NCBI GenBank assembly: GCA_003246295.1 | Contig: QKAS01000053.1 | Span: forward strand, 46,948 to 110,947 | DNA from: Clostridia bacterium | Lineage (GTDB): Bacteria; Bacillota; Clostridia; Lachnospirales; Lachnospiraceae | Direction: 5' to 3' | DNA length: 64,000 nucleotides | In this document: in pieces, positions 1-64,000 of the stretch | Layout: the number at the start of each line of letters is the position of its first letter | How positions within the stretch are numbered: position 1 is the first letter of the stretch | Notes under the pieces: generated by a model | Database searches by the model: none | What the model was told of the DNA's origin: nothing | The model's input: only the letters and a program-made list of their open reading frames with translations | Position numbers and translations under genes: made by a program

Positions 1-119
1 CATTCCATGGTACCGCTCTGTGCTGTGAACTTTTCAGCTGGTGCTCCACATACTGGACATTTCTCTGGTGCAGAATCTCCTTCGTGAACATAACCACATA
101 CTTGACATACAAATTTCAT
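1..119 (-). CDS. rubrerythrin-family protein, 5' part only (N-terminal rubredoxin-like CxxC...CxxC domain, reverse-rubrerythrin arrangement); continues left of window
   Basis: Hand translation of minus strand from ATG 119-117: [39 protein letters not shown]...; AGGAG about 10 nt upstream; adjacent Fur/PerR-like regulator. Confidence 0.6.
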
Positions 120-179
120 AGTTTTAAATCTCCTTTATTTTTAGTTTTTAATTAGTAATGAGGATAGTAAAAAAATGAG

Positions 180-575
180 TTACGACAGCAGTTCCTGACT
201 TGTGCATTTTGGACAGGTACCGTAAAAATAAGTAACATGACCAGAAATTTTCCCATCAAAACCTGCGCCTGCAATCTCGTTAATGTGAGAAAGTGATTCC
301 ATGTTCAGATCTAATACTGATCCACAGTGTGTACATACAAAATGATAATGTAAAGAAATATCTGCATCAAAATGATCAATGCCATCTCCAACCCTAATGC
401 GTGAAATCTCTCCAATTTCGGAAAGCAGCGTCAGATTTCGGTAAACAGTCCCAAGACTGATATTAGGGAATTCTTCCCTCACATTTGTATATACGACATC
501 TGCGGTAGGGTGATCTTTTCTTGTCATTAAAAAACTTTTAATGGCATCTCTTTGTTTGCTATGCTTTAAAATCAT
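180..575 (-). CDS. Fur-family metalloregulator, PerR-like by context
   Basis: 131 aa; winged-helix N-terminus (GTVYRNL), HYHFVCTHCG and C-terminal CPKC zinc motifs typical of Fur family; next to rubrerythrin gene. Confidence 0.85.
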   Translation of the reverse strand: MILKHSKQRDAIKSFLMTRKDHPTADVVYTNVREEFPNISLGTVYRNLTLLSEIGEISRIRVGDGIDHFDADISLHYHFVCTHCGSVLDLNMESLSHINEIAGAGFDGKISGHVTYFYGTCPKCTSQELLS

Positions 576-741
576 CTTTTCTCCTCTAAATAGTAACGAT
601 TACTGTTATTATAATATACGTGAATGTTAAAAATGTCAATATGAATTTTAAAATAAATTATAGTTAAGTTATGGTATAATAATAAAAGAAAAATTGTTTT
701 TCTACAGATATAGTACTTTTTCATAAGAAGGGAGAATTTAT

Positions 742-1917
742 ATGAATGACTTTACATTTTACAGTCCAACTTATTTTGTTTTTGGAAAAAATAAAGAGAG
801 CGAAACAGGGATCTATGTAAAACGCTTTCAAGGGACAAGAGTTTTAATTCATTATGGTGGTGGGTCAGTTATAAAGTCTGGTTTACTTGATCGCGTGAAA
901 AAATCGCTTGATAGTGAAAACATAAGCTATATTGAACTTGGTGGAGTAAAACCAAATCCACGAAGTGGACTTGTGTATGAAGGCATTGAACTATGTCGAA
1001 AAGAAAAGGTAGATTTTATACTTGCAGTAGGGGGTGGAAGTACGATTGATTCTGCCAAGGCGATAGCAGCAGGTGTAGTATATGAAGGCGATTTCTGGGA
1101 CTTTTATCAGGGACTTCCTATTACAAAAGCGCTTCCGGTTGGAACGATTCTTACGATTGCAGCAGCAGGTAGCGAAGGATCGCCGGATTCTGTTATTACA
1201 AAAGAAGAGGGAATGTTCAAAAGAGGTGCATCAGGAGAAGCGATTAGACCGATATTTTCAATTTTAAACCCAGAGCTGACGATGTCTCTTCCAGCATATC
1301 AGACGGCATGTGGTGCAACTGATATTATGGCACATGTGTTTGAAAGATATTTTACGAATACAAAGGATGTTGAAATTACTGACAGAATGTGCGAAGCAGT
1401 TCTTTTAACAATGGTCAAGGAAGTACCAAAAGTAATAACGAATCCTAATGATTATGAAGCAAGAGCAAATATTATGTGGGCAGGTATGGTGGCACATAAT
1501 AATTTATGTGGTGTTGGAAGAGAACAGGATTGGGCAAGCCATGATATAGAGCATGAATTATCTGCTGTTTATGACTGTGCGCACGGAGCAGGGCTGGCAG
1601 TTGTATTTCCAGCATGGATGAAATATGTTTATCACCATGACATTATGAGATTTGCAAAAATTGCAAATAGAGTATGGGGATGTGATATGAATTTTGATAA
1701 TCCAGAAGAGACCGCACTTGAAGGAATTAATAGATTAGAGGGATTTTTAAAATCGATAGGTATGCCACAGAATTTTACAGAGTTAGGAGCATCAGAAAAA
1801 GATATTGAAAGGATGGCAGATACAGCGTGCTATGGTAATGGACGAAGCGGCGAGATTGGTGGATTTATGAAATTGAAAAAAGAGGATGTGGAAAAAATTT
1901 ACCGTCTCATGCTTTGA
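742..1917 (+). CDS. iron-containing (group III) alcohol dehydrogenase, butanol dehydrogenase/YqhD-like
   Basis: 391 aa; GGGS(T/V)IDSAK nucleotide motif, conserved His cluster (HxxxH, HDIEHELS, AHGAG); GGAG RBS. Confidence 0.9.
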   Translation: MNDFTFYSPTYFVFGKNKESETGIYVKRFQGTRVLIHYGGGSVIKSGLLDRVKKSLDSENISYIELGGVKPNPRSGLVYEGIELCRKEKVDFILAVGGGSTIDSAKAIAAGVVYEGDFWDFYQGLPITKALPVGTILTIAAAGSEGSPDSVITKEEGMFKRGASGEAIRPIFSILNPELTMSLPAYQTACGATDIMAHVFERYFTNTKDVEITDRMCEAVLLTMVKEVPKVITNPNDYEARANIMWAGMVAHNNLCGVGREQDWASHDIEHELSAVYDCAHGAGLAVVFPAWMKYVYHHDIMRFAKIANRVWGCDMNFDNPEETALEGINRLEGFLKSIGMPQNFTELGASEKDIERMADTACYGNGRSGEIGGFMKLKKEDVEKIYRLML

Positions 1918-1957
1918 CTTCATTAAACTTTTAATATTTTGTAAATAATAAAATCAT

Positions 1958-1995
1958 AAAACTCTCCGAAACAACCTATTTCGGAGAGTTTTTTA
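1958..1995 (+). terminator. rho-independent terminator after the alcohol dehydrogenase gene
   Basis: actctccgaa / ttcggagagt 10-bp stem, 9-nt loop, then T-run. Confidence 0.8.
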
Positions 1996-2119
1996 ATAAA
2001 TATTTTAGAATATTATTCAGCTAACTTTATTCATTCAGGCAGGAAATGTGCTATAATTCATACAATTGAAACTTTTATTTAGAAAATAGATACAAGCATG
2101 TGATCTATCGGAGTGATTT

Positions 2120-3604
2120 ATGAAATTAAAAACAAGATTGTTGGTAACCTTTTTAACGATCATATTATTACCAGTTGTATTAAGTGGCATAGCGTTTGCT
2201 GGAATTGGACTTACATTGATTCGCGCGCAGTCAGATAATCTGGATATGAAAATTGCAGACTATTTTATGTTTTCTGATTCTGCTCAAACGTATAGTAAAG
2301 CAACAGAAGAAATATTTACAAGTCTTCAGCAACAAGCTGATTTAAATGCAGCAAACTTTGAATCGGAACAGTTTTTAGAAGAAGTTGGAAGATCCTTGGA
2401 AGGTAAATCTTCTTATTTACTTGTTAGAAAAAATAGTGATATATATTATACGAATAATCCTAAAGCAGCAGAAAGGATATTTGATATCCTACCTGAATAT
2501 GGAGATGAAACTGAAAATTCAGGAATGGGTTATTTTTATGATGACTTACAAAAACTAGTAAAGCAAATTGATTTTTCTTTTCAGGATGGAAGTCAGGGAA
2601 GTGTTTTTGTAATTACAAAAATCAATAGCATTATATCTAGATCTTTTCTTATGGATATGTTTATAGCAATTGTATTGATTCTTGTATTTACAAGTATTAT
2701 GTTAACGCGATGGATTCATAAAGGTGTGTTCAAACCAATTGAAGAACTGAACCTTGCAATGCAACAGATTGCAGATGGAAATTTTGATTATGTACTCACA
2801 GCAAAATGTGATGGAGAGTTAGAAGAAAATTATAAGAACTATGAAGAGATGCGATTAAGACTGAAAGAATCTGCTGAAGAGAAGATTCAAAATGACAGAA
2901 AAAACAGAGAATTAATTAGTAATATATCGCATGACCTCAAGACACCTATTACAGCAATTAAAGGATATGTTGAAGGAATTATGGATGGTGTAGCAGATAC
3001 ACCTGAAAAGATGGAAAAATATATAAAAACCATCTATAATAAAGCAAATGATATGGATCGTTTAATCAATGAGCTTACAATTTATTCAGGAATTGATTCC
3101 AATAGAATTCCATATAACTTCCATAAAATCAATGTTTCAGATTATTTTGGAGATTGTATTGAAGATGTTGGGCTTGATTTGGAATCCAAGAATATTGAGT
3201 TAAATTACTCAAACCTTGTTACAGCAGATACTATGATTATTGCAGATCCGGAACAGCTTAAGCGTGTCATTAACAATATTGTTGGAAATAGTGTAAAATA
3301 TATGGATAAGAAAAAAGGTATGATTGATATCAGAATCCTTGATGAAATCGATTCTATCCGAGTAGAAATTGAAGACAATGGAAAAGGAATTTCAGCAAAA
3401 GACTTACCAAATATATTTGAACGTTTTTTCAGAACAGATGCCTCAAGGAATTCTTCAAAAGGAGGCAGTGGAATTGGTTTGTCGATTGTTAAGAAAATTA
3501 TTGAAGACCATGGTGGTTACATCTGGGCAACCAGTAGAGAAAATGAAGGAACCTGTTTACATTTTGTAATTAGAAAATACAGAGAGGCTGAGACAAATGA
3601 GTAG
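2120..3604 (+). CDS. sensor histidine kinase (two TM segments, HAMP, HisKA, HATPase_c)
   Basis: H-box SHDLKTPIT, N box NNIVGNSVKY, G boxes DNGKGI and GGSGIGLS. Confidence 0.9.
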   Translation: MKLKTRLLVTFLTIILLPVVLSGIAFAGIGLTLIRAQSDNLDMKIADYFMFSDSAQTYSKATEEIFTSLQQQADLNAANFESEQFLEEVGRSLEGKSSYLLVRKNSDIYYTNNPKAAERIFDILPEYGDETENSGMGYFYDDLQKLVKQIDFSFQDGSQGSVFVITKINSIISRSFLMDMFIAIVLILVFTSIMLTRWIHKGVFKPIEELNLAMQQIADGNFDYVLTAKCDGELEENYKNYEEMRLRLKESAEEKIQNDRKNRELISNISHDLKTPITAIKGYVEGIMDGVADTPEKMEKYIKTIYNKANDMDRLINELTIYSGIDSNRIPYNFHKINVSDYFGDCIEDVGLDLESKNIELNYSNLVTADTMIIADPEQLKRVINNIVGNSVKYMDKKKGMIDIRILDEIDSIRVEIEDNGKGISAKDLPNIFERFFRTDASRNSSKGGSGIGLSIVKKIIEDHGGYIWATSRENEGTCLHFVIRKYREAETNE

Positions 3605-4286
3605 AATATTAATAATTGAAGATGAAGAAGCAATTGCAGATTTAGAGAAAGACTATTTGGAACTTAGTGAATTTGAAGTAGAAATTGAAAATGCAGGAGA
3701 TACAGGTCTTGCAAGAGCACTGGAAGGAGATTTTGATCTTGTTATTCTTGATTTAATGCTTCCTGGAGCGGATGGCTTTGAAGTCTGCAAAAAAATTAGG
3801 GAAGAAAAGAATATTCCAATTCTAATGGTATCTGCAAAGAAAGATGATATTGATAAAATCAGAGGACTTGGTCTGGGTGCTGACGATTATATGACAAAAC
3901 CTTTTAGTCCAAGTGAACTTGTTGCTAGGGTTAAAGCACATCTTACCAGATATGATAGACTGACAGGTACACACAATAAGGAAAACGATATTGTAGAAAT
4001 ACGTGGAATCAGAATTGATAAGACAGCAAGAAGAGTTTATATTGATGGAGAAGAAAAGAACTTTACAACAAAAGAATTTGATCTTCTTACTTTTCTTGCA
4101 GAAAATCCAAATCATGTTTATACAAAAGAAGAATTATTCAGAGAAATATGGGATATGGACTCTATTGGTGATATTGCTACTGTAACAGTACATATTAAAA
4201 AAATTCGTGAGAAAATTGAATTTGATACTGCAAAACCACAGTATATAGAAACGATTTGGGGAGTTGGTTATCGATTCAAGGTCTGA
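3597..4286 (+). CDS. OmpR-family response regulator
   Basis: Receiver domain (DLMLPGADG, KP motif) plus winged-helix C-terminus (GVGYRF); overlaps kinase gene by 8 nt. Confidence 0.92.
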   Translation: MSRILIIEDEEAIADLEKDYLELSEFEVEIENAGDTGLARALEGDFDLVILDLMLPGADGFEVCKKIREEKNIPILMVSAKKDDIDKIRGLGLGADDYMTKPFSPSELVARVKAHLTRYDRLTGTHNKENDIVEIRGIRIDKTARRVYIDGEEKNFTTKEFDLLTFLAENPNHVYTKEELFREIWDMDSIGDIATVTVHIKKIREKIEFDTAKPQYIETIWGVGYRFKV

Positions 4287-4334
4287 TACCTGTTAAAATT
4301 TATAATACTAAAATAAAGATAGCGAGCATTTCAT

Positions 4335-5012
4335 TTGGAAAACACATCTAATTTAAAAATTATTTATGAAGATAGTGATATCATTGTAATACATAAGCCT
4401 TCTGGGTTGGCAACGCAAACTGGAAATGTAGGATCAAAAGATGTAATCAGTGAGTTAAAACGATATCTTTTCCAACAGCAGAGTAAAAAAATGGAACCTT
4501 ATGTCGGTCTGGTTCATAGACTTGATCAGCCGGTTGAGGGACTTCTTGTTGTTGCTAAAAACCCAAAAGCAGCAAAAGAAATGAGTCGCCAGTTATTGGA
4601 TGGAACCTTAAATAAGGATTACTGTGCTCTTGTTTATGGAATCCCAGAAGACGAGGGAACATGGATTAACTGGTTGAAACATGACAAGAAAAATAACAGA
4701 TCTGATGTGATAGTTCAGGAACTCAGAGATGCAAAAAAGGCAGAACTTAATTATAAGGTATTAGAAAAGAAGGACAACTACTGTCGTGTTCAGATTAAAT
4801 TAACCACAGGAAGGCATCATCAGATTAGGGTACAATTTGCTGCAAATGGGCATCCACTTCTCGGGGATAATAAGTATGGCAACCCCGAAAGCAAGGAGCT
4901 CTCTGTAAAATTAAAAATTCCTGCAGTTGCACTCTGTGCAAATAAAATTGCATTTAAACATCCTACATTAAATAAAACGCTTCAGTTTGAAATTGTGCCA
5001 CGACAGTTTTGA
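4335..5012 (+). CDS. RluA-family pseudouridine synthase (no S4 domain)
   Basis: HRLDQPVEG catalytic-Asp motif, GRHHQIR motif; TTG start as in ORF track, start uncertain. Confidence 0.85.
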   Translation: MENTSNLKIIYEDSDIIVIHKPSGLATQTGNVGSKDVISELKRYLFQQQSKKMEPYVGLVHRLDQPVEGLLVVAKNPKAAKEMSRQLLDGTLNKDYCALVYGIPEDEGTWINWLKHDKKNNRSDVIVQELRDAKKAELNYKVLEKKDNYCRVQIKLTTGRHHQIRVQFAANGHPLLGDNKYGNPESKELSVKLKIPAVALCANKIAFKHPTLNKTLQFEIVPRQF

Positions 5013-5069
5013 TGTTCATTGATATATAAAGAAATTCATGTATTATAAATAAAAGGATAAAGTTGCAGG

Positions 5070-5098
5070 TTGACAAGTCTGATTTATTTGAATACAAT
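5070..5098 (+). promoter_or_regulatory. sigmaA-type promoter for the proS leader
   Basis: TTGACA (5070-5075), 17-nt spacer, TACAAT (5093-5098). Confidence 0.6.
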
Positions 5099-5357
5099 CG
5101 TTTTAGTAATAAATGTGTATTTTTATTAAAATACGTGATTATGATGTGGAAAAGGATTAGTATAGATTAAAACCGACACAGAGAAAAAATCAAGTGGTGA
5201 AAGATTTTTACGGAGATAATCAGGAACCTACCTTGGAGTCCTGTATGAAAATACAGCGTTGACAGGCGTTAACTGTAACTTGAGATGGGCATGTTTATGC
5301 CAATTAGGGTGGTACCGCCGAAGCTTTCGGTCCCTTTGGGACAGAAGGCTTTTTTAT
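5099..5357 (+). promoter_or_regulatory. T-box riboswitch leader, proline specifier (CCU)
   Basis: Conserved T-box sequence aattagGGTGGTACCGCc at 5302-5319. Putative specifier loop GAA-CCU-A with CCU at 5227-5229. Terminator stem 5323-5350 followed by TTTTTT, immediately upstream of proS. Confidence 0.85.
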
Positions 5358-5378
5358 ATTTATAAAAGGAGAAAAGAA

Positions 5379-6812
5379 ATGGCAAACGAAAAAAAACTTG
5401 TCGAGGCAATTACTTCTATGGAAGTAGATTTTGCACAATGGTATACGGATGTTGTAAAAAAAGCAGAGCTGATCACTTATTCTAGTGTAAAGGGATGTAT
5501 GATAATCAAGCCAGCAGGATATGCTATATGGGAGTTGATTCAACAGCAACTCGATCAGCGTTTCAAAGAAACAGGTGTTGAAAATGTATACATGCCAATG
5601 TTTATCCCGGAGAGTCTGTTAAATAAAGAAAAGGATCATGTTGAAGGATTTGCCCCAGAAGTTGCGTGGGTAACACATGGAGGACTGAATCCACTTCAGG
5701 AGCGTTTATGTGTCAGACCGACATCAGAAACTTTATTCTGTGATTTCTACAAAAATGATATTCAGTCCTATCGTGACCTTCCAAAAGTTTATAATCAATG
5801 GTGTAGTGTTGTCAGATGGGAAAAAGAAACAAGACCATTTTTAAGATCAAGAGAATTCTTATGGCAGGAAGGACATACAGCACATGCAACTGCAGAAGAT
5901 GCAGAGGATAGAACGATACAGATGTTAAATGTATATGCTGATTTTTGTGAAAATGTACTTGCAATTCCAGTTATTAAAGGACGTAAAACTGAAAAAGAAA
6001 AATTTGCAGGTGCAGAAGCGACCTATACAATTGAAGCATTGATGCATGATGGAAAAGCACTTCAATCAGGAACAAGCCATAATTTTGGTGATGGCTTTGC
6101 AAAAGCATTTGAAATTCAGTTTACGGATAAAGATAATTCTTTAAAACATGTACACCAGACATCATGGGGAATGTCAACCAGAATTATTGGTGCAATTATT
6201 ATGGTGCATGGAGATAATTCAGGGTTAGTTCTTCCGCCAAAAGTTGCGCCTGTGCAGATTATGGTTATTCCAATTCAGCAAAAAAGAGAGGGTGTTCTTG
6301 AGAAGGCAACTGAAGTTAAGAATAGACTTTCTGATTTTCGTGTTAGATTAGATGACTCAGATAAAAGTCCTGGATGGAAATTTTCTGAACAGGAAATGAG
6401 AGGAATACCAATTAGAATTGAACTCGGACCAAAAGACATTGAAGCAGGAAAATGTGTTATGGTTCGCAGAGATACTGGAGAAAAATTAGAAGTATCTCTA
6501 GAAGATGTCGAAGTAAAAGCAAAAGAATTGTTAGAGACAATTCAGGAAGAAATGCTTGAACGGGCAAAAAACCATGTTGCGACACATACATATGAAGCAA
6601 CAGATTTTACTGAATTTGAAAAGACTTTAAATGAGAAACCAGGATTTATCAAAGCTTTATGGTGTGAAGAGCAGGCTTGTGAAGAAGAAATCAAAGAAAA
6701 GACTGGTGCAACAAGCAGATGTATGCCATTTGATCAAGGAAAAATAGAAGGAAAATGCGTTTGCTGCGGCAAACCAGCAAAAAAAATGGTATACTGGGGA
6801 AGAGCATATTAA
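5379..6812 (+). CDS. proS: prolyl-tRNA synthetase (archaeal/eukaryote-like short form)
   Basis: 477 aa from [13 protein letters not shown] with GGAG RBS; class II aaRS motifs; C-terminal Cys-rich end with terminal Y. The ORF-track start at 5259 runs through the T-box and is rejected. Confidence 0.93.
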
Positions 6813-6825
6813 TAATGACTGACAT

Positions 6826-6852
6826 GAAGGCTCTAATTTTATTAGAGCCTTC
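6826..6852 (+). terminator. perfect 12-bp hairpin after proS (weak U-tract)
   Basis: gaaggctctaat ttt attagagccttc; no strong T-run, so termination efficiency uncertain. Confidence 0.5.
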
Positions 6853-6885
6853 GTAATAACAAAAAGATTAAGATAGGAGATAAGA

Positions 6886-8079
6886 ATGAATATATTAGTT
6901 ATAAACTGTGGAAGTTCATCACTGAAATACCAGCTGATCCAATCTGATACGGAAGAAGTATTGGCAAAAGGTCTGTGTGAGAGAATAGGAATTGATGGCG
7001 GAATGATGGTTCATCAGGCGGGTCAGGGAGAAAAAATCAAAAAACCACTGGAGATGAAAACCCATACAGTTGCAGTGAAAGAAGTGATTGCAATTCTTAC
7101 GGATTCTGAGATAGGTGTTATTAGTTCTTTGGGGGAAATAGGTGCAGTAGGACATAGAATTGTTCATGGTGGAGAAAAATTCTCACATTCAACAATTTTA
7201 ACAGAAGAAGTTTTACGTGAAATTGAAAGCTGTAATGATCTTGCGCCACTTCATAATCCGGCGAATCTCATCGGAATTCGTTCCTGCCAGGAAATTATGC
7301 CTGAAGTAACAATGGTTGGAGTATTTGATACGGCGTTTCACCAGACTATGCCTAGAAAGGCTTTTCTTTATGGAATCCCATATGAGTATTATGAAAAATA
7401 TAAAGTCAGAAGATACGGATTTCATGGAACAAGTCACGAATTTGTAGCCAGACGTTCCGCTGAAATTGTTGGAAAAGAATTTGAAGCATGCAAGATTATT
7501 GTTTGTCATTTAGGAAATGGCGCAAGTATTTCGGCAGTGAAAAATGGTGAAAGCATTGATACCAGTATGGGAATGACACCATTGGAAGGACTGATCATGG
7601 GGACACGTTCAGGCGATATCGATCCTGCAATCATATCATTTCTCTGTGAAAAAGAGCAGCTAGATGCACAAGCTGTGATTGATATCTTAAACAAGAAGTC
7701 AGGCGTTCTTGGAATTTCGCAGTTTTCAAGTGATTTCCGCGATCTTGCTGAAGCAAGCGCACAGGGCAATGATCTGGCCACTGCTGCACTGGATGCATAT
7801 GCATATAGAGTTGGAAAATATATAGGCTCTTATGCAGCTGCTATGAATGGAGTTGACATCATAGCATTTACAGCAGGCGCAGGAGAAAACAATGCAGAAG
7901 TCAGAACACTGATTGGGCAGTACATAGGATTTCTAGGCACAAATATCAATACAGAGAAGAACAAGACCAGAGGAGAGGAAGTAATTCTATCTGATGAAGG
8001 TTCAAAAGTTGTAACTATGATTGTTCCAACGAATGAAGAACTTGCGATAGCACGTGAAACACTACGTCTTGCTAAATAA
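6886..8079 (+). CDS. ackA: acetate kinase
   Basis: 397 aa; N-terminal ILVINCGSSSLKY signature, typical length. Confidence 0.95.
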   Translation: MNILVINCGSSSLKYQLIQSDTEEVLAKGLCERIGIDGGMMVHQAGQGEKIKKPLEMKTHTVAVKEVIAILTDSEIGVISSLGEIGAVGHRIVHGGEKFSHSTILTEEVLREIESCNDLAPLHNPANLIGIRSCQEIMPEVTMVGVFDTAFHQTMPRKAFLYGIPYEYYEKYKVRRYGFHGTSHEFVARRSAEIVGKEFEACKIIVCHLGNGASISAVKNGESIDTSMGMTPLEGLIMGTRSGDIDPAIISFLCEKEQLDAQAVIDILNKKSGVLGISQFSSDFRDLAEASAQGNDLATAALDAYAYRVGKYIGSYAAAMNGVDIIAFTAGAGENNAEVRTLIGQYIGFLGTNINTEKNKTRGEEVILSDEGSKVVTMIVPTNEELAIARETLRLAK

Positions 8080-8123
8080 TTATTTTGCAAAGTTTAATAT
8101 CTGATGAGGGAATGAGAATATTT

Positions 8124-9458
8124 ATGAAGATCAGTCTACCGGAAAAAGTGAATAAAATTATAGAAACCCTGAATGATGCAGGGTTCGAAGCGTTTGCCGT
8201 CGGAGGCTGTATCAGAGATTCTTTACTTGGAAGAGAACCTGAAGACTGGGATATTACGACATCTGCGAGCCCTCAAGAGGTGAAAGAATTATTTCCCAGA
8301 ACTGTAGATACTGGTATTTTACATGGTACAGTTACGGTAATGATTGGAAAAGAAGCATTTGAGGTCACTACATATAGAATTGATGGGGAATATGAAAATT
8401 CCCGCCATCCCAAGTCAGTCATTTTTACAGATAATCTTGTTGAAGACTTAAAACGCAGAGATTTTACAATCAATGCAATGGCATATAATGAACAAACCGG
8501 ATTAGTTGATGTTTTTGAAGGTGTTCATGATCTTACACATAAATTAATAAGGTGTGTTGGGAATGCAAGAGAAAGATTTAGTGAGGATGCACTTAGAATA
8601 CTTCGCGCAATCCGATTTTCAGCACAGCTTGGTTATGATATTGAAGAAGGTACACAGGATGCTATAAAAGCACAAGCGATTGATTTGTCAAAGATCAGTG
8701 CAGAAAGAATTAGGACTGAACTGATTAAACTGATTATCTCAGAGCATCCTGAAAAGCTAATGGTAGCTTATGATGCCCATGTTACTGCAACGATTCTGCC
8801 TGAGTTTGATAAAATGATGAAAACACCTCAGAACAATCCGCATCATAGATATAATGTTGGAGAACATACCATCAAAGCAATCTGTTATTGTGAGCCAGAT
8901 AAAATACTCAGGCTAGCACTGCTTTTTCATGACATTGGAAAAATTGAATGCAGAACAACTGACATAGATAAAATAGATCATTTTTATCACCATGCTTCCC
9001 ATAGTTATGAAATAACAAAAGGAATTATGAAGAGGCTGAAGTTTGACAATGAAACAATGCGATTCGTACTCAAACTTGTAAAATATCATGATATTAATAT
9101 TGGTCAGAGCTCTGCTGATGTTCGAAAGGCTATTTATGAAGTAGGAGAAGATATTTTTCCGCTTCTTTTAAAAGTAAAAGAAGCTGATATGATGGCTCAG
9201 AGTGAATTAAGAAGAAAACAAAAAGAAGAGATACTCAGGAATATAAAAAAAACATATCATCAGATATTAGAACGTCAGGACTGTATTTCGCTTAAAACAC
9301 TTGCAGTTTCTGGTGCAGATTTAATTCAGGCAGGTAGGAAGCCGGGGAAAGAAATTGGGGTATTATTAGAAACGATTCTTAAATTGGTCTTAGAACATCC
9401 TGACTGGAATCAGAAAGAATACCTGTTGAACATGATTGCACAGGAGGAGATTCATTGA
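8124..9458 (+). CDS. cca: CCA-adding tRNA nucleotidyltransferase with HD domain
   Basis: GGCIRD plus DWD nucleotidyltransferase motifs, RDFTINA, HDIGK HD motif. Start moved to ATG 8124 (GAGGGA 12 nt upstream); the track start 8085 is a TTG just after ackA. Confidence 0.85.
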   Translation: MKISLPEKVNKIIETLNDAGFEAFAVGGCIRDSLLGREPEDWDITTSASPQEVKELFPRTVDTGILHGTVTVMIGKEAFEVTTYRIDGEYENSRHPKSVIFTDNLVEDLKRRDFTINAMAYNEQTGLVDVFEGVHDLTHKLIRCVGNARERFSEDALRILRAIRFSAQLGYDIEEGTQDAIKAQAIDLSKISAERIRTELIKLIISEHPEKLMVAYDAHVTATILPEFDKMMKTPQNNPHHRYNVGEHTIKAICYCEPDKILRLALLFHDIGKIECRTTDIDKIDHFYHHASHSYEITKGIMKRLKFDNETMRFVLKLVKYHDINIGQSSADVRKAIYEVGEDIFPLLLKVKEADMMAQSELRRKQKEEILRNIKKTYHQILERQDCISLKTLAVSGADLIQAGRKPGKEIGVLLETILKLVLEHPDWNQKEYLLNMIAQEEIH

Positions 9459-10777
9459 AAAAAATAATTCTGTTTATTTTATTGACATTGATGAGTCTGC
9501 TTTTTAGTGCTTGCAGTTTTACAGATAATAAAAAAGAAATTCAGTTTTCGGATTCGCAAACATCCAAGGAAACAGGATATAATAGAGAGGCAGCAGGGTT
9601 TTACGATTCTGCTGATACTTCAGTTATTATTTCTATTGTTCCAGAAGAAAAGAAAATAACGTTTCATAATTTTAAGATTGGTAAGAATTATACACTTAAG
9701 TATGATGGCGCAACAGTGATTTCTGATAAGTATGGAACAGGTATGGCCATGACACAGGTATCTCCAGGTGACATCGTCGATATAACATTCTATAAACTGG
9801 CAAAACGACTAAACACAATGGCGTTATCGAGTCAGTCCTGGGATTTTTCTAATGTTAGAAAATTTGAAATTTCATCAAACCAAAGAAAATTTTATATTGC
9901 TGAGGAAGAATATGCGCTGCATGAAAATGTCGTTGTTATTTCAGATAACCAACAGGGAGAATTAACAGATTTAAACCAGTGTGATATTCTTTCAGTCAGA
10001 GGAATTGATCATGAAATAATGAGCATAAATGTTGAAAAAGGACATGGTTATTTAAGGCTTACAAATGAAGAATATTTTGTCGGTGGTTGGATTGAAGTAG
10101 GTCAGGAACTAATACAGCCAATTACAGATGATATGCTTTTAGTGGTTCCAGAAGGAACCTATCAGGTTCTGTTAACAAATACTGGAATAGAAACAACACG
10201 TGAGATTACAATTGAGAGAAATGGTGAAATAGAACTTGATGTAGGAGATGTTACACCGGCTGAAAAAAAATTTGGACAAATTTTATTTAGTGTTAGCCCG
10301 ACAGATGCTCAGATTTACTTAGATGGGACCTTAACTGATGCAAAAAAACCGGTATCACTAGAGTATGGAATTCACCAGATGATTGCAAAAGCGGAAGGAT
10401 ATGAAACTTTATCACAATATATTAAGGTTGGTCAGGAGTATGCCAATATTAATATTGAAATGGAGACTTCAAAAGAAGATCAAGAGGTAGATACAGAGAA
10501 TTCTGCGTCAGTTTCAGCAAATACAGTCACATCAAACAATACAGTACTTTCGTCAACGAATCAGACATCAAAAATTTTCATTGAAGCTCCAGAAGGTGCT
10601 GAGGTATATCTGGATACGAATTATGTTGGAATTGTTCCGATCAGTTTTGATAAAACTGCAGGAACACACGTTATAACGCTAAGAAAGAGTGGATTTGTTA
10701 CAAAGAGTTATACAATTCAGGTAGATAGTACGAAAAAGGACATTACTTATTCTTTTTCAAATCTGAACAGTGAATAG
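9455..10777 (+). CDS. PEGA-domain lipoprotein
   Basis: Signal peptide with lipobox-like LLFSAC; two C-terminal PEGA-like repeats (GYETLSQYIKV, SGFVTKSYTIQV); TTG start overlapping cca stop, GGAGGAG RBS. Confidence 0.7.
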   Translation: MKKIILFILLTLMSLLFSACSFTDNKKEIQFSDSQTSKETGYNREAAGFYDSADTSVIISIVPEEKKITFHNFKIGKNYTLKYDGATVISDKYGTGMAMTQVSPGDIVDITFYKLAKRLNTMALSSQSWDFSNVRKFEISSNQRKFYIAEEEYALHENVVVISDNQQGELTDLNQCDILSVRGIDHEIMSINVEKGHGYLRLTNEEYFVGGWIEVGQELIQPITDDMLLVVPEGTYQVLLTNTGIETTREITIERNGEIELDVGDVTPAEKKFGQILFSVSPTDAQIYLDGTLTDAKKPVSLEYGIHQMIAKAEGYETLSQYIKVGQEYANINIEMETSKEDQEVDTENSASVSANTVTSNNTVLSSTNQTSKIFIEAPEGAEVYLDTNYVGIVPISFDKTAGTHVITLRKSGFVTKSYTIQVDSTKKDITYSFSNLNSE

Positions 10778-10788
10778 AAAGAGGTACC

Positions 10789-11490
10789 ATGATGAGTCTT
10801 CAAAATAGTATTGTTGAGTTTGATAGAATAATTAAAACATTAAGAGGTGAGAATGGCTGTCCGTGGGATCGTGAACAGACACATACTAGTTTACGCCCGT
10901 GTGTCATGGAGGAAGCAGCTGAACTTCAAGCAGCAATACGTATTTATGAACAGACACAGGATGCTGGAAATATGAAAGAAGAGCTTGGAGATTTGTTACT
11001 TCAGGTGGTGATGCAGAGTGCAATTGCTGAAGAAGAAGGTCTTTTTACACTTGAGGAAGTAATTCAGGGAGTTCAGGAAAAAATGATAAGAAGGCATCCT
11101 CATGTATTTGGAGAAGCGAATGTAAATAATTCAGGAGAAGTGCTAAAAAATTGGGAAGAAATTAAGAAAAAAGAAAAAGAAACGCAAACATGGTCTTCAT
11201 CGCCATTAAGAGACATTCCAAAAGAATTACCTTCTTTGACAAGAGCAGTGAAAACATTGAAGAAAATTGATAAACTTTATGATAATGTATCGCCCATATC
11301 AAAGACAAAAGAAGAAATTTTAAAATCTGCAGAAAAGATTTCTATATGCGAAGGAAAAGAAAGTGAACTAATTTTCGAAGCGGGAAATTTGTTAGTTGCA
11401 TTATCAAAACTTGCAATGCAGATGCATCTGCCAACAGAGCAAATTCTAAATGATAGAATCGATGATATGATAGATCGATATGAATCATAA
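10789..11490 (+). CDS. mazG: MazG-family nucleoside triphosphate pyrophosphohydrolase (YabN-like)
   Basis: CPWDREQTHxSL and EEAAEL...ELGDLL MazG motifs. Confidence 0.88.
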   Translation: MMSLQNSIVEFDRIIKTLRGENGCPWDREQTHTSLRPCVMEEAAELQAAIRIYEQTQDAGNMKEELGDLLLQVVMQSAIAEEEGLFTLEEVIQGVQEKMIRRHPHVFGEANVNNSGEVLKNWEEIKKKEKETQTWSSSPLRDIPKELPSLTRAVKTLKKIDKLYDNVSPISKTKEEILKSAEKISICEGKESELIFEAGNLLVALSKLAMQMHLPTEQILNDRIDDMIDRYES

Positions 11491-11548
11491 TATTCATAAT
11501 TAAAACAGTACCAAATGACCAAAATATGCCTAAATAACCAATTCTTCC

Positions 11549-11577
11549 TTGACAAAGCAAGAAAAAGTGTCTATAAA
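11549..11577 (+). promoter_or_regulatory. sigmaA-type promoter for hup
   Basis: TTGACA (11549-11554), 17-nt spacer, TATAAA (11572-11577). Confidence 0.55.
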
Positions 11578-11649
11578 TATAGATAGGTGTTTTATTGGAA
11601 CGCTAAAAATTTGAATACAATATACTCGATATAAGAGGAGGAGTTCGAA

Positions 11650-11928
11650 ATGAACAAAACAGAATTAGTAGCAGCGATTGCTGATCAGGCAGAATTATCC
11701 AAAAAAGATGCAGAGAAAGCTTTAAAAGCATTTACAGATGTAGTTGCAGCAGAATTAAAAAAAGGTGAGAAAATCCAGTTAGTTGGATTTGGTACTTTTG
11801 AAGTATCTGAAAGAGCTGCCAGAGAAGGAAGAAATCCTCAGAGCGGAGAAGTTATGAAAATTGCTGCTTCCAAAGCTCCTAAATTTAAAGCTGGTAAGGC
11901 ATTAAAAGACTTAGTTAACGAAAAATAA
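11650..11928 (+). CDS. hup: HU-family DNA-binding protein
   Basis: 92 aa; MNKTELV..., GFGTFEV, RxGRNPQ(S/T)G arm motif; strong GGAGGAG RBS. Confidence 0.95.
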   Translation: MNKTELVAAIADQAELSKKDAEKALKAFTDVVAAELKKGEKIQLVGFGTFEVSERAAREGRNPQSGEVMKIAASKAPKFKAGKALKDLVNEK

Positions 11929-11951
11929 AATTCGTTGTAGAGTATGTATTT

Positions 11952-11997
11952 GAAGTTAGGCAGTTTCGTGGCAACGCGAATGCCTGACTTCTTTTTA
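11952..11997 (+). terminator. rho-independent terminator after hup
   Basis: gaagttaggca / tgcctgacttc stem (one G-U), T-run ctttttag. Confidence 0.75.
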
Positions 11998-12033
11998 GTT
12001 TGTAACAAAATGAAAATGAAAGAAAGGAAAATT

Positions 12034-12273
12034 ATGAGACTTGACAAATATTTAAAAGTATCACGTCTGATTAAGAGAAGAACCATTGCAAATGAAGCCT
12101 GTGATGCAGGAAGAGTACTTGTGAACGATAAAGAAGCAAAAGCATCTACAAATGTCAAAACAGGAGATACCATAACAATACAGTTTGGAAACAAAGAAGT
12201 GAAGGTAGAAGTTCTTGATATAGTTGAAACTACGAAAAAAGACGAAGCAAAAGAGTTATTCAAGTACATCTAG
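12034..12273 (+). CDS. yabO: S4-domain RNA-binding protein (YabO/Hsp15-like)
   Basis: 79 aa from MRLDKYLKVSRLIKRR (classic S4 N-terminus); the track start at 11944 runs through the hup terminator. Confidence 0.85.
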   Translation: MRLDKYLKVSRLIKRRTIANEACDAGRVLVNDKEAKASTNVKTGDTITIQFGNKEVKVEVLDIVETTKKDEAKELFKYI

Positions 12274-12377
12274 AGGGCATAGAATACATAATTAACCAGA
12301 GAAACAGTTGACGCAGACAATTAAAGTGGTTACAATAATGTTATGTAAACATTTCGGAATGAGAGGCGGCGACAAGG

Positions 12378-12680
12378 ATGTCAGGTAGAGTTGCAATTCG
12401 AAAAAGAAGACAGAATCGTCTTGGTATGCTTCTGGTCACAGTGGTTGTTTTGATGCTACTTTTAGTTGTTGCGGTTAAATGCATGGAGCTAAAACAGAAA
12501 CAGGCAATTTATCTTAGCAGGGAAGCACAACTGCAGGAACAGATTTCGGAACAGGAAGCACGAGCTGAAGAGATAGAAGAGTTTCGAAAATATACTAAGA
12601 CAAAAAAATATGCAGAAGAAGTAGCAAAAGATAAACTTGGACTTGTGAATGAGGATGAAATTATCTTTAAAGAAGAATAA
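12378..12680 (+). CDS. divIC: septum formation initiator, FtsB/DivIC family
   Basis: 100 aa; basic N-terminus, single TM, coiled coil, C-terminal AKDKLGLV motif; conserved position before tilS. Confidence 0.85.
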   Translation: MSGRVAIRKRRQNRLGMLLVTVVVLMLLLVVAVKCMELKQKQAIYLSREAQLQEQISEQEARAEEIEEFRKYTKTKKYAEEVAKDKLGLVNEDEIIFKEE

Positions 12681-12712
12681 ATGCGGAGAGCTTAGACTAT
12701 CCGCATTTTTTA
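12681..12712 (+). terminator. hairpin plus T-run directly abutting the tilS start
   Basis: atgcgga / tccgcat stem, 12-nt loop, TTTTTT. Confidence 0.55.
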
Positions 12713-12713
12713 T

Positions 12714-14150
12714 ATGGAGGAGGCTGTTGTGTATCAGAAGGTTCTCAACTATTGTAAAAAACATTCACTCATTGAAGTAAATGATAAAATTGTTGTCGGT
12801 ATATCCGGTGGTGCAGATTCGGTCTGTCTATTGACTGTTTTATGTGAAATGCGGGTGACAATGTCAATTCAGATACATGCTGTTCATGTAAATCATGGAA
12901 TTAGAATAGATGCTGAGAAAGATGTTGAATATGTAAAGTTATTATGTGATAGATTACAGGTTCCTCTTCATATAAAATATGTGAATATACCTAAGCTGAG
13001 TAAAGAACTACGAATTTCTACGGAAGAAGCTGGTAGAAGAGCCAGATATGATGCGTTTGAAGAAATTAGAGTACTTACTGACTCAGATAAAATTGCAGTA
13101 GCACATAATATGAATGATCAAGCAGAAACAGTACTTTTTCATTTATTCAGAGGGACAGGAATTAAAGGAATGTCAGGCATCAGACCAGCCAGAGATCATA
13201 TCATCAGACCATTACTGTGTGTAGAGAGGCTTGAAATTGAAGAGTATTTGAAAGAAATGGGATTGAAGTATCAGACAGATCAAAGTAATTATGAAGATGA
13301 TTATACAAGAAATAGAATTCGAAACCACTTGATTCCATTGGCAGAAGAGATGGTTTGTACAGGAATCGTACAACACATTAGTGAAACAGCAAGAATAGCA
13401 TTTCAAGCAGAAGAATATATTACAAAACAGGCTCAGCAGATTCATAAGAAAATTTCCAAGGAACAGAAAAATACCAAGCAAATCAGATATGAAATGAAAG
13501 AGTTACAGGAGCTTGATTCTATTTTACAAGTATATCTAATAAGAGAAGGCATATATCAGGTCCTAGGTACAATCACAGATATATCATCGGTACATTTAAC
13601 GCAAATCATTGAGTTGATGGACAAACAGGTCGGAAAGCAGATAATGTTACCGAATGGAATACGAGCCTATACTACGTATGATAGTTTGATGATTGTAGAT
13701 TCAAAATCAATCAAAACAGAGAAATATTCAAAACAAGTATGTAGTTCACTCTTTTCAAAAGACAACGAGCTGGAAATGATGCAATTGTATGAGTATGAGT
13801 TTGAACACTTTGGAAAGCTTGAATTAAGGCTTTTTATGCGTGATCAAGGGCAAATTATTCCCCAAAATTTGTATACGAAATGGTTTGATTATGATAAAAT
13901 AAAGAAATCCTTGCAAGTAAGAAGCAGAAAGCAAGGCGATTATCTGATCGTGGATGAAAAAGGCAGTCGTAAGTCGTTAAAACAGTATATGATCGATGAA
14001 AAAATTCCCAGAGAAGAAAGAAATCAACTCCTAATACTGTCAGATGAAGATCATGTCGTCTGGATTCCGGGATATCGAATCAGCCAATACTATAAAATTG
14101 AAGATCAGACAAAAAAAATATTAGAAGTTAAGTTAACAGGAGGAATTTAG
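12714..14150 (+). CDS. tilS: tRNA(Ile)-lysidine synthetase
   Basis: PP-loop SGGADS; typical length. Alternative in-frame GTG start at 12729 sits behind GGAGGAGG and may be the real start. Confidence 0.9.
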   Translation: MEEAVVYQKVLNYCKKHSLIEVNDKIVVGISGGADSVCLLTVLCEMRVTMSIQIHAVHVNHGIRIDAEKDVEYVKLLCDRLQVPLHIKYVNIPKLSKELRISTEEAGRRARYDAFEEIRVLTDSDKIAVAHNMNDQAETVLFHLFRGTGIKGMSGIRPARDHIIRPLLCVERLEIEEYLKEMGLKYQTDQSNYEDDYTRNRIRNHLIPLAEEMVCTGIVQHISETARIAFQAEEYITKQAQQIHKKISKEQKNTKQIRYEMKELQELDSILQVYLIREGIYQVLGTITDISSVHLTQIIELMDKQVGKQIMLPNGIRAYTTYDSLMIVDSKSIKTEKYSKQVCSSLFSKDNELEMMQLYEYEFEHFGKLELRLFMRDQGQIIPQNLYTKWFDYDKIKKSLQVRSRKQGDYLIVDEKGSRKSLKQYMIDEKIPREERNQLLILSDEDHVVWIPGYRISQYYKIEDQTKKILEVKLTGGI

Positions 14151-14152
14151 TT

Positions 14153-14677
14153 ATGGCAGAGCATGTTAGAATAATGCTAAGCGAAGAAGAGGTAAATCAA
14201 AAAATCCAACAGATAGGAAAACAGATTAGTGAAGACTATGCCGGGAAACAAGTGCATCTTGTATGTGTCTTAAAAGGTGGCGTTTTTTTTATGTGTGAAC
14301 TTGCAAAAAGAATTACAGTTCCAGTATCAATGGATTTCATGTGTGTATCCAGTTATGGAAGTGAAACAAAATCCAGTGGTGTAGTAAAAATAGTCAAAGA
14401 TCTTGATGAACCTCTTGATCATAAAGATGTATTGATTGTTGAAGATATTATTGATTCAGGAAGGACGCTTAGTTATTTAATTGAAATGCTAAAAAAGAGG
14501 GAGCCAGAAAGCATCCGTGTCTGCACTCTTCTTGATAAGCCAGAGAGACGAGTTGTTGATGTAAACGTGGACTATACCTGTTTTGAAATACCAGATGAGT
14601 TTGTAATTGGTTACGGACTTGATTATGATCAGAGATATCGAAATCTGCCATATATTGGTGTTGTTGAATTCGATTAA
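14153..14677 (+). CDS. hpt: hypoxanthine phosphoribosyltransferase
   Basis: 174 aa; PRPP-binding motif VLIVEDIIDSGRTL. Confidence 0.95.
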   Translation: MAEHVRIMLSEEEVNQKIQQIGKQISEDYAGKQVHLVCVLKGGVFFMCELAKRITVPVSMDFMCVSSYGSETKSSGVVKIVKDLDEPLDHKDVLIVEDIIDSGRTLSYLIEMLKKREPESIRVCTLLDKPERRVVDVNVDYTCFEIPDEFVIGYGLDYDQRYRNLPYIGVVEFD

Positions 14678-14688
14678 GGAGGCTTGTA

Positions 14689-16497
14689 TTGAATAGGACA
14701 GGAAAAGGACTTAACCTTTATTTTGTTATTATAATTGCCCTTCTGCTTATTACAGTTTGGATCAGTTCACTGAGTAATAATGAGGAGGACTATACCTATA
14801 GTGAGTTCTTACAGGAACTTGAAGCTGGAAGTATTAAAGATATTGTTATACAACCAAATAAAGAAACACCAACAGGCGCCTTATTGCTTACCATGGAAGA
14901 TGGGGAAGAAAAGGTACTATATGTTTCTGATGTAACCAAAATTGAAGATTTGCTGACGAAACACAATATATCACCGGTGCTTAAGGATGTTCCTCAGGAA
15001 AATTGGTTCATAACTTCTATTCTTCCCATCATTGTAATGCTTGTGATTGGTGTTTTCCTTTTTACCATGATGAATGCAAATAATGCTGGTGGCGGTGGCG
15101 GAAAAATGATGAATTTTGGCAAAAGTCGTGCCAGACTTGCGGCAGGCGAAAACAAAATCACATTGAAAGACGTTGCAGGACTCAAAGAAGAAAAAGAAGA
15201 GCTTGAAGAAATTGTTGAGTTTTTGAAAGAACCATCAAAATTTACTCGAGTTGGTGCTCGTATCCCCAAAGGAGTGCTGTTGGAAGGCGCACCTGGTACA
15301 GGGAAAACCCTCCTGGCAAAAGCAATTGCTGGAGAGGCAAGTGTTCCATTTTTTAGTATTTCAGGATCCGATTTTGTAGAAATGTTTGTAGGTGTAGGCG
15401 CATCCAGAGTTAGGGACCTATTTGCAGAAGCAAAAAAGAATTCTCCTTGTATTATATTTATAGATGAAATAGATGCTGTTGCCAGACGAAGAGGTACTGG
15501 TATGGGTGGCGGACATGATGAGCGTGAACAGACTCTGAATCAACTACTTGTTGAAATGGATGGATTTGGTGTTAATGAAGGGATTATTGTCATGGCAGCA
15601 ACGAACAGAGTTGATATACTTGATCCAGCTATTTTACGACCAGGACGTTTTGATAGAAAAATCAGTGTAGGAACACCGGATGTTGGTGGAAGAGAAGAAA
15701 TATTAAAAGTTCATGTAAAAAACAAACCACTTGCAGACGATGTTGATTTAAAACAGGTTGCGCAAACGACAGCTGGTTTTACAGGGGCTGATCTTGAAAA
15801 TTTATTAAATGAAGCAGCTATTTGTGCAGCAAAGGAAACCCGGAACTTTATTAAGCAAGAAGATATTAAAAGTGCTTTTATTAAGGTTGGAATTGGATCT
15901 GAAAAAAGAAGTCGTATTATTTCAGAAAAAGAAAAGAAAATTACTGCATATCATGAAGCGGGACATGCAATTCTATTTCATGTTCTTCCAGAAGTGGGAC
16001 CAGTGTATACTGTTTCTATCATACCAACTGGATTAGGTGCTGCTGGTTATACAATGCCATTGCCAGAACGAGATGAAATGTTTAACACAAAGGGACGTAT
16101 GTTGCAGGAAATTATGGTTTCACTTGGTGGAAGGATTGCAGAAGAGCTCATTTTTGACGATATTACAACTGGTGCATCTAGTGATATAAAACGAGCTACA
16201 AAACTGGCAAGAAAAATGGTGACCAGATTCGGTATGTCTCAGAATATAGGTGTTATAAACTATGATGATGATGATGATGAAGTGTTTATAGGACGCGATC
16301 TTGCACATACAAGAAGCCATAGTGAGTCAATTGCTGGAGAAATAGACAGAGAAGTAAAAGTATTGATTGATGATTGTTACGTAAGAGCCAAAAAAGTCAT
16401 TATGGAGCATGAATCAGTTCTCCATAAATGTGCAACGCTATTACTTGAGAAAGAGAAAATCACGAGGGTTGAATTCGAAGAATTATTCGAAGGATAA
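14689..16497 (+). CDS. ftsH: ATP-dependent zinc metalloprotease FtsH
   Basis: Walker A GAPGTGKT, Walker [17 protein letters not shown] zinc site; TTG start after AAGGAGG. Confidence 0.97.
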
Positions 16498-16844
16498 TTG
16501 TGAAAAATACACAAAAACAATGATTCGATTTTGTAAACTTTGTGAATCATGAGAATAGACGATAGAGAGTCACTTTGCTATAATACATCTTGTAACCCCC
16601 CCCAATACGTTATATAGTTTTTTGCTATACCCCATAAGAAGAAATACCTTCTCTAAAAAGGACAGCCATCGTGATGCTGTCCTTTTTACTTTCTCAAAAT
16701 TTTACGATAGAAAGTATTGTCTAAGAAGGTTGTGTACTATATGATAGTTTCATATCTAGTATTATAATGTTGAAATGCATGAATTCTGTATTCCAAATAA
16801 TGATGATTTCAATTTGCTTTTGAGTACGGCAAAGAGGTAATAAT

Positions 16845-18971
16845 ATGAATTTTCAGCAATTAATTAAAAACGAAGAACAGGATTACATTAACAGAATGCG
16901 ACCTGTGATCAATATAAAGGCACTTTTTAGCGATATGACGGATGATTATGTATTTCCAAGTGAACCAGAACCAGACCAACATGTCAGAATCCGTTTTAGA
17001 ACAAAAAAGAATAATGTGGATGGAGTATATCTGGTATGCACTGGTTATAAGACGAAGATGCAACTTAAGTCTTCAGACGACGTATTTGATTACTTTGAAT
17101 CAAAGGTTTATGTAGGTAGAACTAAATTCACATATTGCTTTGAAATACGTGTTGGAAGGCTTGTTTATTTTTATGATAAACGTGGTGCACACAAAGAGAT
17201 GATTGAACATTACAAATTTGCACTACTTCCAGGATTTAAAACACCAGACTGGTCAAAAGGTGCAGTCATGTATCAGATTTTTGTAGATCGCTTTTTTAAT
17301 GGAGATCCGTCAAATGATGTTTTGACTGGTGAATATAATTACATTGGTGGAAACACGGTTAAAGTTTATAATTGGAATAAATATCCAGATAAATTTGGGA
17401 TCAGAGAATTTTATGGTGGTGATCTTCAGGGTGTTTTAGATAAACTTGATTATCTACAGTCTTTAGGAATTGATGTCATTTATTTTAATCCGCTTTTTGT
17501 ATCGCCATCTAATCATAAGTATGACATACAAGATTATGATTACATAGATCCACACTTTGGTAAAATTGTTAAGGATAGCGGGACACTATTAAATCCTGAA
17601 AAATCAGACAATCGAGAAGCAACCAGATATATCAGAAGAGTTACAGATCGTGAAAATCTTGAAGCCAGTAATCGCTTTTTTGCAGATGTTGTAAAAGAAA
17701 TACATAGGAGAGGAATGAAAGTAATCCTTGACGGTGTTTTTAATCATTGTGGGTCTTTTAATAAGTGGATTGACAGAGAACAGATATATAGCAAGGAAGA
17801 AGGATATGAAAAGGGTGCTTACGTTGATGCATCAAGTCCTTATCGTAATTTTTTCAAATTTCATGACGAATCAAAATGGCCTTACAATCATACTTATGAT
17901 GGTTGGTGGGGGCATGATACCCTTCCAAAGTTAAATTATGAAGGATCTGAAGAATTATATGAATACATTTTATCTGTTGCCGCAAAATGGGTTAGTGCAC
18001 CGTTTCATATTGATGGCTGGAGACTAGATGTTGCTGCTGATCTTGGATTTTCACCTGAAATGAATCATCAATTCTGGAAGGATTTCAAAATTGCAGTAAA
18101 GAATGCGAATCCAGATGCTTTGATTTTGGCTGAACACTATGGAGATCCTTCATCCTGGCTTCAGGGCGATGAGTGGGATAGTATTATGAATTATGATGCA
18201 TTTATGGAACCTATTACCTGGTTTTTAACTGGAATGCAAAAGCATAGCGACGATTATCGTGAGGATCTGCATGGGAATGCAGGAGTGTTTTGGGATACGA
18301 TGAGGCATAATATGGCTAATTTTACCATGCCTTCATTATTCTCGGCGATGAATGAATTATCAAATCATGATCATTCGAGATTTCTAACAAGAACGAATAA
18401 AAAAGTAGGAAGAACAGATACACTAGGTCCTGATGCAGCAAATCATAATATTAAGAAGGAAGTGTTTAGAGAGGCTGTTGTGATGCAAATGACATGGCCT
18501 GGTTCTCCTACGATTTATTATGGAGATGAGGCCGGACTATGTGGATTTACAGATCCTGATAATAGAAGAACTTATCCTTGGGGCGAGGAAGATCTTGAAC
18601 TTATCAATTTGCATAAAGAAATGATCAGAATACATAAAAACAATTTTGAACTACGTAGAGGTTCGTTGAAAGAACTCTATGGAGATGATAACATCATTTC
18701 ATATGGACGATTTACTTCGGAAGAGCAGAGTATCATTATAGTAAATAATAATGAAGAGGAAAGATATCTGGAAATACCAGCCTGGCTTACTGGAATGCCT
18801 AAAGAATGTACACTGGAACAACTCATTATAACAGGAAAAGAAGGTCATTCCACACAATGGAGAAGTTATCCGGTACTGGAAGGAATTCTAAGTATTTCAA
18901 TGTTACCGACCTCATCCATTATTTTAAAACACAAAAAAATAAATCGTAAAAAATTCTTGCATTTCACATAA
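16845..18971 (+). CDS. GH13 alpha-amylase-family enzyme (neopullulanase/cyclomaltodextrinase-like), cytoplasmic
   Basis: GH13 regions I-IV: DGVFNHCG, GWRLDVAADL, ILAEHYG, LSNHDHSRF; no signal peptide. Confidence 0.88.
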   Translation: MNFQQLIKNEEQDYINRMRPVINIKALFSDMTDDYVFPSEPEPDQHVRIRFRTKKNNVDGVYLVCTGYKTKMQLKSSDDVFDYFESKVYVGRTKFTYCFEIRVGRLVYFYDKRGAHKEMIEHYKFALLPGFKTPDWSKGAVMYQIFVDRFFNGDPSNDVLTGEYNYIGGNTVKVYNWNKYPDKFGIREFYGGDLQGVLDKLDYLQSLGIDVIYFNPLFVSPSNHKYDIQDYDYIDPHFGKIVKDSGTLLNPEKSDNREATRYIRRVTDRENLEASNRFFADVVKEIHRRGMKVILDGVFNHCGSFNKWIDREQIYSKEEGYEKGAYVDASSPYRNFFKFHDESKWPYNHTYDGWWGHDTLPKLNYEGSEELYEYILSVAAKWVSAPFHIDGWRLDVAADLGFSPEMNHQFWKDFKIAVKNANPDALILAEHYGDPSSWLQGDEWDSIMNYDAFMEPITWFLTGMQKHSDDYREDLHGNAGVFWDTMRHNMANFTMPSLFSAMNELSNHDHSRFLTRTNKKVGRTDTLGPDAANHNIKKEVFREAVVMQMTWPGSPTIYYGDEAGLCGFTDPDNRRTYPWGEEDLELINLHKEMIRIHKNNFELRRGSLKELYGDDNIISYGRFTSEEQSIIIVNNNEEERYLEIPAWLTGMPKECTLEQLIITGKEGHSTQWRSYPVLEGILSISMLPTSSIILKHKKINRKKFLHFT

Positions 18972-19038
18972 AAATATGATATAACTTTATATTGTCAGGG
19001 TTGATCGAACAATCAGAATTTTAGGTCAGCAGCCATAT

Positions 19039-19120
19039 GGATGGATTCCCGAGTGGCCAAAGGGGGCAGACTGTAAATCTGTTGGCAGCGCCTTCGAAGG
19101 TTCGAATCCTTCTCCATCCA
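19039..19120 (+). tRNA. tRNA-Tyr (GTA)
   Basis: Acceptor GGATGGA/TCCATCC, anticodon loop CTGTAAA, long variable arm, T-loop GGTTCGAATCC; no encoded CCA. Confidence 0.9.
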
Positions 19121-19132
19121 TTGTAATGCATT

Positions 19133-19218
19133 GCCGGCGTGGCGGAACTGGCAGACGCACAGGACTTAAAATCCTGCGGGACTAATCTCCCGTACCGGTT
19201 CGATTCCGGTCGCCGGCA
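19133..19218 (+). tRNA. tRNA-Leu (TAA)
   Basis: Acceptor GCCGGCG/CGCCGGC, anticodon loop CTTAAAA, long variable arm, T-loop GGTTCGATTCC. Confidence 0.9.
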
Positions 19219-19242
19219 GTATGATGTGAAACAAGGATAATT

Positions 19243-19315
<73 letters not shown>

Positions 19316-19327
19316 CTAAGTAAATAT

Positions 19328-19398
19328 GCGGGTGTAGTTCAATGGTAGAACACTAGCCTTCCAAGCTAGATACGTGGGTTCGATTCCCATCACCCGCT
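19328..19398 (+). tRNA. tRNA-Gly (TCC)
   Basis: Acceptor GCGGGTG/CACCCGC, anticodon loop CTTCCAA, T-loop GGTTCGATTCC. Confidence 0.9.
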
Positions 19399-19413
19399 CT
19401 TAATTTCATATAT

Positions 19414-19486
19414 GCGATAGTGGCTCAGTTGGTAGAGCACCTCCTTGCCAAGGAGGAAGTCGCGAGTTCGAGTCTCGTCTATCGCT
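19414..19486 (+). tRNA. tRNA-Gly (GCC)
   Basis: Acceptor GCGATAG/CTATCGC, anticodon loop TTGCCAA, T-loop AGTTCGAGTCT. Confidence 0.9.
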
Positions 19487-19491
19487 CTTTT

Positions 19492-19520
19492 AAAAACCTT
19501 GATATTTCAAGGTTTTTTTG
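19492..19520 (+). terminator. rho-independent terminator closing the tRNA cluster
   Basis: ccttga tatt tcaagg hairpin flanked by A-run and TTTTTTT. Confidence 0.75.
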
Positions 19521-19547
19521 TTATATGGGTAGACAAACATATCACAG

Positions 19548-20306
19548 ATGGAGGAAGCAATGAGAAAAACATTAGAATTTGCAATAAAACAGACAATACC
19601 AGTATTTTGTGGTTATATTTTCCTTGGAATTGCATTCGGACTATTGCTTCAAAAAGCAGGATATTCATTTTTATGGGCATTTTTAATTAGTCTTTTAGTA
19701 TATGCAGGCTCTATGCAGTTTGTTTTAGTAGGATTACTTGCAGGAGGTGCTTCTTTACCTACTGTAGGGATTATGACACTTATGATTAATAGTAGGCATA
19801 TTTTCTATGGACTTTCATTTATTGAAAAATTTAAAAGGATGGGAAGAAAATATTTATATATGATTTTTTCGCTGACAGATGAAACTTATTCTGTGCTTTG
19901 TTCTGTTAAGGTACCAAATGAGATGGACGAGAAGAGAGTATTTTTCATGATATCACTTCTTGATCAGATTTATTGGATTATGGGATCTGTAATAGGTGCA
20001 CTGATTGGAGAAAAGATTCCTTTTAATTCTAAAGGGATAGATTTTGCAATGACGGCATTGTTTATTGTTATTTTTATTGAACAATGGAAAGATTCTAAAA
20101 CACATATTCCTGCGCTGTCTGGAATAGTATCATCTATATTATTTTTAATTATAATGGGTCCGGATTCATTTTTAATGCCCGCCTTAATTACGGTGGTTTT
20201 AATACTGTTAATGGGTAAGCGTAAAATTGTTAAGAAAATCGATTATGATAAGAAACTATCAGAGAAGAGCGAATTGTACGAGAGTAGACAGGAGGAAATG
20301 ATATGA
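19548..20306 (+). CDS. azlC: AzlC-family branched-chain amino acid permease subunit
   Basis: 252 aa polytopic membrane protein, paired and overlapping with a small AzlD-like gene. Confidence 0.8.
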   Translation: MEEAMRKTLEFAIKQTIPVFCGYIFLGIAFGLLLQKAGYSFLWAFLISLLVYAGSMQFVLVGLLAGGASLPTVGIMTLMINSRHIFYGLSFIEKFKRMGRKYLYMIFSLTDETYSVLCSVKVPNEMDEKRVFFMISLLDQIYWIMGSVIGALIGEKIPFNSKGIDFAMTALFIVIFIEQWKDSKTHIPALSGIVSSILFLIIMGPDSFLMPALITVVLILLMGKRKIVKKIDYDKKLSEKSELYESRQEEMI

Positions 20307-20653
20307 ACAGTCTGAATACAGCTGCAATTGTTTTTTTGGCGGCAATATGTACATTTGCAACAAGAATTACCCCCTTTTTACTATTTGGCTCTAAAAAGGG
20401 GGTACCAGATTCAGTCAGCTATCTGGGTAAGATACTTCCTGCTGCAATTATGGGAGTATTGATTATCTACTGTCTTAAGAACGTATCATTTACATCAATG
20501 CCATTTGGAATTCCTGAAATTTTTGCGAGCAGTCTGGTAATTTTTTTACATCTTTGGAAAAGAAATACACTACTAAGCATTGCTGGTGGTACGATTCTAT
20601 ATATGCTAATGGTTCAAAACTTTTTTGATTCTTTATTTTACTTTTTTATGTAA
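20303..20653 (+). CDS. azlD: AzlD-family branched-chain amino acid transport protein
   Basis: 116 aa, 4 TM, ATGA overlap with azlC. Confidence 0.75.
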   Translation: MNSLNTAAIVFLAAICTFATRITPFLLFGSKKGVPDSVSYLGKILPAAIMGVLIIYCLKNVSFTSMPFGIPEIFASSLVIFLHLWKRNTLLSIAGGTILYMLMVQNFFDSLFYFFM

Positions 20654-21808
20654 CAGATTATTGAGATATTCAGTTGAAAGAAGCATAATAAGAATAAAAA
20701 GAATCAGATATACAGGCAATAGCCAGAACCCAAAGGATTTAGCAATTAATCCAAAAACAGGAGGCATGAAAGTACTTCCTACATAAGCAAAAGCCATTTG
20801 AATGCCCATTATAGATTGAGACAATTCAGTGCCAAACCGATTTGGAGTTTCATGTAACATAGCTGGGTAAATTGGAGCGAAACCAACTCCCATTAAAATG
20901 AAAGACACTAGGAATAAAAATGGATTTCCAGAAAATAGAAGAATAATACCTCCAGTCAAGCTGAGAAATTCACCTAAGCGGATTAATCGTCTATTATTTA
21001 TTTTTAGAGCAAGGAAGCCTGAGAAAAAGCGTCCTATGGTAATTCCAAAATAATAAAATGACACCCATCTTGCTGCGGATTTTGCATCCATTTCATGAAC
21101 ACTGACCAAGTATGTACTTCCCCAAAGCCCTAGTGTTAATTCGGCAGCACAATATGCGAAAAAAGCAATTAGTGCAGGTTTTGCACCTTTTAATTGAAAA
21201 ACCTTAATAATTCCAATTCCGGTAGCTTCAGTTTCTCCTAACGTACTTTTATAGTCGTGTTCAAATCGTTTCCAAAGCGGAAGAGAAAATAAAACAAGAA
21301 TCATAAGGGCTATTTGTATGATTGAAATAATGAAATAACCATTTCTCCAGTTTCCATTACTAGAAAGGTGGAATGACATAATAATAGGTCCAGTCGTGGC
21401 ACCTATCCCCCAAAAACAATGAAGCCAATTCATATGTGAAGATTTGTAATGTAACGCAACAAAATTGTTCAGAGCAGAATCAATGGCACCAGCACCAAGG
21501 CCAAGTGGGATGGCAATTGCAAAAAGCCAGATATAGTTTTGAGAAAAATAAGTAAGAAAAAGAGCAGAAGCAGTCAAAAAAATACTAACATTCGTAACAA
21601 CTCCTGTGCCATATTTTCGAATGAGTTTATCACTGAACAGACTTGATAGAATTGTTCCGCCAGAAACTGTCATGGCAATGAAACCAGCATAAGAGACTGG
21701 GGCACCTAAATCTTGCCGTATTACAGGCCATGCAGAGCCAAGAATGGAGTCTGGAAGACCAAGACTAATAAATGCCAAATAAATTAAAACAAGTAAAATT
21801 GTAGCCAT
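20633..21808 (-). CDS. MFS transporter
   Basis: 391 aa, about 12 TM segments, MFS-like loop motifs; convergent 21-nt overlap with azlD. Confidence 0.8.
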   Translation of the reverse strand: MATILLVLIYLAFISLGLPDSILGSAWPVIRQDLGAPVSYAGFIAMTVSGGTILSSLFSDKLIRKYGTGVVTNVSIFLTASALFLTYFSQNYIWLFAIAIPLGLGAGAIDSALNNFVALHYKSSHMNWLHCFWGIGATTGPIIMSFHLSSNGNWRNGYFIISIIQIALMILVLFSLPLWKRFEHDYKSTLGETEATGIGIIKVFQLKGAKPALIAFFAYCAAELTLGLWGSTYLVSVHEMDAKSAARWVSFYYFGITIGRFFSGFLALKINNRRLIRLGEFLSLTGGIILLFSGNPFLFLVSFILMGVGFAPIYPAMLHETPNRFGTELSQSIMGIQMAFAYVGSTFMPPVFGLIAKSFGFWLLPVYLILFILIMLLSTEYLNNLLHKKVK

Positions 21809-21838
21809 AAGAACCTCCTAACTGGAAATATAGCTAAG

Positions 21839-22852
21839 TTAAGATAACAGTGTTGATTTTATCATTGAGGATAAGCCCTGAAGATAATAATGGTCTGTAT
21901 TTTGAACATAGGTAAGTTCGGGCATGTGCTTTTGTGGGAGCATAGACATGCAACTTTCAGAAATTGGACCCATCATATTAATACTTATACTTTGTCCTGT
22001 TAACATAATGACATCTGGGTTAAGAATAGTTACGAATGCACATATGGTACGGGCTACAATGTCAGAATTTTCAGAGCGGGCCAGAGGGAGTCTGATTCTT
22101 CGTCCATGATCTTTTTCAAAGGGTAGAAAGGATACTTCACCAGCGAAGTTACTTTTTCCATGATGAACAGATCCATTAATAATGATTCCGGCACCAGAGC
22201 ATATGTTTTCAAAAAATGAGATAGCCACAACACATCGATTTTCTATGTATTTTTTCTCATGATACAAACCAAAGGCGATTAAATTCATATCATTTTCCAC
22301 TCGACATGAAAGTTGTAAATCTTTTTTTACCAACGCTGCAAGCGATAAACCTTCCAGTTCTATAATATCACAACTTTCAATAACTCCATCTGAAGTGATA
22401 ATACCTGGAAGACCAATACATACAGAAGAAAGTGTAGGAAATTCTTCTTTTAAATTCAGCAGACATTCTTTCATGGTTTCATAGTCAATGATTGTTTGAG
22501 ACAAGGATTTGCTGGCAATCACATGCCCTGAGAGATCAATAATATTATAAGATAAGGAAAAACGATTATTTTCGTTGGTAGCATATAAACAACAACCCAC
22601 TTGAAATAATTCGTTGATACGATATGTTTTAGAAGGACGTCCTGCAGAATTTGTTTTATTATCATCAGGGACGACTAAGATTTCACCAGCGGACTCGAGC
22701 TCATTTAAAATTGAATTACAGGTAGCAACACTCAATCCTGTTCTGGAAGCGGTCATTATTTTAGTTCCAGATCCCATTTCTAACAGGGCTTCTTTTATAA
22801 TTCTTGTATTTGTTTCCTTTACCTGTGATGTAGAACTTATAAGATGTTCCAT
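21839..22852 (-). CDS. ROK-family transcriptional regulator
   Basis: N-terminal winged HTH (ASRTGLSVATCNSILNELE) plus ROK sugar-kinase-like fold. Confidence 0.75.
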   Translation of the reverse strand: MEHLISSTSQVKETNTRIIKEALLEMGSGTKIMTASRTGLSVATCNSILNELESAGEILVVPDDNKTNSAGRPSKTYRINELFQVGCCLYATNENNRFSLSYNIIDLSGHVIASKSLSQTIIDYETMKECLLNLKEEFPTLSSVCIGLPGIITSDGVIESCDIIELEGLSLAALVKKDLQLSCRVENDMNLIAFGLYHEKKYIENRCVVAISFFENICSGAGIIINGSVHHGKSNFAGEVSFLPFEKDHGRRIRLPLARSENSDIVARTICAFVTILNPDVIMLTGQSISINMMGPISESCMSMLPQKHMPELTYVQNTDHYYLQGLSSMIKSTLLS

Positions 22853-23022
22853 AATACCTCCTGGTTTTTAAATGTATTATTATAATAGTTATAATAATTA
22901 GAATTTATCATTCTGTCAAGAGTATTATAAAATTAAACCTTCTAAATTCGATTTGTAAAACTGGACATGGTACTAGAATCAGAATTATAGTAAAATATAG
23001 ATAATATGAGTGGAGGTTCTGT

Positions 23023-23922
23023 ATGGAAAAAGCATATAAACTTGAGTTTAAGAATCAAAGTTCAAAAGAATTGTATCTAACGACTTGTGGCTGTTCTCAA
23101 ACAGAGCCCTTACACAGTTTTGGCCCGGCTGTAAGACCGCATTATCTGATTCATTTTGTGTTAAGTGGTGCTGGAAAATTTATTCTTGGAGGAAAAGAAT
23201 ATCCATTAAAAGCAGGATACGGATTTTTAATTGAGCCGGATGAACTTGCTTTTTATCAGTCGGATGAAATGAAACCATGGACATACATCTGGGTCGGATT
23301 TTCAGGAAGCCAGGCAGAAGAATATCTTACAAAAACAGGACTTTCAGCAAAACACCCTATCTTTGAATCAGATAAGGCAAAGGAATTATATGAGACTGTA
23401 AAGGATATGATGGAGCATAATACCTATAGTATTGCAAATGATATGCGCAGAAACGGGCTTCTTCGAGTTTTCCTTTCGATGATTGCTGAAAATGCCATGA
23501 TTCCTATGAGTGAAGAAGCTGATAAGGGGAATTACTATGTTCAAAAGGCGATTGAGTTTATTAGAAGCAATTACTATTCACCAATAAAAGTGACAGATGT
23601 AGCAGATTATGTTTGTATTAACCGTAGCTACTTGTATACTCTTTTTATGGAATCTCTTGAAATGTCCCCCCAGGAGTTTTTATCTTTGTTCAGGATTACA
23701 AAAGCATCACAATTGCTTGCAGTTACAACACTTTCGGTAGAAAGTATTGCCATATCGTGTGGGTATAGTGATCCATTAGTATTTGGAAAAGCCTTTCGAA
23801 AACTAAAAGGTGTCTCTCCATCACGCTTCAGAAAAGAAGTCTTGAATGGAGAAATAAGAAGATCACAGGGAGATTTAGAGCAAATTGAACACTTTATAAA
23901 AGAAATGCAGGAACAGAGTTAA
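23023..23922 (+). CDS. AraC-family transcriptional regulator (cupin sensor + HTH_18)
   Basis: C-terminal double HTH (VADYVCINRSYLYTLF, IAISCGYSDPLVFGKAFRK); upstream of galKT. Confidence 0.88.
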   Translation: MEKAYKLEFKNQSSKELYLTTCGCSQTEPLHSFGPAVRPHYLIHFVLSGAGKFILGGKEYPLKAGYGFLIEPDELAFYQSDEMKPWTYIWVGFSGSQAEEYLTKTGLSAKHPIFESDKAKELYETVKDMMEHNTYSIANDMRRNGLLRVFLSMIAENAMIPMSEEADKGNYYVQKAIEFIRSNYYSPIKVTDVADYVCINRSYLYTLFMESLEMSPQEFLSLFRITKASQLLAVTTLSVESIAISCGYSDPLVFGKAFRKLKGVSPSRFRKEVLNGEIRRSQGDLEQIEHFIKEMQEQS

Positions 23923-24030
23923 CATTTTGACTGAAATGAACAACATTGTATCAGCGAATATATTTTAGATACAAATTATAATAATAGATAAGAGTTCGTG
24001 AAATATTTGATCTGGAAAAAGGAGATCTGT

Positions 24031-25197
24031 ATGAAAGAAATATTATTAAAAAAATTTGAGGAAGTATTTGGTTCGTCACACGATGTACAAATTTATTTTG
24101 CACCAGGTAGAGTAAATATGATTGGGGAGCACACTGATTATAATGGTGGACATGTCTTTCCATGTGCATTAACAATTGGAACTTATGCGGCGGCCAGAGT
24201 TCGTGAGGATGATATCTGCAGATTTTATTCGATGAATTTTGAAGAGCTTGGTATCCTTGAATCATCTGTTTCAGGTCTCAAGTATGAAAAAGAAGCTGAT
24301 TGGACAAATTACCCGAAAGGCGTTATATGGGCATTTGGAGAAAAGGGACATCCAGTATTACGAGGGATGGATTTACTCCTTTTTGGAAACATACCTAATG
24401 GGTCAGGACTTTCTTCTTCAGCATCTGTAGAAGTGCTGACTGGATATATATTAAGAGATTTTTTTGGTTATCGTGTTACGAACCAGGATCTCGCGTTATA
24501 TGGACAGTATGCAGAAAATCATTTTAATGGTGTTAACTGCGGTATAATGGATCAGTTTTCTATTGCAATGGGGAAAAAGAACCATGCAATTTTTCTTGAT
24601 ACGGCAGATCTTAGTTATGAATATGCACCACTTGTATTAGAAGGGTATAAAATAGTAATTTCGGGCAGTAATAAAAAAAGAGGTCTTGGTGACTCAAAAT
24701 ATAATGAGAGAAGGTCCGAATGCGAGACTGCATTAAGTGAACTGCAGCAGGTGATAGGAATCAAATCGCTTGGTGATTTAACAGAAGAAATGTTTGAAAC
24801 TTACAAGTCTGCAATCAAAGATGAAATCAGAATAAAAAGAGCAAAACATGCAGTTTATGAAAATCAGAGAACAATCAGAGCAGTTGATGCTTTAAAGAAA
24901 AATAATTTAACAGAGTTTGGTAAACTGATGAATGAATCTCATATTTCTCTTCGTGATGACTATGAAGTGACAGGCCTTGAGCTTGATACGCTTGTGGAAG
25001 AGGCCTGGAAACAGGAAGGTGTGATTGGATCCAGAATGACAGGTGCTGGTTTTGGTGGATGCACGGTCAGTATTGTTAAAGAGGAAGCAGTAGATTCCTT
25101 TATACAAAATGTTGGTACTGCATATAAAGAGAAAATTGGATATGCAGCAGATTTTTATGTTGTAGAAATTGGAGATGGTCCATGCATCCTATCATAA
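24031..25197 (+). CDS. galK: galactokinase
   Basis: GRVNMIGEHTDYNGG signature, PNGSGLSSSAS ATP motif; start moved to ATG 24031 behind AAGGAGA. Confidence 0.95.
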   Translation: MKEILLKKFEEVFGSSHDVQIYFAPGRVNMIGEHTDYNGGHVFPCALTIGTYAAARVREDDICRFYSMNFEELGILESSVSGLKYEKEADWTNYPKGVIWAFGEKGHPVLRGMDLLLFGNIPNGSGLSSSASVEVLTGYILRDFFGYRVTNQDLALYGQYAENHFNGVNCGIMDQFSIAMGKKNHAIFLDTADLSYEYAPLVLEGYKIVISGSNKKRGLGDSKYNERRSECETALSELQQVIGIKSLGDLTEEMFETYKSAIKDEIRIKRAKHAVYENQRTIRAVDALKKNNLTEFGKLMNESHISLRDDYEVTGLELDTLVEEAWKQEGVIGSRMTGAGFGGCTVSIVKEEAVDSFIQNVGTAYKEKIGYAADFYVVEIGDGPCILS

Positions 25198-26765
25198 ATA
25201 ATAAAATTACGGCAAAAACACAACAGGATAAATTTATAAATATATATAGAGAGATAGACAGACTGATACAATATGCAGTTCTTACGGAGTTAATTCAAGA
25301 CATTGATATTATTTACACAAGAAATCGAATGATGGAATGTTTAAAACTATACGATTATTTAGAATTAGACCCTGAAAAAGATGTAAGGTATCTTGATTTA
25401 ATACAAAATTGTAAGAGAGAAGATCTTGAAGATATTTTAAGAAATATCAATGATTATGCTTTTTATAAGGGGATTATTACAGAAAACACAGTAACATCCA
25501 GAGATTTATTTGATACTTCCGTTATGTCTATACTTGTACCAAGACCTTCTGAGGTAGTTCATTCATTTTATAATGCGTATGAAGTGAGTGCAGAGGCAGC
25601 TACAGATTATTATTACCGTTTATGCCAGGATAATGACTATATCAGAAGATATCGAATTATGCATGATATTAAATGGAAAACAGAAACACAATATGGAGAA
25701 CTTGACATTACAATTAATCTGTCAAAACCTGAAAAAGATCCAAAAGAAATTGCTGCTGCAAAAAATGCAGCAGATGTAAGTTATCCAAAGTGTCTCTTAT
25801 GTATGGAAAATGAAGGCTATGCAGGAAGAATGAACCATCCTGCAAGACAGAATCATCGCATTATACCAATTACGATTCAAAATAAAAGGTGGGGACTTCA
25901 GTATTCACCATATGTTTATTATAATGAGCATTGCATAGTCATAAATGGACAACATGTTCCAATGCAGATTGATCGTGATACTTTTGTGAAATTAATGGAT
26001 TTTATTCATTTGTTTCCGCATTATTTTCTTGGCTCCAATGCAGATCTACCGATCGTAGGTGGTTCCATATTAAGCCATGATCATTTTCAAGGTGGACATT
26101 ACGAATTTCCAATGGCAAGGGCGGAGATAGAGCATACTTTTATTGTCAAGGGGTTTGAGGATATAGAGGCAGGAATTGTCAGATGGCCGATGTCCGTAAT
26201 TAGAATAAGATCCACAGATTCTGAAAGATTGATTGATTTGGCAGATTATATCCTAAACAAATGGAGAGGTTATTCTGATGAAGAGGCATTTATATTTGCC
26301 CAGACCGATGGGGAGCTGCATAATACAATTACCCCAATTGCCAGAAAAAGAGGTAATTTCTTCGAGTTTGATCTTGCGCTAAGAAATAATATTACGACAA
26401 AAGAACATCCAATGGGCTTGTTCCATCCACATGCAGATTTGCATCACATAAAGAAAGAAAATATAGGCTTAATTGAAGTGATGGGCCTTGCCATACTTCC
26501 TTCCCGTTTAAAAATGGAAATGGAATTGCTGATAAAGGCTATTTTAGAAGGAAAAGAGATTTCTAATGATGCATTGCTTGGAAAACATGCAGAATGGATA
26601 CACAAAATAATGAATCATTATGAATTTATAGATGAAAAGCATGTAAAAGAGGTTCTTCAAAAAGAAATGGGACTAGTATTTTTAAGAGTACTGGAGGACG
26701 CAGGTGTTTTTAAAAGAGATGAAGCAGGCTTTCGGGCATGGGATCGTTTCCTACACACCTTGTAA
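25182..26765 (+). CDS. galT: galactose-1-phosphate uridylyltransferase, type 2 (long Firmicutes form)
   Basis: 527 aa; SHDHFQGG active-site region; overlaps galK end. Confidence 0.9.
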   Translation: MHPIINNKITAKTQQDKFINIYREIDRLIQYAVLTELIQDIDIIYTRNRMMECLKLYDYLELDPEKDVRYLDLIQNCKREDLEDILRNINDYAFYKGIITENTVTSRDLFDTSVMSILVPRPSEVVHSFYNAYEVSAEAATDYYYRLCQDNDYIRRYRIMHDIKWKTETQYGELDITINLSKPEKDPKEIAAAKNAADVSYPKCLLCMENEGYAGRMNHPARQNHRIIPITIQNKRWGLQYSPYVYYNEHCIVINGQHVPMQIDRDTFVKLMDFIHLFPHYFLGSNADLPIVGGSILSHDHFQGGHYEFPMARAEIEHTFIVKGFEDIEAGIVRWPMSVIRIRSTDSERLIDLADYILNKWRGYSDEEAFIFAQTDGELHNTITPIARKRGNFFEFDLALRNNITTKEHPMGLFHPHADLHHIKKENIGLIEVMGLAILPSRLKMEMELLIKAILEGKEISNDALLGKHAEWIHKIMNHYEFIDEKHVKEVLQKEMGLVFLRVLEDAGVFKRDEAGFRAWDRFLHTL

Positions 26766-26786
26766 ATCAACTGATTTAATATTATG

Positions 26787-26823
26787 ATGTCTTATATATC
26801 GAAAGATATATAAGACATTTTTA
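26787..26823 (+). terminator. rho-independent terminator after galT
   Basis: perfect 14-bp stem atgtcttatatatc / gatatataagacat, GAAA loop, TTTT. Confidence 0.85.
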
Positions 26824-26883
26824 TGACCAAAATTATAATTATATAAAAAATATAATTATTTAAAAATGTAGATAGGAGTCAAA

Positions 26884-28569
26884 ATGAAATTACTACTGGT
26901 TGCAGTAAATGCAAAATACATTCATTCCAATCCGGCAGTTTATAGTTTGAAAGCATATGCCAGCCAATACCATGATCATATAAAGATTGCAGAATACACA
27001 ATTAATAATAGACGAGAAGAAATTCTTGCAGATCTTTATCAAAGATGTCCCGACTTGATCGCATTTTCCTGTTATATCTGGAATTGGGATTTGATTCAGG
27101 GGTTATTTGCAGACATAAAAAAATTACTCCCGAATGTAATAATATGGCTTGGAGGTCCGGAAGTAAGCTTTTTGCCAGAAGAGATATTACGTCAGCATGT
27201 AGAAGTACAAGGAATTATGTTAGGTGAAGGAGAAGAAACTTTTCTGGAGCTGACACATTATTATATTGATAAGACTTGTAAAATAGAAGAGATAGCAGGA
27301 ATCATCACAAGAGAAGGTAGAACAAGTCCTAGAAAGTTACTTGATATGGCAAAAATTCCGTTTTTATATCATGAGCCGAAAGTATTTGAGAATAGAATCA
27401 TATACTATGAATCCTCCAGAGGATGTCCATTTCGATGTAGCTATTGTCTATCGTCCATAGACAAAACTGTGAGACTTCGAGATTATGAACTTGTAAAACA
27501 GGAACTGAAATATCTCTTGGATAAAAAAGTTAAGCAGGTAAAATTTGTTGATAGAACATTTAATTGCAATCATGATCACACCATTAGAATATGGGAATTT
27601 TTAATAAAGAATGATAATGGTATTACAAATTTTCATTTTGAAGTATCTGCTGATATTTTACAGGATGATGAGTTGAAAATACTGTCCCATATGAGGCCGG
27701 GATTGGTGCAACTTGAAATTGGTGTGCAGAGTACGAATCCTAATACCTTGAAAGAAATTGATAGATATGCTGATTTTGAAACTTTAAAGGCAGCAGTTTC
27801 AAAAATTCAGTCCACAGATAATATACATATTCATCTCGATTTAATTGCTGGGCTTCCTTATGAAGATTTCGCAAGTTTTAAAAAATCATTTGATGAAGTA
27901 TATCAGATGAGACCTCATCAATTACAATTGGGATTTTTAAAAATATTAAAAGGTTCAAAAATGCATCAAAAAGCAAATGATTATGGAATTACTTATTCTT
28001 CTCATCCACCCTACGAAGTATTTCGGACAAAGTGGTTGGATTATGATGCAATTTTAACCCTGAAAAGAATAGAAGAAATGGTCGAAATATATTATAACAG
28101 TAATCAGTTTACTACGACACTAAGACTTTTACAGACTTGTTTTTCATCTGCCTTTACGATGTATTACGAACTTTCAAGGTTCTATGTAGAACACGAGTAC
28201 CATATTAAAACGCCTTCCAGAGTTGCAAGATATGAGGTGCTGTTGCAGTTTGCGTCAACGATTGATTCCCAGTATGCTAATCTTTATGCAGAAGCACTTA
28301 CATTTGACTGCTATTTGAGAGAAAATATGAAGAGTCGGCCAGTATTCTCTTATCAATTAGACGCATTGAAAGAGGAATTTAGAGAAATAAAGAAGCATAG
28401 AAACATCACAGGAAAAGAAAAACACTTAGAACCATTTTATTATCCTGTTTGGATTGATAGCAATCAGGTAAAAATGAAAAAGGAGAAACCCTGGATTATA
28501 TGTTTTGACTATACAAAAAGAAATCCGTTGACCTATGAGGCTTTCTATGAAGAGATTTCATACTCATAA
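26884..28569 (+). CDS. B12-binding-domain radical SAM protein (DUF4080-like C-terminus)
   Basis: CPFRCSYC CxxxCxxC cluster motif, N-terminal B12-like Rossmann region. Confidence 0.8.
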   Translation: MKLLLVAVNAKYIHSNPAVYSLKAYASQYHDHIKIAEYTINNRREEILADLYQRCPDLIAFSCYIWNWDLIQGLFADIKKLLPNVIIWLGGPEVSFLPEEILRQHVEVQGIMLGEGEETFLELTHYYIDKTCKIEEIAGIITREGRTSPRKLLDMAKIPFLYHEPKVFENRIIYYESSRGCPFRCSYCLSSIDKTVRLRDYELVKQELKYLLDKKVKQVKFVDRTFNCNHDHTIRIWEFLIKNDNGITNFHFEVSADILQDDELKILSHMRPGLVQLEIGVQSTNPNTLKEIDRYADFETLKAAVSKIQSTDNIHIHLDLIAGLPYEDFASFKKSFDEVYQMRPHQLQLGFLKILKGSKMHQKANDYGITYSSHPPYEVFRTKWLDYDAILTLKRIEEMVEIYYNSNQFTTTLRLLQTCFSSAFTMYYELSRFYVEHEYHIKTPSRVARYEVLLQFASTIDSQYANLYAEALTFDCYLRENMKSRPVFSYQLDALKEEFREIKKHRNITGKEKHLEPFYYPVWIDSNQVKMKKEKPWIICFDYTKRNPLTYEAFYEEISYS

Positions 28570-28606
28570 AGAAACACAACAGAATTGAATTTTATGGAGT
28601 GACAAT

Positions 28607-29269
28607 ATGAAAAAAACTTGTAAGACAGAATATATACATGATGTACTGAACCGATTAGACCGCTATTATGGAAATGAAGTCAGATGTTATCTGACGCATC
28701 AGAATGCCGGTGAATTACTCATAGCAACAATATTAAGTGCTCAATGCACTGATGCGCGTGTAAATATTGTAACCCAGACACTATTTAAGAAGTATCCAAC
28801 GATAGAATCTTTTGCAAAAGCTGATTTAAAAGAGCTGGAAAAAGAAATTCATTCTACAGGGTTTTATCACAATAAAGCAAAAAATATTATAGCATGCTGC
28901 AAAGAGCTAATAAATACATATGAAGGAGAGGTTCCATCAGATATAGAATCGTTGATAAAATTGCCCGGAGTTGGAAGAAAAACAGCAAATGTGATTAGAG
29001 GCAACATTTTTAATCAACCAAGTATTGTTGTGGATACTCATGTTAAGAGAATACCAAAAAAACTTGGATTTACAAATCAGGATGATCCTGTAAAGATAGA
29101 ATTTGAATTAATGAAGTTATTGCCGAAAGAATATTGGATTAGATATAACACACATATTATTAAGCATGGTCGTGAAATTTGTATTGCCAGAAGACCAAAA
29201 TGTAATGAATGCTTCTTAAATGATATTTGCCCAAATGCTCTGATTGATGAGAGAAGCAGATTGGATTAA
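28607..29269 (+). CDS. nth: endonuclease III
   Basis: HhH-GPD (LPGVGRKTANV), catalytic Lys/Asp region, C-x6-C-x2-C-x5-C cluster (CIARRPKCNECFLNDIC). Confidence 0.93.
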   Translation: MKKTCKTEYIHDVLNRLDRYYGNEVRCYLTHQNAGELLIATILSAQCTDARVNIVTQTLFKKYPTIESFAKADLKELEKEIHSTGFYHNKAKNIIACCKELINTYEGEVPSDIESLIKLPGVGRKTANVIRGNIFNQPSIVVDTHVKRIPKKLGFTNQDDPVKIEFELMKLLPKEYWIRYNTHIIKHGREICIARRPKCNECFLNDICPNALIDERSRLD

Positions 29270-29279
29270 GGAATAAAAA

Positions 29280-29993
29280 ATGATACAGAATTATATTGTA
29301 ATTGATGTTGAAACAACAGGCTTAGATCCTAAAAAAGATAAAATAATTGAAATTGGGGCTGTAAAAGTAAAAGATGGAGTTGTTGACAAAACTTACTCAA
29401 AATTAATCAATCCAGGTAGAAAATTATCATTACAGATCATTCAACTGACAGGAATCTCAAATGAAGATCTGATTCAAAAACCAGATATTAGCAATGTAAT
29501 TGCTGAGTTTCTTGATTTCATTGGTATAGATGACATTCCCATTATTGGACACAGCCTGATGTTCGATTATGCCTTTTTAAAAAGAGCAGCAGTTAATCAT
29601 AAACTATCATTTGAAAAGAGTGGTATTGATACGTTAAAGATTGCTAGAAAATATCTAAAAGGCTTGGAAAGCAGAAATTTGAATTACTTATGCTCCTATT
29701 TTGGAATAGCACATGAAGCACATAGAGCATTAGCGGATGCCTATGCAACACATGAACTATTTCAAAAACTTCAAACATTATTCAATAATCTGGAGGAAAG
29801 CGATAAAGATTTTAAACCAAGGCCTCTTAATTATCAGGTAAAAAAAGAGGGACCGGCAAGTAAGCGGCAAAAAGAAAGAATCAGGCAATTATTAGAACAA
29901 CATAACCTGATTCCTGAATATGACATTGATCTGCTTACAAAGAATGAGGCAAGTCGCTATGCGGATCAAATTCTTGCAACATACGGACGATAG
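29280..29993 (+). CDS. DEDDh 3'-5' exonuclease (DnaQ/epsilon-like)
   Basis: ExoI IDVETTG, ExoII GHSLMFDYAFL, ExoIII HRALADA. Confidence 0.85.
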   Translation: MIQNYIVIDVETTGLDPKKDKIIEIGAVKVKDGVVDKTYSKLINPGRKLSLQIIQLTGISNEDLIQKPDISNVIAEFLDFIGIDDIPIIGHSLMFDYAFLKRAAVNHKLSFEKSGIDTLKIARKYLKGLESRNLNYLCSYFGIAHEAHRALADAYATHELFQKLQTLFNNLEESDKDFKPRPLNYQVKKEGPASKRQKERIRQLLEQHNLIPEYDIDLLTKNEASRYADQILATYGR

Positions 29994-30567
29994 GGTTTTT
30001 CATAACAGACTGAAGTGTTTTAGCAGTCTCGAGTAATTCATTTATTTTAGAAGGATAACCAGTCTGATGATAAATAGAAGCAAGAAGTCTGTAACTACCA
30101 CTTACATCTGAATGGGTTGAAATTGCAAACTCAAGAAGTTGTTGTGTTTCTTTTAAATAACCATTTTCATATAAAATGAGAGCCCATTTCTGAAGAGTTC
30201 TAGCAAGTAGTGTATAGTCTTGATCATATTGTGATAAAATTTTTAAATTAGCAGCACCATATTTTAATTTAAGGTCAGTATTTGAAAGACCAGTCAGGTT
30301 TACAATCTTCTTTTCTGAGAGATTATTGATGGTCTGGTGAATTTCGATGATGACAGGATCATCCTTCATAATATCGAAGGGAAAAGCATCCATCGGAAGT
30401 CTGACATATGGAAGAGCATCCAGAGGCTTTTTACGTGTGGCGTTTGCACGTGATTCCCGATCCCAAAAGCTCTCTTCCTGCATACGTGCAATTTTTGTAT
30501 TCTTACGAATCTCATAGGCAATTAGTATGATAAGTACAATAAAACTTGCAAAATAAGGTAGAATCAT
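29935..30567 (-). CDS. hypothetical membrane-anchored protein with helical-repeat (TPR-like) C-terminal part
   Basis: 210 aa ORF, N-terminal TM; no recognised catalytic motif; 59-nt convergent overlap with exonuclease gene. Confidence 0.55.
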   Translation of the reverse strand: MILPYFASFIVLIILIAYEIRKNTKIARMQEESFWDRESRANATRKKPLDALPYVRLPMDAFPFDIMKDDPVIIEIHQTINNLSEKKIVNLTGLSNTDLKLKYGAANLKILSQYDQDYTLLARTLQKWALILYENGYLKETQQLLEFAISTHSDVSGSYRLLASIYHQTGYPSKINELLETAKTLQSVMKNPIVRMLQEFDPHSDLPHSL

Positions 30568-30639
30568 TTATAATATCCTTTCAGTGGATTTAGGTTTTGA
30601 GAGTGGATAAATAGGTCCTCTCGCAGATAGGAGTATACT

Positions 30640-30747
30640 ATGTTTAATATGAATAACAAGAAAACAAAACAGATTATTTCGTCGGTTATTATTATCATTC
30701 TAGTCATTGCAATGGTATTACCGACTTTATTATATTTTGTATCTTAA
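30640..30747 (+). CDS. candidate 35-aa small membrane protein
   Basis: Hand-found ORF MFNMNNKKTKQIISSVIIIILVIAMVLPTLLYFVS, absent from the ORF track (too short). AGGAG 6 nt upstream; Lys-rich N-terminus plus one TM. Confidence 0.4.
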   Translation: MFNMNNKKTKQIISSVIIIILVIAMVLPTLLYFVS

Positions 30748-30837
30748 TTTATTTTATACAATATGAAAGAAGTAGTCAATGAATGGATGAAAGGAACCAT
30801 TTATTGCGTCTGTGTATACAGACAGGAGGTTTATAAA

Positions 30838-32358
30838 ATGAGGAATCTGGCAGTAAGAGCATTTAAAATTGCAACTGTTTTTACAGTGCCCTTTTTGCTT
30901 CTCCTATCCGGAATAAATGTTCATGCAGCAGCAGACACCATTTATAATGGAATTTTAGTAGAAAGCGTTGATATTTCAGGAATGACAGTACCTGAAGCTA
31001 CCACGAGAATTAATCAATACGTTGATTCTTTGAAAGAGGTAGAGATTACTTTAACAACCCCTCAGGGAGAGCAGACTGTTCTAACAGCTGGGGAACTTGG
31101 TTTGACATGGGCTAATGATTATATTGTAGATGATGCATGTTCTTATGGAAAAAAGGGAAATGTTGTTCAGAGATATAAAGCAATTAAGGACCTTGAGCGT
31201 GAGAACAAAGTGTTTTCTATTGAATTTGATATGGATCAGAATGCCATTGCTCAGTTAATGGAAGAAAAGTGTAGTGTATTTAATGTAGAGGCAAAAGACG
31301 CTGTCCTTAAAAAAGTTGATGGAGCATTTGTGATTGAAGAAGGGCAGACTGGACTTAAAGTGAATGCAGCAGAATCTGCAAAAACGCTTATTCATTATTT
31401 ACAGACAGATTGGGAACATACACCAGCAGCTGTTGAACTTGTGGTTGATGTTGCAAATCCAAGAGGAACCAAAGAAGAACTCGAAAAAGTGAAAGATGTA
31501 ATAGGTACCTATACAACTGATTTTCATACTTCCGGCTCAGCTAGAACTGCAAATGTAATCAATGGCTGCAGATTGATCAATGGAACAACATTATATCCAG
31601 GTGATACTTTTTCGGCATATGAACATGTGAATCCTTTTACAGAAGAAAATGGGTATTATTTAGCGGGTTCTTATTTAAATGGTATGGTGGTTGAAAGTCT
31701 TGGAGGCGGTATTTGTCAGGTATCAACAACACTATATAATGCTGTTTTAAATGCAGAATTACAGGTTGATGAAAGATTTAACCATTCCATGATTGTATCT
31801 TATGTTCCACCTTCACAAGATGCAGCCATATCGGGTACATCAAAAGATTTTAAATTTACAAATAATACAGGTGCTCCTATTTATATTGAAGGAAGCACAA
31901 GTTCAAATAAAAAAATAACTTTTACGATTTATGGTGTTGAAACAAGAACGTCAGACAGAGTCGTATCCTATGAATCTGAAGTGCTTAAGACGACACAACC
32001 AGATGGAGAGCGCATTATTGCAGATGCATCTTTACCGGTTGGAAGTATTGATGTCCAGTCTGCACATATCGGGTATGTAGCTAGACTATGGAAAGTAGTT
32101 ACAGAGAATGGTGTAGAAGTAAGTCGTACAGAAGTAAACAAAAGTACTTATCAAGTGTCGCCCAGAACTGCTACAGTAGGTGTTTCTACAGCTGATCCAG
32201 CGGTATACAACGCAATGCAGGCAGCAATCGCGACAGGCAATATTGACCATGTTAAAGGAGTAGTAGCAGCATATAATGCAGCACAACAACAGATAGCAGC
32301 ACAGCAACAGGCAGCAGCAGTTCAAAACACAACAGATGCTGCAACAGCAGCAAATTAA
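30838..32358 (+). CDS. VanW-family protein, secreted or membrane-anchored
   Basis: VanW core (GGGICQVSTTLYNA...ERFNHS); signal/anchor MRNLAVRAFKIATVFTVPFLLLLSG; start moved to ATG 30838 behind AGGAGG. Confidence 0.85.
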   Translation: MRNLAVRAFKIATVFTVPFLLLLSGINVHAAADTIYNGILVESVDISGMTVPEATTRINQYVDSLKEVEITLTTPQGEQTVLTAGELGLTWANDYIVDDACSYGKKGNVVQRYKAIKDLERENKVFSIEFDMDQNAIAQLMEEKCSVFNVEAKDAVLKKVDGAFVIEEGQTGLKVNAAESAKTLIHYLQTDWEHTPAAVELVVDVANPRGTKEELEKVKDVIGTYTTDFHTSGSARTANVINGCRLINGTTLYPGDTFSAYEHVNPFTEENGYYLAGSYLNGMVVESLGGGICQVSTTLYNAVLNAELQVDERFNHSMIVSYVPPSQDAAISGTSKDFKFTNNTGAPIYIEGSTSSNKKITFTIYGVETRTSDRVVSYESEVLKTTQPDGERIIADASLPVGSIDVQSAHIGYVARLWKVVTENGVEVSRTEVNKSTYQVSPRTATVGVSTADPAVYNAMQAAIATGNIDHVKGVVAAYNAAQQQIAAQQQAAAVQNTTDAATAAN

Positions 32359-32393
32359 GTGTCTGAATATTCATTCACAAAGGAGCTGGTACT

Positions 32394-33410
32394 TTGAAAA
32401 TTGGTAAAATATCTGAAAGTGTATTAAAACGATCTGTATTAAAACAAATAAAAACAAAAAGAAATGAAATTTTAATTGGCGCAGGCATAGGTGAAGACTG
32501 CGCCATTTTGTCGTTAAAAGAGGACGAAGTCGTTGTTTTATCAACGGACCCTATTACTGGAACAACCAAGGATATAGGGGAACTTTCCATTCATGTTACG
32601 ATAAATGATATTGCTTCTTCGGGTGCGGAACCTATAGGCGTTTTACTTACAATATTACTTCCACCGGAATCAGAAGAAGCAACGTTAAAAGAAATTATGA
32701 TATCAGCCCAAAAAGCTTGCACAAATCTTGGAATCCAAATAGCAGGAGGGCATACTGAGGTAACAGATGCAGTCAATCAGCCAATTATTACAGTCACAGG
32801 GATTGGAAAGGTAAAAAGAAGTGCCTGCTTGAAAACAGCAAATGCAAAGCCGGGTCAAGACATCGTGGTGAGCAAATATATTGGACTTGAAGGGACATCT
32901 ATTTTAGCAAAATCTTATCCAGAACTTTTAGAAAAATTCCCACAAACATTTATTAGAAATGCTGCCGCATTAGACAGGTGCTTATCGGTTGTACCTGAAG
33001 CAGTAGTCGCCGTAAAAACAGGAGTTAGTGCAATGCACGATATTACAGAAGGGGGTATTTTTGGTGCACTTTGGGAAATGGCAGAAGGCTCAAGAGTAGG
33101 ACTAGAAGTTGATTTAAAAAAAATACCAATTCGTCAAGAGACTGTTGAAATCTGTAATTATTTTGATCTTAATCCATATTTACTTATGTCAAGCGGTTCG
33201 ATGCTTATGGTAACTGACAAAGGGCCTGAACTGGTGAAAAACCTGATTAAGGAAAACATACAGGCTGCTATTATTGGAAAAATAACTTCTGGTAATGATA
33301 GAGTTATTTTGAATGACGATGAAAAAAGATTTTTAGAACCACCAAAATCAGATGAACTGTATAAAGTAAGGGAGAAGAATTGTGAGAGAAAAAATACTGA
33401 GAATCATTGA
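32394..33410 (+). CDS. AIR synthase-related (PurM/ThiL/HypE superfamily) protein
   Basis: DPITG and GGHT motifs typical of the PurM-like fold; TTG start. Confidence 0.75.
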   Translation: MKIGKISESVLKRSVLKQIKTKRNEILIGAGIGEDCAILSLKEDEVVVLSTDPITGTTKDIGELSIHVTINDIASSGAEPIGVLLTILLPPESEEATLKEIMISAQKACTNLGIQIAGGHTEVTDAVNQPIITVTGIGKVKRSACLKTANAKPGQDIVVSKYIGLEGTSILAKSYPELLEKFPQTFIRNAAALDRCLSVVPEAVVAVKTGVSAMHDITEGGIFGALWEMAEGSRVGLEVDLKKIPIRQETVEICNYFDLNPYLLMSSGSMLMVTDKGPELVKNLIKENIQAAIIGKITSGNDRVILNDDEKRFLEPPKSDELYKVREKNCERKNTENH

Positions 33411-33864
33411 AAAAAATAGCAGAATAGACTTGGGAGAACTTGCAGTGTTGCTAGGGGTGGAAGAAATTGATATCGTGAATGAACTTGCAGCAATGGAATC
33501 AGAGGGAGTAATTTGTGGCTATCATACATTGATTGATTGGGAAAAAACCAGTATCGAAAAAACAACAGCGCTAATAGAAGTGAGAGTAACCCCACAAAGA
33601 GGACATGGGTTTGATTCTATTGCGGAAAGAATTTATCAGTATCCTGAAGTAAGGGACGTCTACCTGATTTCAGGAGGATATGATCTTCTAATCATTATGG
33701 AAGGGAAGACATTGAAAGAAATCGCTAATTTTGTTTCAGATAAGCTTTCTACACAGGATTCCATATTAAGCACGGCAACACATTTTATTCTAAAAAAATA
33801 TAAAGAACACGGTACAATCCTTGATAAAAAAAGTACTGATGAAAGGATGCAGATTACGCCATGA
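33382..33864 (+). CDS. Lrp/AsnC-family transcriptional regulator
   Basis: N-terminal HTH plus RAM-like C-domain; GTG start; overlaps both neighbours. Confidence 0.8.
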   Translation: MREKILRIIEKNSRIDLGELAVLLGVEEIDIVNELAAMESEGVICGYHTLIDWEKTSIEKTTALIEVRVTPQRGHGFDSIAERIYQYPEVRDVYLISGGYDLLIIMEGKTLKEIANFVSDKLSTQDSILSTATHFILKKYKEHGTILDKKSTDERMQITP

Positions 33865-35054
33865 GAAATCCACTTTCAAAGCAGGTGGTTGAGATCAAAC
33901 CATCTGGAATCAGAAAATTCTTTGATATCGTAAGTGAAATGAAGGATGCAATATCACTTGGGGTAGGAGAACCAGATTTTGATACGCCTTGGCATATTCG
34001 AGATGAGGGAATGTACTCACTTGAAAAGGGACGGACATTTTATACCTCCAATGCAGGTTTAAGGGAACTTAAAATGGAGATTACAGAATATCTGAAACGT
34101 CGCTATCAACTGCAGTACAACTATCAGGATGAAGTGATTGTAACGGTCGGAGGATCAGAGGCTATTGATATTGGCTTGCGAGCTCTGCTAGATCCTGGAG
34201 ATGAAGTTTTGATTCCACAACCAAGCTATGTGTCCTATGAACCATGTACGATACTTGCAGGCGGAAAGCCTGTTGTAATAGAACTAAAAAATGAAGATCA
34301 ATTCAGATTAACACCGAAACAGCTGGAAGCCTCTATAACAAATAAAACAAAAGTATTAATCTTACCTTATCCGAATAATCCAACGGGTGCAATTATGAAT
34401 CGCTCTGATCTTGAAAAAATCACTGAGATTATTATAAAGAATGATATGATTGTAATGTCAGATGAAATATATTCAGAACTTTCATATAATGGAGAGCATA
34501 CGTCAATTGCCTCTCTTCCGGGGATGAAAGAAAGAACTATATTAATTAACGGTTTTTCCAAGTCATATGCAATGACTGGTTGGCGTCTTGGATATGCATG
34601 TGGACCAAAAGAGATTATAGAGCAAATGATCAAAATTCATCAGTTTGCGATTATGTGTGCTCCAACGACAAGCCAGTACGCTGCAATAGAAGCCCTAAAA
34701 AATGGTGATGAAGATGTTGCGCAGATGAGAGAAGCTTATAATCAACGACGCAGGTATTTAATACATGCATTTAAAAAGATGGAACTGGACTGCTTTGAAC
34801 CATATGGCGCGTTTTATGTCTTTCCATGTATTAGAGAATTTAAAATGACTTCAGAAGAGTTTGCAACAAGGCTGTTACAGGAAGAGAAAGTTGCAGTTGT
34901 ACCAGGTACGGCTTTTGGAGATTGTGGTGAAGGATTTTTAAGAATATCCTATGCCTATTCTCTTGATAGAATTAAAATTGCAATAGGAAGAATTGAGAAA
35001 TTTGTATTTCGATTAAGAGATGAACAAAAAGAAAAAGAGCAGGAGTACAGATAG
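33861..35054 (+). CDS. class I/II pyridoxal-phosphate aminotransferase
   Basis: PNNPTG and SKSYAMTGWRLGY (PLP-lysine) motifs. Confidence 0.9.
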   Translation: MRNPLSKQVVEIKPSGIRKFFDIVSEMKDAISLGVGEPDFDTPWHIRDEGMYSLEKGRTFYTSNAGLRELKMEITEYLKRRYQLQYNYQDEVIVTVGGSEAIDIGLRALLDPGDEVLIPQPSYVSYEPCTILAGGKPVVIELKNEDQFRLTPKQLEASITNKTKVLILPYPNNPTGAIMNRSDLEKITEIIIKNDMIVMSDEIYSELSYNGEHTSIASLPGMKERTILINGFSKSYAMTGWRLGYACGPKEIIEQMIKIHQFAIMCAPTTSQYAAIEALKNGDEDVAQMREAYNQRRRYLIHAFKKMELDCFEPYGAFYVFPCIREFKMTSEEFATRLLQEEKVAVVPGTAFGDCGEGFLRISYAYSLDRIKIAIGRIEKFVFRLRDEQKEKEQEYR

Positions 35055-35057
35055 TAT

Positions 35058-35555
35058 ATGTTGAATATAATTTTGTTTCAACCTGAAATACCAGCAAATA
35101 CAGGAAATATAGGAAGAACCTGTGTTGCAACAAACACAAGACTTCATTTGATTGAGCCACTAGGATTTCGTTTAAATGAAAAAGAAATAAAAAGAGCCGG
35201 TATGGACTACTGGGAACATCTTGATGTAATCAGATATATGAATTATGAGGAATTTTGTCTGAAAAATCCCAATGTTAAAATTTGGATGGCAACTACGAAG
35301 GCGAAACATGTTTATTCTGAAGTAAAATATGGACCTGACGATTATATTATGTTCGGAAAAGAAAGCGCTGGGATTCCAGAAGAAGTCCTGGTGGAACATG
35401 AGGAAACCTGTATCAGAATTCCTATGATGGACACGATCAGGTCACTTAATTTATCAAACTCGGTGTCCATTGTATTATATGAAGCTCTCAGACAAAATCA
35501 ATTTTCTGGGATGAAAACACAAGGAGAGCTTCATCATCTACATTGGAAAAAATAA
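35058..35555 (+). CDS. trmL: tRNA (cytidine/uridine-2'-O-)-methyltransferase TrmL (SpoU/TrmH family)
   Basis: 165 aa; PEIPANTGNIGRTC N-terminus, SLNLSNSV knot motif. Confidence 0.88.
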   Translation: MLNIILFQPEIPANTGNIGRTCVATNTRLHLIEPLGFRLNEKEIKRAGMDYWEHLDVIRYMNYEEFCLKNPNVKIWMATTKAKHVYSEVKYGPDDYIMFGKESAGIPEEVLVEHEETCIRIPMMDTIRSLNLSNSVSIVLYEALRQNQFSGMKTQGELHHLHWKK

Positions 35556-35557
35556 AA

Positions 35558-36982
35558 TTATTCTTCATTGCTTTTTTCGGACTTCATTAATGAGAAAATA
35601 AATTCTGTACCAACACCTTCTGTGCTGACAACATTTATGTTTTCTCCATGTGCGTGTATAATTTCTTTGGTAATAGAAAGTCCAAGACCAGTTCCTTTTT
35701 TGTCTTTACCACGAGACTGGTCTGTTTTATAAAAACGGTCCCAGATCATTTTAAGGCTTTCTTTTGGAATTCCAATGCCACTGTCTTTTATTGATACAAA
35801 AATTTTACTATGCTTTTCGGTTGTTTCAATCTTGATTACAGAATCACGATGGCTAAATTTGATTGCATTATCCAGCAGATTATATAGGACCTGCTGGATT
35901 TTTGTGATATCAGCATTGACGAACATTACTTCACCAGTCAGAATCAGTTCAATTGCAATCATTTTTCTAATACAGGTACCTTCAAAAGAGGCAGCTGTAT
36001 TTTTTATAACCTGATTTATGTCAAAATCATTTTTTTCCAGAAACATACCGTTTGAGTTAAGGCTATTTAAAGAAAGTAAATTATTGGTGAGTTTGGTAAG
36101 CCGCTGGGTTTCATTAAGAACAATTCCTAGATATTTTTCATGTGCTTCACATGGAATGGTTCCGTCAATCATTGCTTCCAGATATCCTCGTATTGAAGTA
36201 AGAGGAGAACGAAAATCATGAGAAACATTTGCAACAATTTTTTTTTGGTTTTCTTCACTTCTGGCAATCTCGCTTGCCATGTACGACAGAGATGCTGCCA
36301 GATAACCAATTTCATCAGCGCTGTCTACTTGAAAACGATATTTCATATTTCCAGCCGCATATTGTTCTGTAGCAAAGGTAATCTTTCGAAGAGGGAGATA
36401 AACAAGCTCTGTAAAGAAGATTAATATAATTAAGGATAATAAAAACAAAATAACAAGCAGAATATAAGAAATCGTTAGTAGGCTATTAGCAGAGTCTGTT
36501 AAATTAGAGATTGCTGTGTGAATCACAACATACCCTTTTACCTCATAATTCGAAGTTATAGGAGAAAATACACTCAAAGTCTTTTCGTCAAACATACCAA
36601 AGAAATTACCAACAGTATAATAAGAACCTGCAGTGATTGTTGGGTCAAAATGATTCACAATAACAGGGTTATTAATATCAAGTGGCTTTGAAGTGTCTAT
36701 AACAAGCCGACCGGATGGATTAATAATCCATATGGATGCTGATAAAAAAGTATCCAGTGCATCTAACTGCTTTTGAACGGTATCAATAGAAACTTCGTTA
36801 TTGTAAAGGTCAGATGCATAGGTTGTAGCTATTAAAGTTGCTTCTTTGTATAAAGCATTCGCTTTCTCGCGCTTCAGGTGCTCGAATGTCATACTGGAAA
36901 CAAAAGTTGCAACCACAAGAAACCCAAAGAACGCAAAAATAACATATGCAAGAATAAACTTAGTGTAAAGCGTCTTTTTCAT
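35558..36982 (-). CDS. sensor histidine kinase
   Basis: Two TM, HAMP, H-box SHDFRSPLT, G boxes DSGIGI and GTGLGLS. Confidence 0.9.
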   Translation of the reverse strand: MKKTLYTKFILAYVIFAFFGFLVVATFVSSMTFEHLKREKANALYKEATLIATTYASDLYNNEVSIDTVQKQLDALDTFLSASIWIINPSGRLVIDTSKPLDINNPVIVNHFDPTITAGSYYTVGNFFGMFDEKTLSVFSPITSNYEVKGYVVIHTAISNLTDSANSLLTISYILLVILFLLSLIILIFFTELVYLPLRKITFATEQYAAGNMKYRFQVDSADEIGYLAASLSYMASEIARSEENQKKIVANVSHDFRSPLTSIRGYLEAMIDGTIPCEAHEKYLGIVLNETQRLTKLTNNLLSLNSLNSNGMFLEKNDFDINQVIKNTAASFEGTCIRKMIAIELILTGEVMFVNADITKIQQVLYNLLDNAIKFSHRDSVIKIETTEKHSKIFVSIKDSGIGIPKESLKMIWDRFYKTDQSRGKDKKGTGLGLSITKEIIHAHGENINVVSTEGVGTEFIFSLMKSEKSNEE

Positions 36983-37680
36983 TATCTTACCTCAAATTTA
37001 TACCCGATTCCCCATATGGTCGAAAGTTTCCACGAAGGATGATCATTAATTTTTTCGCGAAGCCTTTTAATGTGAACATCTACAGTTCGGGTATCACCAA
37101 TGTATTCATAGCCCCAAATCTGATCAAGTAACTGCTCTCTTGTAAAAACATGGTTTGGAGAAGAGGCAAGAAAATAAAGAAGTTCAAGTTCTTTTGGCGG
37201 CATATCAACAGTTTTTCCCATGTACACAACGGAATAATTCGTTTGATTTATGACAAGATCTGGATATTCCACAACTTTTACATCCATATTTGGATTGTTA
37301 GAAACAACTGGTTTATATCTTCGCAGGACAGCTTTGGATCTAGCAACCAATTCTTTTGAATCGAAAGGTTTTTCGATATAGTCATCAGCTCCAAGTTCGA
37401 GACCAAGTACTTTATCAAAGACTTCTCCTTTTGCTGAAAGCATAATAATAGGTGTTGTATGTTTAATACGGACTTCACGGCAGACTTGATATCCATCAAT
37501 TCCTGGAAGCATCAGATCAAGGAGAATCAGATTAGGATCAAATGTTTCTACGGCAAGAAGTGCAGACTCCCCATCATTAACAATCATTGTTTCAAAACAT
37601 TCTTTGGTAAGATATAAAGAAATCAGTTCTGCAATATTGTTATCATCATCTACGATTAATATCTTCTGTTTGCTCACCAT
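36982..37680 (-). CDS. OmpR-family response regulator
   Basis: DLMLPGIDG receiver, GIGYKF winged helix; 1-nt overlap with kinase gene. Confidence 0.92.
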   Translation of the reverse strand: MVSKQKILIVDDDNNIAELISLYLTKECFETMIVNDGESALLAVETFDPNLILLDLMLPGIDGYQVCREVRIKHTTPIIMLSAKGEVFDKVLGLELGADDYIEKPFDSKELVARSKAVLRRYKPVVSNNPNMDVKVVEYPDLVINQTNYSVVYMGKTVDMPPKELELLYFLASSPNHVFTREQLLDQIWGYEYIGDTRTVDVHIKRLREKINDHPSWKLSTIWGIGYKFEVR

Positions 37681-37708
37681 TTTCGGCTACCTTCTTTCTG
37701 TTATTATT

Positions 37709-40078
37709 TTATTTTTTAAAAATAGCAATTGTGACACCCGCGTCACCTTCTCCGAATTCACCTAATCGGAAGGATTCTACATATTTTGCTTTCCTTAGAT
37801 GCTGATGTACTGCATTTCTCAGTGCGCCAGTACCTTTTCCGTGTACAATTCTGACACTAGGCAGATGTGACAGGTATGCATCGTCAAGATACTTATCGAG
37901 TTCAGAAAGTGCTTCATCAACTGTACGACCAAGCAAATTTATTTCCATAGAAATTGTTGATGTTTTTGAAAGTTTCATTTTACCTGTTGATGTGCGTCCT
38001 GACAATTTCTTTGTTATATCTTCATCATCCAGACGAATCAGATCTTTGATATTTGCTTGTGTACGCATGATTCCACACTGTATAAATAAGTTTCCTTTTT
38101 GATCCGGAAGTGAATGCACTGAACCTTTCAGTCCCATTGAAACAATTTTTACAGTATCACCAAGTTTGACCTGTAATGGTTTTTTTGAAACTGTTTCAGA
38201 AGGTTTTAGTGTTAGGTTACTGTTTTTTTCATTTATTTTATTTCGTAGTTTCTGACGAGATTGTTCCATGTCTTTTACAGTAACAGAAGAATTATTTTTT
38301 TGAAATTCTCGAATAGACTCATCAGCAATTTCCTTTGCTTCTTGAAGGATATCACGAGCTTTTTCATTTGCTTCCCGAAGAATTTTTTCGCGTGCCTGGT
38401 CAAGTCGTTCTTGTTTTTGTGAAAGCTGAAGTTTAAGAGATTCAACTTCTTTTTTATAGGCAGCAATTTCAAGTCGTTCGGTCTCAATTGTTTTTCTACT
38501 TTTTTCAAGATCAGATATTATATCTTCGAAACTTTCGTCTTCCTGGCTCAGTTCATTTTTTGCAGAGGCAACAATATAGTCAGGAAGGCCCAATTTACTA
38601 GAGATTGCAAATGCATTACTTTTACCAGGGATACCTATCAATAAACGATAGGTTGGACGAAGTGTTTCAACATCAAATTCGCAGCTTGCATTTTCTACGC
38701 CGGGAGTTGAGAGTGCAAATAGTTTTAATTCACTATAATGTGTGGTTGCAGCAGTACGAATTCCACGTTGGTGAAGATGCTTTAATATTGCAATGGCTAA
38801 AGCCGCTCCTTCCGTCGGGTCAGTGCCAGCACCAAGCTCATCAAACAGACAAAGAGAATTTGAATCAGCTTCTTTTAAAATAGACACAATGTTTGTCATA
38901 TGTGAAGAAAAAGTACTTAGGCTTTGTTCAATACTCTGTTCGTCTCCGATGTCGGCATATACTTCATGAAAGAGAGACAATTCAGATCTGTCAAGTGCAG
39001 GAATATGAAGACCTGCCTGCCCCATGAGCGTCAACAAGCCAACCGTTTTTAAAGATACTGTTTTACCGCCAGTATTAGGTCCTGTGACAACAAGAAGATC
39101 AAACGTATTTCCAAGTTCGATATCAATAGGAACTACAGAGGATTTGTTCAAAAGTGGATGTCTGCCTTTTCGAATCACAATTCTATGATCAGAATTCATA
39201 ATGGGCATTGTTGCATTTTGATCCAGAGCAAGTGCAGCTTTTGCAAAAATAAAATCAAGTTGCGTCAGAAGATTATAATTCTGCCGTATCTGTTCTATTG
39301 AGTCAGAAGATTTAACACTCAGAACGGATAGGATAACTTCTATTTCCGCCTCCTCCTGAAGAGAAAGTTCTTTTATTTGATTATTCAATGAGACTACAGA
39401 AGCGGGTTCAATAAATAATGTAGACCCAGTTTGTGACTGGTCATGTATCATTCCTGGCACTTGATTTTTGTATTCGGATTTGACAGGAATGCAATATCTG
39501 TTATTACGCATCGTAATAACAGCATCCTGAAGGTAAGTACGATGGGAACCATTTACCATTTGTGATAGTTGCTGGTGAATTTTTTCATTCGTTAGAATGA
39601 TGCTTCTGCGAATATGTTTCAGGGTAGGCGAAGCATCGTCACTTATTTCATCTTCTGCCAGGATACAACGGCGTATCTCGCTGGACAAAGGACTTACGGG
39701 TTCAAGTCCATCGAAAAGATTTTCGAGAGAATCAGCGATAGAATCATCTTTTTCATTACGACCGTAAGATTTAATTCTTGCACTGCACTCCAAAATAGCA
39801 GCTATTTTTAATAGTTCACCAGCAGAAAGAATACTTCCGATTTCTAGTGATTTCATCATTCCAAGTATATTTCGATTACCACGAAAAGATGGAGCCCCTT
39901 TTTTGAACAATCGTGACAAAGCATCCTGTGTCTGAATCTGGGCTTCGGTGATTGCTTCAATTTCAGTCATAGGTTTTAAATCATTACATAATAGCTTACC
40001 AGGTTCAGAAGTTGCTTTCTCAGTTAATACAGTAATTACTTTGTTATATTCAAGGACTCTTAGTACTTTTTCATTCAT
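37709..40078 (-). CDS. mutS2: endonuclease MutS2 (MutS ATPase + C-terminal Smr)
   Basis: 789 aa; Walker A GPNTGGKT, DELGAGTDP, C-terminal Smr (VRIVHGKGTGALR). Confidence 0.95.
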   Translation of the reverse strand: MNEKVLRVLEYNKVITVLTEKATSEPGKLLCNDLKPMTEIEAITEAQIQTQDALSRLFKKGAPSFRGNRNILGMMKSLEIGSILSAGELLKIAAILECSARIKSYGRNEKDDSIADSLENLFDGLEPVSPLSSEIRRCILAEDEISDDASPTLKHIRRSIILTNEKIHQQLSQMVNGSHRTYLQDAVITMRNNRYCIPVKSEYKNQVPGMIHDQSQTGSTLFIEPASVVSLNNQIKELSLQEEAEIEVILSVLSVKSSDSIEQIRQNYNLLTQLDFIFAKAALALDQNATMPIMNSDHRIVIRKGRHPLLNKSSVVPIDIELGNTFDLLVVTGPNTGGKTVSLKTVGLLTLMGQAGLHIPALDRSELSLFHEVYADIGDEQSIEQSLSTFSSHMTNIVSILKEADSNSLCLFDELGAGTDPTEGAALAIAILKHLHQRGIRTAATTHYSELKLFALSTPGVENASCEFDVETLRPTYRLLIGIPGKSNAFAISSKLGLPDYIVASAKNELSQEDESFEDIISDLEKSRKTIETERLEIAAYKKEVESLKLQLSQKQERLDQAREKILREANEKARDILQEAKEIADESIREFQKNNSSVTVKDMEQSRQKLRNKINEKNSNLTLKPSETVSKKPLQVKLGDTVKIVSMGLKGSVHSLPDQKGNLFIQCGIMRTQANIKDLIRLDDEDITKKLSGRTSTGKMKLSKTSTISMEINLLGRTVDEALSELDKYLDDAYLSHLPSVRIVHGKGTGALRNAVHQHLRKAKYVESFRLGEFGEGDAGVTIAIFKK

Positions 40079-40265
40079 AACAATTATTTCACCTTATTTG
40101 TATAAAATTTATTTCATGATTTTTAATTTCAAGATAAAACAATAATATCATAGAAGTAAAAAAAAAACCACGAGGAAGTCCTTTCTTTACAAGCAGTCAG
40201 GTATCAGATATACTTAATGCGTAATCATTACAAAAAGAAGATATATTTAGTGATGGAGATTTAAC

Positions 40266-41618
40266 ATGGAACCCGAAAAAAGAAATACATCTGATACGGA
40301 AAATAAAACAGTTGTGACCGATCAGGAGTTTGAAGTTATTAAAGAGAGAATTAAAGAGAGACCAATCAATCGAAAGAAACTTCTAAGAAGAACGATAATG
40401 ACAGTTGCATTTGCTGTTATATTTGGTTTGATTGCCTGTCTGACATTTCTTGTTCTTGAACCGGTATTTAGTAACTGGCTCTATCCAGAAGAAGAACCCA
40501 AACCGGTCACATTCCCGCAAGTTGAAGAAGAAATTCTTCCTGAAGATATGGTACAGACAGATAGTCAACTTGAAGAGAATCAAGAAGAAGAGCAGGCAGA
40601 ACAGGTCGTCACAGAAACAATTGTAGAAAAGGTTGATTTGGAAATTACAGATTATCAGTTATTATATAATAAGCTATATGAAGTAGCGAAAGAATGTTCA
40701 AAAAGTATGGTAACAGTGACGGGTGTAAAATCTGATGTTGACTGGTTCAATAATCCATACGAAAGTAAAGGACAGGCTTTTGGTCTTATAATTGCCGATA
40801 ATGGGAAAGGGTTATTGATTCTGGCAGATAAGAAAGCTGTAGAAGAAGCAGAAACAATACAAGTGACTTTTGGAGATGGAACACAAGCCATGGCAGAGTT
40901 GATTGGATCTGATCTTACAACAGGTCTTGCTGTAATAAGTGTATCTTATGACCTGATGAATCAGAATACATTAAACGCTATTACGATAGCAAAACTTGGA
41001 AGTTCAAATTCTGCAAATCTTGCAGGGAGCCCAGTGATAGCACTCGGAAGCCCGATGGGTATGAATGGATCGGTCGTATATGGAATGTTGACATCTGTTG
41101 GAAATCCAGTAAGTGTTGTTGATAACTCATATAAATCTTTAGCAACGGATATCTACGGAAGCACAGATGCTGGTGGAATTCTAATCAGTATGAAAGGAGA
41201 TATCATCGGATTAATTAATATGACTTATGCGAATGATACGACTCCGAACCTGATTACTGCACTTGGAATTACAGAGTTGAAAAAGACAATCGAGAAAATT
41301 TCAAATCATGGAAAACTTGCATATCTTGGAATACACGGAATTGATGTTTCACAACAAGCAAACCAGGAACTGGGTGTGCCTTTTGGTGCATTCGTTACAG
41401 AAATCAGTGTTGATTCCCCTGCTATGCAGCATGGGATTCAAAGTGGAGATGTCATTGTCAAGATAGGAAACATAGCAATTGAAGATTTTAATTCCTATGT
41501 TAGTGCTATTATGGCACTTGAACCTGAGGACACTGTTACAATTACAATCATGCGACAGGGACAGGATGAATATCGCGAAATGTCATTTGAAATTACGCTT
41601 GGAAGTCAGGAGTCATAA
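40266..41618 (+). CDS. HtrA/DegP-like trypsin-fold + PDZ protein with substituted catalytic triad (probable pseudoprotease)
   Basis: TM anchor, acidic linker, S1C fold and PDZ. Hand alignment to HtrA motifs gives TNNHV -> ADKKA, DLAV -> GLAV, GNSGG -> TDAGG. Confidence 0.75.
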   Translation: MEPEKRNTSDTENKTVVTDQEFEVIKERIKERPINRKKLLRRTIMTVAFAVIFGLIACLTFLVLEPVFSNWLYPEEEPKPVTFPQVEEEILPEDMVQTDSQLEENQEEEQAEQVVTETIVEKVDLEITDYQLLYNKLYEVAKECSKSMVTVTGVKSDVDWFNNPYESKGQAFGLIIADNGKGLLILADKKAVEEAETIQVTFGDGTQAMAELIGSDLTTGLAVISVSYDLMNQNTLNAITIAKLGSSNSANLAGSPVIALGSPMGMNGSVVYGMLTSVGNPVSVVDNSYKSLATDIYGSTDAGGILISMKGDIIGLINMTYANDTTPNLITALGITELKKTIEKISNHGKLAYLGIHGIDVSQQANQELGVPFGAFVTEISVDSPAMQHGIQSGDVIVKIGNIAIEDFNSYVSAIMALEPEDTVTITIMRQGQDEYREMSFEITLGSQES

Positions 41619-41750
41619 TTCTTAAACAAGAAATATAAGTTATAATAAAAATAATACAGAATCAAAATAAATACATGAAAAGGAATCAACGTGAATAAAA
41701 ATCGCGATTCTTAATTTGTATGCGTGTTAAATCACGCAGATGGGAGAAAA

Positions 41751-42698
41751 ATGAAATACATTAAAGACTACAAGGATGGCGACAGAGTATTCGATATTTA
41801 CTTGTGCAAGTTCAAACAATCAGCTGTAACAAAAAATGGGAAAGCATACGACAATGTAATTTTACAGGATAAGTCTGGAACGATAGATGCTAAAATATGG
41901 GATCCAAACAGTGCTGGAATTGGAGAGTTTGATTCTCTTGACTATATTGAAGTATATGGAGAAGTAAATAGTTTCCAGGGTGCATTACAGGTTAATGTTA
42001 AAAGAGTCAGACTTTGCCAGGAAGGCGAGTATGATCCAGCAGATTATCTGCCTGTTACATCAAAAAATATTAATGAGATGTATCATGAATTAACGGGAAT
42101 CATTCAAAGAATAGAAAATCCTTATTTGAAGATGTTAATGGAAGATTTTTTTGTCAGAGATACTGATTTTATCAAAGCATTTAAAGCTTCTTCTGCTGCA
42201 AAAAGTGTTCATCATGGGTTTATGGGCGGATTATTGGAGCATACACTTAGTATATTAAAGTTATGTGAGTACTATTGCAGTACATATCCACTGCTAAAAA
42301 AAGATCTGCTGATGAGTGCAGCACTCTGTCATGATATTGGAAAGACAAAAGAGTTGTCATTATTTCCAGAAAATGACTATACGGACGATGGAAATTTACT
42401 TGGGCATATTGTAATGGCAGTCGAGATGCTGAATGATAAAATTCGTGAAATAGATGGATTTCCAGAAAGTCTGGCAACAGAATTAAAACATTGTATTCTG
42501 GCACACCACGGTGAACTTGAGTATGGTTCTCCAAAAAAACCAGCGCTTATGGAAGCCGTTGCATTGAACCTTGCAGATAATACAGATGCAAAAATGCAGA
42601 CATTTACAGAACTATTAATGTCTACAGCTGAAACAGGATGGCTAGGCTATAACAGACTTTTTGAATCCAATCTTCGAATGACAAGAATGGAGCAATAA
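41751..42698 (+). CDS. yhaM: 3'-5' exoribonuclease YhaM (OB fold + HD domain)
   Basis: HDIGK and HHGELEYGSPK motifs; start moved to ATG 41751 behind GGGAGA. Confidence 0.88.
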   Translation: MKYIKDYKDGDRVFDIYLCKFKQSAVTKNGKAYDNVILQDKSGTIDAKIWDPNSAGIGEFDSLDYIEVYGEVNSFQGALQVNVKRVRLCQEGEYDPADYLPVTSKNINEMYHELTGIIQRIENPYLKMLMEDFFVRDTDFIKAFKASSAAKSVHHGFMGGLLEHTLSILKLCEYYCSTYPLLKKDLLMSAALCHDIGKTKELSLFPENDYTDDGNLLGHIVMAVEMLNDKIREIDGFPESLATELKHCILAHHGELEYGSPKKPALMEAVALNLADNTDAKMQTFTELLMSTAETGWLGYNRLFESNLRMTRMEQ

Positions 42699-42700
42699 AA

Positions 42701-44080
42701 ATGGAATTTCGTAAGAATGATTGTTTTTCAGTCGTAATTGAAGACATGGGAAATGATGGTGAGGGGATTGGAAAGGTGGATGGGTTTACAGTCTTTGTAA
42801 AAGATGGTATTGTTGGAGATCATCTTCTTATTAAGCTCACCAAAATTAAAAAAAATTATGCATACGCCAGAATAGAGAAGGTAGAGATACCTTCTCCTTT
42901 TCGCACCATACCTAGATGCCCTATACACAAACAATGTGGTGGGTGCCAGATTCAGGCGCTAGATTATATGGAACAATTAGAATTCAAACAGAGAAAAGTG
43001 ATAAATCATCTGGTTCGAATTGGAGGCTTTGAGCAGGACAGAATCGAACGGAGTATGGATTCAATTATTGGTATGGAAGAACCCTACCGTTATCGAAACA
43101 AAGCGCAATATCCTGTTGGTAGGGATAAGGATGGAAATATCATCACTGGATTTTATGCAGGAAGAACACATGTAATCATTCCGGTAGAAGATTGTATGAT
43201 TGGCTCTGAAAAAAATGCAAAGATTCTTAATATTGTTAAAAAATATATGCAGGAGAATTGTGTTACTCCATATGACGAACTGACACACAAAGGTGAGATT
43301 AGACATATTCTGATTCGTATTGGGCAAGATACAGATGAAATTATGGTCAGCCTTGTAATCAATGGTAAAAAATTGCCGAAAGAAGAAATGCTTATTCAGT
43401 TGTTGCGTGAAATCAAAGGAATGACGTCAATTTCTATCAGTAGTAATACTGAAAAAACAAATGTCATCATGGGAAAAGAGATTCGACTTCTATGGGGAAG
43501 TGAGTTTATAACAGATCGAATCGGATCTGTTATATTCAGAATCTCCCCATTGTCATTCTTTCAGGTCAATTCTATTCAGACTGAGAAGTTGTATAGAACA
43601 GCACTTGAGTATGCAGACCTTCAAGGTGGTGAGACAGTGTGGGATCTATATTGCGGAATAGGAACGATTTCATTATTTATGGCTCAAAAAGCTGCTAAAG
43701 TATATGGTGTTGAGATTGTTCCAGAGGCAATTAGAGATGCAAGGGAAAATGCAAAACTGAATCAAATGGACAATGTTACCTTCTTTGTTGGGAAGGCAGA
43801 AGAAATACTACCTGAAAAATACGAATCCGAAAAAATTCATGCAGATGTTATTGTTGTTGATCCTCCCAGGAAAGGGTGTGATCAGGCGTGCCTTGAAACT
43901 ATATTAAAGATGATGCCAGAGAAAGTAGTCTACGTTAGCTGTGATTCTTCTACATTGGCAAGAGATCTTAAAATATTATGCGAAAATGCCTATGAAATAA
44001 AAAAAATAAGAGCAGTCGATCAGTTTTGCCATACGGTGCATGTGGAATGCGTGACACTGCTCCAACGGATAGATACGTAA
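42701..44080 (+). CDS. rlmD: 23S rRNA (uracil-5-)-methyltransferase RlmD/RumA (TRAM + Fe-S + SAM MTase)
   Basis: TRAM N-terminus, Cys cluster CPIHKQCGGC, DLYCGIGT SAM motif, VYVSCD, C-terminal HVECVTLL. Confidence 0.93.
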   Translation: MEFRKNDCFSVVIEDMGNDGEGIGKVDGFTVFVKDGIVGDHLLIKLTKIKKNYAYARIEKVEIPSPFRTIPRCPIHKQCGGCQIQALDYMEQLEFKQRKVINHLVRIGGFEQDRIERSMDSIIGMEEPYRYRNKAQYPVGRDKDGNIITGFYAGRTHVIIPVEDCMIGSEKNAKILNIVKKYMQENCVTPYDELTHKGEIRHILIRIGQDTDEIMVSLVINGKKLPKEEMLIQLLREIKGMTSISISSNTEKTNVIMGKEIRLLWGSEFITDRIGSVIFRISPLSFFQVNSIQTEKLYRTALEYADLQGGETVWDLYCGIGTISLFMAQKAAKVYGVEIVPEAIRDARENAKLNQMDNVTFFVGKAEEILPEKYESEKIHADVIVVDPPRKGCDQACLETILKMMPEKVVYVSCDSSTLARDLKILCENAYEIKKIRAVDQFCHTVHVECVTLLQRIDT

Positions 44081-44368
44081 AACTCCTTGATTTTACGCAC
44101 TTTTCGAGGCATATGGTCTTTTCAAAATCAGAGAGAAAAGACAAGAAAAAAGCAATTTTGAATGGTGTGAACGTCTCAGTGGTTTTAGACCTCGTGTGCG
44201 CAACACCAAAAAAGTACATTTAATATTCTAATTATTTTGATACATCCAACTTAATAGAGCTATGAGTCGAAAGACCGTTTGTTTTCAACCTTTTAGGAAG
44301 AAAATGAGTGGTCTTTTTTGCGTTCTATAAGCTTGCCGAAGCATCTATCAGGAGAGGAGATTGAGATA

Positions 44369-45439
44369 ATGAAACAAAAAGAAAGATTGGTTACTTCTTC
44401 CTTAGTAGACAATGGAATAAGCAGTGAAAATGATGTGAAAGGTGGAAAACTCAAGGAAACAGAGGGAATTATCAGTATTCCATTTAACCAGCTTCATGAA
44501 TTTAAAGGTCATCCATTTAAAGTAGAAAATGATATGGAGTTATTTGAACTCATGAGGAGTATTGAGAAAGAGGGTGTAATTGTTCCGGCACTTGTTAGAC
44601 CCAATCCATATGGGAGCGGTTATGAAGTGATTGCGGGTCACAGAAGAATGGCAGCAGGCAAGTGGGCAGGATTAACAGAATTACCAGTCGTAATAAGAAA
44701 TCTGGATGATAATCAGGCAGTATGTGCCATGGTAGATAGCAATTTACAAAGAGAGCATATCAAACCAAGCGAGAAAGCATTTGCTTTTAAGATGAAACTA
44801 GATGCCATGAATCGTCAGGGTAAAAGGTCGAATACAACCTTTGGCCAATTTGACCAGAAGTCTGAATCACTTAATACCGGTATTGTAATTCACTCTTTAG
44901 AACTTGTTAAAAATGAAATTGGATATCTTGAAGTGAGAAATATACTACCAGATAGCGAATCGTCCCAATTAATTAATTCGAGGCAGGAACTGGCTAGGCA
45001 GGTAGGAGAAAGTGAAAGACAGATTCAACGATATATTCGTCTGACATATCTAATACCAAAGATAATGAAAATGGTGGATCAGGAAAAGATAGCACTGACA
45101 CCGGCGGTTGAAATTTCTTATCTAACAGAGGATGAGCAGTATGAGCTATTAGCAGTGATGGAATTGGAGCAATCGACACCATCTTTATCACAGGCGAACC
45201 GGATGAAACGGATGAGTCAGTCAGGGAAATTAGATATGGATATGCTCTATGAAATTATCGGGGAAGAAAAACCAAATCAAAGGGAGAAGCTTAAGTTGTA
45301 TGCAGATACCCTGGAGGAATATTTTCCATCCGATTTTACACCAAAGCAGAAGGTGGAGCTGATACAAACGTTGGTAAAAGAGTGGCATCTAAACCAGACA
45401 CAGCAACAATCTAGATCAAATGAGAAGAAGGGAAGGTAA
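44369..45439 (+). CDS. ParB/Srx-like N-terminal domain protein
   Basis: VPALVRP...YEVIAGHRR ParB-box; start moved to ATG 44369 behind AGGAGAGGAG. Confidence 0.8.
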   Translation: MKQKERLVTSSLVDNGISSENDVKGGKLKETEGIISIPFNQLHEFKGHPFKVENDMELFELMRSIEKEGVIVPALVRPNPYGSGYEVIAGHRRMAAGKWAGLTELPVVIRNLDDNQAVCAMVDSNLQREHIKPSEKAFAFKMKLDAMNRQGKRSNTTFGQFDQKSESLNTGIVIHSLELVKNEIGYLEVRNILPDSESSQLINSRQELARQVGESERQIQRYIRLTYLIPKIMKMVDQEKIALTPAVEISYLTEDEQYELLAVMELEQSTPSLSQANRMKRMSQSGKLDMDMLYEIIGEEKPNQREKLKLYADTLEEYFPSDFTPKQKVELIQTLVKEWHLNQTQQQSRSNEKKGR

Positions 45440-45444
45440 TTAGT

Positions 45445-45825
45445 ATGAGTGAAGAAAAATCATTATTTGAAACCTTGGGAATTGATTATGAAGAAAGAAA
45501 TGGATTATTATATCCAATTTTTGAAGAAGAATCTTCATCGGAAACTATTCATGTTGGAAAGTACGGAGATTTGTGGATGGAATATCTGAAAGTAAATCAT
45601 CCAGACAGATACCGTCATCTATTCCGATTTGGAAAATTGATGACGAAAGCAGTAGAAGTAAATGAAGATGCTTATGAAATGCTGGATAGCATTGTATCAA
45701 AATATTTAGAAAAACATCCGCCAATAGATCTGAACTCTACTATGGAAATGTGGCAAATTCGAGAGCAGGCAAAGATGATGGCAGAAGAAATGATATTCCA
45801 TGACATTGTAAATCAGTTTCACTAA
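45445..45825 (+). CDS. TnpV-like small protein of Firmicutes mobile elements
   Basis: 126 aa; pattern GKYG..W..YLK.NHP..Y..L...GKL resembles my recollection of TnpV-family proteins; not searchable here. Confidence 0.5.
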   Translation: MSEEKSLFETLGIDYEERNGLLYPIFEEESSSETIHVGKYGDLWMEYLKVNHPDRYRHLFRFGKLMTKAVEVNEDAYEMLDSIVSKYLEKHPPIDLNSTMEMWQIREQAKMMAEEMIFHDIVNQFH

Positions 45826-45951
45826 TCGGAAGGAGAAAATTTTATGAAAGAAAATACGAACGTTTCTACAAATCAGAATTATTTAATAGGAAGAAAAAGA
45901 CAGGAGGGGATAACAACTACAACAATGGGAAATTTAGGAGGAAAAGAGAAT

Positions 45952-46884
45952 ATGAGAGAATACAGAATCAAAGATACACTAATTTTAGCTTGTGATCATG
46001 GGTATGGGAATATTAAGTCCTGTCACAGTGTTTTTAAAGCATCTGCCGAAGTCAGTGAAACAGCACCAATATTTAGTAAGGACTATGTGAAATTTGATGA
46101 TAAATATTATGTGATTGGAGAAGGGCATAAAAGTTTTCTTGCAGATAAGATTGGAGATGACGATTATTATATTTTGACATTGGTTGCAATTGCAAAAGAA
46201 TTAGCATTAAGAGGACTTAAGGAAGCAAAGATTCATCTTGCAGTGGGACTTCCACTTAAATGGGTCAAGGCGCAGAGAGATTCCTTTAAAGCATACTTAC
46301 TTCGCAACCGCTATGTTAATTTTGAATACCGAGAGAAAGAATATCTGGTAGAGATTGCTGGTTGTACGGTGATGCCACAGTGCTACTCAGCAGTGGCAGA
46401 AAATCTGAAAGATTTTAAGGGATTGAATATGCTGGTTGATATCGGTAATGGAACCATGAATATTATGTATTTAAACGATGGAAGGGCAATGGAAAATAAA
46501 TCCTGGACAGAAAAGTTTGGGGTAAATCAATGTTCCATTCGTATCAGAAATGCAGTCTTAAATGAAACAGGAACACACTTGATGGATGATGTAATTGAGA
46601 ATTTCTTAAGAACAGGAATAGCGGATGTAGAAGAGCCATATGCTTCACTGATTCGAAAAGCTGCTGCAGAATATGTATCGGAAATCTTTGATAAATTGAA
46701 GGATTATGAGTACAACGACAAGCTAATGAAGCTGCATTTTATGGGTGGAGGATGTAAACTTGTGGAAAATGTTGGACAATACAATGTTGATAGAACTTTC
46801 TTTATTAAGGATATCTGTGCTACTGCTAAGGGTTATGAGTATTATTGCTATATGGGTCTTCGCAGACAGAACCAGAATCGTTAA
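45952..46884 (+). CDS. ParM/Alp-like actin-fold plasmid segregation ATPase
   Basis: Phosphate-1 ACDHGYGNIK and phosphate-2 VDIGNGTMN motifs; start moved to ATG 45952 behind AGGAGG. Confidence 0.75.
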   Translation: MREYRIKDTLILACDHGYGNIKSCHSVFKASAEVSETAPIFSKDYVKFDDKYYVIGEGHKSFLADKIGDDDYYILTLVAIAKELALRGLKEAKIHLAVGLPLKWVKAQRDSFKAYLLRNRYVNFEYREKEYLVEIAGCTVMPQCYSAVAENLKDFKGLNMLVDIGNGTMNIMYLNDGRAMENKSWTEKFGVNQCSIRIRNAVLNETGTHLMDDVIENFLRTGIADVEEPYASLIRKAAAEYVSEIFDKLKDYEYNDKLMKLHFMGGGCKLVENVGQYNVDRTFFIKDICATAKGYEYYCYMGLRRQNQNR

Positions 46885-46952
46885 TCAGACGAATATTTGA
46901 TAGGATTTAATTTGAAATGAAACCTAAATTCGTTTCGGGAAGGAGCAGACCA

Positions 46953-47435
46953 ATGACAAAGAATACAAATATTCGATTTTATGACGAAGAGGAAGAGGAC
47001 AAAAGGGCATGGGATATTCTTCATTCCCTTGATAAGAAGCAGTTTAAATCTCAGAGCAAATTTGTGGTTCTTGCTATATTAGATTATTATGAAAAATGTT
47101 TAAGGCAGGAGCAAGATCCCTATTTTGAGACAAGGGAGAAAGAGGATGCTTTTTCTGACAGAATTGTAAAGTCGGTGGAAGAAAAGGTTATTTCTAATCT
47201 ACCAGCACTGATTGGAACTTATGTGATGTCGCTGCAACAGATTCCGTTGCAGACCATGCCGGTGATGGATTATACAGGAATTGATAGACAAGGACAGCCA
47301 GTAATGAAGTCACTATCTGGAAATGGCGCATTAACAGATGGATCAAGTGCCCATTCTGGTTTTAATTCGCAAAATTTTTTAAAGGAGCAGGAACTTGATG
47401 AAAATGAATTTCTTGATTTTGGAATGATGGAGTAA
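46953..47435 (+). CDS. hypothetical protein; possible ribbon-helix-helix ParR-like adaptor with acidic C-terminal tail
   Basis: N-terminus TNIRFYDEEEEDKRAWDILHSL...SKFVVLAILDYY fits a beta-alpha-alpha RHH pattern; directly after the ParM-like gene; GGAAGGAG RBS. Confidence 0.4.
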   Translation: MTKNTNIRFYDEEEEDKRAWDILHSLDKKQFKSQSKFVVLAILDYYEKCLRQEQDPYFETREKEDAFSDRIVKSVEEKVISNLPALIGTYVMSLQQIPLQTMPVMDYTGIDRQGQPVMKSLSGNGALTDGSSAHSGFNSQNFLKEQELDENEFLDFGMME

Positions 47436-47440
47436 CAGGT

Positions 47441-47565
47441 AATGGCTACGGAAATGCTATCAGAAATTTTTAGTTGGCTACAAAGAATAGTGGAAATGGT
47501 AGCAGAAAGTACAATTTCATATGCGGTATAAATGATGGTTACAAAATAGAAATGTTTTGTAGCCA
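47441..47565. repeat. cluster of ATGG(C/T)TAC(AAA) iterons, the last two forming an inverted pair
   Basis: Copies at 47441-47448, 47473-47484, 47495-47503 (degenerate), 47534-47545 and, inverted, 47554-47565. Confidence 0.55.
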
Positions 47566-47589
47566 TTCATACAATATTGGGTGCAAAAG

Positions 47590-47628
47590 AGACAGAAGGC
47601 AATTTTTATAGCTTATCTGTCTTTTTTT
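47590..47628 (+). terminator. hairpin plus T-run inside the par/mob intergenic region
   Basis: agacag ... ctgtct stem followed by TTTTTTT. Confidence 0.45.
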
Positions 47629-47718
47629 GTACCTATTTTTACAGACCAAAGGCTGTAAATAAACCGGGGTCTTAGGGATGGAATCCCTAACAAGATAAGG
47701 GTGCGTCAGTACTCGATA

Positions 47719-47748
47719 GGATTTCGCATTGCGAAATCCGTATCTTGC
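47719..47748 (+). promoter_or_regulatory. candidate oriT: 10-bp perfect inverted repeat followed by a nick-like TATCTTGC
   Basis: GGATTTCGCA t TGCGAAATCC (47719-47739) then gTATCTTGC; lies about 80 nt upstream of mobC-relaxase. Confidence 0.45.
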
Positions 47749-47829
47749 AAAAAATCTCAGCACTTATCTTTAGGTCAAAGTGTAAAGGACTTAAGGCACG
47801 TAAAAAAATTCAAAGGAGGAGATTTAAGT

Positions 47830-48165
47830 ATGGGAAAGAAGAAAGTAAGTATAGCGAGGCAAAATAGAACATTTCGTTTATCGAAATCGGAACTACAGAA
47901 ATTAGAGGAGGGTGCAAAGGCGGCGGGAATGTCGGAAAGTGAATATGTCAGACATTTAATTTTGCATGGTGGTGTTGACACAGATTATATCCGTGATCGG
48001 CAAAACATTATAAGACAGATAACAGGAGTTGCTACGAATGTAAATCAGGCTGCAAAGTGGGCAAATGAAAATAAGTATATTCCACAAAGCAGAATTGATC
48101 AGATGTGTATGCAATTAGGTGTGATTTTAAGTTTGTTAAAGGAGCTGATTCAATTATGGCGATAA
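47830..48165 (+). CDS. mobC: MobC-family relaxosome accessory protein (RHH N-terminus)
   Basis: 111 aa from MGKKKVSIARQNRTFRLSKSELQKLEE...; GVATNVNQAAKWAN motif typical of MobC; AAAGGAGGAG RBS; overlaps relaxase start. Confidence 0.8.
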   Translation: MGKKKVSIARQNRTFRLSKSELQKLEEGAKAAGMSESEYVRHLILHGGVDTDYIRDRQNIIRQITGVATNVNQAAKWANENKYIPQSRIDQMCMQLGVILSLLKELIQLWR

Positions 48166-49940
48166 CCAAGATTATGAATATAGGAGCTGGAAAGAAGGGC
48201 AAAATCACAAATCATCTGAAAAATGCGTTAGATTATATAATGAATGAGGCAAAGACAGAAAGTGGAGTTCTGGTGGGCGGGTGGAATTGTGTCCCAAAGC
48301 TTGCTTTTGAACAGATGGTGGGAACAAAAGAATTGTATGGAAAGACAGGCGGAAGGCAGGGATATCATATTGTGATATCCTGTCCGCCTGGAGAGGGAAC
48401 TCCAGAGCAGTTATTGGAATTAATGAAGGAATTTGCACAGGAGTTTTTAGGAGAGGATTATGAGGCGGTGTATAGCGTTCATTCTGATAAGGAACATTGT
48501 CACGGGCATTTGGTTTTTAACAGTGTGAATATGAATACTGGTAAGAAATATGAATATAAAAAAGGTGATTGGAAATATGAGATTCAGCCGATTACCAATC
48601 GTCTTTGTGAGAAATATGGATTATCTATAATGCCAGCGGAGTATAGTAAAGATCCAGTAAATATGAATCGAAAGCAGTGGGAGAAAGAGAAATCTTGGAG
48701 TGAATTTATTGAAGCAGATGTGAAATATTGCCGTGGTGTAGCGGAGGATTATGAACATTTTCTTTATCTGTTGGAAGAATTGGGTTATGAGGTGAAAAAG
48801 GGAGCTCATCTGGCAGTAAAAGCAGAGAAGATGAAGCGTTTTCGTAGACTGGATACGATTAATGAAGAATATTCCAAAGAAAATCTGGAAGCATTCTTTA
48901 CAAAGGGAAGTTTTGCCTTTGAAACACCGAGAGTATTAACACCTGATGTAAAATATTTAATTAAGCCAAAGAATCTCTATCAGCAGAAGTTCTATGCCAA
49001 GCTCTACCGTATGCGTGTTGTTGAAAAGTGTCGTTTTCAATATAAGTCAGCTAGATTTAAAGAGGATTTGGAACGGATGCATATGTTACAAGAGGAGTAT
49101 CTGTTTCTGAGAAGAAAGGATATTAATGGTGTTGCGGATATTGTAACCAAAATTGAATTAGCAGAATTTGATATTAAAAAAATAACCGAGAAGCAGAAAA
49201 CATTGTATCAGGAGCGAGCAGATTTAAAGAGGAAATGTATGACGGGTAATAATATTTTAGACTTTTATACTTCTGAACCTGAATATCGAAAGCAGTTGGA
49301 AGATATTAAATTGGAAAAGAAGAAACTTCAAGGTGAAAAACATATAGCGGAACGTTGCTTGAAAGAAAGTCTTTATGTTGGATTGTTGGTTCCAGAGAAT
49401 ATTGAAATTGGTAATATTTATGAGATTGAAGTGCCGAAGAAACCTTGGTATTTGTGGAAAGAGGAAAGTAAAATGCCGGAAGTAAAAAGGGCGGTTGAAG
49501 TTGCTGCTATTGTTGAGGAAGAAACGGTAGAATCTTTTGAGATGAATACTTTCGATGTGGAATTGGAACCTGATGAAATTATTTCTTCTCACAATGAAAC
49601 GATAGAGGCTATAGAAGAAACAAAAGTATTTGATATTAAAGGTATATCAATGTTTGATGAAATTGAGAAAGCGGTTTACGGGGATGTCGAGCCACAGATG
49701 ACGGTAGTTACCAAGGAAATTTATAAATCTATGACGGATATGGAAAAAGCTGAATGGATTGGCATAGATGGAAATGATGTATATGGGTCAATGAAACGAT
49801 TCCATGAAAAAATGACATCGATTGGTATCTCTTATAAATACAGTTCGGATGAAACAGAAGAGTTTTGTAGATTAGAAGAAATTTGTAGAAAGGAATCAGA
49901 TAGGTCAAGATTTTATAGGAATACAGAGAGAAGCAGGTAG
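48156..49940 (+). CDS. relaxase/mobilization nuclease (MobA/VirD2-type relaxase domain) with long coiled-coil/acidic C-terminus
   Basis: N-terminal relaxase domain with 3-His motif HSDKEHCHGHLVFNSV; start at ATG 48156 (MAITKIMNIG). Confidence 0.85.
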   Translation: MAITKIMNIGAGKKGKITNHLKNALDYIMNEAKTESGVLVGGWNCVPKLAFEQMVGTKELYGKTGGRQGYHIVISCPPGEGTPEQLLELMKEFAQEFLGEDYEAVYSVHSDKEHCHGHLVFNSVNMNTGKKYEYKKGDWKYEIQPITNRLCEKYGLSIMPAEYSKDPVNMNRKQWEKEKSWSEFIEADVKYCRGVAEDYEHFLYLLEELGYEVKKGAHLAVKAEKMKRFRRLDTINEEYSKENLEAFFTKGSFAFETPRVLTPDVKYLIKPKNLYQQKFYAKLYRMRVVEKCRFQYKSARFKEDLERMHMLQEEYLFLRRKDINGVADIVTKIELAEFDIKKITEKQKTLYQERADLKRKCMTGNNILDFYTSEPEYRKQLEDIKLEKKKLQGEKHIAERCLKESLYVGLLVPENIEIGNIYEIEVPKKPWYLWKEESKMPEVKRAVEVAAIVEEETVESFEMNTFDVELEPDEIISSHNETIEAIEETKVFDIKGISMFDEIEKAVYGDVEPQMTVVTKEIYKSMTDMEKAEWIGIDGNDVYGSMKRFHEKMTSIGISYKYSSDETEEFCRLEEICRKESDRSRFYRNTERSR

Positions 49941-50003
49941 AAAACAAGGAATTTTTAACTGTGAATTGAGTAATAAAGTTGTAATTAGAATTATTTATAG
50001 AGG

Positions 50004-50045
50004 ACCATGATTATTTTAGTATTGAAATACTAAAATAATCATGGT
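50004..50045. repeat. near-perfect 42-bp palindrome overlapping the R-M operon promoter
   Basis: Arms 50004-50022 and 50027-50045 (acCATGATTATTTTAGTAT tgaa ATACTAAAATAATCATGgt). Confidence 0.9.
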
Positions 50046-50050
50046 ATAAT
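50022..50050 (+). promoter_or_regulatory. near-consensus extended -10 sigmaA promoter for the R-M/defence operon
   Basis: TTGAAA (50022-50027), 17-nt spacer, TGgTATAAT (50042-50050); the -35 lies at the palindrome centre. Confidence 0.6.
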
Positions 50051-50074
50051 ACTCACATGATTGGAGGTGCCTTT

Positions 50075-51655
50075 GTGGATAATAAGATATTAGATGGAAT
50101 CAATCTATTATATCAGCGAGGAATAACATCAAGAGAAGAATTACTTGTAGAATTCTTGCGAGTAAAGATGACTCAAAAGTTTGTAAAAAAGAATACGAGT
50201 GTTGATGTTCTTTTTTCTAAGATGAAAGAAGTGACAGAGCCAGAGCTAGGAATATACAATGCTGACCGCATGGACTTTCAGAATATGTTTGCTGCATTTG
50301 CAGATGCAAGTGCTATAGAATTTGTTACTCATATTTATAAAGAGGATAGAGGCGGAAGTGTCGTTAGTCCTAAATGCTTGACAGACTATATCGGAGCAAG
50401 AATTCAGCAGATAAGTCCGAAGAATGTTTTAATAACAGAAGCGGAAAAGCATTTACATGGTTTGAAAGAATTAGTGGATGTATGTGCGGGTAATGTTACG
50501 CTTACAAGTCAAAATAAAATGTTTTATCTATTGCTACAGATGATATTTGAAGGTCAGGCTAATGTTACAGTTAGACATATTTCGATTTATACAGATTTAC
50601 TTGTGGAAGATAGGTATGATTATATATTTTGTTTGCCGATTTTTGGATGTAAAATTAATGATGTGGCAGATATCTTCTTTACAAGAGATTCTGATGGAAT
50701 TGCATTACAGAATTTGCTTCAGTATTTAAGTGAAGATGGAAGTATAGATTATATTTCTCCAGCGAAATTATTATTCTCAGGAATGGGATTTGATAAACTT
50801 AGAAAGTTAGTCGAAGAAAGTTATTGGTTGGAAGAGCTGGTCATTTTACCAGATGGACTATTTAGACCATGGACGGCAATAAAGACCTATCTTATTTCAA
50901 TAAGTAAAACAAAGAGGGATAATATTTTAATTGGTTCATTAGAAATCAAAAAAGATTGTTTTCAATTTGAAGAGAAAAGAGATATATCCAGTATAGAGTT
51001 CAATAATCATGAAGATTGGAGAATTGAACTGCTTTTATCAGATGAGAATGAGTGCTTACAACAGTTTAAAACATCAGAGATTCCGAAGAAAAAACTAAAA
51101 GATTTGGCAGAGATTTTTCGAGGAAAGTCTATTCTAAAGAAGGATGCCATGGTTGGGGATATAGCTGTTTTGAATATTAGTAATATTGAAGATGGAGAAA
51201 TCAACTATGATGATCTTGAGACAATCCGAGAAGAAGAGCGTAAGATTAAGCGATATGAACTTTTTCAAGGAGATGTTGTTTTATCCTGTAGAGGAACAGC
51301 AATGAAGACGGCTGTTTTTGAGAAGCAGGAACAAATTGTGATTGCTTCTTCAAATATTATTGTCATCAGACCAGGTAAAGAAATATTGGGAGAATACATT
51401 AAGATATTCTTTGATACTCCAGTTGGAAATATGATGATAAAGAGCTTTCAAAGAGGAAGCACTGTGATGAATATCAATCATACGGATATTATGGAAATGG
51501 AAGTACCATTGCTTCCTTTAGAAAAGCAAGAAGAGATGGTAAGTACTTATAATGAGGAACTGAAAAAATATAAACAGACCGTTTTAGAAGCAGAAAAAAA
51601 GCTAGAGCAAACAAAAAATCAAATATATAAAGTGATACAGGGAGGAAATATATAA
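50075..51655 (+). CDS. HsdM-like domain with degenerate SAM-binding and catalytic motifs, fused to a single HsdS-type target recognition domain
   Basis: Collinear with the neighbouring HsdM, but DPCCGSGGMF -> ITEAEKHLHG and ANPPFN -> CLPIFG. C-terminal TRD plus conserved helix (LPLLPLEKQEE...). GTG 50075 behind GGAGGT preferred over ATG 50057. Confidence 0.7.
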   Translation: MDNKILDGINLLYQRGITSREELLVEFLRVKMTQKFVKKNTSVDVLFSKMKEVTEPELGIYNADRMDFQNMFAAFADASAIEFVTHIYKEDRGGSVVSPKCLTDYIGARIQQISPKNVLITEAEKHLHGLKELVDVCAGNVTLTSQNKMFYLLLQMIFEGQANVTVRHISIYTDLLVEDRYDYIFCLPIFGCKINDVADIFFTRDSDGIALQNLLQYLSEDGSIDYISPAKLLFSGMGFDKLRKLVEESYWLEELVILPDGLFRPWTAIKTYLISISKTKRDNILIGSLEIKKDCFQFEEKRDISSIEFNNHEDWRIELLLSDENECLQQFKTSEIPKKKLKDLAEIFRGKSILKKDAMVGDIAVLNISNIEDGEINYDDLETIREEERKIKRYELFQGDVVLSCRGTAMKTAVFEKQEQIVIASSNIIVIRPGKEILGEYIKIFFDTPVGNMMIKSFQRGSTVMNINHTDIMEMEVPLLPLEKQEEMVSTYNEELKKYKQTVLEAEKKLEQTKNQIYKVIQGGNI

Positions 51656-53157
51656 TGGCAGATGTTACATTAGGATTTGAAAATCAGTTGTGGGATATGG
51701 CAGATAAAATGAGAGGAAGAATGGGTGTTAAAGATACAGAATACGGAAATGTTGTGTTAGGTCTCATTTTCTTGAAATATATCTCTGACAGTTTCGAAGA
51801 AAGATATAATGAGCTTCTAGAAGAAGGAGATGGATTTGAAGAAGACAGAGATGCCTATGCAGAAACGAATGTGTTTTTTGTTCCGCCTTCAGCAAGATGG
51901 GATTTTATTAAAAAGAGTGCAAAATTACCGACTATTGGACAGATCATTGACGATGCAATGATTGCGATAGAGCGAGAAAATAAAACATTAAAGGGAGTTT
52001 TACCTAAAACTTATGCAAGGCAAGAACTTAATAAGCAAGTGTTGGGAGAACTGGTTGATTTGTTTTCTTTTAATCTTGGAAGCAAGGAAGCAAAAGCGCA
52101 GGATATCCTAGGTAGAGTCTATGAATACTTTCTAGGAAACTTTGGTTCTACGGAAGGGGAATATTATACTCCACCATCAATTGTTCAGTTGTTAGTAGAA
52201 ATGATTGAGCCATATGAAGGGCGTGTCTACGATCCCTGCTGTGGAAGCGGTGGTATGTTTGTACAATCTGCAAAATTTGTAAAGGCTCATGAAGGAAAGG
52301 TAGATAATATCCATATTCACGGGCAAGAATCTATATCTGAAACCTGGAGACTTTGTAAAATGAATCTAGCCATTCGTGGTATTGATGGAAATCTTGGGCA
52401 GGAAAATGCAGACACCTTTGGGAATGATCAACATAAAGGACTAAAAGCTGATTATATTTTGGCAAATCCACCATTTAATATCAAGGACTGGGGAGCATCA
52501 AAGCTTACAGATGATGTGCGTTGGAAATATGGAATGCCACCAGAGGGAAATGCAAACTACGCATGGATAGAGCATATTATTAGTAAATTGTCACCACGTG
52601 GAACGGCAGGATTTGTACTTGCAAATGGATCTATGAGTACTGCGCAGAAGCAAGAAGTAGAAATTCGTAAAAATATTATCGAAGAAGGTAAATTGGTGGA
52701 TTGTATTGTTGCACTACCTTCAAATCTATTTTATAACGTGACTATACCAGTTTGTCTGTGGTTCCTATCAAGAAAAAGAGATAATCGTAAAGATAAAATA
52801 CTGTTTATTGATGCAAGAAAAATGGGTGTTATGGAAACCAGAAAACATAGAATTCTCGAAAATGAGGAGATCCAAAAGATTTGTTCGACATATCATTATT
52901 GGAGAGATGGAAAAGAAGAATATAAGGATGAACAAGGATTTTGTAAATCCGCTAGCTTGGAAGATGTTAGAAATACAGGAGATTATATTCTTACTCCAGG
53001 TAGGTATGTTGGCATTGAAGAGCAAGAAGAAGATGGGGAAGTTTTTGAAGTAAAAATGGGAAATTTAAAAACTGAACTATTTAGCTTGTTTCAGAAAAGT
53101 CATGAATTGGAAAAGGAAATAAAATTAAGATTAGAGGCACTAAAGAATGAAGGGTAA
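51655..53157 (+). CDS. hsdM: type I restriction-modification system methyltransferase subunit
   Basis: HsdM_N region, motif I DPCCGSGGMF, motif IV NPPFN; TAATG junction with the upstream gene. Confidence 0.95.
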   Translation: MADVTLGFENQLWDMADKMRGRMGVKDTEYGNVVLGLIFLKYISDSFEERYNELLEEGDGFEEDRDAYAETNVFFVPPSARWDFIKKSAKLPTIGQIIDDAMIAIERENKTLKGVLPKTYARQELNKQVLGELVDLFSFNLGSKEAKAQDILGRVYEYFLGNFGSTEGEYYTPPSIVQLLVEMIEPYEGRVYDPCCGSGGMFVQSAKFVKAHEGKVDNIHIHGQESISETWRLCKMNLAIRGIDGNLGQENADTFGNDQHKGLKADYILANPPFNIKDWGASKLTDDVRWKYGMPPEGNANYAWIEHIISKLSPRGTAGFVLANGSMSTAQKQEVEIRKNIIEEGKLVDCIVALPSNLFYNVTIPVCLWFLSRKRDNRKDKILFIDARKMGVMETRKHRILENEEIQKICSTYHYWRDGKEEYKDEQGFCKSASLEDVRNTGDYILTPGRYVGIEEQEEDGEVFEVKMGNLKTELFSLFQKSHELEKEIKLRLEALKNEG

Positions 53158-54079
53158 CATTAATATTGTATTTGATACAAATTCAATTAAAAAAATTAAT
53201 GATATAGATTATAATTTGTTTGAATTTAATAAAACATTTTTAATAACTGATGCATTTATTACTGGAAATAATATAGAAAATATTCATCTATATATTCCGC
53301 AGATATGTATTGAAGAGCTTTTAATTCAGTATGCAGAAGAATACAAATCTTGCAAAGATATTGTGGATAAGCAATTTGATGAATTAATAGTTGAAACAAG
53401 TAAATTAGGTTGGGATTTGACAATTAGCAAAAATGATGATTTGAATTTTAATGATTATCACAAAAAAATGAAATTATTTTCCGATGAATATATTGAGAAG
53501 TATCAAAATTTAAAAATAATAAATAATTGCAGTGAAAAAAAATTCTCAGAAGTAATCAATAGAGCAATGTTTCGAAAAAAGCCCTTTTTTTCTGGGAGAT
53601 ATAGACAGAAGGATTTTAGCGATGCAGGCTTTAAAGATGTTATTTTTTTAGAAAGTATTAAAGAATATTTTCAAAATCACAATGAAGAAATTATTATTAT
53701 TACTGGTGATGAGATGCTTCTAAGCATAAATACTTTTAAAGAATTCAACTCTGAAAAAGTTCAAATATTGAAATTTGAAAAGGGGGATGAGTTAAAAGAG
53801 TATTTGTGTCAAAAATTAGACATAGTAGATTTATCGGAACAGTATTTGTTTTGTAAGGATCAATATTTCATAGAAAATATTGAAAAAGTATTAAATTGTA
53901 AGATAATAAATTCTGCTATTAATATTGATAAAAAAGAGGAAGATTATATTTTTTATGAAGTTGAGTGCTTGATAGAGAGAAATGAATCGAGAGAAAATAT
54001 ATATGTGCGATTAGATGAGGTTTTTAATTTTGATGAAATATTATCTAAGGATACCGGTGAATCAATACATATTTGGTAG
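53147..54079 (+). CDS. PIN-like domain protein (DUF4935-like) embedded in the type I R-M operon
   Basis: 310 aa; acidic PIN-type positions IVFDTNS, CIEEL, FSDAGFKD, ITGDE; very AT-rich; 11-nt overlap with hsdM. Confidence 0.6.
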   Translation: MKGNINIVFDTNSIKKINDIDYNLFEFNKTFLITDAFITGNNIENIHLYIPQICIEELLIQYAEEYKSCKDIVDKQFDELIVETSKLGWDLTISKNDDLNFNDYHKKMKLFSDEYIEKYQNLKIINNCSEKKFSEVINRAMFRKKPFFSGRYRQKDFSDAGFKDVIFLESIKEYFQNHNEEIIIITGDEMLLSINTFKEFNSEKVQILKFEKGDELKEYLCQKLDIVDLSEQYLFCKDQYFIENIEKVLNCKIINSAINIDKKEEDYIFYEVECLIERNESRENIYVRLDEVFNFDEILSKDTGESIHIW

Positions 54080-54094
54080 AGAGGTGGAGAAAGA

Positions 54095-55264
54095 ATGCAA
54101 AATAGTGAAAAAGTAAAGCTTATGGATATCTGCACTATAAAATATGGAAAAGATCATAAGAAATTGGGCGAAGGAAATATTCCCGCATATGGGACTGGTG
54201 GAATATTTAGATATGTAGATCAATCAATTCATGATAAAAAATCAGTTTTAATTCCCAGAAAAGGAACTTTAACAAATTTATTTCTAGTTAATCCACCATT
54301 TTGGACTGTTGATACATTATTTTGGACAGATATTGATTTGAACTTAGTGGATCCAGACTATCTTTATTATAATCTAAAGATGAAAAATTTGGGAGATTTA
54401 AATGTTGGGACTGCAGTACCAAGCTTAACAACATCAATTCTAAATGAAGTAGAAATAGATTTACCTTCTTTATTAAATCAGAAGGAAATTGCGAAAACAT
54501 TAATATGTTTGGATAATAAGATTGAGGTAAATAAAAAAATTAACTATAATTTACTGCAACAAGCACAGTGCTTATTTAATTCATGGTTTGTTGAATTCGA
54601 ACCATTTGGCGGAATTGCTCCAGATAATTGGATACCAATGTTGTTGAAGGATGTTGTTGATTTTTCGAATGGATATGCATTTAGAAGTAAAGAACTTTTG
54701 ACTGCTCCTGAAGGAGAGTGTTACCATGTTTTTAAGCAGGGGCATATTAATCGTGGCGGAGGTTTTATTCCAACAGGAACAAAAAGCTGGTATCCAAGAT
54801 CAAGCACATTGAGTTTGCAAAAATATGTTTTACAAAAGGGCGATATATTAATGGCTATGACTGATATGAAAGACAATGTTGCGATACTTGGCAATACAGC
54901 TATCATGGGAGTAAATGACCAATATATAGTAAATCAACGCGTAGGTATTTTACGATGTAATGGAAAATTTGGTATTTCATATCCGTATATTTCTTTACTC
55001 ACAAATAGTAATGATTTCTTACAAGATTTACGTAGCAGAGCCAATAGTGGTGTGCAGGTCAATTTATCATCAAATGAAATTAAGGGCTCAAAAGTACTAG
55101 TTGCTCCTTCAAATATTAATATAAAATTCAATAATATTGTAGGTCCTCTTTTTGAAATGATGATTCAAAATGACCTTGAAAATTTACGATTGTCTGAGAT
55201 TAGGGACGTATTACTACCAAAGCTGATGACAGGAGAACTCAATATTTCAGAAATCAAGGTTTAG
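54095..55264 (+). CDS. hsdS: type I restriction-modification system specificity subunit (two TRDs)
   Basis: 389 aa; two TRDs separated by a central conserved helix (LPSLLNQKEIAKTL...) and a C-terminal LLPKLMTGEL helix. Confidence 0.9.
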   Translation: MQNSEKVKLMDICTIKYGKDHKKLGEGNIPAYGTGGIFRYVDQSIHDKKSVLIPRKGTLTNLFLVNPPFWTVDTLFWTDIDLNLVDPDYLYYNLKMKNLGDLNVGTAVPSLTTSILNEVEIDLPSLLNQKEIAKTLICLDNKIEVNKKINYNLLQQAQCLFNSWFVEFEPFGGIAPDNWIPMLLKDVVDFSNGYAFRSKELLTAPEGECYHVFKQGHINRGGGFIPTGTKSWYPRSSTLSLQKYVLQKGDILMAMTDMKDNVAILGNTAIMGVNDQYIVNQRVGILRCNGKFGISYPYISLLTNSNDFLQDLRSRANSGVQVNLSSNEIKGSKVLVAPSNINIKFNNIVGPLFEMMIQNDLENLRLSEIRDVLLPKLMTGELNISEIKV

Positions 55265-55314
55265 GGAACTAAATAATCGTTTAACTAAATATACATTTTG
55301 AAAGAAGGTTACGT

Positions 55315-56127
55315 ATGAAAATTCCAATATCGGATGCAATTATCATTGCTATATCTAACTTAATAGATGATGCACAAATTGAAACTAGGAAGCCAAGTCA
55401 TTATGATTTAGAAGAAGAGATAGTAAAATCTCGACTTCAAGGTGTTGATCCAAACAAGCAGGGAAAAAGTTTTGGTAAAGCAAAACGAATAAAAAGTATA
55501 CTATCTTGGGCAATAGAAAATGATAATGAGGCAGGTAGTAAGTTAGTTGAAAATATTATTAATTTGATACGTGGCAACGGCGGGTTCAGAGAAGATTCAC
55601 CTAACTATGTTGGTGAACATGCAATTGCTAATGCAATTGATGCATTTCAAGTCGAAGGAATTGCCATGGGAAGTGATGGTGTTTTGCTTCCACTTGTTAT
55701 TGATAATTTATCAGCGCTTGAGCAGAAGACAGCATTGATGGCATATGTGAATAGAGCAAGAAGAGGAGCTGAAGATGCTGCGCTTTTGGCAGGGACAAGT
55801 AAGGATTTATTAGAAGCAGTGGCAGCATATGTTTTGACGGAGAAATTTGGAGAATATTCAATAAGAGATAATTTTCCGACGTTATTGGGACAAGCATTTA
55901 TTTCCTTGGGGTTAGCAACACCACAGAATAAAAAAGTTGCTGGAGAACCAGTTCAAAAAGATTTGGAGCGGTCTATGTATGAAAGTGCATGTTCGATAAA
56001 TAAATTAAGAAACAAACAAGGAACGGGGCATGGGCATCCTTTTGTAACTACTTTGTCGAAGGAAGAAGGTAAGGTTGTAATCTCTATTATGGGAGCAATT
56101 GCAGAATATATGTTAGCGAAATTGTAA
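55315..56127 (+). CDS. Abi_C (abortive infection C-terminal) domain protein embedded between hsdS and hsdR
   Basis: C-terminal region with SKDLLEAV...NKLRNKQGTGHG motif characteristic of Abi_C as I recall it; N-terminal domain unrecognised. Confidence 0.6.
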   Translation: MKIPISDAIIIAISNLIDDAQIETRKPSHYDLEEEIVKSRLQGVDPNKQGKSFGKAKRIKSILSWAIENDNEAGSKLVENIINLIRGNGGFREDSPNYVGEHAIANAIDAFQVEGIAMGSDGVLLPLVIDNLSALEQKTALMAYVNRARRGAEDAALLAGTSKDLLEAVAAYVLTEKFGEYSIRDNFPTLLGQAFISLGLATPQNKKVAGEPVQKDLERSMYESACSINKLRNKQGTGHGHPFVTTLSKEEGKVVISIMGAIAEYMLAKL

Positions 56128-56140
56128 AGGAGGGGTTTGA

Positions 56141-59100
56141 GTGAAAAATAATTTCTGTGAATCACATCTAGAAGAAGCAACACTGGAATGGTTCCAAGAG
56201 CTTGGTTACGATACCGTTTTTGGACCAGAGATTTCACCGGAAGGAGATTATCCAGAACGTGAAGATTACAGTGAAGTTATTCTAGCAGAACGTGTAAGAC
56301 AAGCAATATCAGATTTTAATCCAGAGTTACCGGAAGAAGCGATTGAGGAAGCATATCGAAAGATAGCAGTGCCACAGAGTCCTTCTATGGTCATGAATAA
56401 TAAAACATTTCAAAAAATGATTACTGATGGAATAGAAGTATCTTATCGTCAAAACGACGGGACGATTCGTCATGTTTTAGCCAGAGTATTTGACTTTATA
56501 CACTGGGATAGAAATGATTTTCTAGCAGTGAATCAGTTTACTATTATTGAAAGTCGAATTGAGAAGAGACCTGATGTTGTTGTATTTGTAAATGGTATTC
56601 CGCTTGTAGTCATTGAGTTAAAGAGTGCGATTAATGAGGATGTGGATATTTCAGATGCCTATAATCAATTACAGACATACAAGATGTCAATTCCATCCAT
56701 GTTTACATACAATTCCTTTATGGTTATATCTGATGGAATTAACGCAAGAGCGGGTACGATTACTTCTGATGAAGAACGCTTTATGGCATGGAGAACAATT
56801 GATGGTGATGGTGTTGCTCCTTTGTCTATACCCCAGTTGGAAGTTTTGATAAAAGGGATGTTCGAAAGAGAACGATTCCTTGATATTATCAAACAGTTTG
56901 TACTATTTCAGACAGATGGAAAAGATACCTACAAGATTCTTGCAGGATATCACCAGTATCATGCGGTAAATAAAGCAGTAGAAAGCACTGTAAGAGCTAC
57001 CTCTCAAAAAGGAGATAGACGAATCGGTGTTGTATGGCATACCCAGGGAAGTGGAAAAAGTCTGTCCATGGCATTTTATGCTGGAAAACTTGTTATTAGT
57101 GAAGAACTGGAAAATCCAACGATTGTAGTGATTACCGATAGAAATGATTTAGATGACCAACTATTCTCGACCTTTGCGAAATGCAAAGATCTTCTTCGTG
57201 GAGAGCCAATACATGCAACAGACAGAGTGCATTTAAGGGAATTACTGAATAACCGTACTAGTGGTGGAATTATTTTTACCACAATTCAAAAATTTGCTCC
57301 TGAGAAAAAAACAAATAAGGGAGAAAATATTTTAACAGATGCTGGAGCTTATGTTTCAGAACCTTATGAATATAGTATAGCTGCTGAATCATCAGGAGAA
57401 TACAATACAGAGCCAGTTGTCCTGACCGAACGTCATAATGTCATCGTTATGGCAGACGAAGCTCACAGAAGCCAATATGGTTTTGGTGCTGACGTAATAG
57501 AAGATGAAGATGGAGCTGATGTAAAATATGGATACGCAAAACATATGCGTGCTGCATTGCCTAATGCTTCTTATATTGGATTTACCGGAACACCAATTTC
57601 ATTAACAGATAAAAATACAACAGCTGTTTTTGGTGATTATATTGACGTTTATGATATGACTCGTGCAGTAGAAGATGGAACAACAGTTAAGATTTTCTAT
57701 GAAAGCAGAATCGCTAAGCTTGAATTACCAGAGAATCTAAAACCTACAATTGATAGTGAATACGAAGATATCACAGAATATCAAGAAGAAACCCAGAGAG
57801 AGAAACTAAAGAGTAAATGGTCTCGTTTAGAAGCCATTGTAGGATCGCAAGAACGAGTTGGGCTGATTGCGAAAGATATTGTAGAACATTTTGAAAAGAG
57901 ACAAGCTGCACAGGAAGTTGCTGGTGGCAAAGCTATGGTTGTGTCTATGAGCCGTAGAATCGCCATTGACTTATATAATGAAATTATAGCGCTGCGTCCT
58001 GACTGGCACAGTGATGATTTGATGAGTGGTAAGATTAAAGTAGTTATGACGGGGTCATCCTCTGATCCAGTTGAATGGCAGAAGTTTATTGGAACAAAGT
58101 CTACAAGAGAAACACTTGCAAAACGTATGAAAGATGTAAAGGATGAATTACAGCTTGTTATTGTAAGAGACATGTGGCTTACTGGATTTGACGTTCCTAG
58201 CATGCATACTATGTATATTGATAAACCAATGCAGGGTCATAACTTAATGCAGGCAATTGCCCGTGTAAACCGTGTCTTTAAGGAAAAACAGGGTGGACTT
58301 GTTGTTGATTATATTGGGATAGCAGAAAACTTAAAAGATGCTTTGGCTCAATATACAGAAAGTGATAGAAAAACAACCGGTGTTGATACAGAAATGGCAG
58401 CATCTATCATGCTAGAGAAACTGGAATTGATAAAAGAATTATTGCATGAACATGACTACTCAAAATTCTTTACCGGAACGCCTAAAGATAAAATGCAGGC
58501 AATCATTGAAACCATGGATTTCGTTATTGGTCTACGTGAGGATGGCAAAAAAGAATATATGAAATATGTAACGGAATTATCCAGAGCATTTTCTTTATGT
58601 GCAACAACAGATGCTGCACAAACTATTAATGATGAAATAAGTTTCCACAAGGCTGTGAAGGTTTCTTTAATTAAGATGATTGAAGATACCAAGAAAAAGA
58701 AAACAGTTTCTCAGCTGGATAGTGAATTGAATCAGTTGGTATCAAAATCAATTTCATCAAATGAAGTAATCGATATATTTAGCGAAGTTGGTCTGAATAA
58801 GCCTAACATAGCGTTATTATCTGAGGAATTCTTGGAAGAAGTAAGGGGAATGAAGCAGAAAAATCTTGCGGTAGAGTTGTTAGAGCGTTTGCTAAAAGGA
58901 ACCATAAAGACATTTTCAAGGAGAAACCTTGTACAATCAAAGAAATTCTCAGAACTCCTTGAACAGTCTATTCATAAATATCAAAACCGTGCTATTGAAA
59001 CAACGCAGATAATAATGGAATTGATAGAACTTGCGAAGCAGATAACAGAAGCTGAAAAACGTGGAAAAGCATCAGGACTAACTGATGATGAATTAGCTTT

Positions 59101-59362
59101 CTATGATGCACTTGCAGACAATGAGTCGGCAAAAGAGATCATGGGCGATGACATTTTGAAACAGATTGCAAGAGATCTGACTTCTGCTATTAAAGGAAGC
59201 GTAACCGTTGACTGGTCAATCCGTGACAGCGTTCAGGCTAAGATGAAGATGGTAGTAAAACGATTGCTTAAGAAATATGGTTATCCACCTGATAAGCAGG
59301 AAAAAGCTGTTGAAATCGTAATGGAACAGACAAAACTTATGTGTGAGAATGAGGTGAATTAG
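56141..59362 (+). CDS. hsdR: type I restriction endonuclease subunit R
   Basis: 1073 aa; nuclease D...ELK motif ([18 protein letters not shown]), Walker A TQGSGKS, DEAH box MADEAHRSQ, helicase C motifs; GTG start behind AAGGAGG. Confidence 0.95.
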
Positions 59363-59367
59363 AATAT

Positions 59368-60720
59368 ATGAAACGTGTAGGAATGGGAAGTAGTAATCAA
59401 GAAATAGTTGAAGCACTGTCTCAAAATCTTGGTAACAGGAATGAAAATTTAGCAAGTTTTCTTACAATGCTTGATTATATTGACGGAAACTTTTCGATTG
59501 CTATTGATGGGAAATGGGGAAGTGGCAAGACTGTTTTTGTTAAACAAATTATTATGCTACTCAACTATTACAATAGTTTTTCAAATATCAAGCCATTAGG
59601 ATTACAAGCGGTCATTGAGAATAGAGGACTTAAATTGCATGACATTGTTTTACAAAATAATTTCGTGCCAGTTTACTTCAATGCATGGGATAATGATGAA
59701 CAAGATGATCCTACACTTTCTTTAATATTCTCAATAATTCAAGAGTATAACGGGTTCTCTAATGATACTAAGATTAAAAAAAGCATTGTAGAGAAAATAG
59801 CTGCTATTGTGGATGCAATTACACCGTGGAATAGTGGAAGCTTTTCTAAATTAGCTGAAACCTTTCAAGGAGATGATATCTTATTGCCGATTAAAAATCT
59901 TGAAAAAGCAAAAGAAATTGTCATGCTTTTGCTAGATGAGTTACTGGTTGAAAAGGGTGACAAATTGGTTATATTTATTGATGAACTTGATAGATGTAAT
60001 CCCATTTATGCAGTAAAGTTGTTAGAAAAGATTAAACATTTATTTGATGATGAGAGATTTATTTTTGTATTTTCAACTAACTTAGAACAATTGTCATTTG
60101 TAATTCAGAATTATTATGGCAGTAATTTTGCATCATATAGATATTTGGAAAAAATATTTGATGTAATGTTTATGATGAATGAAATCTCTATAGCAGATTA
60201 TATGAAATTGCAAGGAATTCCAAATGATTCTTATCATTTCCATTCAATATGCCATTATATGGCAAAACACTATTCATTTTCAATGAGAGAATGTAATAGA
60301 TATATACAGCAAATAAAGCTAGTATATGAGTATGCTATGAAACAAAGAAGTGGATTTTCGGATACTAATGGATATAATTTTACATTAATATTCTTTTTAC
60401 CAGTTCTGATAGCGGTGAAAATGCGAGATGTCATTGAATTTGTTAAAATTATTGATGGAAAAGGAAAAGATGTCTTTATACAGATATTGTGTAACGATGA
60501 TGAAGTAACTAAAAGAATAAAGAGATATTTACGTACAGGTGATCAAGTGAATATTTCGGATGATGAATATATTTTGCAAATGGGCGAGATATATGATGTT
60601 ATTTTTAATAATCTCGGATCTTCTGAATATCATGGTTCAAACATTGAATTGGATAGAAATGCAAAAAAATATCTAATGGATGTAGTTTCGCTGTTAAACA
60701 GAAAATTAAATTATGAATAG
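59368..60720 (+). CDS. KAP-family P-loop NTPase
   Basis: Walker A IDGKWGSGKT, Walker B VIFIDELDRC, insert typical of KAP; starts 5 nt after the hsdR stop. Confidence 0.75.
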   Translation: MKRVGMGSSNQEIVEALSQNLGNRNENLASFLTMLDYIDGNFSIAIDGKWGSGKTVFVKQIIMLLNYYNSFSNIKPLGLQAVIENRGLKLHDIVLQNNFVPVYFNAWDNDEQDDPTLSLIFSIIQEYNGFSNDTKIKKSIVEKIAAIVDAITPWNSGSFSKLAETFQGDDILLPIKNLEKAKEIVMLLLDELLVEKGDKLVIFIDELDRCNPIYAVKLLEKIKHLFDDERFIFVFSTNLEQLSFVIQNYYGSNFASYRYLEKIFDVMFMMNEISIADYMKLQGIPNDSYHFHSICHYMAKHYSFSMRECNRYIQQIKLVYEYAMKQRSGFSDTNGYNFTLIFFLPVLIAVKMRDVIEFVKIIDGKGKDVFIQILCNDDEVTKRIKRYLRTGDQVNISDDEYILQMGEIYDVIFNNLGSSEYHGSNIELDRNAKKYLMDVVSLLNRKLNYE

Positions 60721-60728
60721 GAGAAATG

Positions 60729-60947
60729 ATGGCTGACATTAAATATGAAATTGTAGAAGAAATCGGTGTACTATCCGAAAATGCAAAAGGCTGGAGGAAA
60801 GAACTTAATCTTATCAGTTGGAATGATGGAGCTCCTAAGTACGATATTCGTGACTGGGCTCCTGAGCATGAGAAGATGGGCAAAGGTACAACTTTGGCGA
60901 AAGAAGAAGTTGTTAAGTTGAAGGAACTTTTGAATACGTTGTTTTAA
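60729..60947 (+). CDS. YdbC-like PC4-fold ssDNA-binding protein (DUF2128)
   Basis: 72 aa MADIKYEIVEEIGVLSENAKGWRKELNLISWNDGAPKYDIRDW..EKMGKG closely resembles my recollection of Lactococcus YdbC; AGGAG 5 nt upstream of ATG 60729. Confidence 0.65.
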   Translation: MADIKYEIVEEIGVLSENAKGWRKELNLISWNDGAPKYDIRDWAPEHEKMGKGTTLAKEEVVKLKELLNTLF

Positions 60948-60981
60948 ACATTAAGGCATGTGATTACGTCGGGGAGATGTT

Positions 60982-61836
60982 ATGAATCAAAATAAAGTGA
61001 TTGCTTTTGAAAAAATTGATAATGCATATGATTTAAAAGCATTCCTTCAACACTATGGAGGAATGCGTGAAAACAAGGGATTCTTGCATCATTATACTTC
61101 GTTGTCAACGGTAATAAGTTTATTTAAAAATAGGACATGGCATTTATCACAAGCCTCTTGTATGAATGATATTTTGGAATTTACTAATGGCGATATAAAT
61201 AAATGGAATAAATTGTTTTTTACAAGCTTCATGCGAGAAGATGATGAAAATATTGGAATGTGGAGTATGTACGGTCAACCATGGAATAAAGGCGTAAAAA
61301 TAAGCATTCCAAAAAACATTGCCGTAGATTGGTTAACAAAAGAATATATAAGAGTTTTTGAAGTTGATTGTAGAACAAAAAGCACGAATGATGAAATAAG
61401 TGAGACCCTATATCGGCAGCCGTTCTTAAGTGCAGTGGCGTACGCAAATACAGATAGAATTAATCGAAAAAAAGAAGTTGAGGAAGTTAGGTATGGAACG
61501 GTTAGGAATTCTAATTTGGTAGAGTGTACTCGTGATCCTGTTCTAACTGGCTATATCAAAGATGAAGCATGGGCTTACGAGAAAGAAATCAGATTATGCA
61601 TTGAGTTCAAAAATGCAATAAACTGTAAGCGGATATCATTGAGCATACCGGATGAAGTACTCGATAATATAATATTAACTCCAAGTCCTTTATTTGAAGG
61701 TGATTTTATGCAGGAACTTAATCGAGAAATAGAACAAGTATTTAAAACTAAAGAAAGCCTATTTAAAGGAAAATTTCAATTACAAGCAAAATGTGATGAA
61801 TGTAACTATGTGAATTTGCAGCATCAATTATCTTAG
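60982..61836 (+). CDS. DUF2971-like protein
   Basis: N-terminal FLHHYTSLSTVISLFKN..W.LS....MND..EF resembles the DUF2971 signature; GGGGAG RBS. Confidence 0.45.
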   Translation: MNQNKVIAFEKIDNAYDLKAFLQHYGGMRENKGFLHHYTSLSTVISLFKNRTWHLSQASCMNDILEFTNGDINKWNKLFFTSFMREDDENIGMWSMYGQPWNKGVKISIPKNIAVDWLTKEYIRVFEVDCRTKSTNDEISETLYRQPFLSAVAYANTDRINRKKEVEEVRYGTVRNSNLVECTRDPVLTGYIKDEAWAYEKEIRLCIEFKNAINCKRISLSIPDEVLDNIILTPSPLFEGDFMQELNREIEQVFKTKESLFKGKFQLQAKCDECNYVNLQHQLS

Positions 61837-61924
61837 AGAAATACGAGAAAAGCGTAAAAACAAATAAAATCAAACCATTAGAATAATAAAATTGATAAAA
61901 AGTGAGAAAATTTCGTAAAAATGA

Positions 61925-61953
61925 TTGACATTGCATAAAGTATGTCATACTAT
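61925..61953 (+). promoter_or_regulatory. sigmaA-type promoter for the AAA_21/RloB pair
   Basis: TTGACA (61925-61930), 17-nt spacer containing TGACAT/ATGTCA inverted hexamers, TACTAT (61948-61953). Confidence 0.55.
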
Positions 61954-61979
61954 ATATATGAGATAAAGGAGGCAATGCC

Positions 61980-63254
61980 ATGTTAATAATGTTTAAAGTA
62001 AAAAACTACACATCTTTTAAGGACGAAGCAATTTTAGATATGAGGGCGGCTTCTTATAAACAACATACAACACATTTATTAGAAACTTATGATGGAACAA
62101 AGCTAGTTAAGACCGCTGCTATTTATGGTGCAAATGCATCAGGAAAATCTAATTTTATTTCAGCTATGTTTTTCTTCGAAAAGTATATTTTTGAACAATT
62201 TATTACAAAGAATGAAGCAGAAGAGTATGATTTTTCGAGTAAGGATTTGGAAACAAGGTTGGAACCATTCCAGTTATCAGAAGATAACAATGGGGCTTCT
62301 GAGTTTGATATTATGTTTTCGTGTAATGATAAAACTATCCAGTATGGCTTTGAATGTACGTCAGAAGAAGTAATAAGTGAATGGTATTACATTAATGATA
62401 AGAAGGTATTTGAACGCAATGGAAGTCAGGTTACGTTTGGAAAATCTTATGAAAAATATATTAAGGAATTTACAAAAGTTCCAAAAGAACGACTGTATTT
62501 ATCAGTATTAGAATACTTTCTTGGTGAAAAGGAAAAAGAAATTATTTTATATGATTTCGTGGAATTTTTCCAAAAAGAATATGATGTATTTTTGGAACTT
62601 TTCTTTGAATCAACAATCAAACATATTGCTGGTTTGGTAAGAATTAACGAACGTATCGTTAAGGATAAAAACTTTAGAAAGAAAGTCGAAAAGTATTTAA
62701 GCCAGATTGATGTTGGTATCAAGGGGCTGGATGTTCAGGTAAAAACAGTAGTTGATGAGAAAACTGGAAAAGAGAAAAAGCGTAAAACATTAAAGACAAT
62801 ACATGACATATATGATGATAATGGTTTGGTTTGTGGGCAAAAGGAATTCGAACTACCACAAGAGTCAACTGGAACATTACGTTTTTTAACATACATTCAG
62901 GAAGTTATCGAAATGACAGAAAGAGGAGGTGTGTTTGTTGTTGATGAAATTTCTGCAAGGCTTCATCCTTTATTGACAAAGCTAATTGTAGATATTTTTC
63001 AAGATAGCAAAAACACGAAAGCACAGCTGATTTTCACAACACACGATATCTCTTTGTTGAACAAAGAACAGTTTAGAAGGGATGAAGTGGTTTTTGTTGA
63101 TAAGAACCATAAAGGAGAATCATCTTTATATGCATTGTCTGATTTAAAGGTAAGAGATGATGCAACTTTTAATAAGGACTATTTGCAGGGTAAGTACGGT
63201 GCAATTCCAATCTTTAATTATGATGGAATTTTAGGCGGTGATGCGATTGGGTAG
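61980..63254 (+). CDS. AAA_21/ABC-type ATPase (RloA/AbiLi-like)
   Basis: Walker A GANASGKSN, Walker B VFVVDEISARLHP, TTHD His-loop; AGGAGG 7 nt upstream. Confidence 0.8.
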   Translation: MLIMFKVKNYTSFKDEAILDMRAASYKQHTTHLLETYDGTKLVKTAAIYGANASGKSNFISAMFFFEKYIFEQFITKNEAEEYDFSSKDLETRLEPFQLSEDNNGASEFDIMFSCNDKTIQYGFECTSEEVISEWYYINDKKVFERNGSQVTFGKSYEKYIKEFTKVPKERLYLSVLEYFLGEKEKEIILYDFVEFFQKEYDVFLELFFESTIKHIAGLVRINERIVKDKNFRKKVEKYLSQIDVGIKGLDVQVKTVVDEKTGKEKKRKTLKTIHDIYDDNGLVCGQKEFELPQESTGTLRFLTYIQEVIEMTERGGVFVVDEISARLHPLLTKLIVDIFQDSKNTKAQLIFTTHDISLLNKEQFRRDEVVFVDKNHKGESSLYALSDLKVRDDATFNKDYLQGKYGAIPIFNYDGILGGDAIG

Positions 63255-63897
63255 AACCATGTTATCACCATCCAGACAAAAAAATATAAAGAATACAAAC
63301 CTTGGACACATGATTTTATTTTGTGAAGGACTAACAGAAAAATACTATTTTGAATATTTTACCGACATAATTGAAAAAAATAAATTCAATGATGTTCGGA
63401 TCGAGATAGAATCAGCTGATGGTAATTCAAGCCGAGTTTTGAAGTTTGCAGATGAATATCTTGCTGTCGAAGATAATAATAGAAAATACAGTAATTATAA
63501 AAAGTATTTGGTGTTTGATTGTGATGCACCTCCAAATATACAGAAGGTTATTGATAAAATCTGCTTATCTGAAAATAGTTATGAAATGTTAGTTTCAAAT
63601 TACTTATTTGAGACGTGGTTATTAATGCATTTTGAAAATGTAACAGAAAAAATCTCTAAAGAACACACCTACAAGCGTTTAAGTGAGCATTTGGTAAATG
63701 AATACAAAAAAGCAAGTGCAGGTCTTATTAGAGAAATTATTCAAAATGGCAGTGTAGAAGAAGCTATGAAAAATGCTGAAAGTTTGGCAGAGAAGTATTC
63801 ACAAGAAGGAAAAAACATTTGCAATTCAATTGGAAAAATGAATCCATATACAAATGTTAATATATTAGTTGAGCAGCTATTGGCTGTAATAAGTTGA
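63238..63897 (+). CDS. RloB-like protein (Toprim-like; AbiLii-like)
   Basis: ILFCEGLTEKYYFEYF N-terminal motif and LVFDCD acidic motif; overlaps the ATPase gene by 17 nt (start could instead be ATG 63259). Confidence 0.65.
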   Translation: MMRLGRTMLSPSRQKNIKNTNLGHMILFCEGLTEKYYFEYFTDIIEKNKFNDVRIEIESADGNSSRVLKFADEYLAVEDNNRKYSNYKKYLVFDCDAPPNIQKVIDKICLSENSYEMLVSNYLFETWLLMHFENVTEKISKEHTYKRLSEHLVNEYKKASAGLIREIIQNGSVEEAMKNAESLAEKYSQEGKNICNSIGKMNPYTNVNILVEQLLAVIS

Positions 63898-64000
63898 AGG
63901 GAGTTGATAAAAGGCTAAAAGGTATTTTGAAAATTGAAAATTGTTGTTTACTGAGATTCTACGTCAGTAATTTATAAACCACCCTCAAAGCATTGATAAA

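Follow-up and report, generated by a model that had tools for sequence, protein, structure and literature searches.

Type I restriction-modification (R-M), BREX, DISARM and Hma systems can carry defence genes embedded among their own, a pattern described as 'guilt-by-embedding'; in 96.7% of cases such a gene points the same way as its host system (Payne et al. 2024, bioRxiv 10.1101/2024.01.29.577857). The occurrence of embedded, exchangeable anti-phage genes in type I R-M is a known pattern. One embedded protein, PrrC, is held inactive by its host type I R-M system until a phage peptide inhibits that system (from Payne et al. 2024). Links between PIN domains and type I systems have been noted in general terms, and DUF4935 was described as mostly monocistronic (Matelska et al. 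2017).

Three described proteins are relevant to how such an operon may be regulated. The C-proteins of type II R-M systems are operon-encoded DNA-binding dimers that set R-M expression through a palindromic operator at the promoter; they are small Xre-type HTH proteins, usually encoded ahead of the nuclease gene, that switch between activation and repression. RptR, a 9-kDa four-helix protein of Gammaproteobacteria, controls the type I R-M and DarTG2 island of EPEC (Zhang et al. 2025, PMC12255303). It has been shown to be a homodimeric autorepressor whose gene opens a type I R-M operon with an embedded defence system, and it binds TAGCTA repeats that cover the -10 box. Esub1 (SpyM3_0890) of Streptococcus pyogenes (PDB 8VSQ/8VSR) is homodimeric, and a repressor-like role was proposed by its authors; in that study, DNA binding was not demonstrated, HsdM binding was inconclusive, and neither a function nor a DNA site was assigned (Muna et al. 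2024, PMC11754733).

Here, as in the embedded systems of Payne et al., extra co-oriented genes are nested among hsdM, hsdS and hsdR. The original prediction had not recognised this architecture as a named system; it is in fact the published embedded-defence pattern (Payne et al. 2024). The features of the window (the whole 64-kb stretch of DNA that was analysed) are as follows.

42701-44080: rlmD-like gene, after which the mobilizable element is inserted
44318-49940, + strand: mobilization and partition module (Pfam: ParB-like, TnpV, actin-like ALP, hypothetical gene, MobC/NikA, MobA/VirD2 relaxase)
50004-50045: perfect palindrome with 20-bp arms, ACCATGATTATTTTAGTATT-GA-AATACTAAAATAATCATGGT, predicted operator
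50022-50050, + strand: operon promoter, TTGAAA-17-(TG)TATAAT, with an extended -10 TG
50057-51655, + strand: g1, pseudo-methyltransferase with Esub1-like TRD and long C-terminal helix (Pfam, AF2 model, 404 homologues)
51655-53157, + strand: hsdM, intact type I methyltransferase subunit (Pfam HsdM_N and N6_Mtase; PADLOC MTase_I E=2.6e-218)
53147-54079, + strand: PIN_12 (DUF4935) nuclease-like gene, sharing 11 nt with the 3' end of hsdM (Pfam)
54095-55264, + strand: hsdS, full-length specificity subunit of 389 aa with two TRDs (Pfam Methylase_S, two stretches)
55315-56127, + strand: Abi_C-domain (AbiJ-like) abortive-infection gene in the hsdS/hsdR slot (Pfam Abi_C E=2.5e-13)
56141-59362, + strand: hsdR, type I restriction/translocase subunit (Pfam HSDR_N, SWI2_SNF2/ResIII, T1R_D3-like, T1RH-like_C)
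59368-60720, + strand: KAP-family P-loop NTPase in the hsdR/PC4 slot (Pfam KAP_NTPase; PADLOC candidate PDC-S20)
60726-60947, + strand: PC4/YdbC-like ssDNA-binding protein (Pfam PC4)
60982-61836, + strand: DUF2971-domain gene, a variable cassette (Pfam E=7e-7, 30.9 bits, cut-off 22)
61925-61953, + strand: promoter-like site TTGACA-17-TACTAT, between the DUF2971 gene and the AbiL-like pair (gap of 143 nt)
61980-63897, + strand: AbiLi-like ABC ATPase (AAA_21) and its RloB/TOPRIM partner (AbiLii-like) (PADLOC, Pfam)

The reading that we favour, and consider probable, is that a mobilizable element here carries a type I R-M operon in which independent defence cassettes have been exchanged and whose expression g1 represses through the operator. 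The mobilization module lies directly upstream of the operon, which indicates that the operon sits on a mobilizable element, and the relaxase-g1-hsdM order is repeated in four related loci (L001, L003, L004 and L005).

The ORF listing of the window contains nine + strand ORFs spanning 50057-61836, and a Pfam profile search confirms the domain assigned to each of them. Together with a strong promoter, this bears out the proposal of nine co-directional genes behind one promoter. The proposed junctions were likewise recovered: a TAATG with 1-nt overlap, read directly; an 11-nt overlap; and gaps of 15, 50, 13 and 5 nt. Between KAP and PC4 lie 5 nt, or 8 nt with the PC4 start one codon downstream, as in the public gene call, and the PC4/DUF2971 gap is 34 nt. 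This spacing suggests that the nine genes are co-transcribed. Their shared orientation is in itself unremarkable, as all large ORFs from 40266 to the end of the window lie on the + strand.

The promoter, proposed to be near consensus, scores 11/12 and is the top-scoring site in the region, and its -35/-10 layout is kept in the upstream regions of homologous loci. In this AT-rich DNA, the consensus scan as a whole does not discriminate, its 74 promoter-like and 7 terminator-like sites comparing with expectations of 76 and 6.5. The claim that the block contains no hairpin-plus-T-run therefore stands in the sense that none is conspicuous, the scan itself being at chance level, and internal promoters may be present. 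Defence genes go on past 61836 with the AbiLi/AbiLii-like pair, which has its own promoter-like site; the 143-nt gap before it contains no stable terminator (z = -1.25). With matches to AbiLi (PADLOC, E=8.2e-85) and, in the overlapping next gene, to RloB (Pfam, E=7.2e-28), this pair is a known defence system of two genes in its own right, with which the island continues.

The three hsd genes have the sequence characteristics of a type I R-M system: an intact gamma-class HsdM, a two-TRD HsdS, and an HsdR with nuclease and SF2 translocase. HsdM matches HsdM_N (1.9e-25) and N6_Mtase over the full profile (3.5e-106), and retains NPPF in the alignment. HsdR matches TIGR00348 at E=2e-183 (611 bits, cut-off 285). 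HsdS matches PADLOC Specificity_I over residues 5-388 (3.8e-64) and is variable, its counterparts in loci that are otherwise almost the same being only 23-30% identical to it.

The genes placed among this backbone behave differently from it. The order g1-hsdM-hsdS-hsdR is conserved in ~90 related loci, whereas loci with 90-99% identity in g1, hsdM and hsdR lack the PIN, Abi_C, KAP and DUF2971 genes or have others in their place. Two loci, L003 and L005, share 95% identity with the window in g1 and 98.5-99% in HsdR, and both lack the PIN and KAP genes; L005 additionally lacks Abi_C. L001 and L004 have the same backbone with other inserts. Among the 88 loci gathered with g1 for slot statistics, the hsdM/hsdS slot is empty in 25/41 related operons and the hsdS/hsdR slot in 27/37. 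Inserts in related operons include Fic, KilA-N, kinase, caspase, AAA_13 and, most commonly, RhuM, which is also among the embedded families of Payne et al. It is rare among relatives for all three slots plus the tail to be filled together, and the nine-gene set was not found in another locus among the ~100 examined.

The individual cassettes fit this picture of exchange. The Abi_C gene lies on the same strand between hsdS and hsdR, and is thus embedded between genes of a known system. It scores 50.4 bits in Pfam (cut-off 24) and only E=0.003 against the AbiJ profile, and its C-terminus carries the HEPN-type sequence RNKQGTGH, which fits the Rx4-6H motif. It is kept in L003, while unrelated genes take its place in L001, L004 and L005. 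The KAP protein has a Walker A motif (GKWGSGKT) and a Walker B motif (IFIDELD), and matches the PDC-S20 model PDLC04959 at E=4.2e-45, while three other models of PDC-S20 give 1e-19 to 1e-33. In L003 and L005 (HsdR 98-99% identical), the KAP slot holds an ORF of ~70 aa with CxxC...CxxC. These two loci also carry a CBASS CD-NTase plus E1/E2 after PC4, in place of DUF2971. The DUF2971 gene resembles PDC-S31 weakly (PADLOC, best E=1.1e-5, with no stretch passing alone). PDC-S20, matched by the KAP gene (E=4e-45), and PDC-S31 are both candidates of Payne et al. Homologues of Abi_C (45-49% identity) are found alone on plasmids, and those of KAP on plasmids are lone genes that are not type I-linked; both families are therefore separable from the R-M system, although at 32-49% identity these plasmid homologues bear on the families and not on the exact genes.

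The PIN_12 and PC4/YdbC genes are more closely tied to R-M. The PIN_12 gene is on the same strand between hsdM and hsdS, and its subfamily occupies that position in 5/5 independent contexts (including L036, L089/L090, L091/L092 and L093), with no non-embedded homologue of the subfamily among the five. Its AF2 model (pLDDT 89) has the PIN protein Nmd4 as top fold match, and the acidic residues D10, E57, D159, D164 and D188 are invariant. PC4/YdbC lies directly 3' of hsdR in at least 9 other loci (L003, L005, L018, L025, L042, L093, and Niallia, C. estertheticum and B. cereus plasmids), which makes it a gene that recurs at the tail of type I R-M operons, with no specific coupling to KAP. PADLOC has no model for either gene. 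Like PrrC/RloC, PIN_12 is a putative RNase gene inside an hsd operon, and its subfamily is found only there; the PIN_12 gene has no antitoxin partner, which suggests control by R-M proteins. A PrrC-type identity was rejected for this protein, as it has a PIN fold instead of an ABC ATPase with an anticodon nuclease and shares with PrrC only its embedded position. The PIN_12 subfamily and PC4/YdbC are habitual passengers of R-M operons, and may depend on the R-M complex in a PrrC-like manner.

These distributions bear on whether the block is instead one obligate composite machine, in which HsdM/HsdS (with g1) would sense DNA and directly activate the PIN, Abi_C and KAP effectors. The tight or overlapping junctions, the single strong promoter, the constant position of PIN_12, the recurrence of PC4 after hsdR and the precedent of PrrC embedded in type I R-M all speak for such a machine. 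It is nevertheless improbable, given that the gene set is unmatched among ~100 loci, that near-identical backbones lack PIN and KAP or have Abi_C and DUF2971 swapped, that the slots are empty in most related operons, and that Abi_C and KAP homologues exist without hsd genes. The composite system put forward in the original prediction thus divides. Linkage to R-M was found for PIN_12 (5/5), PC4 (at least 9 other loci) and g1, and a functional module survives for these three, with the conserved operator; it is not favoured for the other extra genes, as Abi_C and KAP homologues also stand alone on plasmids and PIN, Abi_C, KAP and DUF2971 are absent or replaced in near-identical backbones. For most of the extra genes, the replacements, empty slots and lone plasmid relatives favour the other option then offered, a stack of independent effectors under shared R-M regulation.

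The constant first gene, g1, encodes a protein of 532 aa in the ORF listing; its true start is probably GTG 50075, preceded by GGAGG. Pfam detects a partial N6_Mtase (profile positions 166-290 only) and one Methylase_S TRD; the pseudo-MTase forms an N-terminal extension of 340 aa. The AF2 model contains MTase and TRD folds followed by a long helix (488-527). Active gamma-class N6-adenine MTases have xDPxxGxG as motif I and NPPF/Y as motif IV. In g1, motif I reads LITEAEKHL.GL and motif IV is changed from NPPF to LPIF, in agreement with its earlier description as a dead MTase. The same holds family-wide, with LITEAEKHL.GL invariant and motif IV as (S/C)LP.FG. Across the family, mean column identity is 74% over the whole protein, TRD included. 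Genes of the g1 type were found mainly in Bacillota.

The C-terminal half of g1 closely resembles Esub1. Residues 343-525 match Esub1 (8VSQ) at E=9.3e-34, ungapped through the RK.KRY helix, and the corresponding comparison with the Esub1 structure gives a Foldseek probability of 1.0. The invariant RK.KRY helix of g1 is the counterpart of a helix in the predicted DNA cleft of Esub1. Both proteins are half specificity subunits with a C-terminal helix, which serves dimerisation in Esub1 and is predicted to do so in g1, and the 'insertion helix' RxΦxR of Esub1 is retained and invariant in g1. With its single TRD, insertion helix and C-terminal helix, g1 is an Esub1-like half specificity subunit in all but its length and context: Esub1 is a stand-alone protein of 198 aa with no M-like domain and no adjacent R-M genes, and its gene is always followed by an ArAE_1 exporter gene.

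Structural matches of g1 also include complete M+S enzymes, namely the Ocr-bound type I MTase (7EEW) and PacII M1M2S, and hsdM lies directly 3' of g1 in 64/73 loci, in the window with translational coupling through TAATG. These observations would suit a structural R-M subunit (a non-catalytic M/S-like partner, cf. M1M2S) or a decoy that would titrate anti-restriction DNA mimics, the palindrome then being bound by something else or being a promoter feature. This role for g1 is unlikely: the g1 TRD is conserved across phyla, unlike those of working specificity subunits, a full two-TRD HsdS is already encoded in the operons, and stand-alone Esub1, with neither an M-like domain nor an R-M neighbour, has the same palindrome upstream.

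Autorepression by g1 is instead suggested by the DNA ahead of it. The core of the palindrome, TTTAGTAT-TGAA-ATACTAAA (about 50015-50034), has the -35 hexamer at its centre, and the 64-kb window contains a single TAGTAT-N4-ATACTA, at 50017-50032. In a consensus built from 60 unique sequences, the conserved palindrome over the -35 box has the general form TTTAGTAT-N4-ATACTAAA. It is present 5' of g1 homologues in 67/74 loci, as compared to 5 matches per 855 kb elsewhere; three of those five lie ~39 nt 5' of the first gene in a co-directional block containing g1. No match to the motif was found in 13 control loci without g1, and the motif was not found directly 5' of g1 in the 40%-identity g1 clade (L081-L087). 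Exact copies lie 35-40 nt upstream of stand-alone streptococcal esub1 genes in 3/3 loci, with no R-M genes there. Classic type I bipartite sites have spacers of 6-8 bp, from which the palindrome, at 6+4+6, differs; this and the missing motif in the L081-L087 clade count against autorepression by g1.

The palindrome could also be a DNA or RNA structure independent of g1, either a cruciform or a hairpin promoter on transferred ssDNA that would allow early expression after conjugation. In several loci the arms reach 17-22 bp in perfect symmetry while the outer sequence is not conserved, and arms of this kind are no less compatible with a hairpin or cruciform than with plain protein recognition; moreover, the palindrome of the window, like those of its nearest relatives, lies just downstream of a relaxase gene. 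A purely structural role is very improbable all the same, as the 8-bp core is conserved in sequence beyond mere symmetry, the arms are only 8-12 bp in most loci, the palindrome is centred on core promoter elements, many loci have no relaxase gene directly upstream, and the motif is also found at the chromosomal streptococcal esub1 loci. The operator could be bound by a factor other than g1.

The autorepression reading places g1 beside RptR and the C-proteins in function. For both RptR and g1, palindromic sites overlap the core promoter, and regulator and site are co-conserved across many genomes; the role of first-gene, homodimeric autorepressor, shown for RptR (PMC12255303), is predicted for g1. 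The two share no homology: g1 is a pseudoenzyme of ~530 aa, found mainly in Bacillota, with a 20-bp site over the -35 box. Membership of g1 in the RptR family was ruled out by its MTase and TRD folds and by TAGTAT-N4-ATACTA over the -35 box. Compared to the C-proteins, g1 has a completely different fold and precedes the methylase gene. We infer that g1 is an autorepressor derived from HsdS/HsdM, a functional analogue of RptR and the C-proteins that is unrelated to both. Neither a g1-type first gene nor its operator is described in the main text of Payne et al. 2024. What is new in this locus is the first gene, which encodes a catalytically dead, methylase-like protein predicted to read DNA and which probably shuts the operon off via the strikingly conserved promoter palindrome.

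The first gene of this widespread operon family encodes a dead methyltransferase fused to a half specificity subunit. In the proposed mechanism, g1 would dimerise via its C-terminal helix as its relative Esub1 does. The two identical, conserved recognition domains would then bind the symmetric site over the -35 box, and g1 on its operator would repress the single promoter. The R-M genes and all inserts would share one autoregulated expression level, and independent, putative defence cassettes have accumulated and been swapped by recombination in the gaps between conserved genes: PIN_12 between hsdM and hsdS, Abi_C/HEPN between hsdS and hsdR, KAP (PDC-S20) and DUF2971 after hsdR, and AbiL further downstream.

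TAGTAT-N4-ATACTA lies upstream of both g1 and esub1. A more speculative extension, which we regard as doubtful though somewhat less so than the alternatives above, is that g1 and Esub1 form a new class of bacterial transcription factor assembled from components of type I R-M (a dimer of TRDs, to which a dead methylase domain may be attached) that recognises this site, and that in R-M operons such a factor could double as an infection sensor. As a mimic of the M2S1 DNA clamp, g1 could be stripped from the operator by anti-restriction proteins of phages or plasmids; candidate displacers would be the DNA mimics Ocr and ArdA, or paratox-like proteins, Prx being known to plug the predicted DNA cleft of Esub1. 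If this is true, losing the repressor would switch on the restriction enzyme and, with it, the embedded PIN, HEPN and KAP effectors at the very time when restriction is attacked.

The operon comprises nine plus-strand open reading frames at the positions originally claimed, 50057-61836 (ORF listing). Profile searches (Pfam, PADLOC, NCBIfam) uphold every domain call: in order, a partial N6_Mtase fused to a single Methylase_S domain (g1, the first gene), hsdM, PIN_12, hsdS, Abi_C, hsdR, KAP_NTPase, PC4 (YdbC-like) and DUF2971. The junctions likewise agree: a one-base TAATG overlap, read in the sequence; an 11-nt overlap; and gaps of 15, 50, 13, 5, 5-8 and 34 nt. The promoter TTGAAA-17-(TG)TATAAT at 50022-50050 is the top-scoring match of its region in a consensus scan. 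In DNA this rich in AT, such scans do no better than chance (promoter-like sites: 74 found, 76 expected; terminator-like sites: 7 found, 6.5 expected), so they were counted neither for nor against internal signals, and internal promoters are possible. The co-orientation of the block is unremarkable because every large open reading frame from 40266 onward lies on the plus strand. The defence island extends beyond 61836 to an AbiLi/AbiLii-like pair (61980-63897); an inverted repeat, TGACAT-N10-ATGTCA (61926-61947), overlaps the -35 hexamer of a promoter-like site before that pair.

Directly upstream of the operon, and following an rlmD-like housekeeping gene, is this group of genes:

44318-49940, plus strand: ParB, TnpV, an actin-like ALP, MobC/NikA and a MobA/VirD2 relaxase

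With its partition and mobilization genes (ParB, ALP, MobC/NikA and the relaxase), this setting implies that the operon is carried on a mobilizable element. In the region 42701-44318, the element begins immediately after the rlmD-like gene (42701-44080), a tRNA/rRNA U5-methyltransferase gene. At L089, a PIN-containing but otherwise unrelated R-M locus, a 153-aa piece of such a methyltransferase adjoins hsdM (5647-6108); the gene and the fragment possibly mark a common integration site. The closest named relatives of the locus are in Lachnospiraceae and Velocimicrobium MAGs, and an identical locus is present in the public run SRR7216773.

The original prediction read the interleaved genes as a candidate composite defence system: either one functional module or a stack of independent effectors sharing R-M regulation. 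Comparison loci were gathered via g1 (2 by exact look-up, 6 by a single-protein scan of genome contigs, and 80 from metagenomes by an alignment-based scan) and annotated against the window proteins. DNA comparison with the nearest relatives is rated decisive between cassettes and a composite system. Between the window and one such relative, L003, homology at 90-95% identity covers 48914-53121 (relaxase, g1, hsdM), 55242-59364 (Abi_C, hsdR) and 60709-60935 (PC4). It is interrupted exactly at the PIN and hsdS segment, at the KAP gene, and throughout the DNA beyond PC4. The HsdR proteins of L003 and a second relative, L005, are 98.5-99% identical to that of the window, yet both loci are without PIN and without KAP. 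Downstream of PC4, both carry a CBASS CD-NTase with E1/E2 in place of DUF2971, and the Abi_C slot of L005, L001 and L004 holds unrelated genes. Plain insertion or deletion of KAP was rejected: the 225-nt "spacer" of L003 and L005 contains no KAP remnant and encodes a small zinc-ribbon-like CxxC...CxxC protein of ~70 aa with a good RBS (L003 9504-9716; L005 about 18610-18822), so this is a cassette swap.

Across the wider family most slots are vacant: 25 of 41 operons have nothing between hsdM and hsdS, where the others mostly carry RhuM, and 27 of 37 have nothing between hsdS and hsdR. Further slot inserts are Fic, KilA-N, protein kinase, integrase, caspase and AAA_13 ATPase genes. The nearest plasmid homologues of Abi_C (45-49% identity) are solitary "abortive infection" genes. 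Those of KAP (32-33% identity) stand beside partition genes or beside a methyltransferase and DEAD-box helicase pair, which we take to be type III-like R-M; both sets lie outside type I operons. Taken together, the insert swaps in near-identical relatives, the mostly empty slots and the non-embedded plasmid homologues indicate that the nine genes are not one obligate system. A stack of independent effectors sharing R-M regulation is the better reading, and the extra genes are very probably, for the most part, exchangeable cassettes. The architecture had at first been matched to no named system; it corresponds to published defence-system embedding: genes nested in the same orientation are common within loci of type I R-M, BREX and DISARM, and many such genes are defence systems (Payne et al. 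2024, bioRxiv 10.1101/2024.01.29.577857). The KAP protein itself matches candidate PDC-S20 of that study (PADLOC, E=4e-45). The interleaved architecture is ordinary: one more densely loaded case of a type I R-M operon hosting other defence genes.

Two protein families recur in the slots. RhuM (about 335-370 aa) is by far the commonest hsdM/hsdS occupant of g1-type operons, with 17 occurrences, 2 of them between g1 and hsdM. A family of 163-177 aa, with no match in Pfam or PHROG, occurs 14 times, between g1 and hsdM in a clade of ~47% g1 identity and sometimes between hsdS and hsdR. The site downstream of hsdR/PC4 is a hotspot for complete known defence systems.

Slot occupants and downstream systems in the comparison loci
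L021, L024, L026, L033, L037, L055-L066, L075 (e.g. L061 13511-14614): RhuM
L055, L057, L061-L068, L072, L077 (e.g. L061 11568-12074); also L041 14355-14891, L076 14285-14818: 163-177-aa family
L003 9994-12142, L005 19101-21594: CBASS (CD-NTase + E1/E2), after hsdR/PC4
L001 14643-17648, L004 10445-13505: 365-aa gene + Prok-E2_A/JAB, after hsdR/PC4
L093 7751-9676: Hachiman (HamA + helicase), after hsdR/PC4

Conservation of the inserted genes beside hsd genes, a check set by the original prediction, is broken in the plasmid relatives of Abi_C and KAP, which lie outside type I operons, and is seen for PIN_12. Only 12 protein clusters resemble the window PIN protein, and each recovered context has the gene in the hsdM/hsdS slot, where it overlaps or abuts hsdM. 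The contexts comprise the window; L036 (35% identity to the window); L089/L090 (51%); L091/L092 of the Bacillus cereus group (35%); and L093 (38%). The acidic residues D10, E57, D159/D164 and D188 are invariant in the subfamily. The structure model is confident, with the PIN protein Nmd4 as top structural match; a fold search with the C-terminal beta domain returned weak cystatin-like matches only. PIN_12 has no profile match in PADLOC, NCBIfam or PHROGs, and no antitoxin-like neighbour. By analogy with PrrC, it is reasonable to infer that PIN_12 would depend on the R-M proteins. Coupling of PIN genes to type I subunits has been noted in general, and DUF4935/PIN_12 described as mostly monocistronic (Matelska et al. 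2017). In L091/L092 (6476-10047) DUF6037 and a Lamassu-like cluster (CTD7, MC3, LmuB_C) come after the hsdM-PIN_12-hsdS trio, and hsdR is absent from the 7 kb downstream of the trio. Placed between hsdM and hsdS, the PIN_12 subfamily is an unstudied R-M companion, flagged for defence research.

A second such companion is the PC4/YdbC-like ssDNA-binding gene (73-78 aa), which recurs directly behind hsdR in many type I R-M operons that are not related to one another, on chromosomes as well as plasmids. A two-gene KAP-YdbC module was rejected: PC4 still lies immediately 3' of hsdR where KAP is missing, in L003, L005, L018, L025, L042, L093 and plasmids of Niallia, Clostridium estertheticum and Bacillus cereus. 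The partner of PC4 is hsdR rather than KAP. PC4 has no PADLOC or NCBIfam match, and in PHROGs matches only a generic "DNA binding protein" family. A literature search found no report of the PC4-hsdR link, an absence that is no proof of novelty; this gene too is unstudied as an R-M companion and flagged for defence research.

PC4/YdbC-like genes after hsdR
60726-60947, plus strand: window
13641-13862: L018
17929-18165: L025
11188-11424: L042
6471-6692: L093
about 5001-5225: L099, L100, L101

The g1 family has 404 matches, typically 525-530 aa, whose sole annotation is "restriction endonuclease subunit S". When 22 members drawn from several phyla were aligned, mean column identity was 74%; in this alignment the SAM-binding loop has become an invariant LITEAEKHL.GL and the catalytic NPPF has become (S/C)LP.FG. 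Both replacements are conserved rather than decayed, as judged from the alignment. Conservation extends to the TRD; the true HsdS proteins of near-identical operons, by contrast, are only 23-30% identical. An ordinary variable HsdS and a decayed gene were both rejected, since g1 is full length in >100 clusters and its 74% conservation takes in the TRD. The AF2 model (pLDDT 78.5) consists of an MTase fold, the TRD and a 40-residue terminal helix, and its structural matches are a Vibrio type I MTase, CamA, M.TaqI and Esub1, a half-S protein of S. pyogenes. Residues 343-525 also match Esub1 (PDB 8VSQ) in sequence (E=9e-34). Of the 73 loci with enough room for it, 64 have hsdM after g1; five of the nine exceptions are contigs that stop short.

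Upstream of g1 lies a palindrome with the consensus TTTAGTAT-TGAC-ATACTAAA, whose centre is the -35 hexamer, with the -10 box 17-18 nt downstream. In 67 of 74 loci the core TAGTAT-N4-ATACTA, with at most one mismatch, occurs in the 220 nt preceding g1. The remaining 855 kb of the 74 loci contain it only 5 times, and in three of these cases it precedes, by 39 nt, the first gene of a block with g1 further in. The motif is single in the 64-kb window (50017-50032) and absent from 13 control loci without g1 (about 157 kb total). Counting against a link between g1 and the operator, the motif is not adjacent to g1 in a clade of 40% g1 identity. There, a sigma-70-like gene has an operator-like site, TAGTATTGAAATACTT, 39 nt upstream; behind this gene come one for a 1083-aa DEAD-box helicase and then g1-hsdM-hsdS-hsdR. 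The half-site spacing is unusual for TRDs, a further point against. In addition, the arms reach 17-22 perfectly symmetric bp in the window (50004-50045), L001, L002, L020, L030, L041 and L104; their outer sequence differs between loci, the symmetry being kept though the sequence changes. Such a pattern hints that the outer contacts co-evolve, or that the palindrome acts as a hairpin or cruciform. It suggests a structural role as DNA or RNA, which would weigh against g1 as repressor.

An independent test of the g1-operator link came from the region upstream of esub1. Esub1 is a homodimeric protein of solved structure, which its authors found repressor-like and which is targeted by the phage protein paratox; its function and recognition sequence were left open (Muna et al. 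2024, PMC11754733). Stand-alone esub1 (198 aa) has no M-like domain and no R-M neighbours, and in all three divergent streptococcal loci it is directly followed by an ArAE_1 (aromatic acid exporter family) gene. In the same three loci, an exact TAGTAT-N4-ATACTA lies 35-40 nt upstream of the esub1 start codon, overlapping the -10 region; one of the three palindromes has 16-18-bp perfect arms. The site therefore tracks the TRD family, not the R-M context. The paratox-occupied helix in the predicted DNA cleft of Esub1 (RxΦxR) is invariant in g1 as RK.KRY. The shared site suggests that the esub1-exporter operon may be autoregulated, with the palindrome as the DNA target of Esub1. A second, weaker operator-like site (GGTATTGAAATACC / AGTATCGAAATACC) occurs ~445 nt inside the esub1 coding sequence at the same position in two loci, and may have arisen by chance from the coding sequence or serve as an auxiliary site.

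Displaced and esub1-associated sites
L081 1465-1480; L082 1346-1361; L084 615-630: displaced operator-like site upstream of the sigma-70-like gene
L103 3961-3976; L104 3950-3990; L105 1702-1717: palindrome upstream of stand-alone esub1
L104 4447-4462; L105 2181-2196: weaker site inside esub1

On balance, the sequence comparisons make it reasonably likely that g1 is an operator-binding repressor. If so, the action of g1 would involve: dimerisation through its terminal helix; clamping of the symmetric operator by the dimer, much as an M2S1 methylase sits on its target, without the ability to methylate; and blocking of the -35 box. The result would be negative autoregulation of the R-M genes plus any cassettes among them.

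Transcriptional control of type I R-M is barely described, and RptR is the single clear case found (2025, PMC12255303). RptR is also the closest known analogue: a 9-kDa autorepressor encoded by the first gene of a type I R-M operon of E. coli in which DarTG2 is embedded (Zhang et al. 2025, PMC12255303), unrelated to g1 in fold and in site. A literature search found no report of a g1-type controller; absence there does not prove novelty. The principle, operon-encoded control of R-M expression, is known, and the g1/operator pair is new in the unexpected protein used. What is predicted is a second, unrelated and widespread type I R-M controller built from recycled R-M subunits, with an exact 20-bp candidate site. 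The prediction also gives Esub1 a candidate DNA target and a role, autoregulation of the esub1-exporter operon, and so proposes a target for Esub1 in a form that can be tested directly. The regulatory layer, not the interleaved architecture, is what matters in this locus.

Follow-up and report, generated by a model that had tools for sequence, protein, structure and literature searches.

On computational evidence, the gene X, at the head of a Type I R-M operon in the 64-kb window (the whole stretch of DNA analysed), probably encodes a homodimeric, non-methylating, operator-binding autoregulator of its own operon, with repression as the probable sign. X joins a methylase-like domain, from which the SAM-binding and catalytic motifs have been lost, to a single HsdS-type target recognition domain (TRD) and a C-terminal conserved-region (CR) helix. 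Like an R-M controller, X is encoded first in its R-M operon and has a conserved, symmetric predicted operator at its own promoter.

Gene X and its operon

The features of the locus are collected in Table 1. X is the first gene of the operon, as the initial annotation had it: its TAA stop is overlapped by one base by the ATG of hsdM, and hsdS and hsdR lie downstream. The start codon of X is likely GTG 50075, the start used in the initial annotation, because GGAGG is found 7 nt upstream and the homologues begin at the aligned position. An ATG at 50057, in frame with X, falls at about the expected transcription start.

Table 1. Features of the X locus, in positions of the window; the last row gives DNA from the Esub1 loci
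Feature	Position	Strand	Remarks
42-bp palindrome ACCATGATTATTTTAGTAT-TGAA-ATACTAAAATAATCATGGT	50004..50045		Perfect bar two central bases; contains predicted operator
Predicted operator TAGTAT-TGAA-ATACTA	50017..50032		Family consensus TAGTAT-N4-ATACTA
-35 hexamer TTGAAA, inside predicted operator spacer	50022..50027	+	Promoter scan; TTGACA in most relatives
-10 hexamer TATAAT, extended by preceding TG	50045..50050	+	Promoter scan
ORF of gene X	50057..51655	+	532 aa; residue numbers follow this ORF
Shine-Dalgarno GGAGG of X	50063..50067	+	Read from sequence
Gene X, pseudo-methylase / half-S fusion	50075..51655	+	526 aa from GTG
N-terminal all-helical domain of X	50081..50413	+	Residues 9-119; secondary structure of model; family-conserved
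Rossmann-like pseudo-methylase domain of X	50417..50989	+	Residues 121-311; Foldseek and partial Pfam N6_Mtase
SAM motif I remnant of X, LITEAEKHLHG	50429..50461	+	Family alignments and position after beta1 in model
Catalytic motif IV remnant of X, CLPIFG replacing NPPF(G/N)	50630..50647	+	Profile alignments
Single HsdS-type TRD of X	51086..51514	+	Residues 344-486; Pfam Methylase_S, Esub1 match
R395-K-I-K-R399 segment of X	51239..51253	+	Aligned with Esub1 'insertion helix' (RxPhixR) R65-Q-L-L-R69
CR helix at C-terminus of X, presumed dimerisation helix	51518..51637	+	40 residues, 488-527
hsdM	51655..53157	+	DPCCGSGG and NPPF motifs intact; translationally coupled to X
PIN_12-domain gene, embedded in operon	53147..54079	+	Domain scan
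hsdS	54095..55264	+	Full length, two TRDs; variable among related loci
Abi_C-domain gene, embedded in operon	55315..56127	+	Domain scan
hsdR	56141..59362	+	HSDR_N, SWI2_SNF2, T1RH-like_C domains
Esub1 predicted binding-site DNA			TAGTATCTAAATACTA

A methylase fold without methylase motifs

According to its structural model, X has a γ-class N6-adenine (N6A) methylase fold of the Rossmann type, the best Foldseek matches being 7EEW, CamA, 2OKC, M.TaqI and PacII M (E 1e-10 to 1e-17, TM 0.42-0.54). In Pfam, only the C-terminal half of the N6_Mtase family is matched (residues 217-342, E 3e-6), and the HsdM_N match, for which the adjacent HsdM scores 1.9e-25, is absent from X. The N-terminal helical domain gave no match in the Pfam scan; its mean pairwise identity among homologues is 64%. 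A PDB search with the Rossmann part alone found just 5YBB, which it matched around motif IV, apart from spurious matches to leucine-rich repeats.

Rossmann-fold methylases carry FxGxG right after strand beta1. In the AlphaFold model of X, beta1 (residues 123-126) runs directly into helices over TEAEKHLHGLKELV without a Gly-rich loop, and the segment that follows the strand, TEAEKHLHGL, is predicted to be helical; within the motif I remnant A129, E130, H132, L133 and G135 are invariant in the family and E128 nearly so. The change of motif I to ITEAEKHLHG, described in the initial annotation, agrees with these helices, its position being set by the model and by collinearity, since the alignment that hhalign gave for the X family and the adjacent HsdM covers nothing before motif IV (probability 7.7%, E 0.0045). 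That same run pairs LVILPDGLFRPWTA with an HsdM segment (13 letters), which bears out one of the collinear blocks reported before. As for motif IV, three independent alignments place YDYIFCLPIFG of X on FDVVVSNPPFS of BsaXI, FDVVVTNPPFG of HsdM 5YBB and ADYILANPPFN of the adjacent HsdM, so that CLPIFG, as had been proposed, and not any intact motif, stands on NPPF; P194 and F196 are invariant and the Asn/Asp is lost. The invariant Gln152 appears, as placed by position only, at the acidic motif II residue. We infer from the sequence that X would not methylate DNA.

These replacements are shared by a large family. More than 400 full-length homologues have 51-56% identity to X, a second subfamily, X2, comprises more than 680 proteins, and more than 1,000 clusters from Clostridia, Bacilli, Negativicutes and Thermotogae contain full-length ORFs, the hosts of X-type proteins including Clostridioides difficile, Bacillus cereus, Paenibacillus and many gut and sediment anaerobes. 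In the plasmid collection only remote M-S fusions (22-31% identity), annotated 'N-6 DNA methylase', and no close relative of X were found, and the viral contigs yielded just one relative. In all 25 aligned homologues at 51-56% identity, as well as in about 50 representatives down to about 25%, (S/C/I)(L/I/V)PxFG replaces NPPF and an E-x-E-type segment with no Gly triad stands at the position of the Gly loop. Both replacements are common to X and X2, and intact methylase motifs are present in the most remote matches only (P0247, P0249, P0254). About 130 columns are invariant among the sequences 51-56% identical to the window protein. Whether the motif loss was conserved or sporadic had been raised with the initial annotation; it is conserved in more than 1,000 homologues and two subfamilies and, as judged from this conservation, is not decay. 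Public records name X-family proteins 'restriction endonuclease subunit S' or 'N-6 DNA methylase', so that counts of specificity genes and of methylases are inflated; the annotation is corrected here.

One constant recognition domain and one CR helix

The C-terminus of X had been described as one TRD plus a dimerisation helix, and Pfam, a match to streptococcal Esub1 and the model all uphold this. Methylase_S (PF01420) is matched at residues 344-497 with E 1.6e-14, the TRD is also matched by many PADLOC Specificity_I models and by EcoKI HsdS 2Y7C, and the final 183 residues match Esub1 at E 9e-34, the protein that Foldseek too gives for the C-terminus. The model shows the CR helix as one long stretch (pLDDT about 90), and in the alignment it falls on the helix through which Esub1 dimerises. 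X thus carries one TRD and one CR helix, not two TRDs and two CRs in the manner of HsdS. In the insertion segment R395, K396, K398 and R399 are invariant in the family alignment, and the pLDDT of the model is below 50 there. No helix-turn-helix family was found in X by the Pfam and NCBIfam scans, nor was the Xre-type fold of ca. 80 aa typical of C proteins.

The TRD is the best-conserved domain of X (79% mean pairwise identity versus 61% for the Rossmann-like part). The hsdM gene lies directly 3' of X in 70 of the 75 genome loci with enough downstream sequence, hsdS and hsdR come next in the loci that extend far enough, and the embedded genes vary among operons (PIN_12 and Abi_C here, others in relatives). 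The HsdS proteins of the same loci share 23-33% identity, bar a few partial alignments near 50%. The constancy of the X TRD as against the variability of HsdS points to one fixed DNA target for X.

A symmetric site at the promoter of X

The promoter in the window consists of TTGAAA, a 17-nt spacer and TATAAT (11 of 12 matches plus the TG extension), and the predicted operator is the sole match with 0-2 mismatches within the 64 kb. The palindrome extends perfectly by 13 bp on each side of the 16-mer. An Rfam scan of positions 49800-50200 gave miRNA-hairpin matches only, all of them meaningless with E above 0.4, and therefore no known RNA family in that region. Other roles were considered for the long palindrome: that of a terminator is unsupported, since the intrinsic terminator scan found none around it; that of a single-strand (Frpo-like) promoter was dropped, the -35 being in the loop and a relaxase absent from most loci; and the neighbouring M2S enzyme was dropped as its reader, given that HsdS varies and the palindrome is constant.

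Among the relatives, the 16-mer TAGTATTGACATACTA is found with at most two mismatches upstream of X in 67 of 77 loci. Of the remaining ten, three can be put down to runs of N, a 1-nt insertion or a mis-set start, and the other seven, mostly of the Paenibacillus clade, have 3-4 mismatches. Over 70 unique sites the half-site positions are 96-100% conserved (G3, T4, A5, T6, T12, A13 and T15 100%) and the spacer 87-94%. In L051, L052 and L204 the spacer is not the -35, a separate TTGAC being located downstream, and L064, L045 and L058 have other spacers, with the half-sites kept throughout; their retention where the spacer is not the -35 points to conservation of the half-sites in their own right. 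A reciprocal metagenome scan for exact 18-mer matches gave at least 120, the first 120 of which were evaluated. Among these, X starts within 400 nt downstream in 73, a divergent or differently started X accompanies 9 more, and about 29 lie in other contexts, where they may be chance occurrences, targets in trans or sites bound by something other than X.

In the X2 subfamily the site takes the form T(G/A)GTAT-N4-ATAC(C/T)A, mainly TGGTAT-N4-ATACCA, and is present in 7/7 loci (six by detection, and L206 by reading across two masked spacer bases), at 87-92 nt before the start in the six loci measured. TGGTAT half-sites number 11/14 in X2 versus 2/140 in the X clade. In X2, as well as in the clade of L051, L052 and L204, the palindrome is 6-15 nt upstream of the -35 and not on it, an arrangement with which activation is also compatible. 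Perfect palindrome extensions of at least 7 bp, non-conserved in sequence, flank 22 of 73 operator sites (about 30%), against a null whose 99th percentile is 7; in most loci the palindrome ends with the 20-bp core. The long non-conserved extensions hint at a DNA or RNA hairpin function beyond simple protein binding. That X would read sequence, as first suggested, is supported by the pairing of a constant TRD with a constant palindrome on its own promoter.

Esub1 of streptococci

Esub1 (SpyM3_0890) of Streptococcus pyogenes (PDB 8VSQ/8VSR) is a half-S protein that forms a homodimer in the crystal via its C-terminal helix and shows two identical DNA-binding heads, for which a role as transcription factor was suggested by the authors, who left its function and DNA target unassigned (PMC11754733). 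The phage protein paratox binds the insertion helix of Esub1 on the DNA-binding face, and it was concluded that DNA binding is thereby blocked (PMC11754733). In our analysis Esub1 consists of TRD and CR only, with about 35% identity to those parts of X (BLASTP), and has no R-M neighbours. An exact TAGTAT-N4-ATACTA is nevertheless located 25-35 nt before its own start in three of five streptococcal species, with differing spacers; a fourth species has TTGTAT-TAGA-ATACAA, and no palindrome was found at the remaining one of the five loci. The TRD and CR module is the sole element common to the X, X2 and Esub1 contexts. The predicted site on its own promoter provides a concrete DNA target for Esub1 and suggests what the binding of paratox achieves.

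Proposed mechanism and alternatives

X would derive from a single-chain Type I methylase (methylase domain plus half-S) that lost its SAM-binding and catalytic motifs and retained the DNA-reading head. Two copies would dimerise via the C-terminal CR helix, as in the Esub1 crystal, and the dimer would present two identical TRDs, suited to the symmetric bipartite TAGTAT-N4-ATACTA, to which it is predicted to bind. The spacer, left unread, coincides with the -35 hexamer in the window and in most relatives, so that bound X should exclude RNA polymerase; and because the target site is built into the promoter of its own operon, X would autoregulate and most likely repress transcription of X-hsdM-(PIN)-hsdS-(Abi_C)-hsdR. 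On arrival in a new cell, expression would surge and then settle at a low steady level. The pseudo-methylase domain could be a DNA clamp still flipping an adenine onto the retained F196. As Esub1 lacks this part, its 340 residues get no necessary role in the autoregulator model.

A role for them would be provided by a further possibility, which we consider unlikely, namely that operator-bound repressor X also mimics the M2S1 core. Phage anti-restriction proteins, whether paratox-like or DNA mimics of the Ocr or ArdA kind, would then bind X too and strip it from the operator, so that X would act as an infection sensor and the R-M genes together with the PIN and Abi_C toxins would be de-repressed just when the R-M enzyme is attacked. 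7EEW, which heads the structural matches, is a crystal structure of an M-S1/2 fusion in complex with Ocr, and the invariant R395-K-I-K-R399 of X stands at the position aligned with the helix at which paratox, according to its authors, blocks DNA binding by Esub1 (PMC11754733). The variable embedded genes of the X-family operons fit as well, and retention of the whole pseudo-methylase domain would be explained. The proposal is nevertheless wholly inferential, the domain could be a mere DNA clamp, Esub1 exists without R-M context, and the insertion segment is the poorly modelled one. If true, the infection-sensor logic would also explain Esub1 and paratox in Streptococcus pyogenes.

It could also be the case, improbable as we hold it to be, that the palindrome is not the target of X but a structural element of the cruciform or hairpin type, or a site for some other factor, and that X works elsewhere in the R-M complex, for example in buffering HsdR assembly or in restriction alleviation during establishment. 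The non-conserved perfect extensions are a signal of the base-pairing type and not of the protein-contact type, and the identity of the pseudo-methylase co-varies with HsdM and HsdR across loci. On the other hand, the X, X2 and Esub1 contexts share no other gene (HsdM and HsdR are absent at Esub1 and of a different type at X2), the 2-fold, bipartite layout of the invariant core is what a half-S dimer leads one to expect, a half-site base shifts with the protein clade, and most sites are not extended.

An active methylase with non-canonical motifs, methylating the adenines of its own operator in an epigenetic autoregulation, is very unlikely. The N6A methylase fold would allow it, P194, F196 and G197 are retained in motif IV, and 7EEW, which binds SAH by its PDB title, shows SGVPFG at the aligned position. 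Against these stand the want of a Gly-rich motif I in any family member, with a helical prediction in its place, the change of the motif IV Asn/Asp to Leu, Ile or Val throughout, the apparent Gln152 at the acidic motif II residue (again by position only) and the half-length N6_Mtase match.

Of the three roles envisaged in the initial annotation, that of regulator is the one favoured here and that of sensor is left as a possible addition to it. The third, an alternative specificity module, which would broaden restriction by bringing HsdR (or HsdM) to another, symmetric target, deserves less credence still than an active methylase. In its favour, X shares a transcript with hsdM and hsdR, and in Type IC systems half-S dimers can serve as functional specificity subunits (work cited in PMC12429846), but the TRD is constant over hundreds of systems, whereas specificity modules diversify, and a complete two-TRD hsdS is already in the operon. 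Moreover, the conserved site in its own promoter would be unprotected by methylation, with self-restriction as the consequence. Finally, that X is a functionless, decaying remnant of a methylase-S fusion, as the lost catalytic motifs might suggest, has next to no probability and is effectively refuted by conservation, that is, by the full-length ORFs in more than 1,000 clusters, the ca. 130 invariant columns and replacement motifs that are themselves conserved.

Comparison with known systems

In the searchable literature, which leaves most subscription journals outside, searches for the operator sequence and for inactive or fused HsdM/HsdS regulators gave nothing on the X family. As an operator-binding autoregulator X would represent a new, very widespread class of regulator of Type I R-M operons and defence islands and, as far as found in that literature, the first HsdS TRD with a dead methylase used as a transcription factor. 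It would also be a pseudo-enzyme with an identifiable ancestor, the M-S1/2 fusions.

With canonical HsdM, X shares the γ-class N6A fold and is collinear from motif IV with the adjacent HsdM, but it lacks FxGxG and (N/D)PP(F/Y). With canonical HsdS it shares the Methylase_S TRD, of which it has one together with a CR, conserved where that of HsdS is hypervariable. The best Foldseek match to X (E 1e-16, at a sequence identity of about 14%) is 7EEW, the M-S1/2 of Vibrio vulnificus YJ016, which comes from a Type I R-M operon and was crystallised with SAH; PMC12429846 describes it as the methylase of its system and as a 'minimal intact methyltransferase', two chains of which recapitulate M2S1. Both proteins have a methylase domain, one TRD and one CR helix in a single chain, but X is devoid of the Gly-rich SAM loop and is found beside separate, intact hsdM and hsdS genes, and its sequence argues against both SAM/SAH binding and a methylase role like those of 7EEW. 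Esub1 resembles X in the homologous TRD and CR helix, in the RxPhixR insertion segment and in the TAGTAT-N4-ATACTA on its own promoter, and differs from it in being a stand-alone, core chromosomal protein of ca. 200 aa, to which X adds the 340-residue N-terminal part.

The controller (C) proteins of Type II R-M systems are helix-turn-helix proteins of ca. 80 aa, often activator-repressors. X would be comparable to them as a predicted first-gene autoregulator with a symmetric operator at its own promoter, and would provide the same timing and homeostasis after transfer, but it is a 526-aa pseudo-methylase and TRD fusion in a Type I system. Transcriptional control of Type I systems has been recognised only recently, with RptR of Gammaproteobacteria, an experimentally tested repressor of Type I R-M defence islands that represses its own promoter, binds TAGCTA repeats and is widely associated with Type I systems (PMC12255303). 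Like that of X, the gene of RptR comes first, ahead of a Type I R-M operon in which toxin genes are embedded, but RptR is a small protein unrelated to X.

Fold and motifs of the fusion protein

The methylase-like protein X carries at its C-terminus a half-S module, that is, one HsdS target recognition domain (TRD) plus a helix. Three independent alignments place its YDYIFCLPIFG (residues counted from the 532-aa ORF) on motif IV of real enzymes, opposite FDVVVSNPPFS of BsaXI, FDVVVTNPPFG of HsdM 5YBB and ADYILANPPFN of the neighbouring HsdM, so that the loss of catalytic motif IV (CLPIFG for NPPF) proposed in the initial annotation is borne out; the alignment with the neighbouring HsdM also reproduces the earlier hand alignment of LVILPDGLFRPWTA. 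The loss of SAM motif I is supported by position in the modelled fold and not by sequence alignment: in the AlphaFold model (mean pLDDT 79.7, Rossmann-like sheet) beta1 (residues 123-126) passes directly into helices over TEAEKHLHGLKELV, without a glycine loop. Pfam matches only the C-terminal half of N6_Mtase (residues 217-342), followed by Methylase_S (344-497), and Foldseek retrieves N6-adenine methylases of Type I and of the gamma class that bear recognition domains (7EEW, CamA, 2OKC, M.TaqI, PacII) and, for the C-terminus, Esub1, a stand-alone streptococcal half-S protein (PDB 8VSQ) that the last 183 residues match with E 9e-34. Esub1 is a crystallographic homodimer with one TRD and one helix (PMC11754733). 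The half-S reading of the C-terminus thus holds by Pfam, Foldseek and the Esub1 match, and a methylase-like fold with lost motifs fused to a half-S is confirmed, as regards motif I on the model. X is not an HsdM, an HsdS or a member of the C-protein family, since for each of these it was found to lack defining features.

More than 400 full-length relatives of X (ca. 527 aa, 51-56% identity) occur in Clostridia, Desulfitobacteriia, Negativicutes, Paenibacillus and Thermotogae, and among 1.8 billion representatives, 72 clusters, nearly all 515-560 aa long, matched the N-terminal 343 residues at E <= 1e-10. A second subfamily, X2, with more than 680 members, ca. 30% identical to X in the N-terminal part, includes proteins from Bacillus cereus, Lysinibacillus, Paenibacillus and Clostridioides difficile. 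Across X and X2 homologues motif IV reads (S/C/I)(L/I/V)PxFG and the motif I site (T/A/P)E-x-E-(K)-x; DPxCGxGGF and NPPF/Y are present in the most remote homologues only. The motif loss is therefore conserved and not sporadic, a choice that the initial annotation had left to be checked, and it is ancient and maintained, the replacement residues being conserved too. Within X, mean pairwise identity is 79% in the TRD, 61% in the Rossmann-like part and 48% in the dimerisation helix.

Operon and mobile setting

The likely start of X is GTG 50075, as GGAGG (50063-50067) precedes it and the starts of homologues align with it, which agrees with the gene (50075-51655) as initially annotated. A canonical hsdM follows with a one-base overlap (TAATG), and then a PIN_12 gene, a two-TRD hsdS, an Abi_C gene and hsdR. 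The embedded PIN_12 and Abi_C genes are reminiscent of the PrrC/Rlo-type genes found inside Type I operons; in related loci, insertions of other sizes lie at their places, as judged from gaps between gene matches. Past hsdR, genes for a KAP NTPase, a small PC4-like protein, a DUF2971 protein and an AbiLi/AbiLii pair follow, and the KAP, DUF2971 and AbiLi/AbiLii genes make up a defence island. The PC4-like gene is also found ca. 80-250 nt past hsdR in L001, L003, L013, L016, L060 and L071 (L numbers denote loci from other genomes or metagenomes). Since relaxase, MobC/NikA, actin-like segregation protein, TnpV and ParB genes lie 5' of X, the restriction-modification (R-M) island is on a mobilisable element. 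A RumA-type RNA methyltransferase gene precedes that group, and the window island and two X2 islands each lie just 3' of such a gene, which suggests a common integration hot spot.

Among 80 X loci from species-representative genomes, 75 had enough downstream sequence for hsdM to be called, and in 70 of these hsdM directly follows X. The hsdM and hsdR products are 61-81% and 62-77% identical to those of the window, and those of hsdS 23-33%, save for a handful of partial alignments close to 50%. From this synteny and these identities, X is therefore a fourth gene fixed in one subfamily of Type I systems, and its TRD stays constant while the true specificity subunit diversifies. Two of the five exceptions keep an hsdR fragment; in the other three the next genes are an apparent transposase, apparent ABC-transporter genes, and helicase/nuclease-like genes. 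In a Thermotogaceae contig (L077, 3795-12535), X and its operator are followed by 981-aa, 1024-aa (helicase-like) and 375-aa genes, the last with an SbcD/Mre11-like N-terminal motif, and by no hsdM; X may have been re-used there for control of another system. X2 (L205-L211; e.g. C. difficile L207, 9001-19604) stands first in a Type I operon of another kind. It is followed, often after a small variable gene, by an 805-aa ADP-ribosylglycohydrolase-HsdM_N-N6_Mtase fusion, a second, ordinary HsdM, HsdS and a 969-aa HsdR. No description of such an operon, with two methylases and an ADP-ribosyl hydrolase domain, was found.

Features and predicted sites in the window and in other loci
Feature	Location	Position	Remark
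RumA/TrmA-type RNA uracil methyltransferase gene	window	42701-44080
RumA/TrmA-type gene	L207	5977-7338
RumA/TrmA-type gene	L210	5230-6600
Extended palindrome	window	50004-50045	also in L037, L041, L064, L029, L020 and others
Predicted operator	window	50017-50032	TAGTATTGAAATACTA; sole match with 0-2 mismatches in 64 kb
ORF of X	window	50057-51655	+ strand
PIN_12-domain gene	window	53147-54079	embedded among hsdM, hsdS, hsdR
Abi_C-domain gene	window	55315-56127	embedded among hsdM, hsdS, hsdR
KAP-family NTPase gene	window	59368-60720	between hsdR and PC4-like gene
PC4-like (PF02229) gene	window	60726-60947	73 aa
AbiLi/AbiLii pair	window	61980-63897	AriA-like matches; island end
Esub1 palindrome	L081	3961-3976
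Esub1 palindrome	L082	3961-3976
Esub1 palindrome	L083	3966-3981

A palindrome on the promoter of X

Alignment of upstream DNA rendered one palindrome nearly everywhere before X, TTTAGTAT-TGAC-ATACTAAA. This 16-mer occurs with at most 2 mismatches in 67 of 77 upstream regions and with 3-4 in seven, mostly of a Paenibacillus clade; the other three are accounted for by N runs, a 1-nt insertion and a mis-set start. Counted over 70 unique sites, conservation is 96-100% in the GTAT and ATAC cores with their flanking TA and 87-94% in the four central bases, and there is none further out. Read as TAGTA-N6-TACTA, the window site has the -35 hexamer as its spacer, with TG-n-TATAAT 17 nt beyond (promoter match 11/12). 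Half-sites also stay intact in loci whose spacer does not serve as the -35 (L051, L052, L204, L064, L045, L058), three of these loci (L051, L052, L204) having a separate TTGAC box just 3' of the palindrome. For this reason the half-sites are taken to be under constraint of their own, independently of RNA polymerase contacts, and the spacer is free, as expected for bipartite Type-I-style recognition.

In the reverse direction, the exact 18-mer operator matched at least 120 loci in metagenome contigs. Among the matches listed, X starts within 400 nt downstream in 73, a divergent or differently started X in 9, 9 are too short to judge and ca. 29 lie in other contexts. In L150, L160, L179, L186, L189 and L191 it precedes unrelated genes with plausible -10 boxes, including an apparent ATPase and an apparent AbrB-type antitoxin (from N-terminal sequences); such sites may have arisen by chance or may mark targets regulated in trans.

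In 22 of 73 sites perfect pairing extends 7-21 bp beyond the 16-mer (null 99th percentile, 7 bp), the extended sequence not being conserved, to give 30-58 bp of perfect palindrome in ca. 30% of loci. The outer arms vary between loci yet remain complementary, and in some (L037, L041) the -10 lies within an arm. The pattern suggests that base pairing itself is selected for, or is produced by templated mutation, with cruciform formation and quasi-palindrome templated mutation as candidate causes. No Rfam family and no terminator fits the palindrome.

The half-S module as candidate reader

A half-S homodimer recognises two identical half-sites in two-fold arrangement around an unread spacer. Besides this geometry, a clade shift and the independent Esub1 architecture point to the TRD + helix module, which dimerises as Esub1 shows (PMC11754733), as the candidate reader. 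In all seven X2 loci examined, six of them detected by scan and L206 read across two masked spacer bases, the palindrome is T(G/A)GTAT-N4-ATAC(C/T)A; its spacers vary, but its distance from the start is fixed at 87-92 nt (six measured loci). TGGTAT makes up 11 of 14 half-sites in X2 versus 2 of 140 in the X clade; the X2 module is 44-48% identical to that of X. Esub1 orthologues have neither a methylase-like domain nor R-M neighbours, and exact TAGTAT-N4-ATACTA, each with a different spacer, lies 25-35 nt before the Esub1 start codon in three species, among them S. pyogenes and S. iniae, overlapping or containing the apparent -10 by our reading. A fourth species has TTGTAT-TAGA-ATACAA; a fifth has no obvious palindrome before the Esub1 start. 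HsdS was rejected as reader because it varies between loci, and HsdM and HsdR because Esub1 loci lack them and X2 loci have them in another type.

The exact palindrome on its own promoter predicts a binding site and an autoregulatory role for Esub1, and suggests that paratox would de-repress it. The authors of the Esub1 study only speculate on a regulatory role and give its DNA site as unknown (PMC11754733).

Proposed role and known systems

It is probable that X lacks methylation activity and regulates its own operon. X would dimerise through its C-terminal helix and bind the predicted operator on its own promoter, occluding the -35 in most loci, and the whole operon, with its embedded PIN and Abi_C genes, would thereby come under negative autoregulation. 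Activation could take place in X2 and one X clade, since the palindrome lies upstream of the -35 there. By analogy with HsdM, the pseudo-methylase domain may clamp DNA, and adenine flipping without chemistry is conceivable because the aromatic F196 of motif IV is kept.

A more adventurous and rather unlikely reading is that X senses phage anti-restriction proteins through its resemblance to M2S1. In its favour, the 7EEW crystals contain Ocr, paratox attaches to the insertion helix of Esub1 on the DNA-binding face (PMC11754733), and the invariant R395-K-I-K-R399 of X falls at the position of that helix.

Our literature search found no paper on the X family, on its operator or on any transcription factor built from a TRD; most subscription journals lay outside it, so that an earlier description is possible. 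By Foldseek, the closest structural relative of X is 7EEW, the V. vulnificus M-S1/2 fusion, two chains of which recapitulate M2S1 (PMC12429846). At residues ca. 255-265 7EEW has SGVPFG where NPPF of motif IV would be expected, and the catalytic competence of this 'intact methyltransferase' may deserve a second look. Negative autoregulation is also the logic of the C proteins of Type II systems and of RptR of gammaproteobacterial Type I islands (PMC12255303). X would share it, but differs in being derived from the methylase core of the R-M system itself. X would be an R-M operon autoregulator of an unprecedented protein type.
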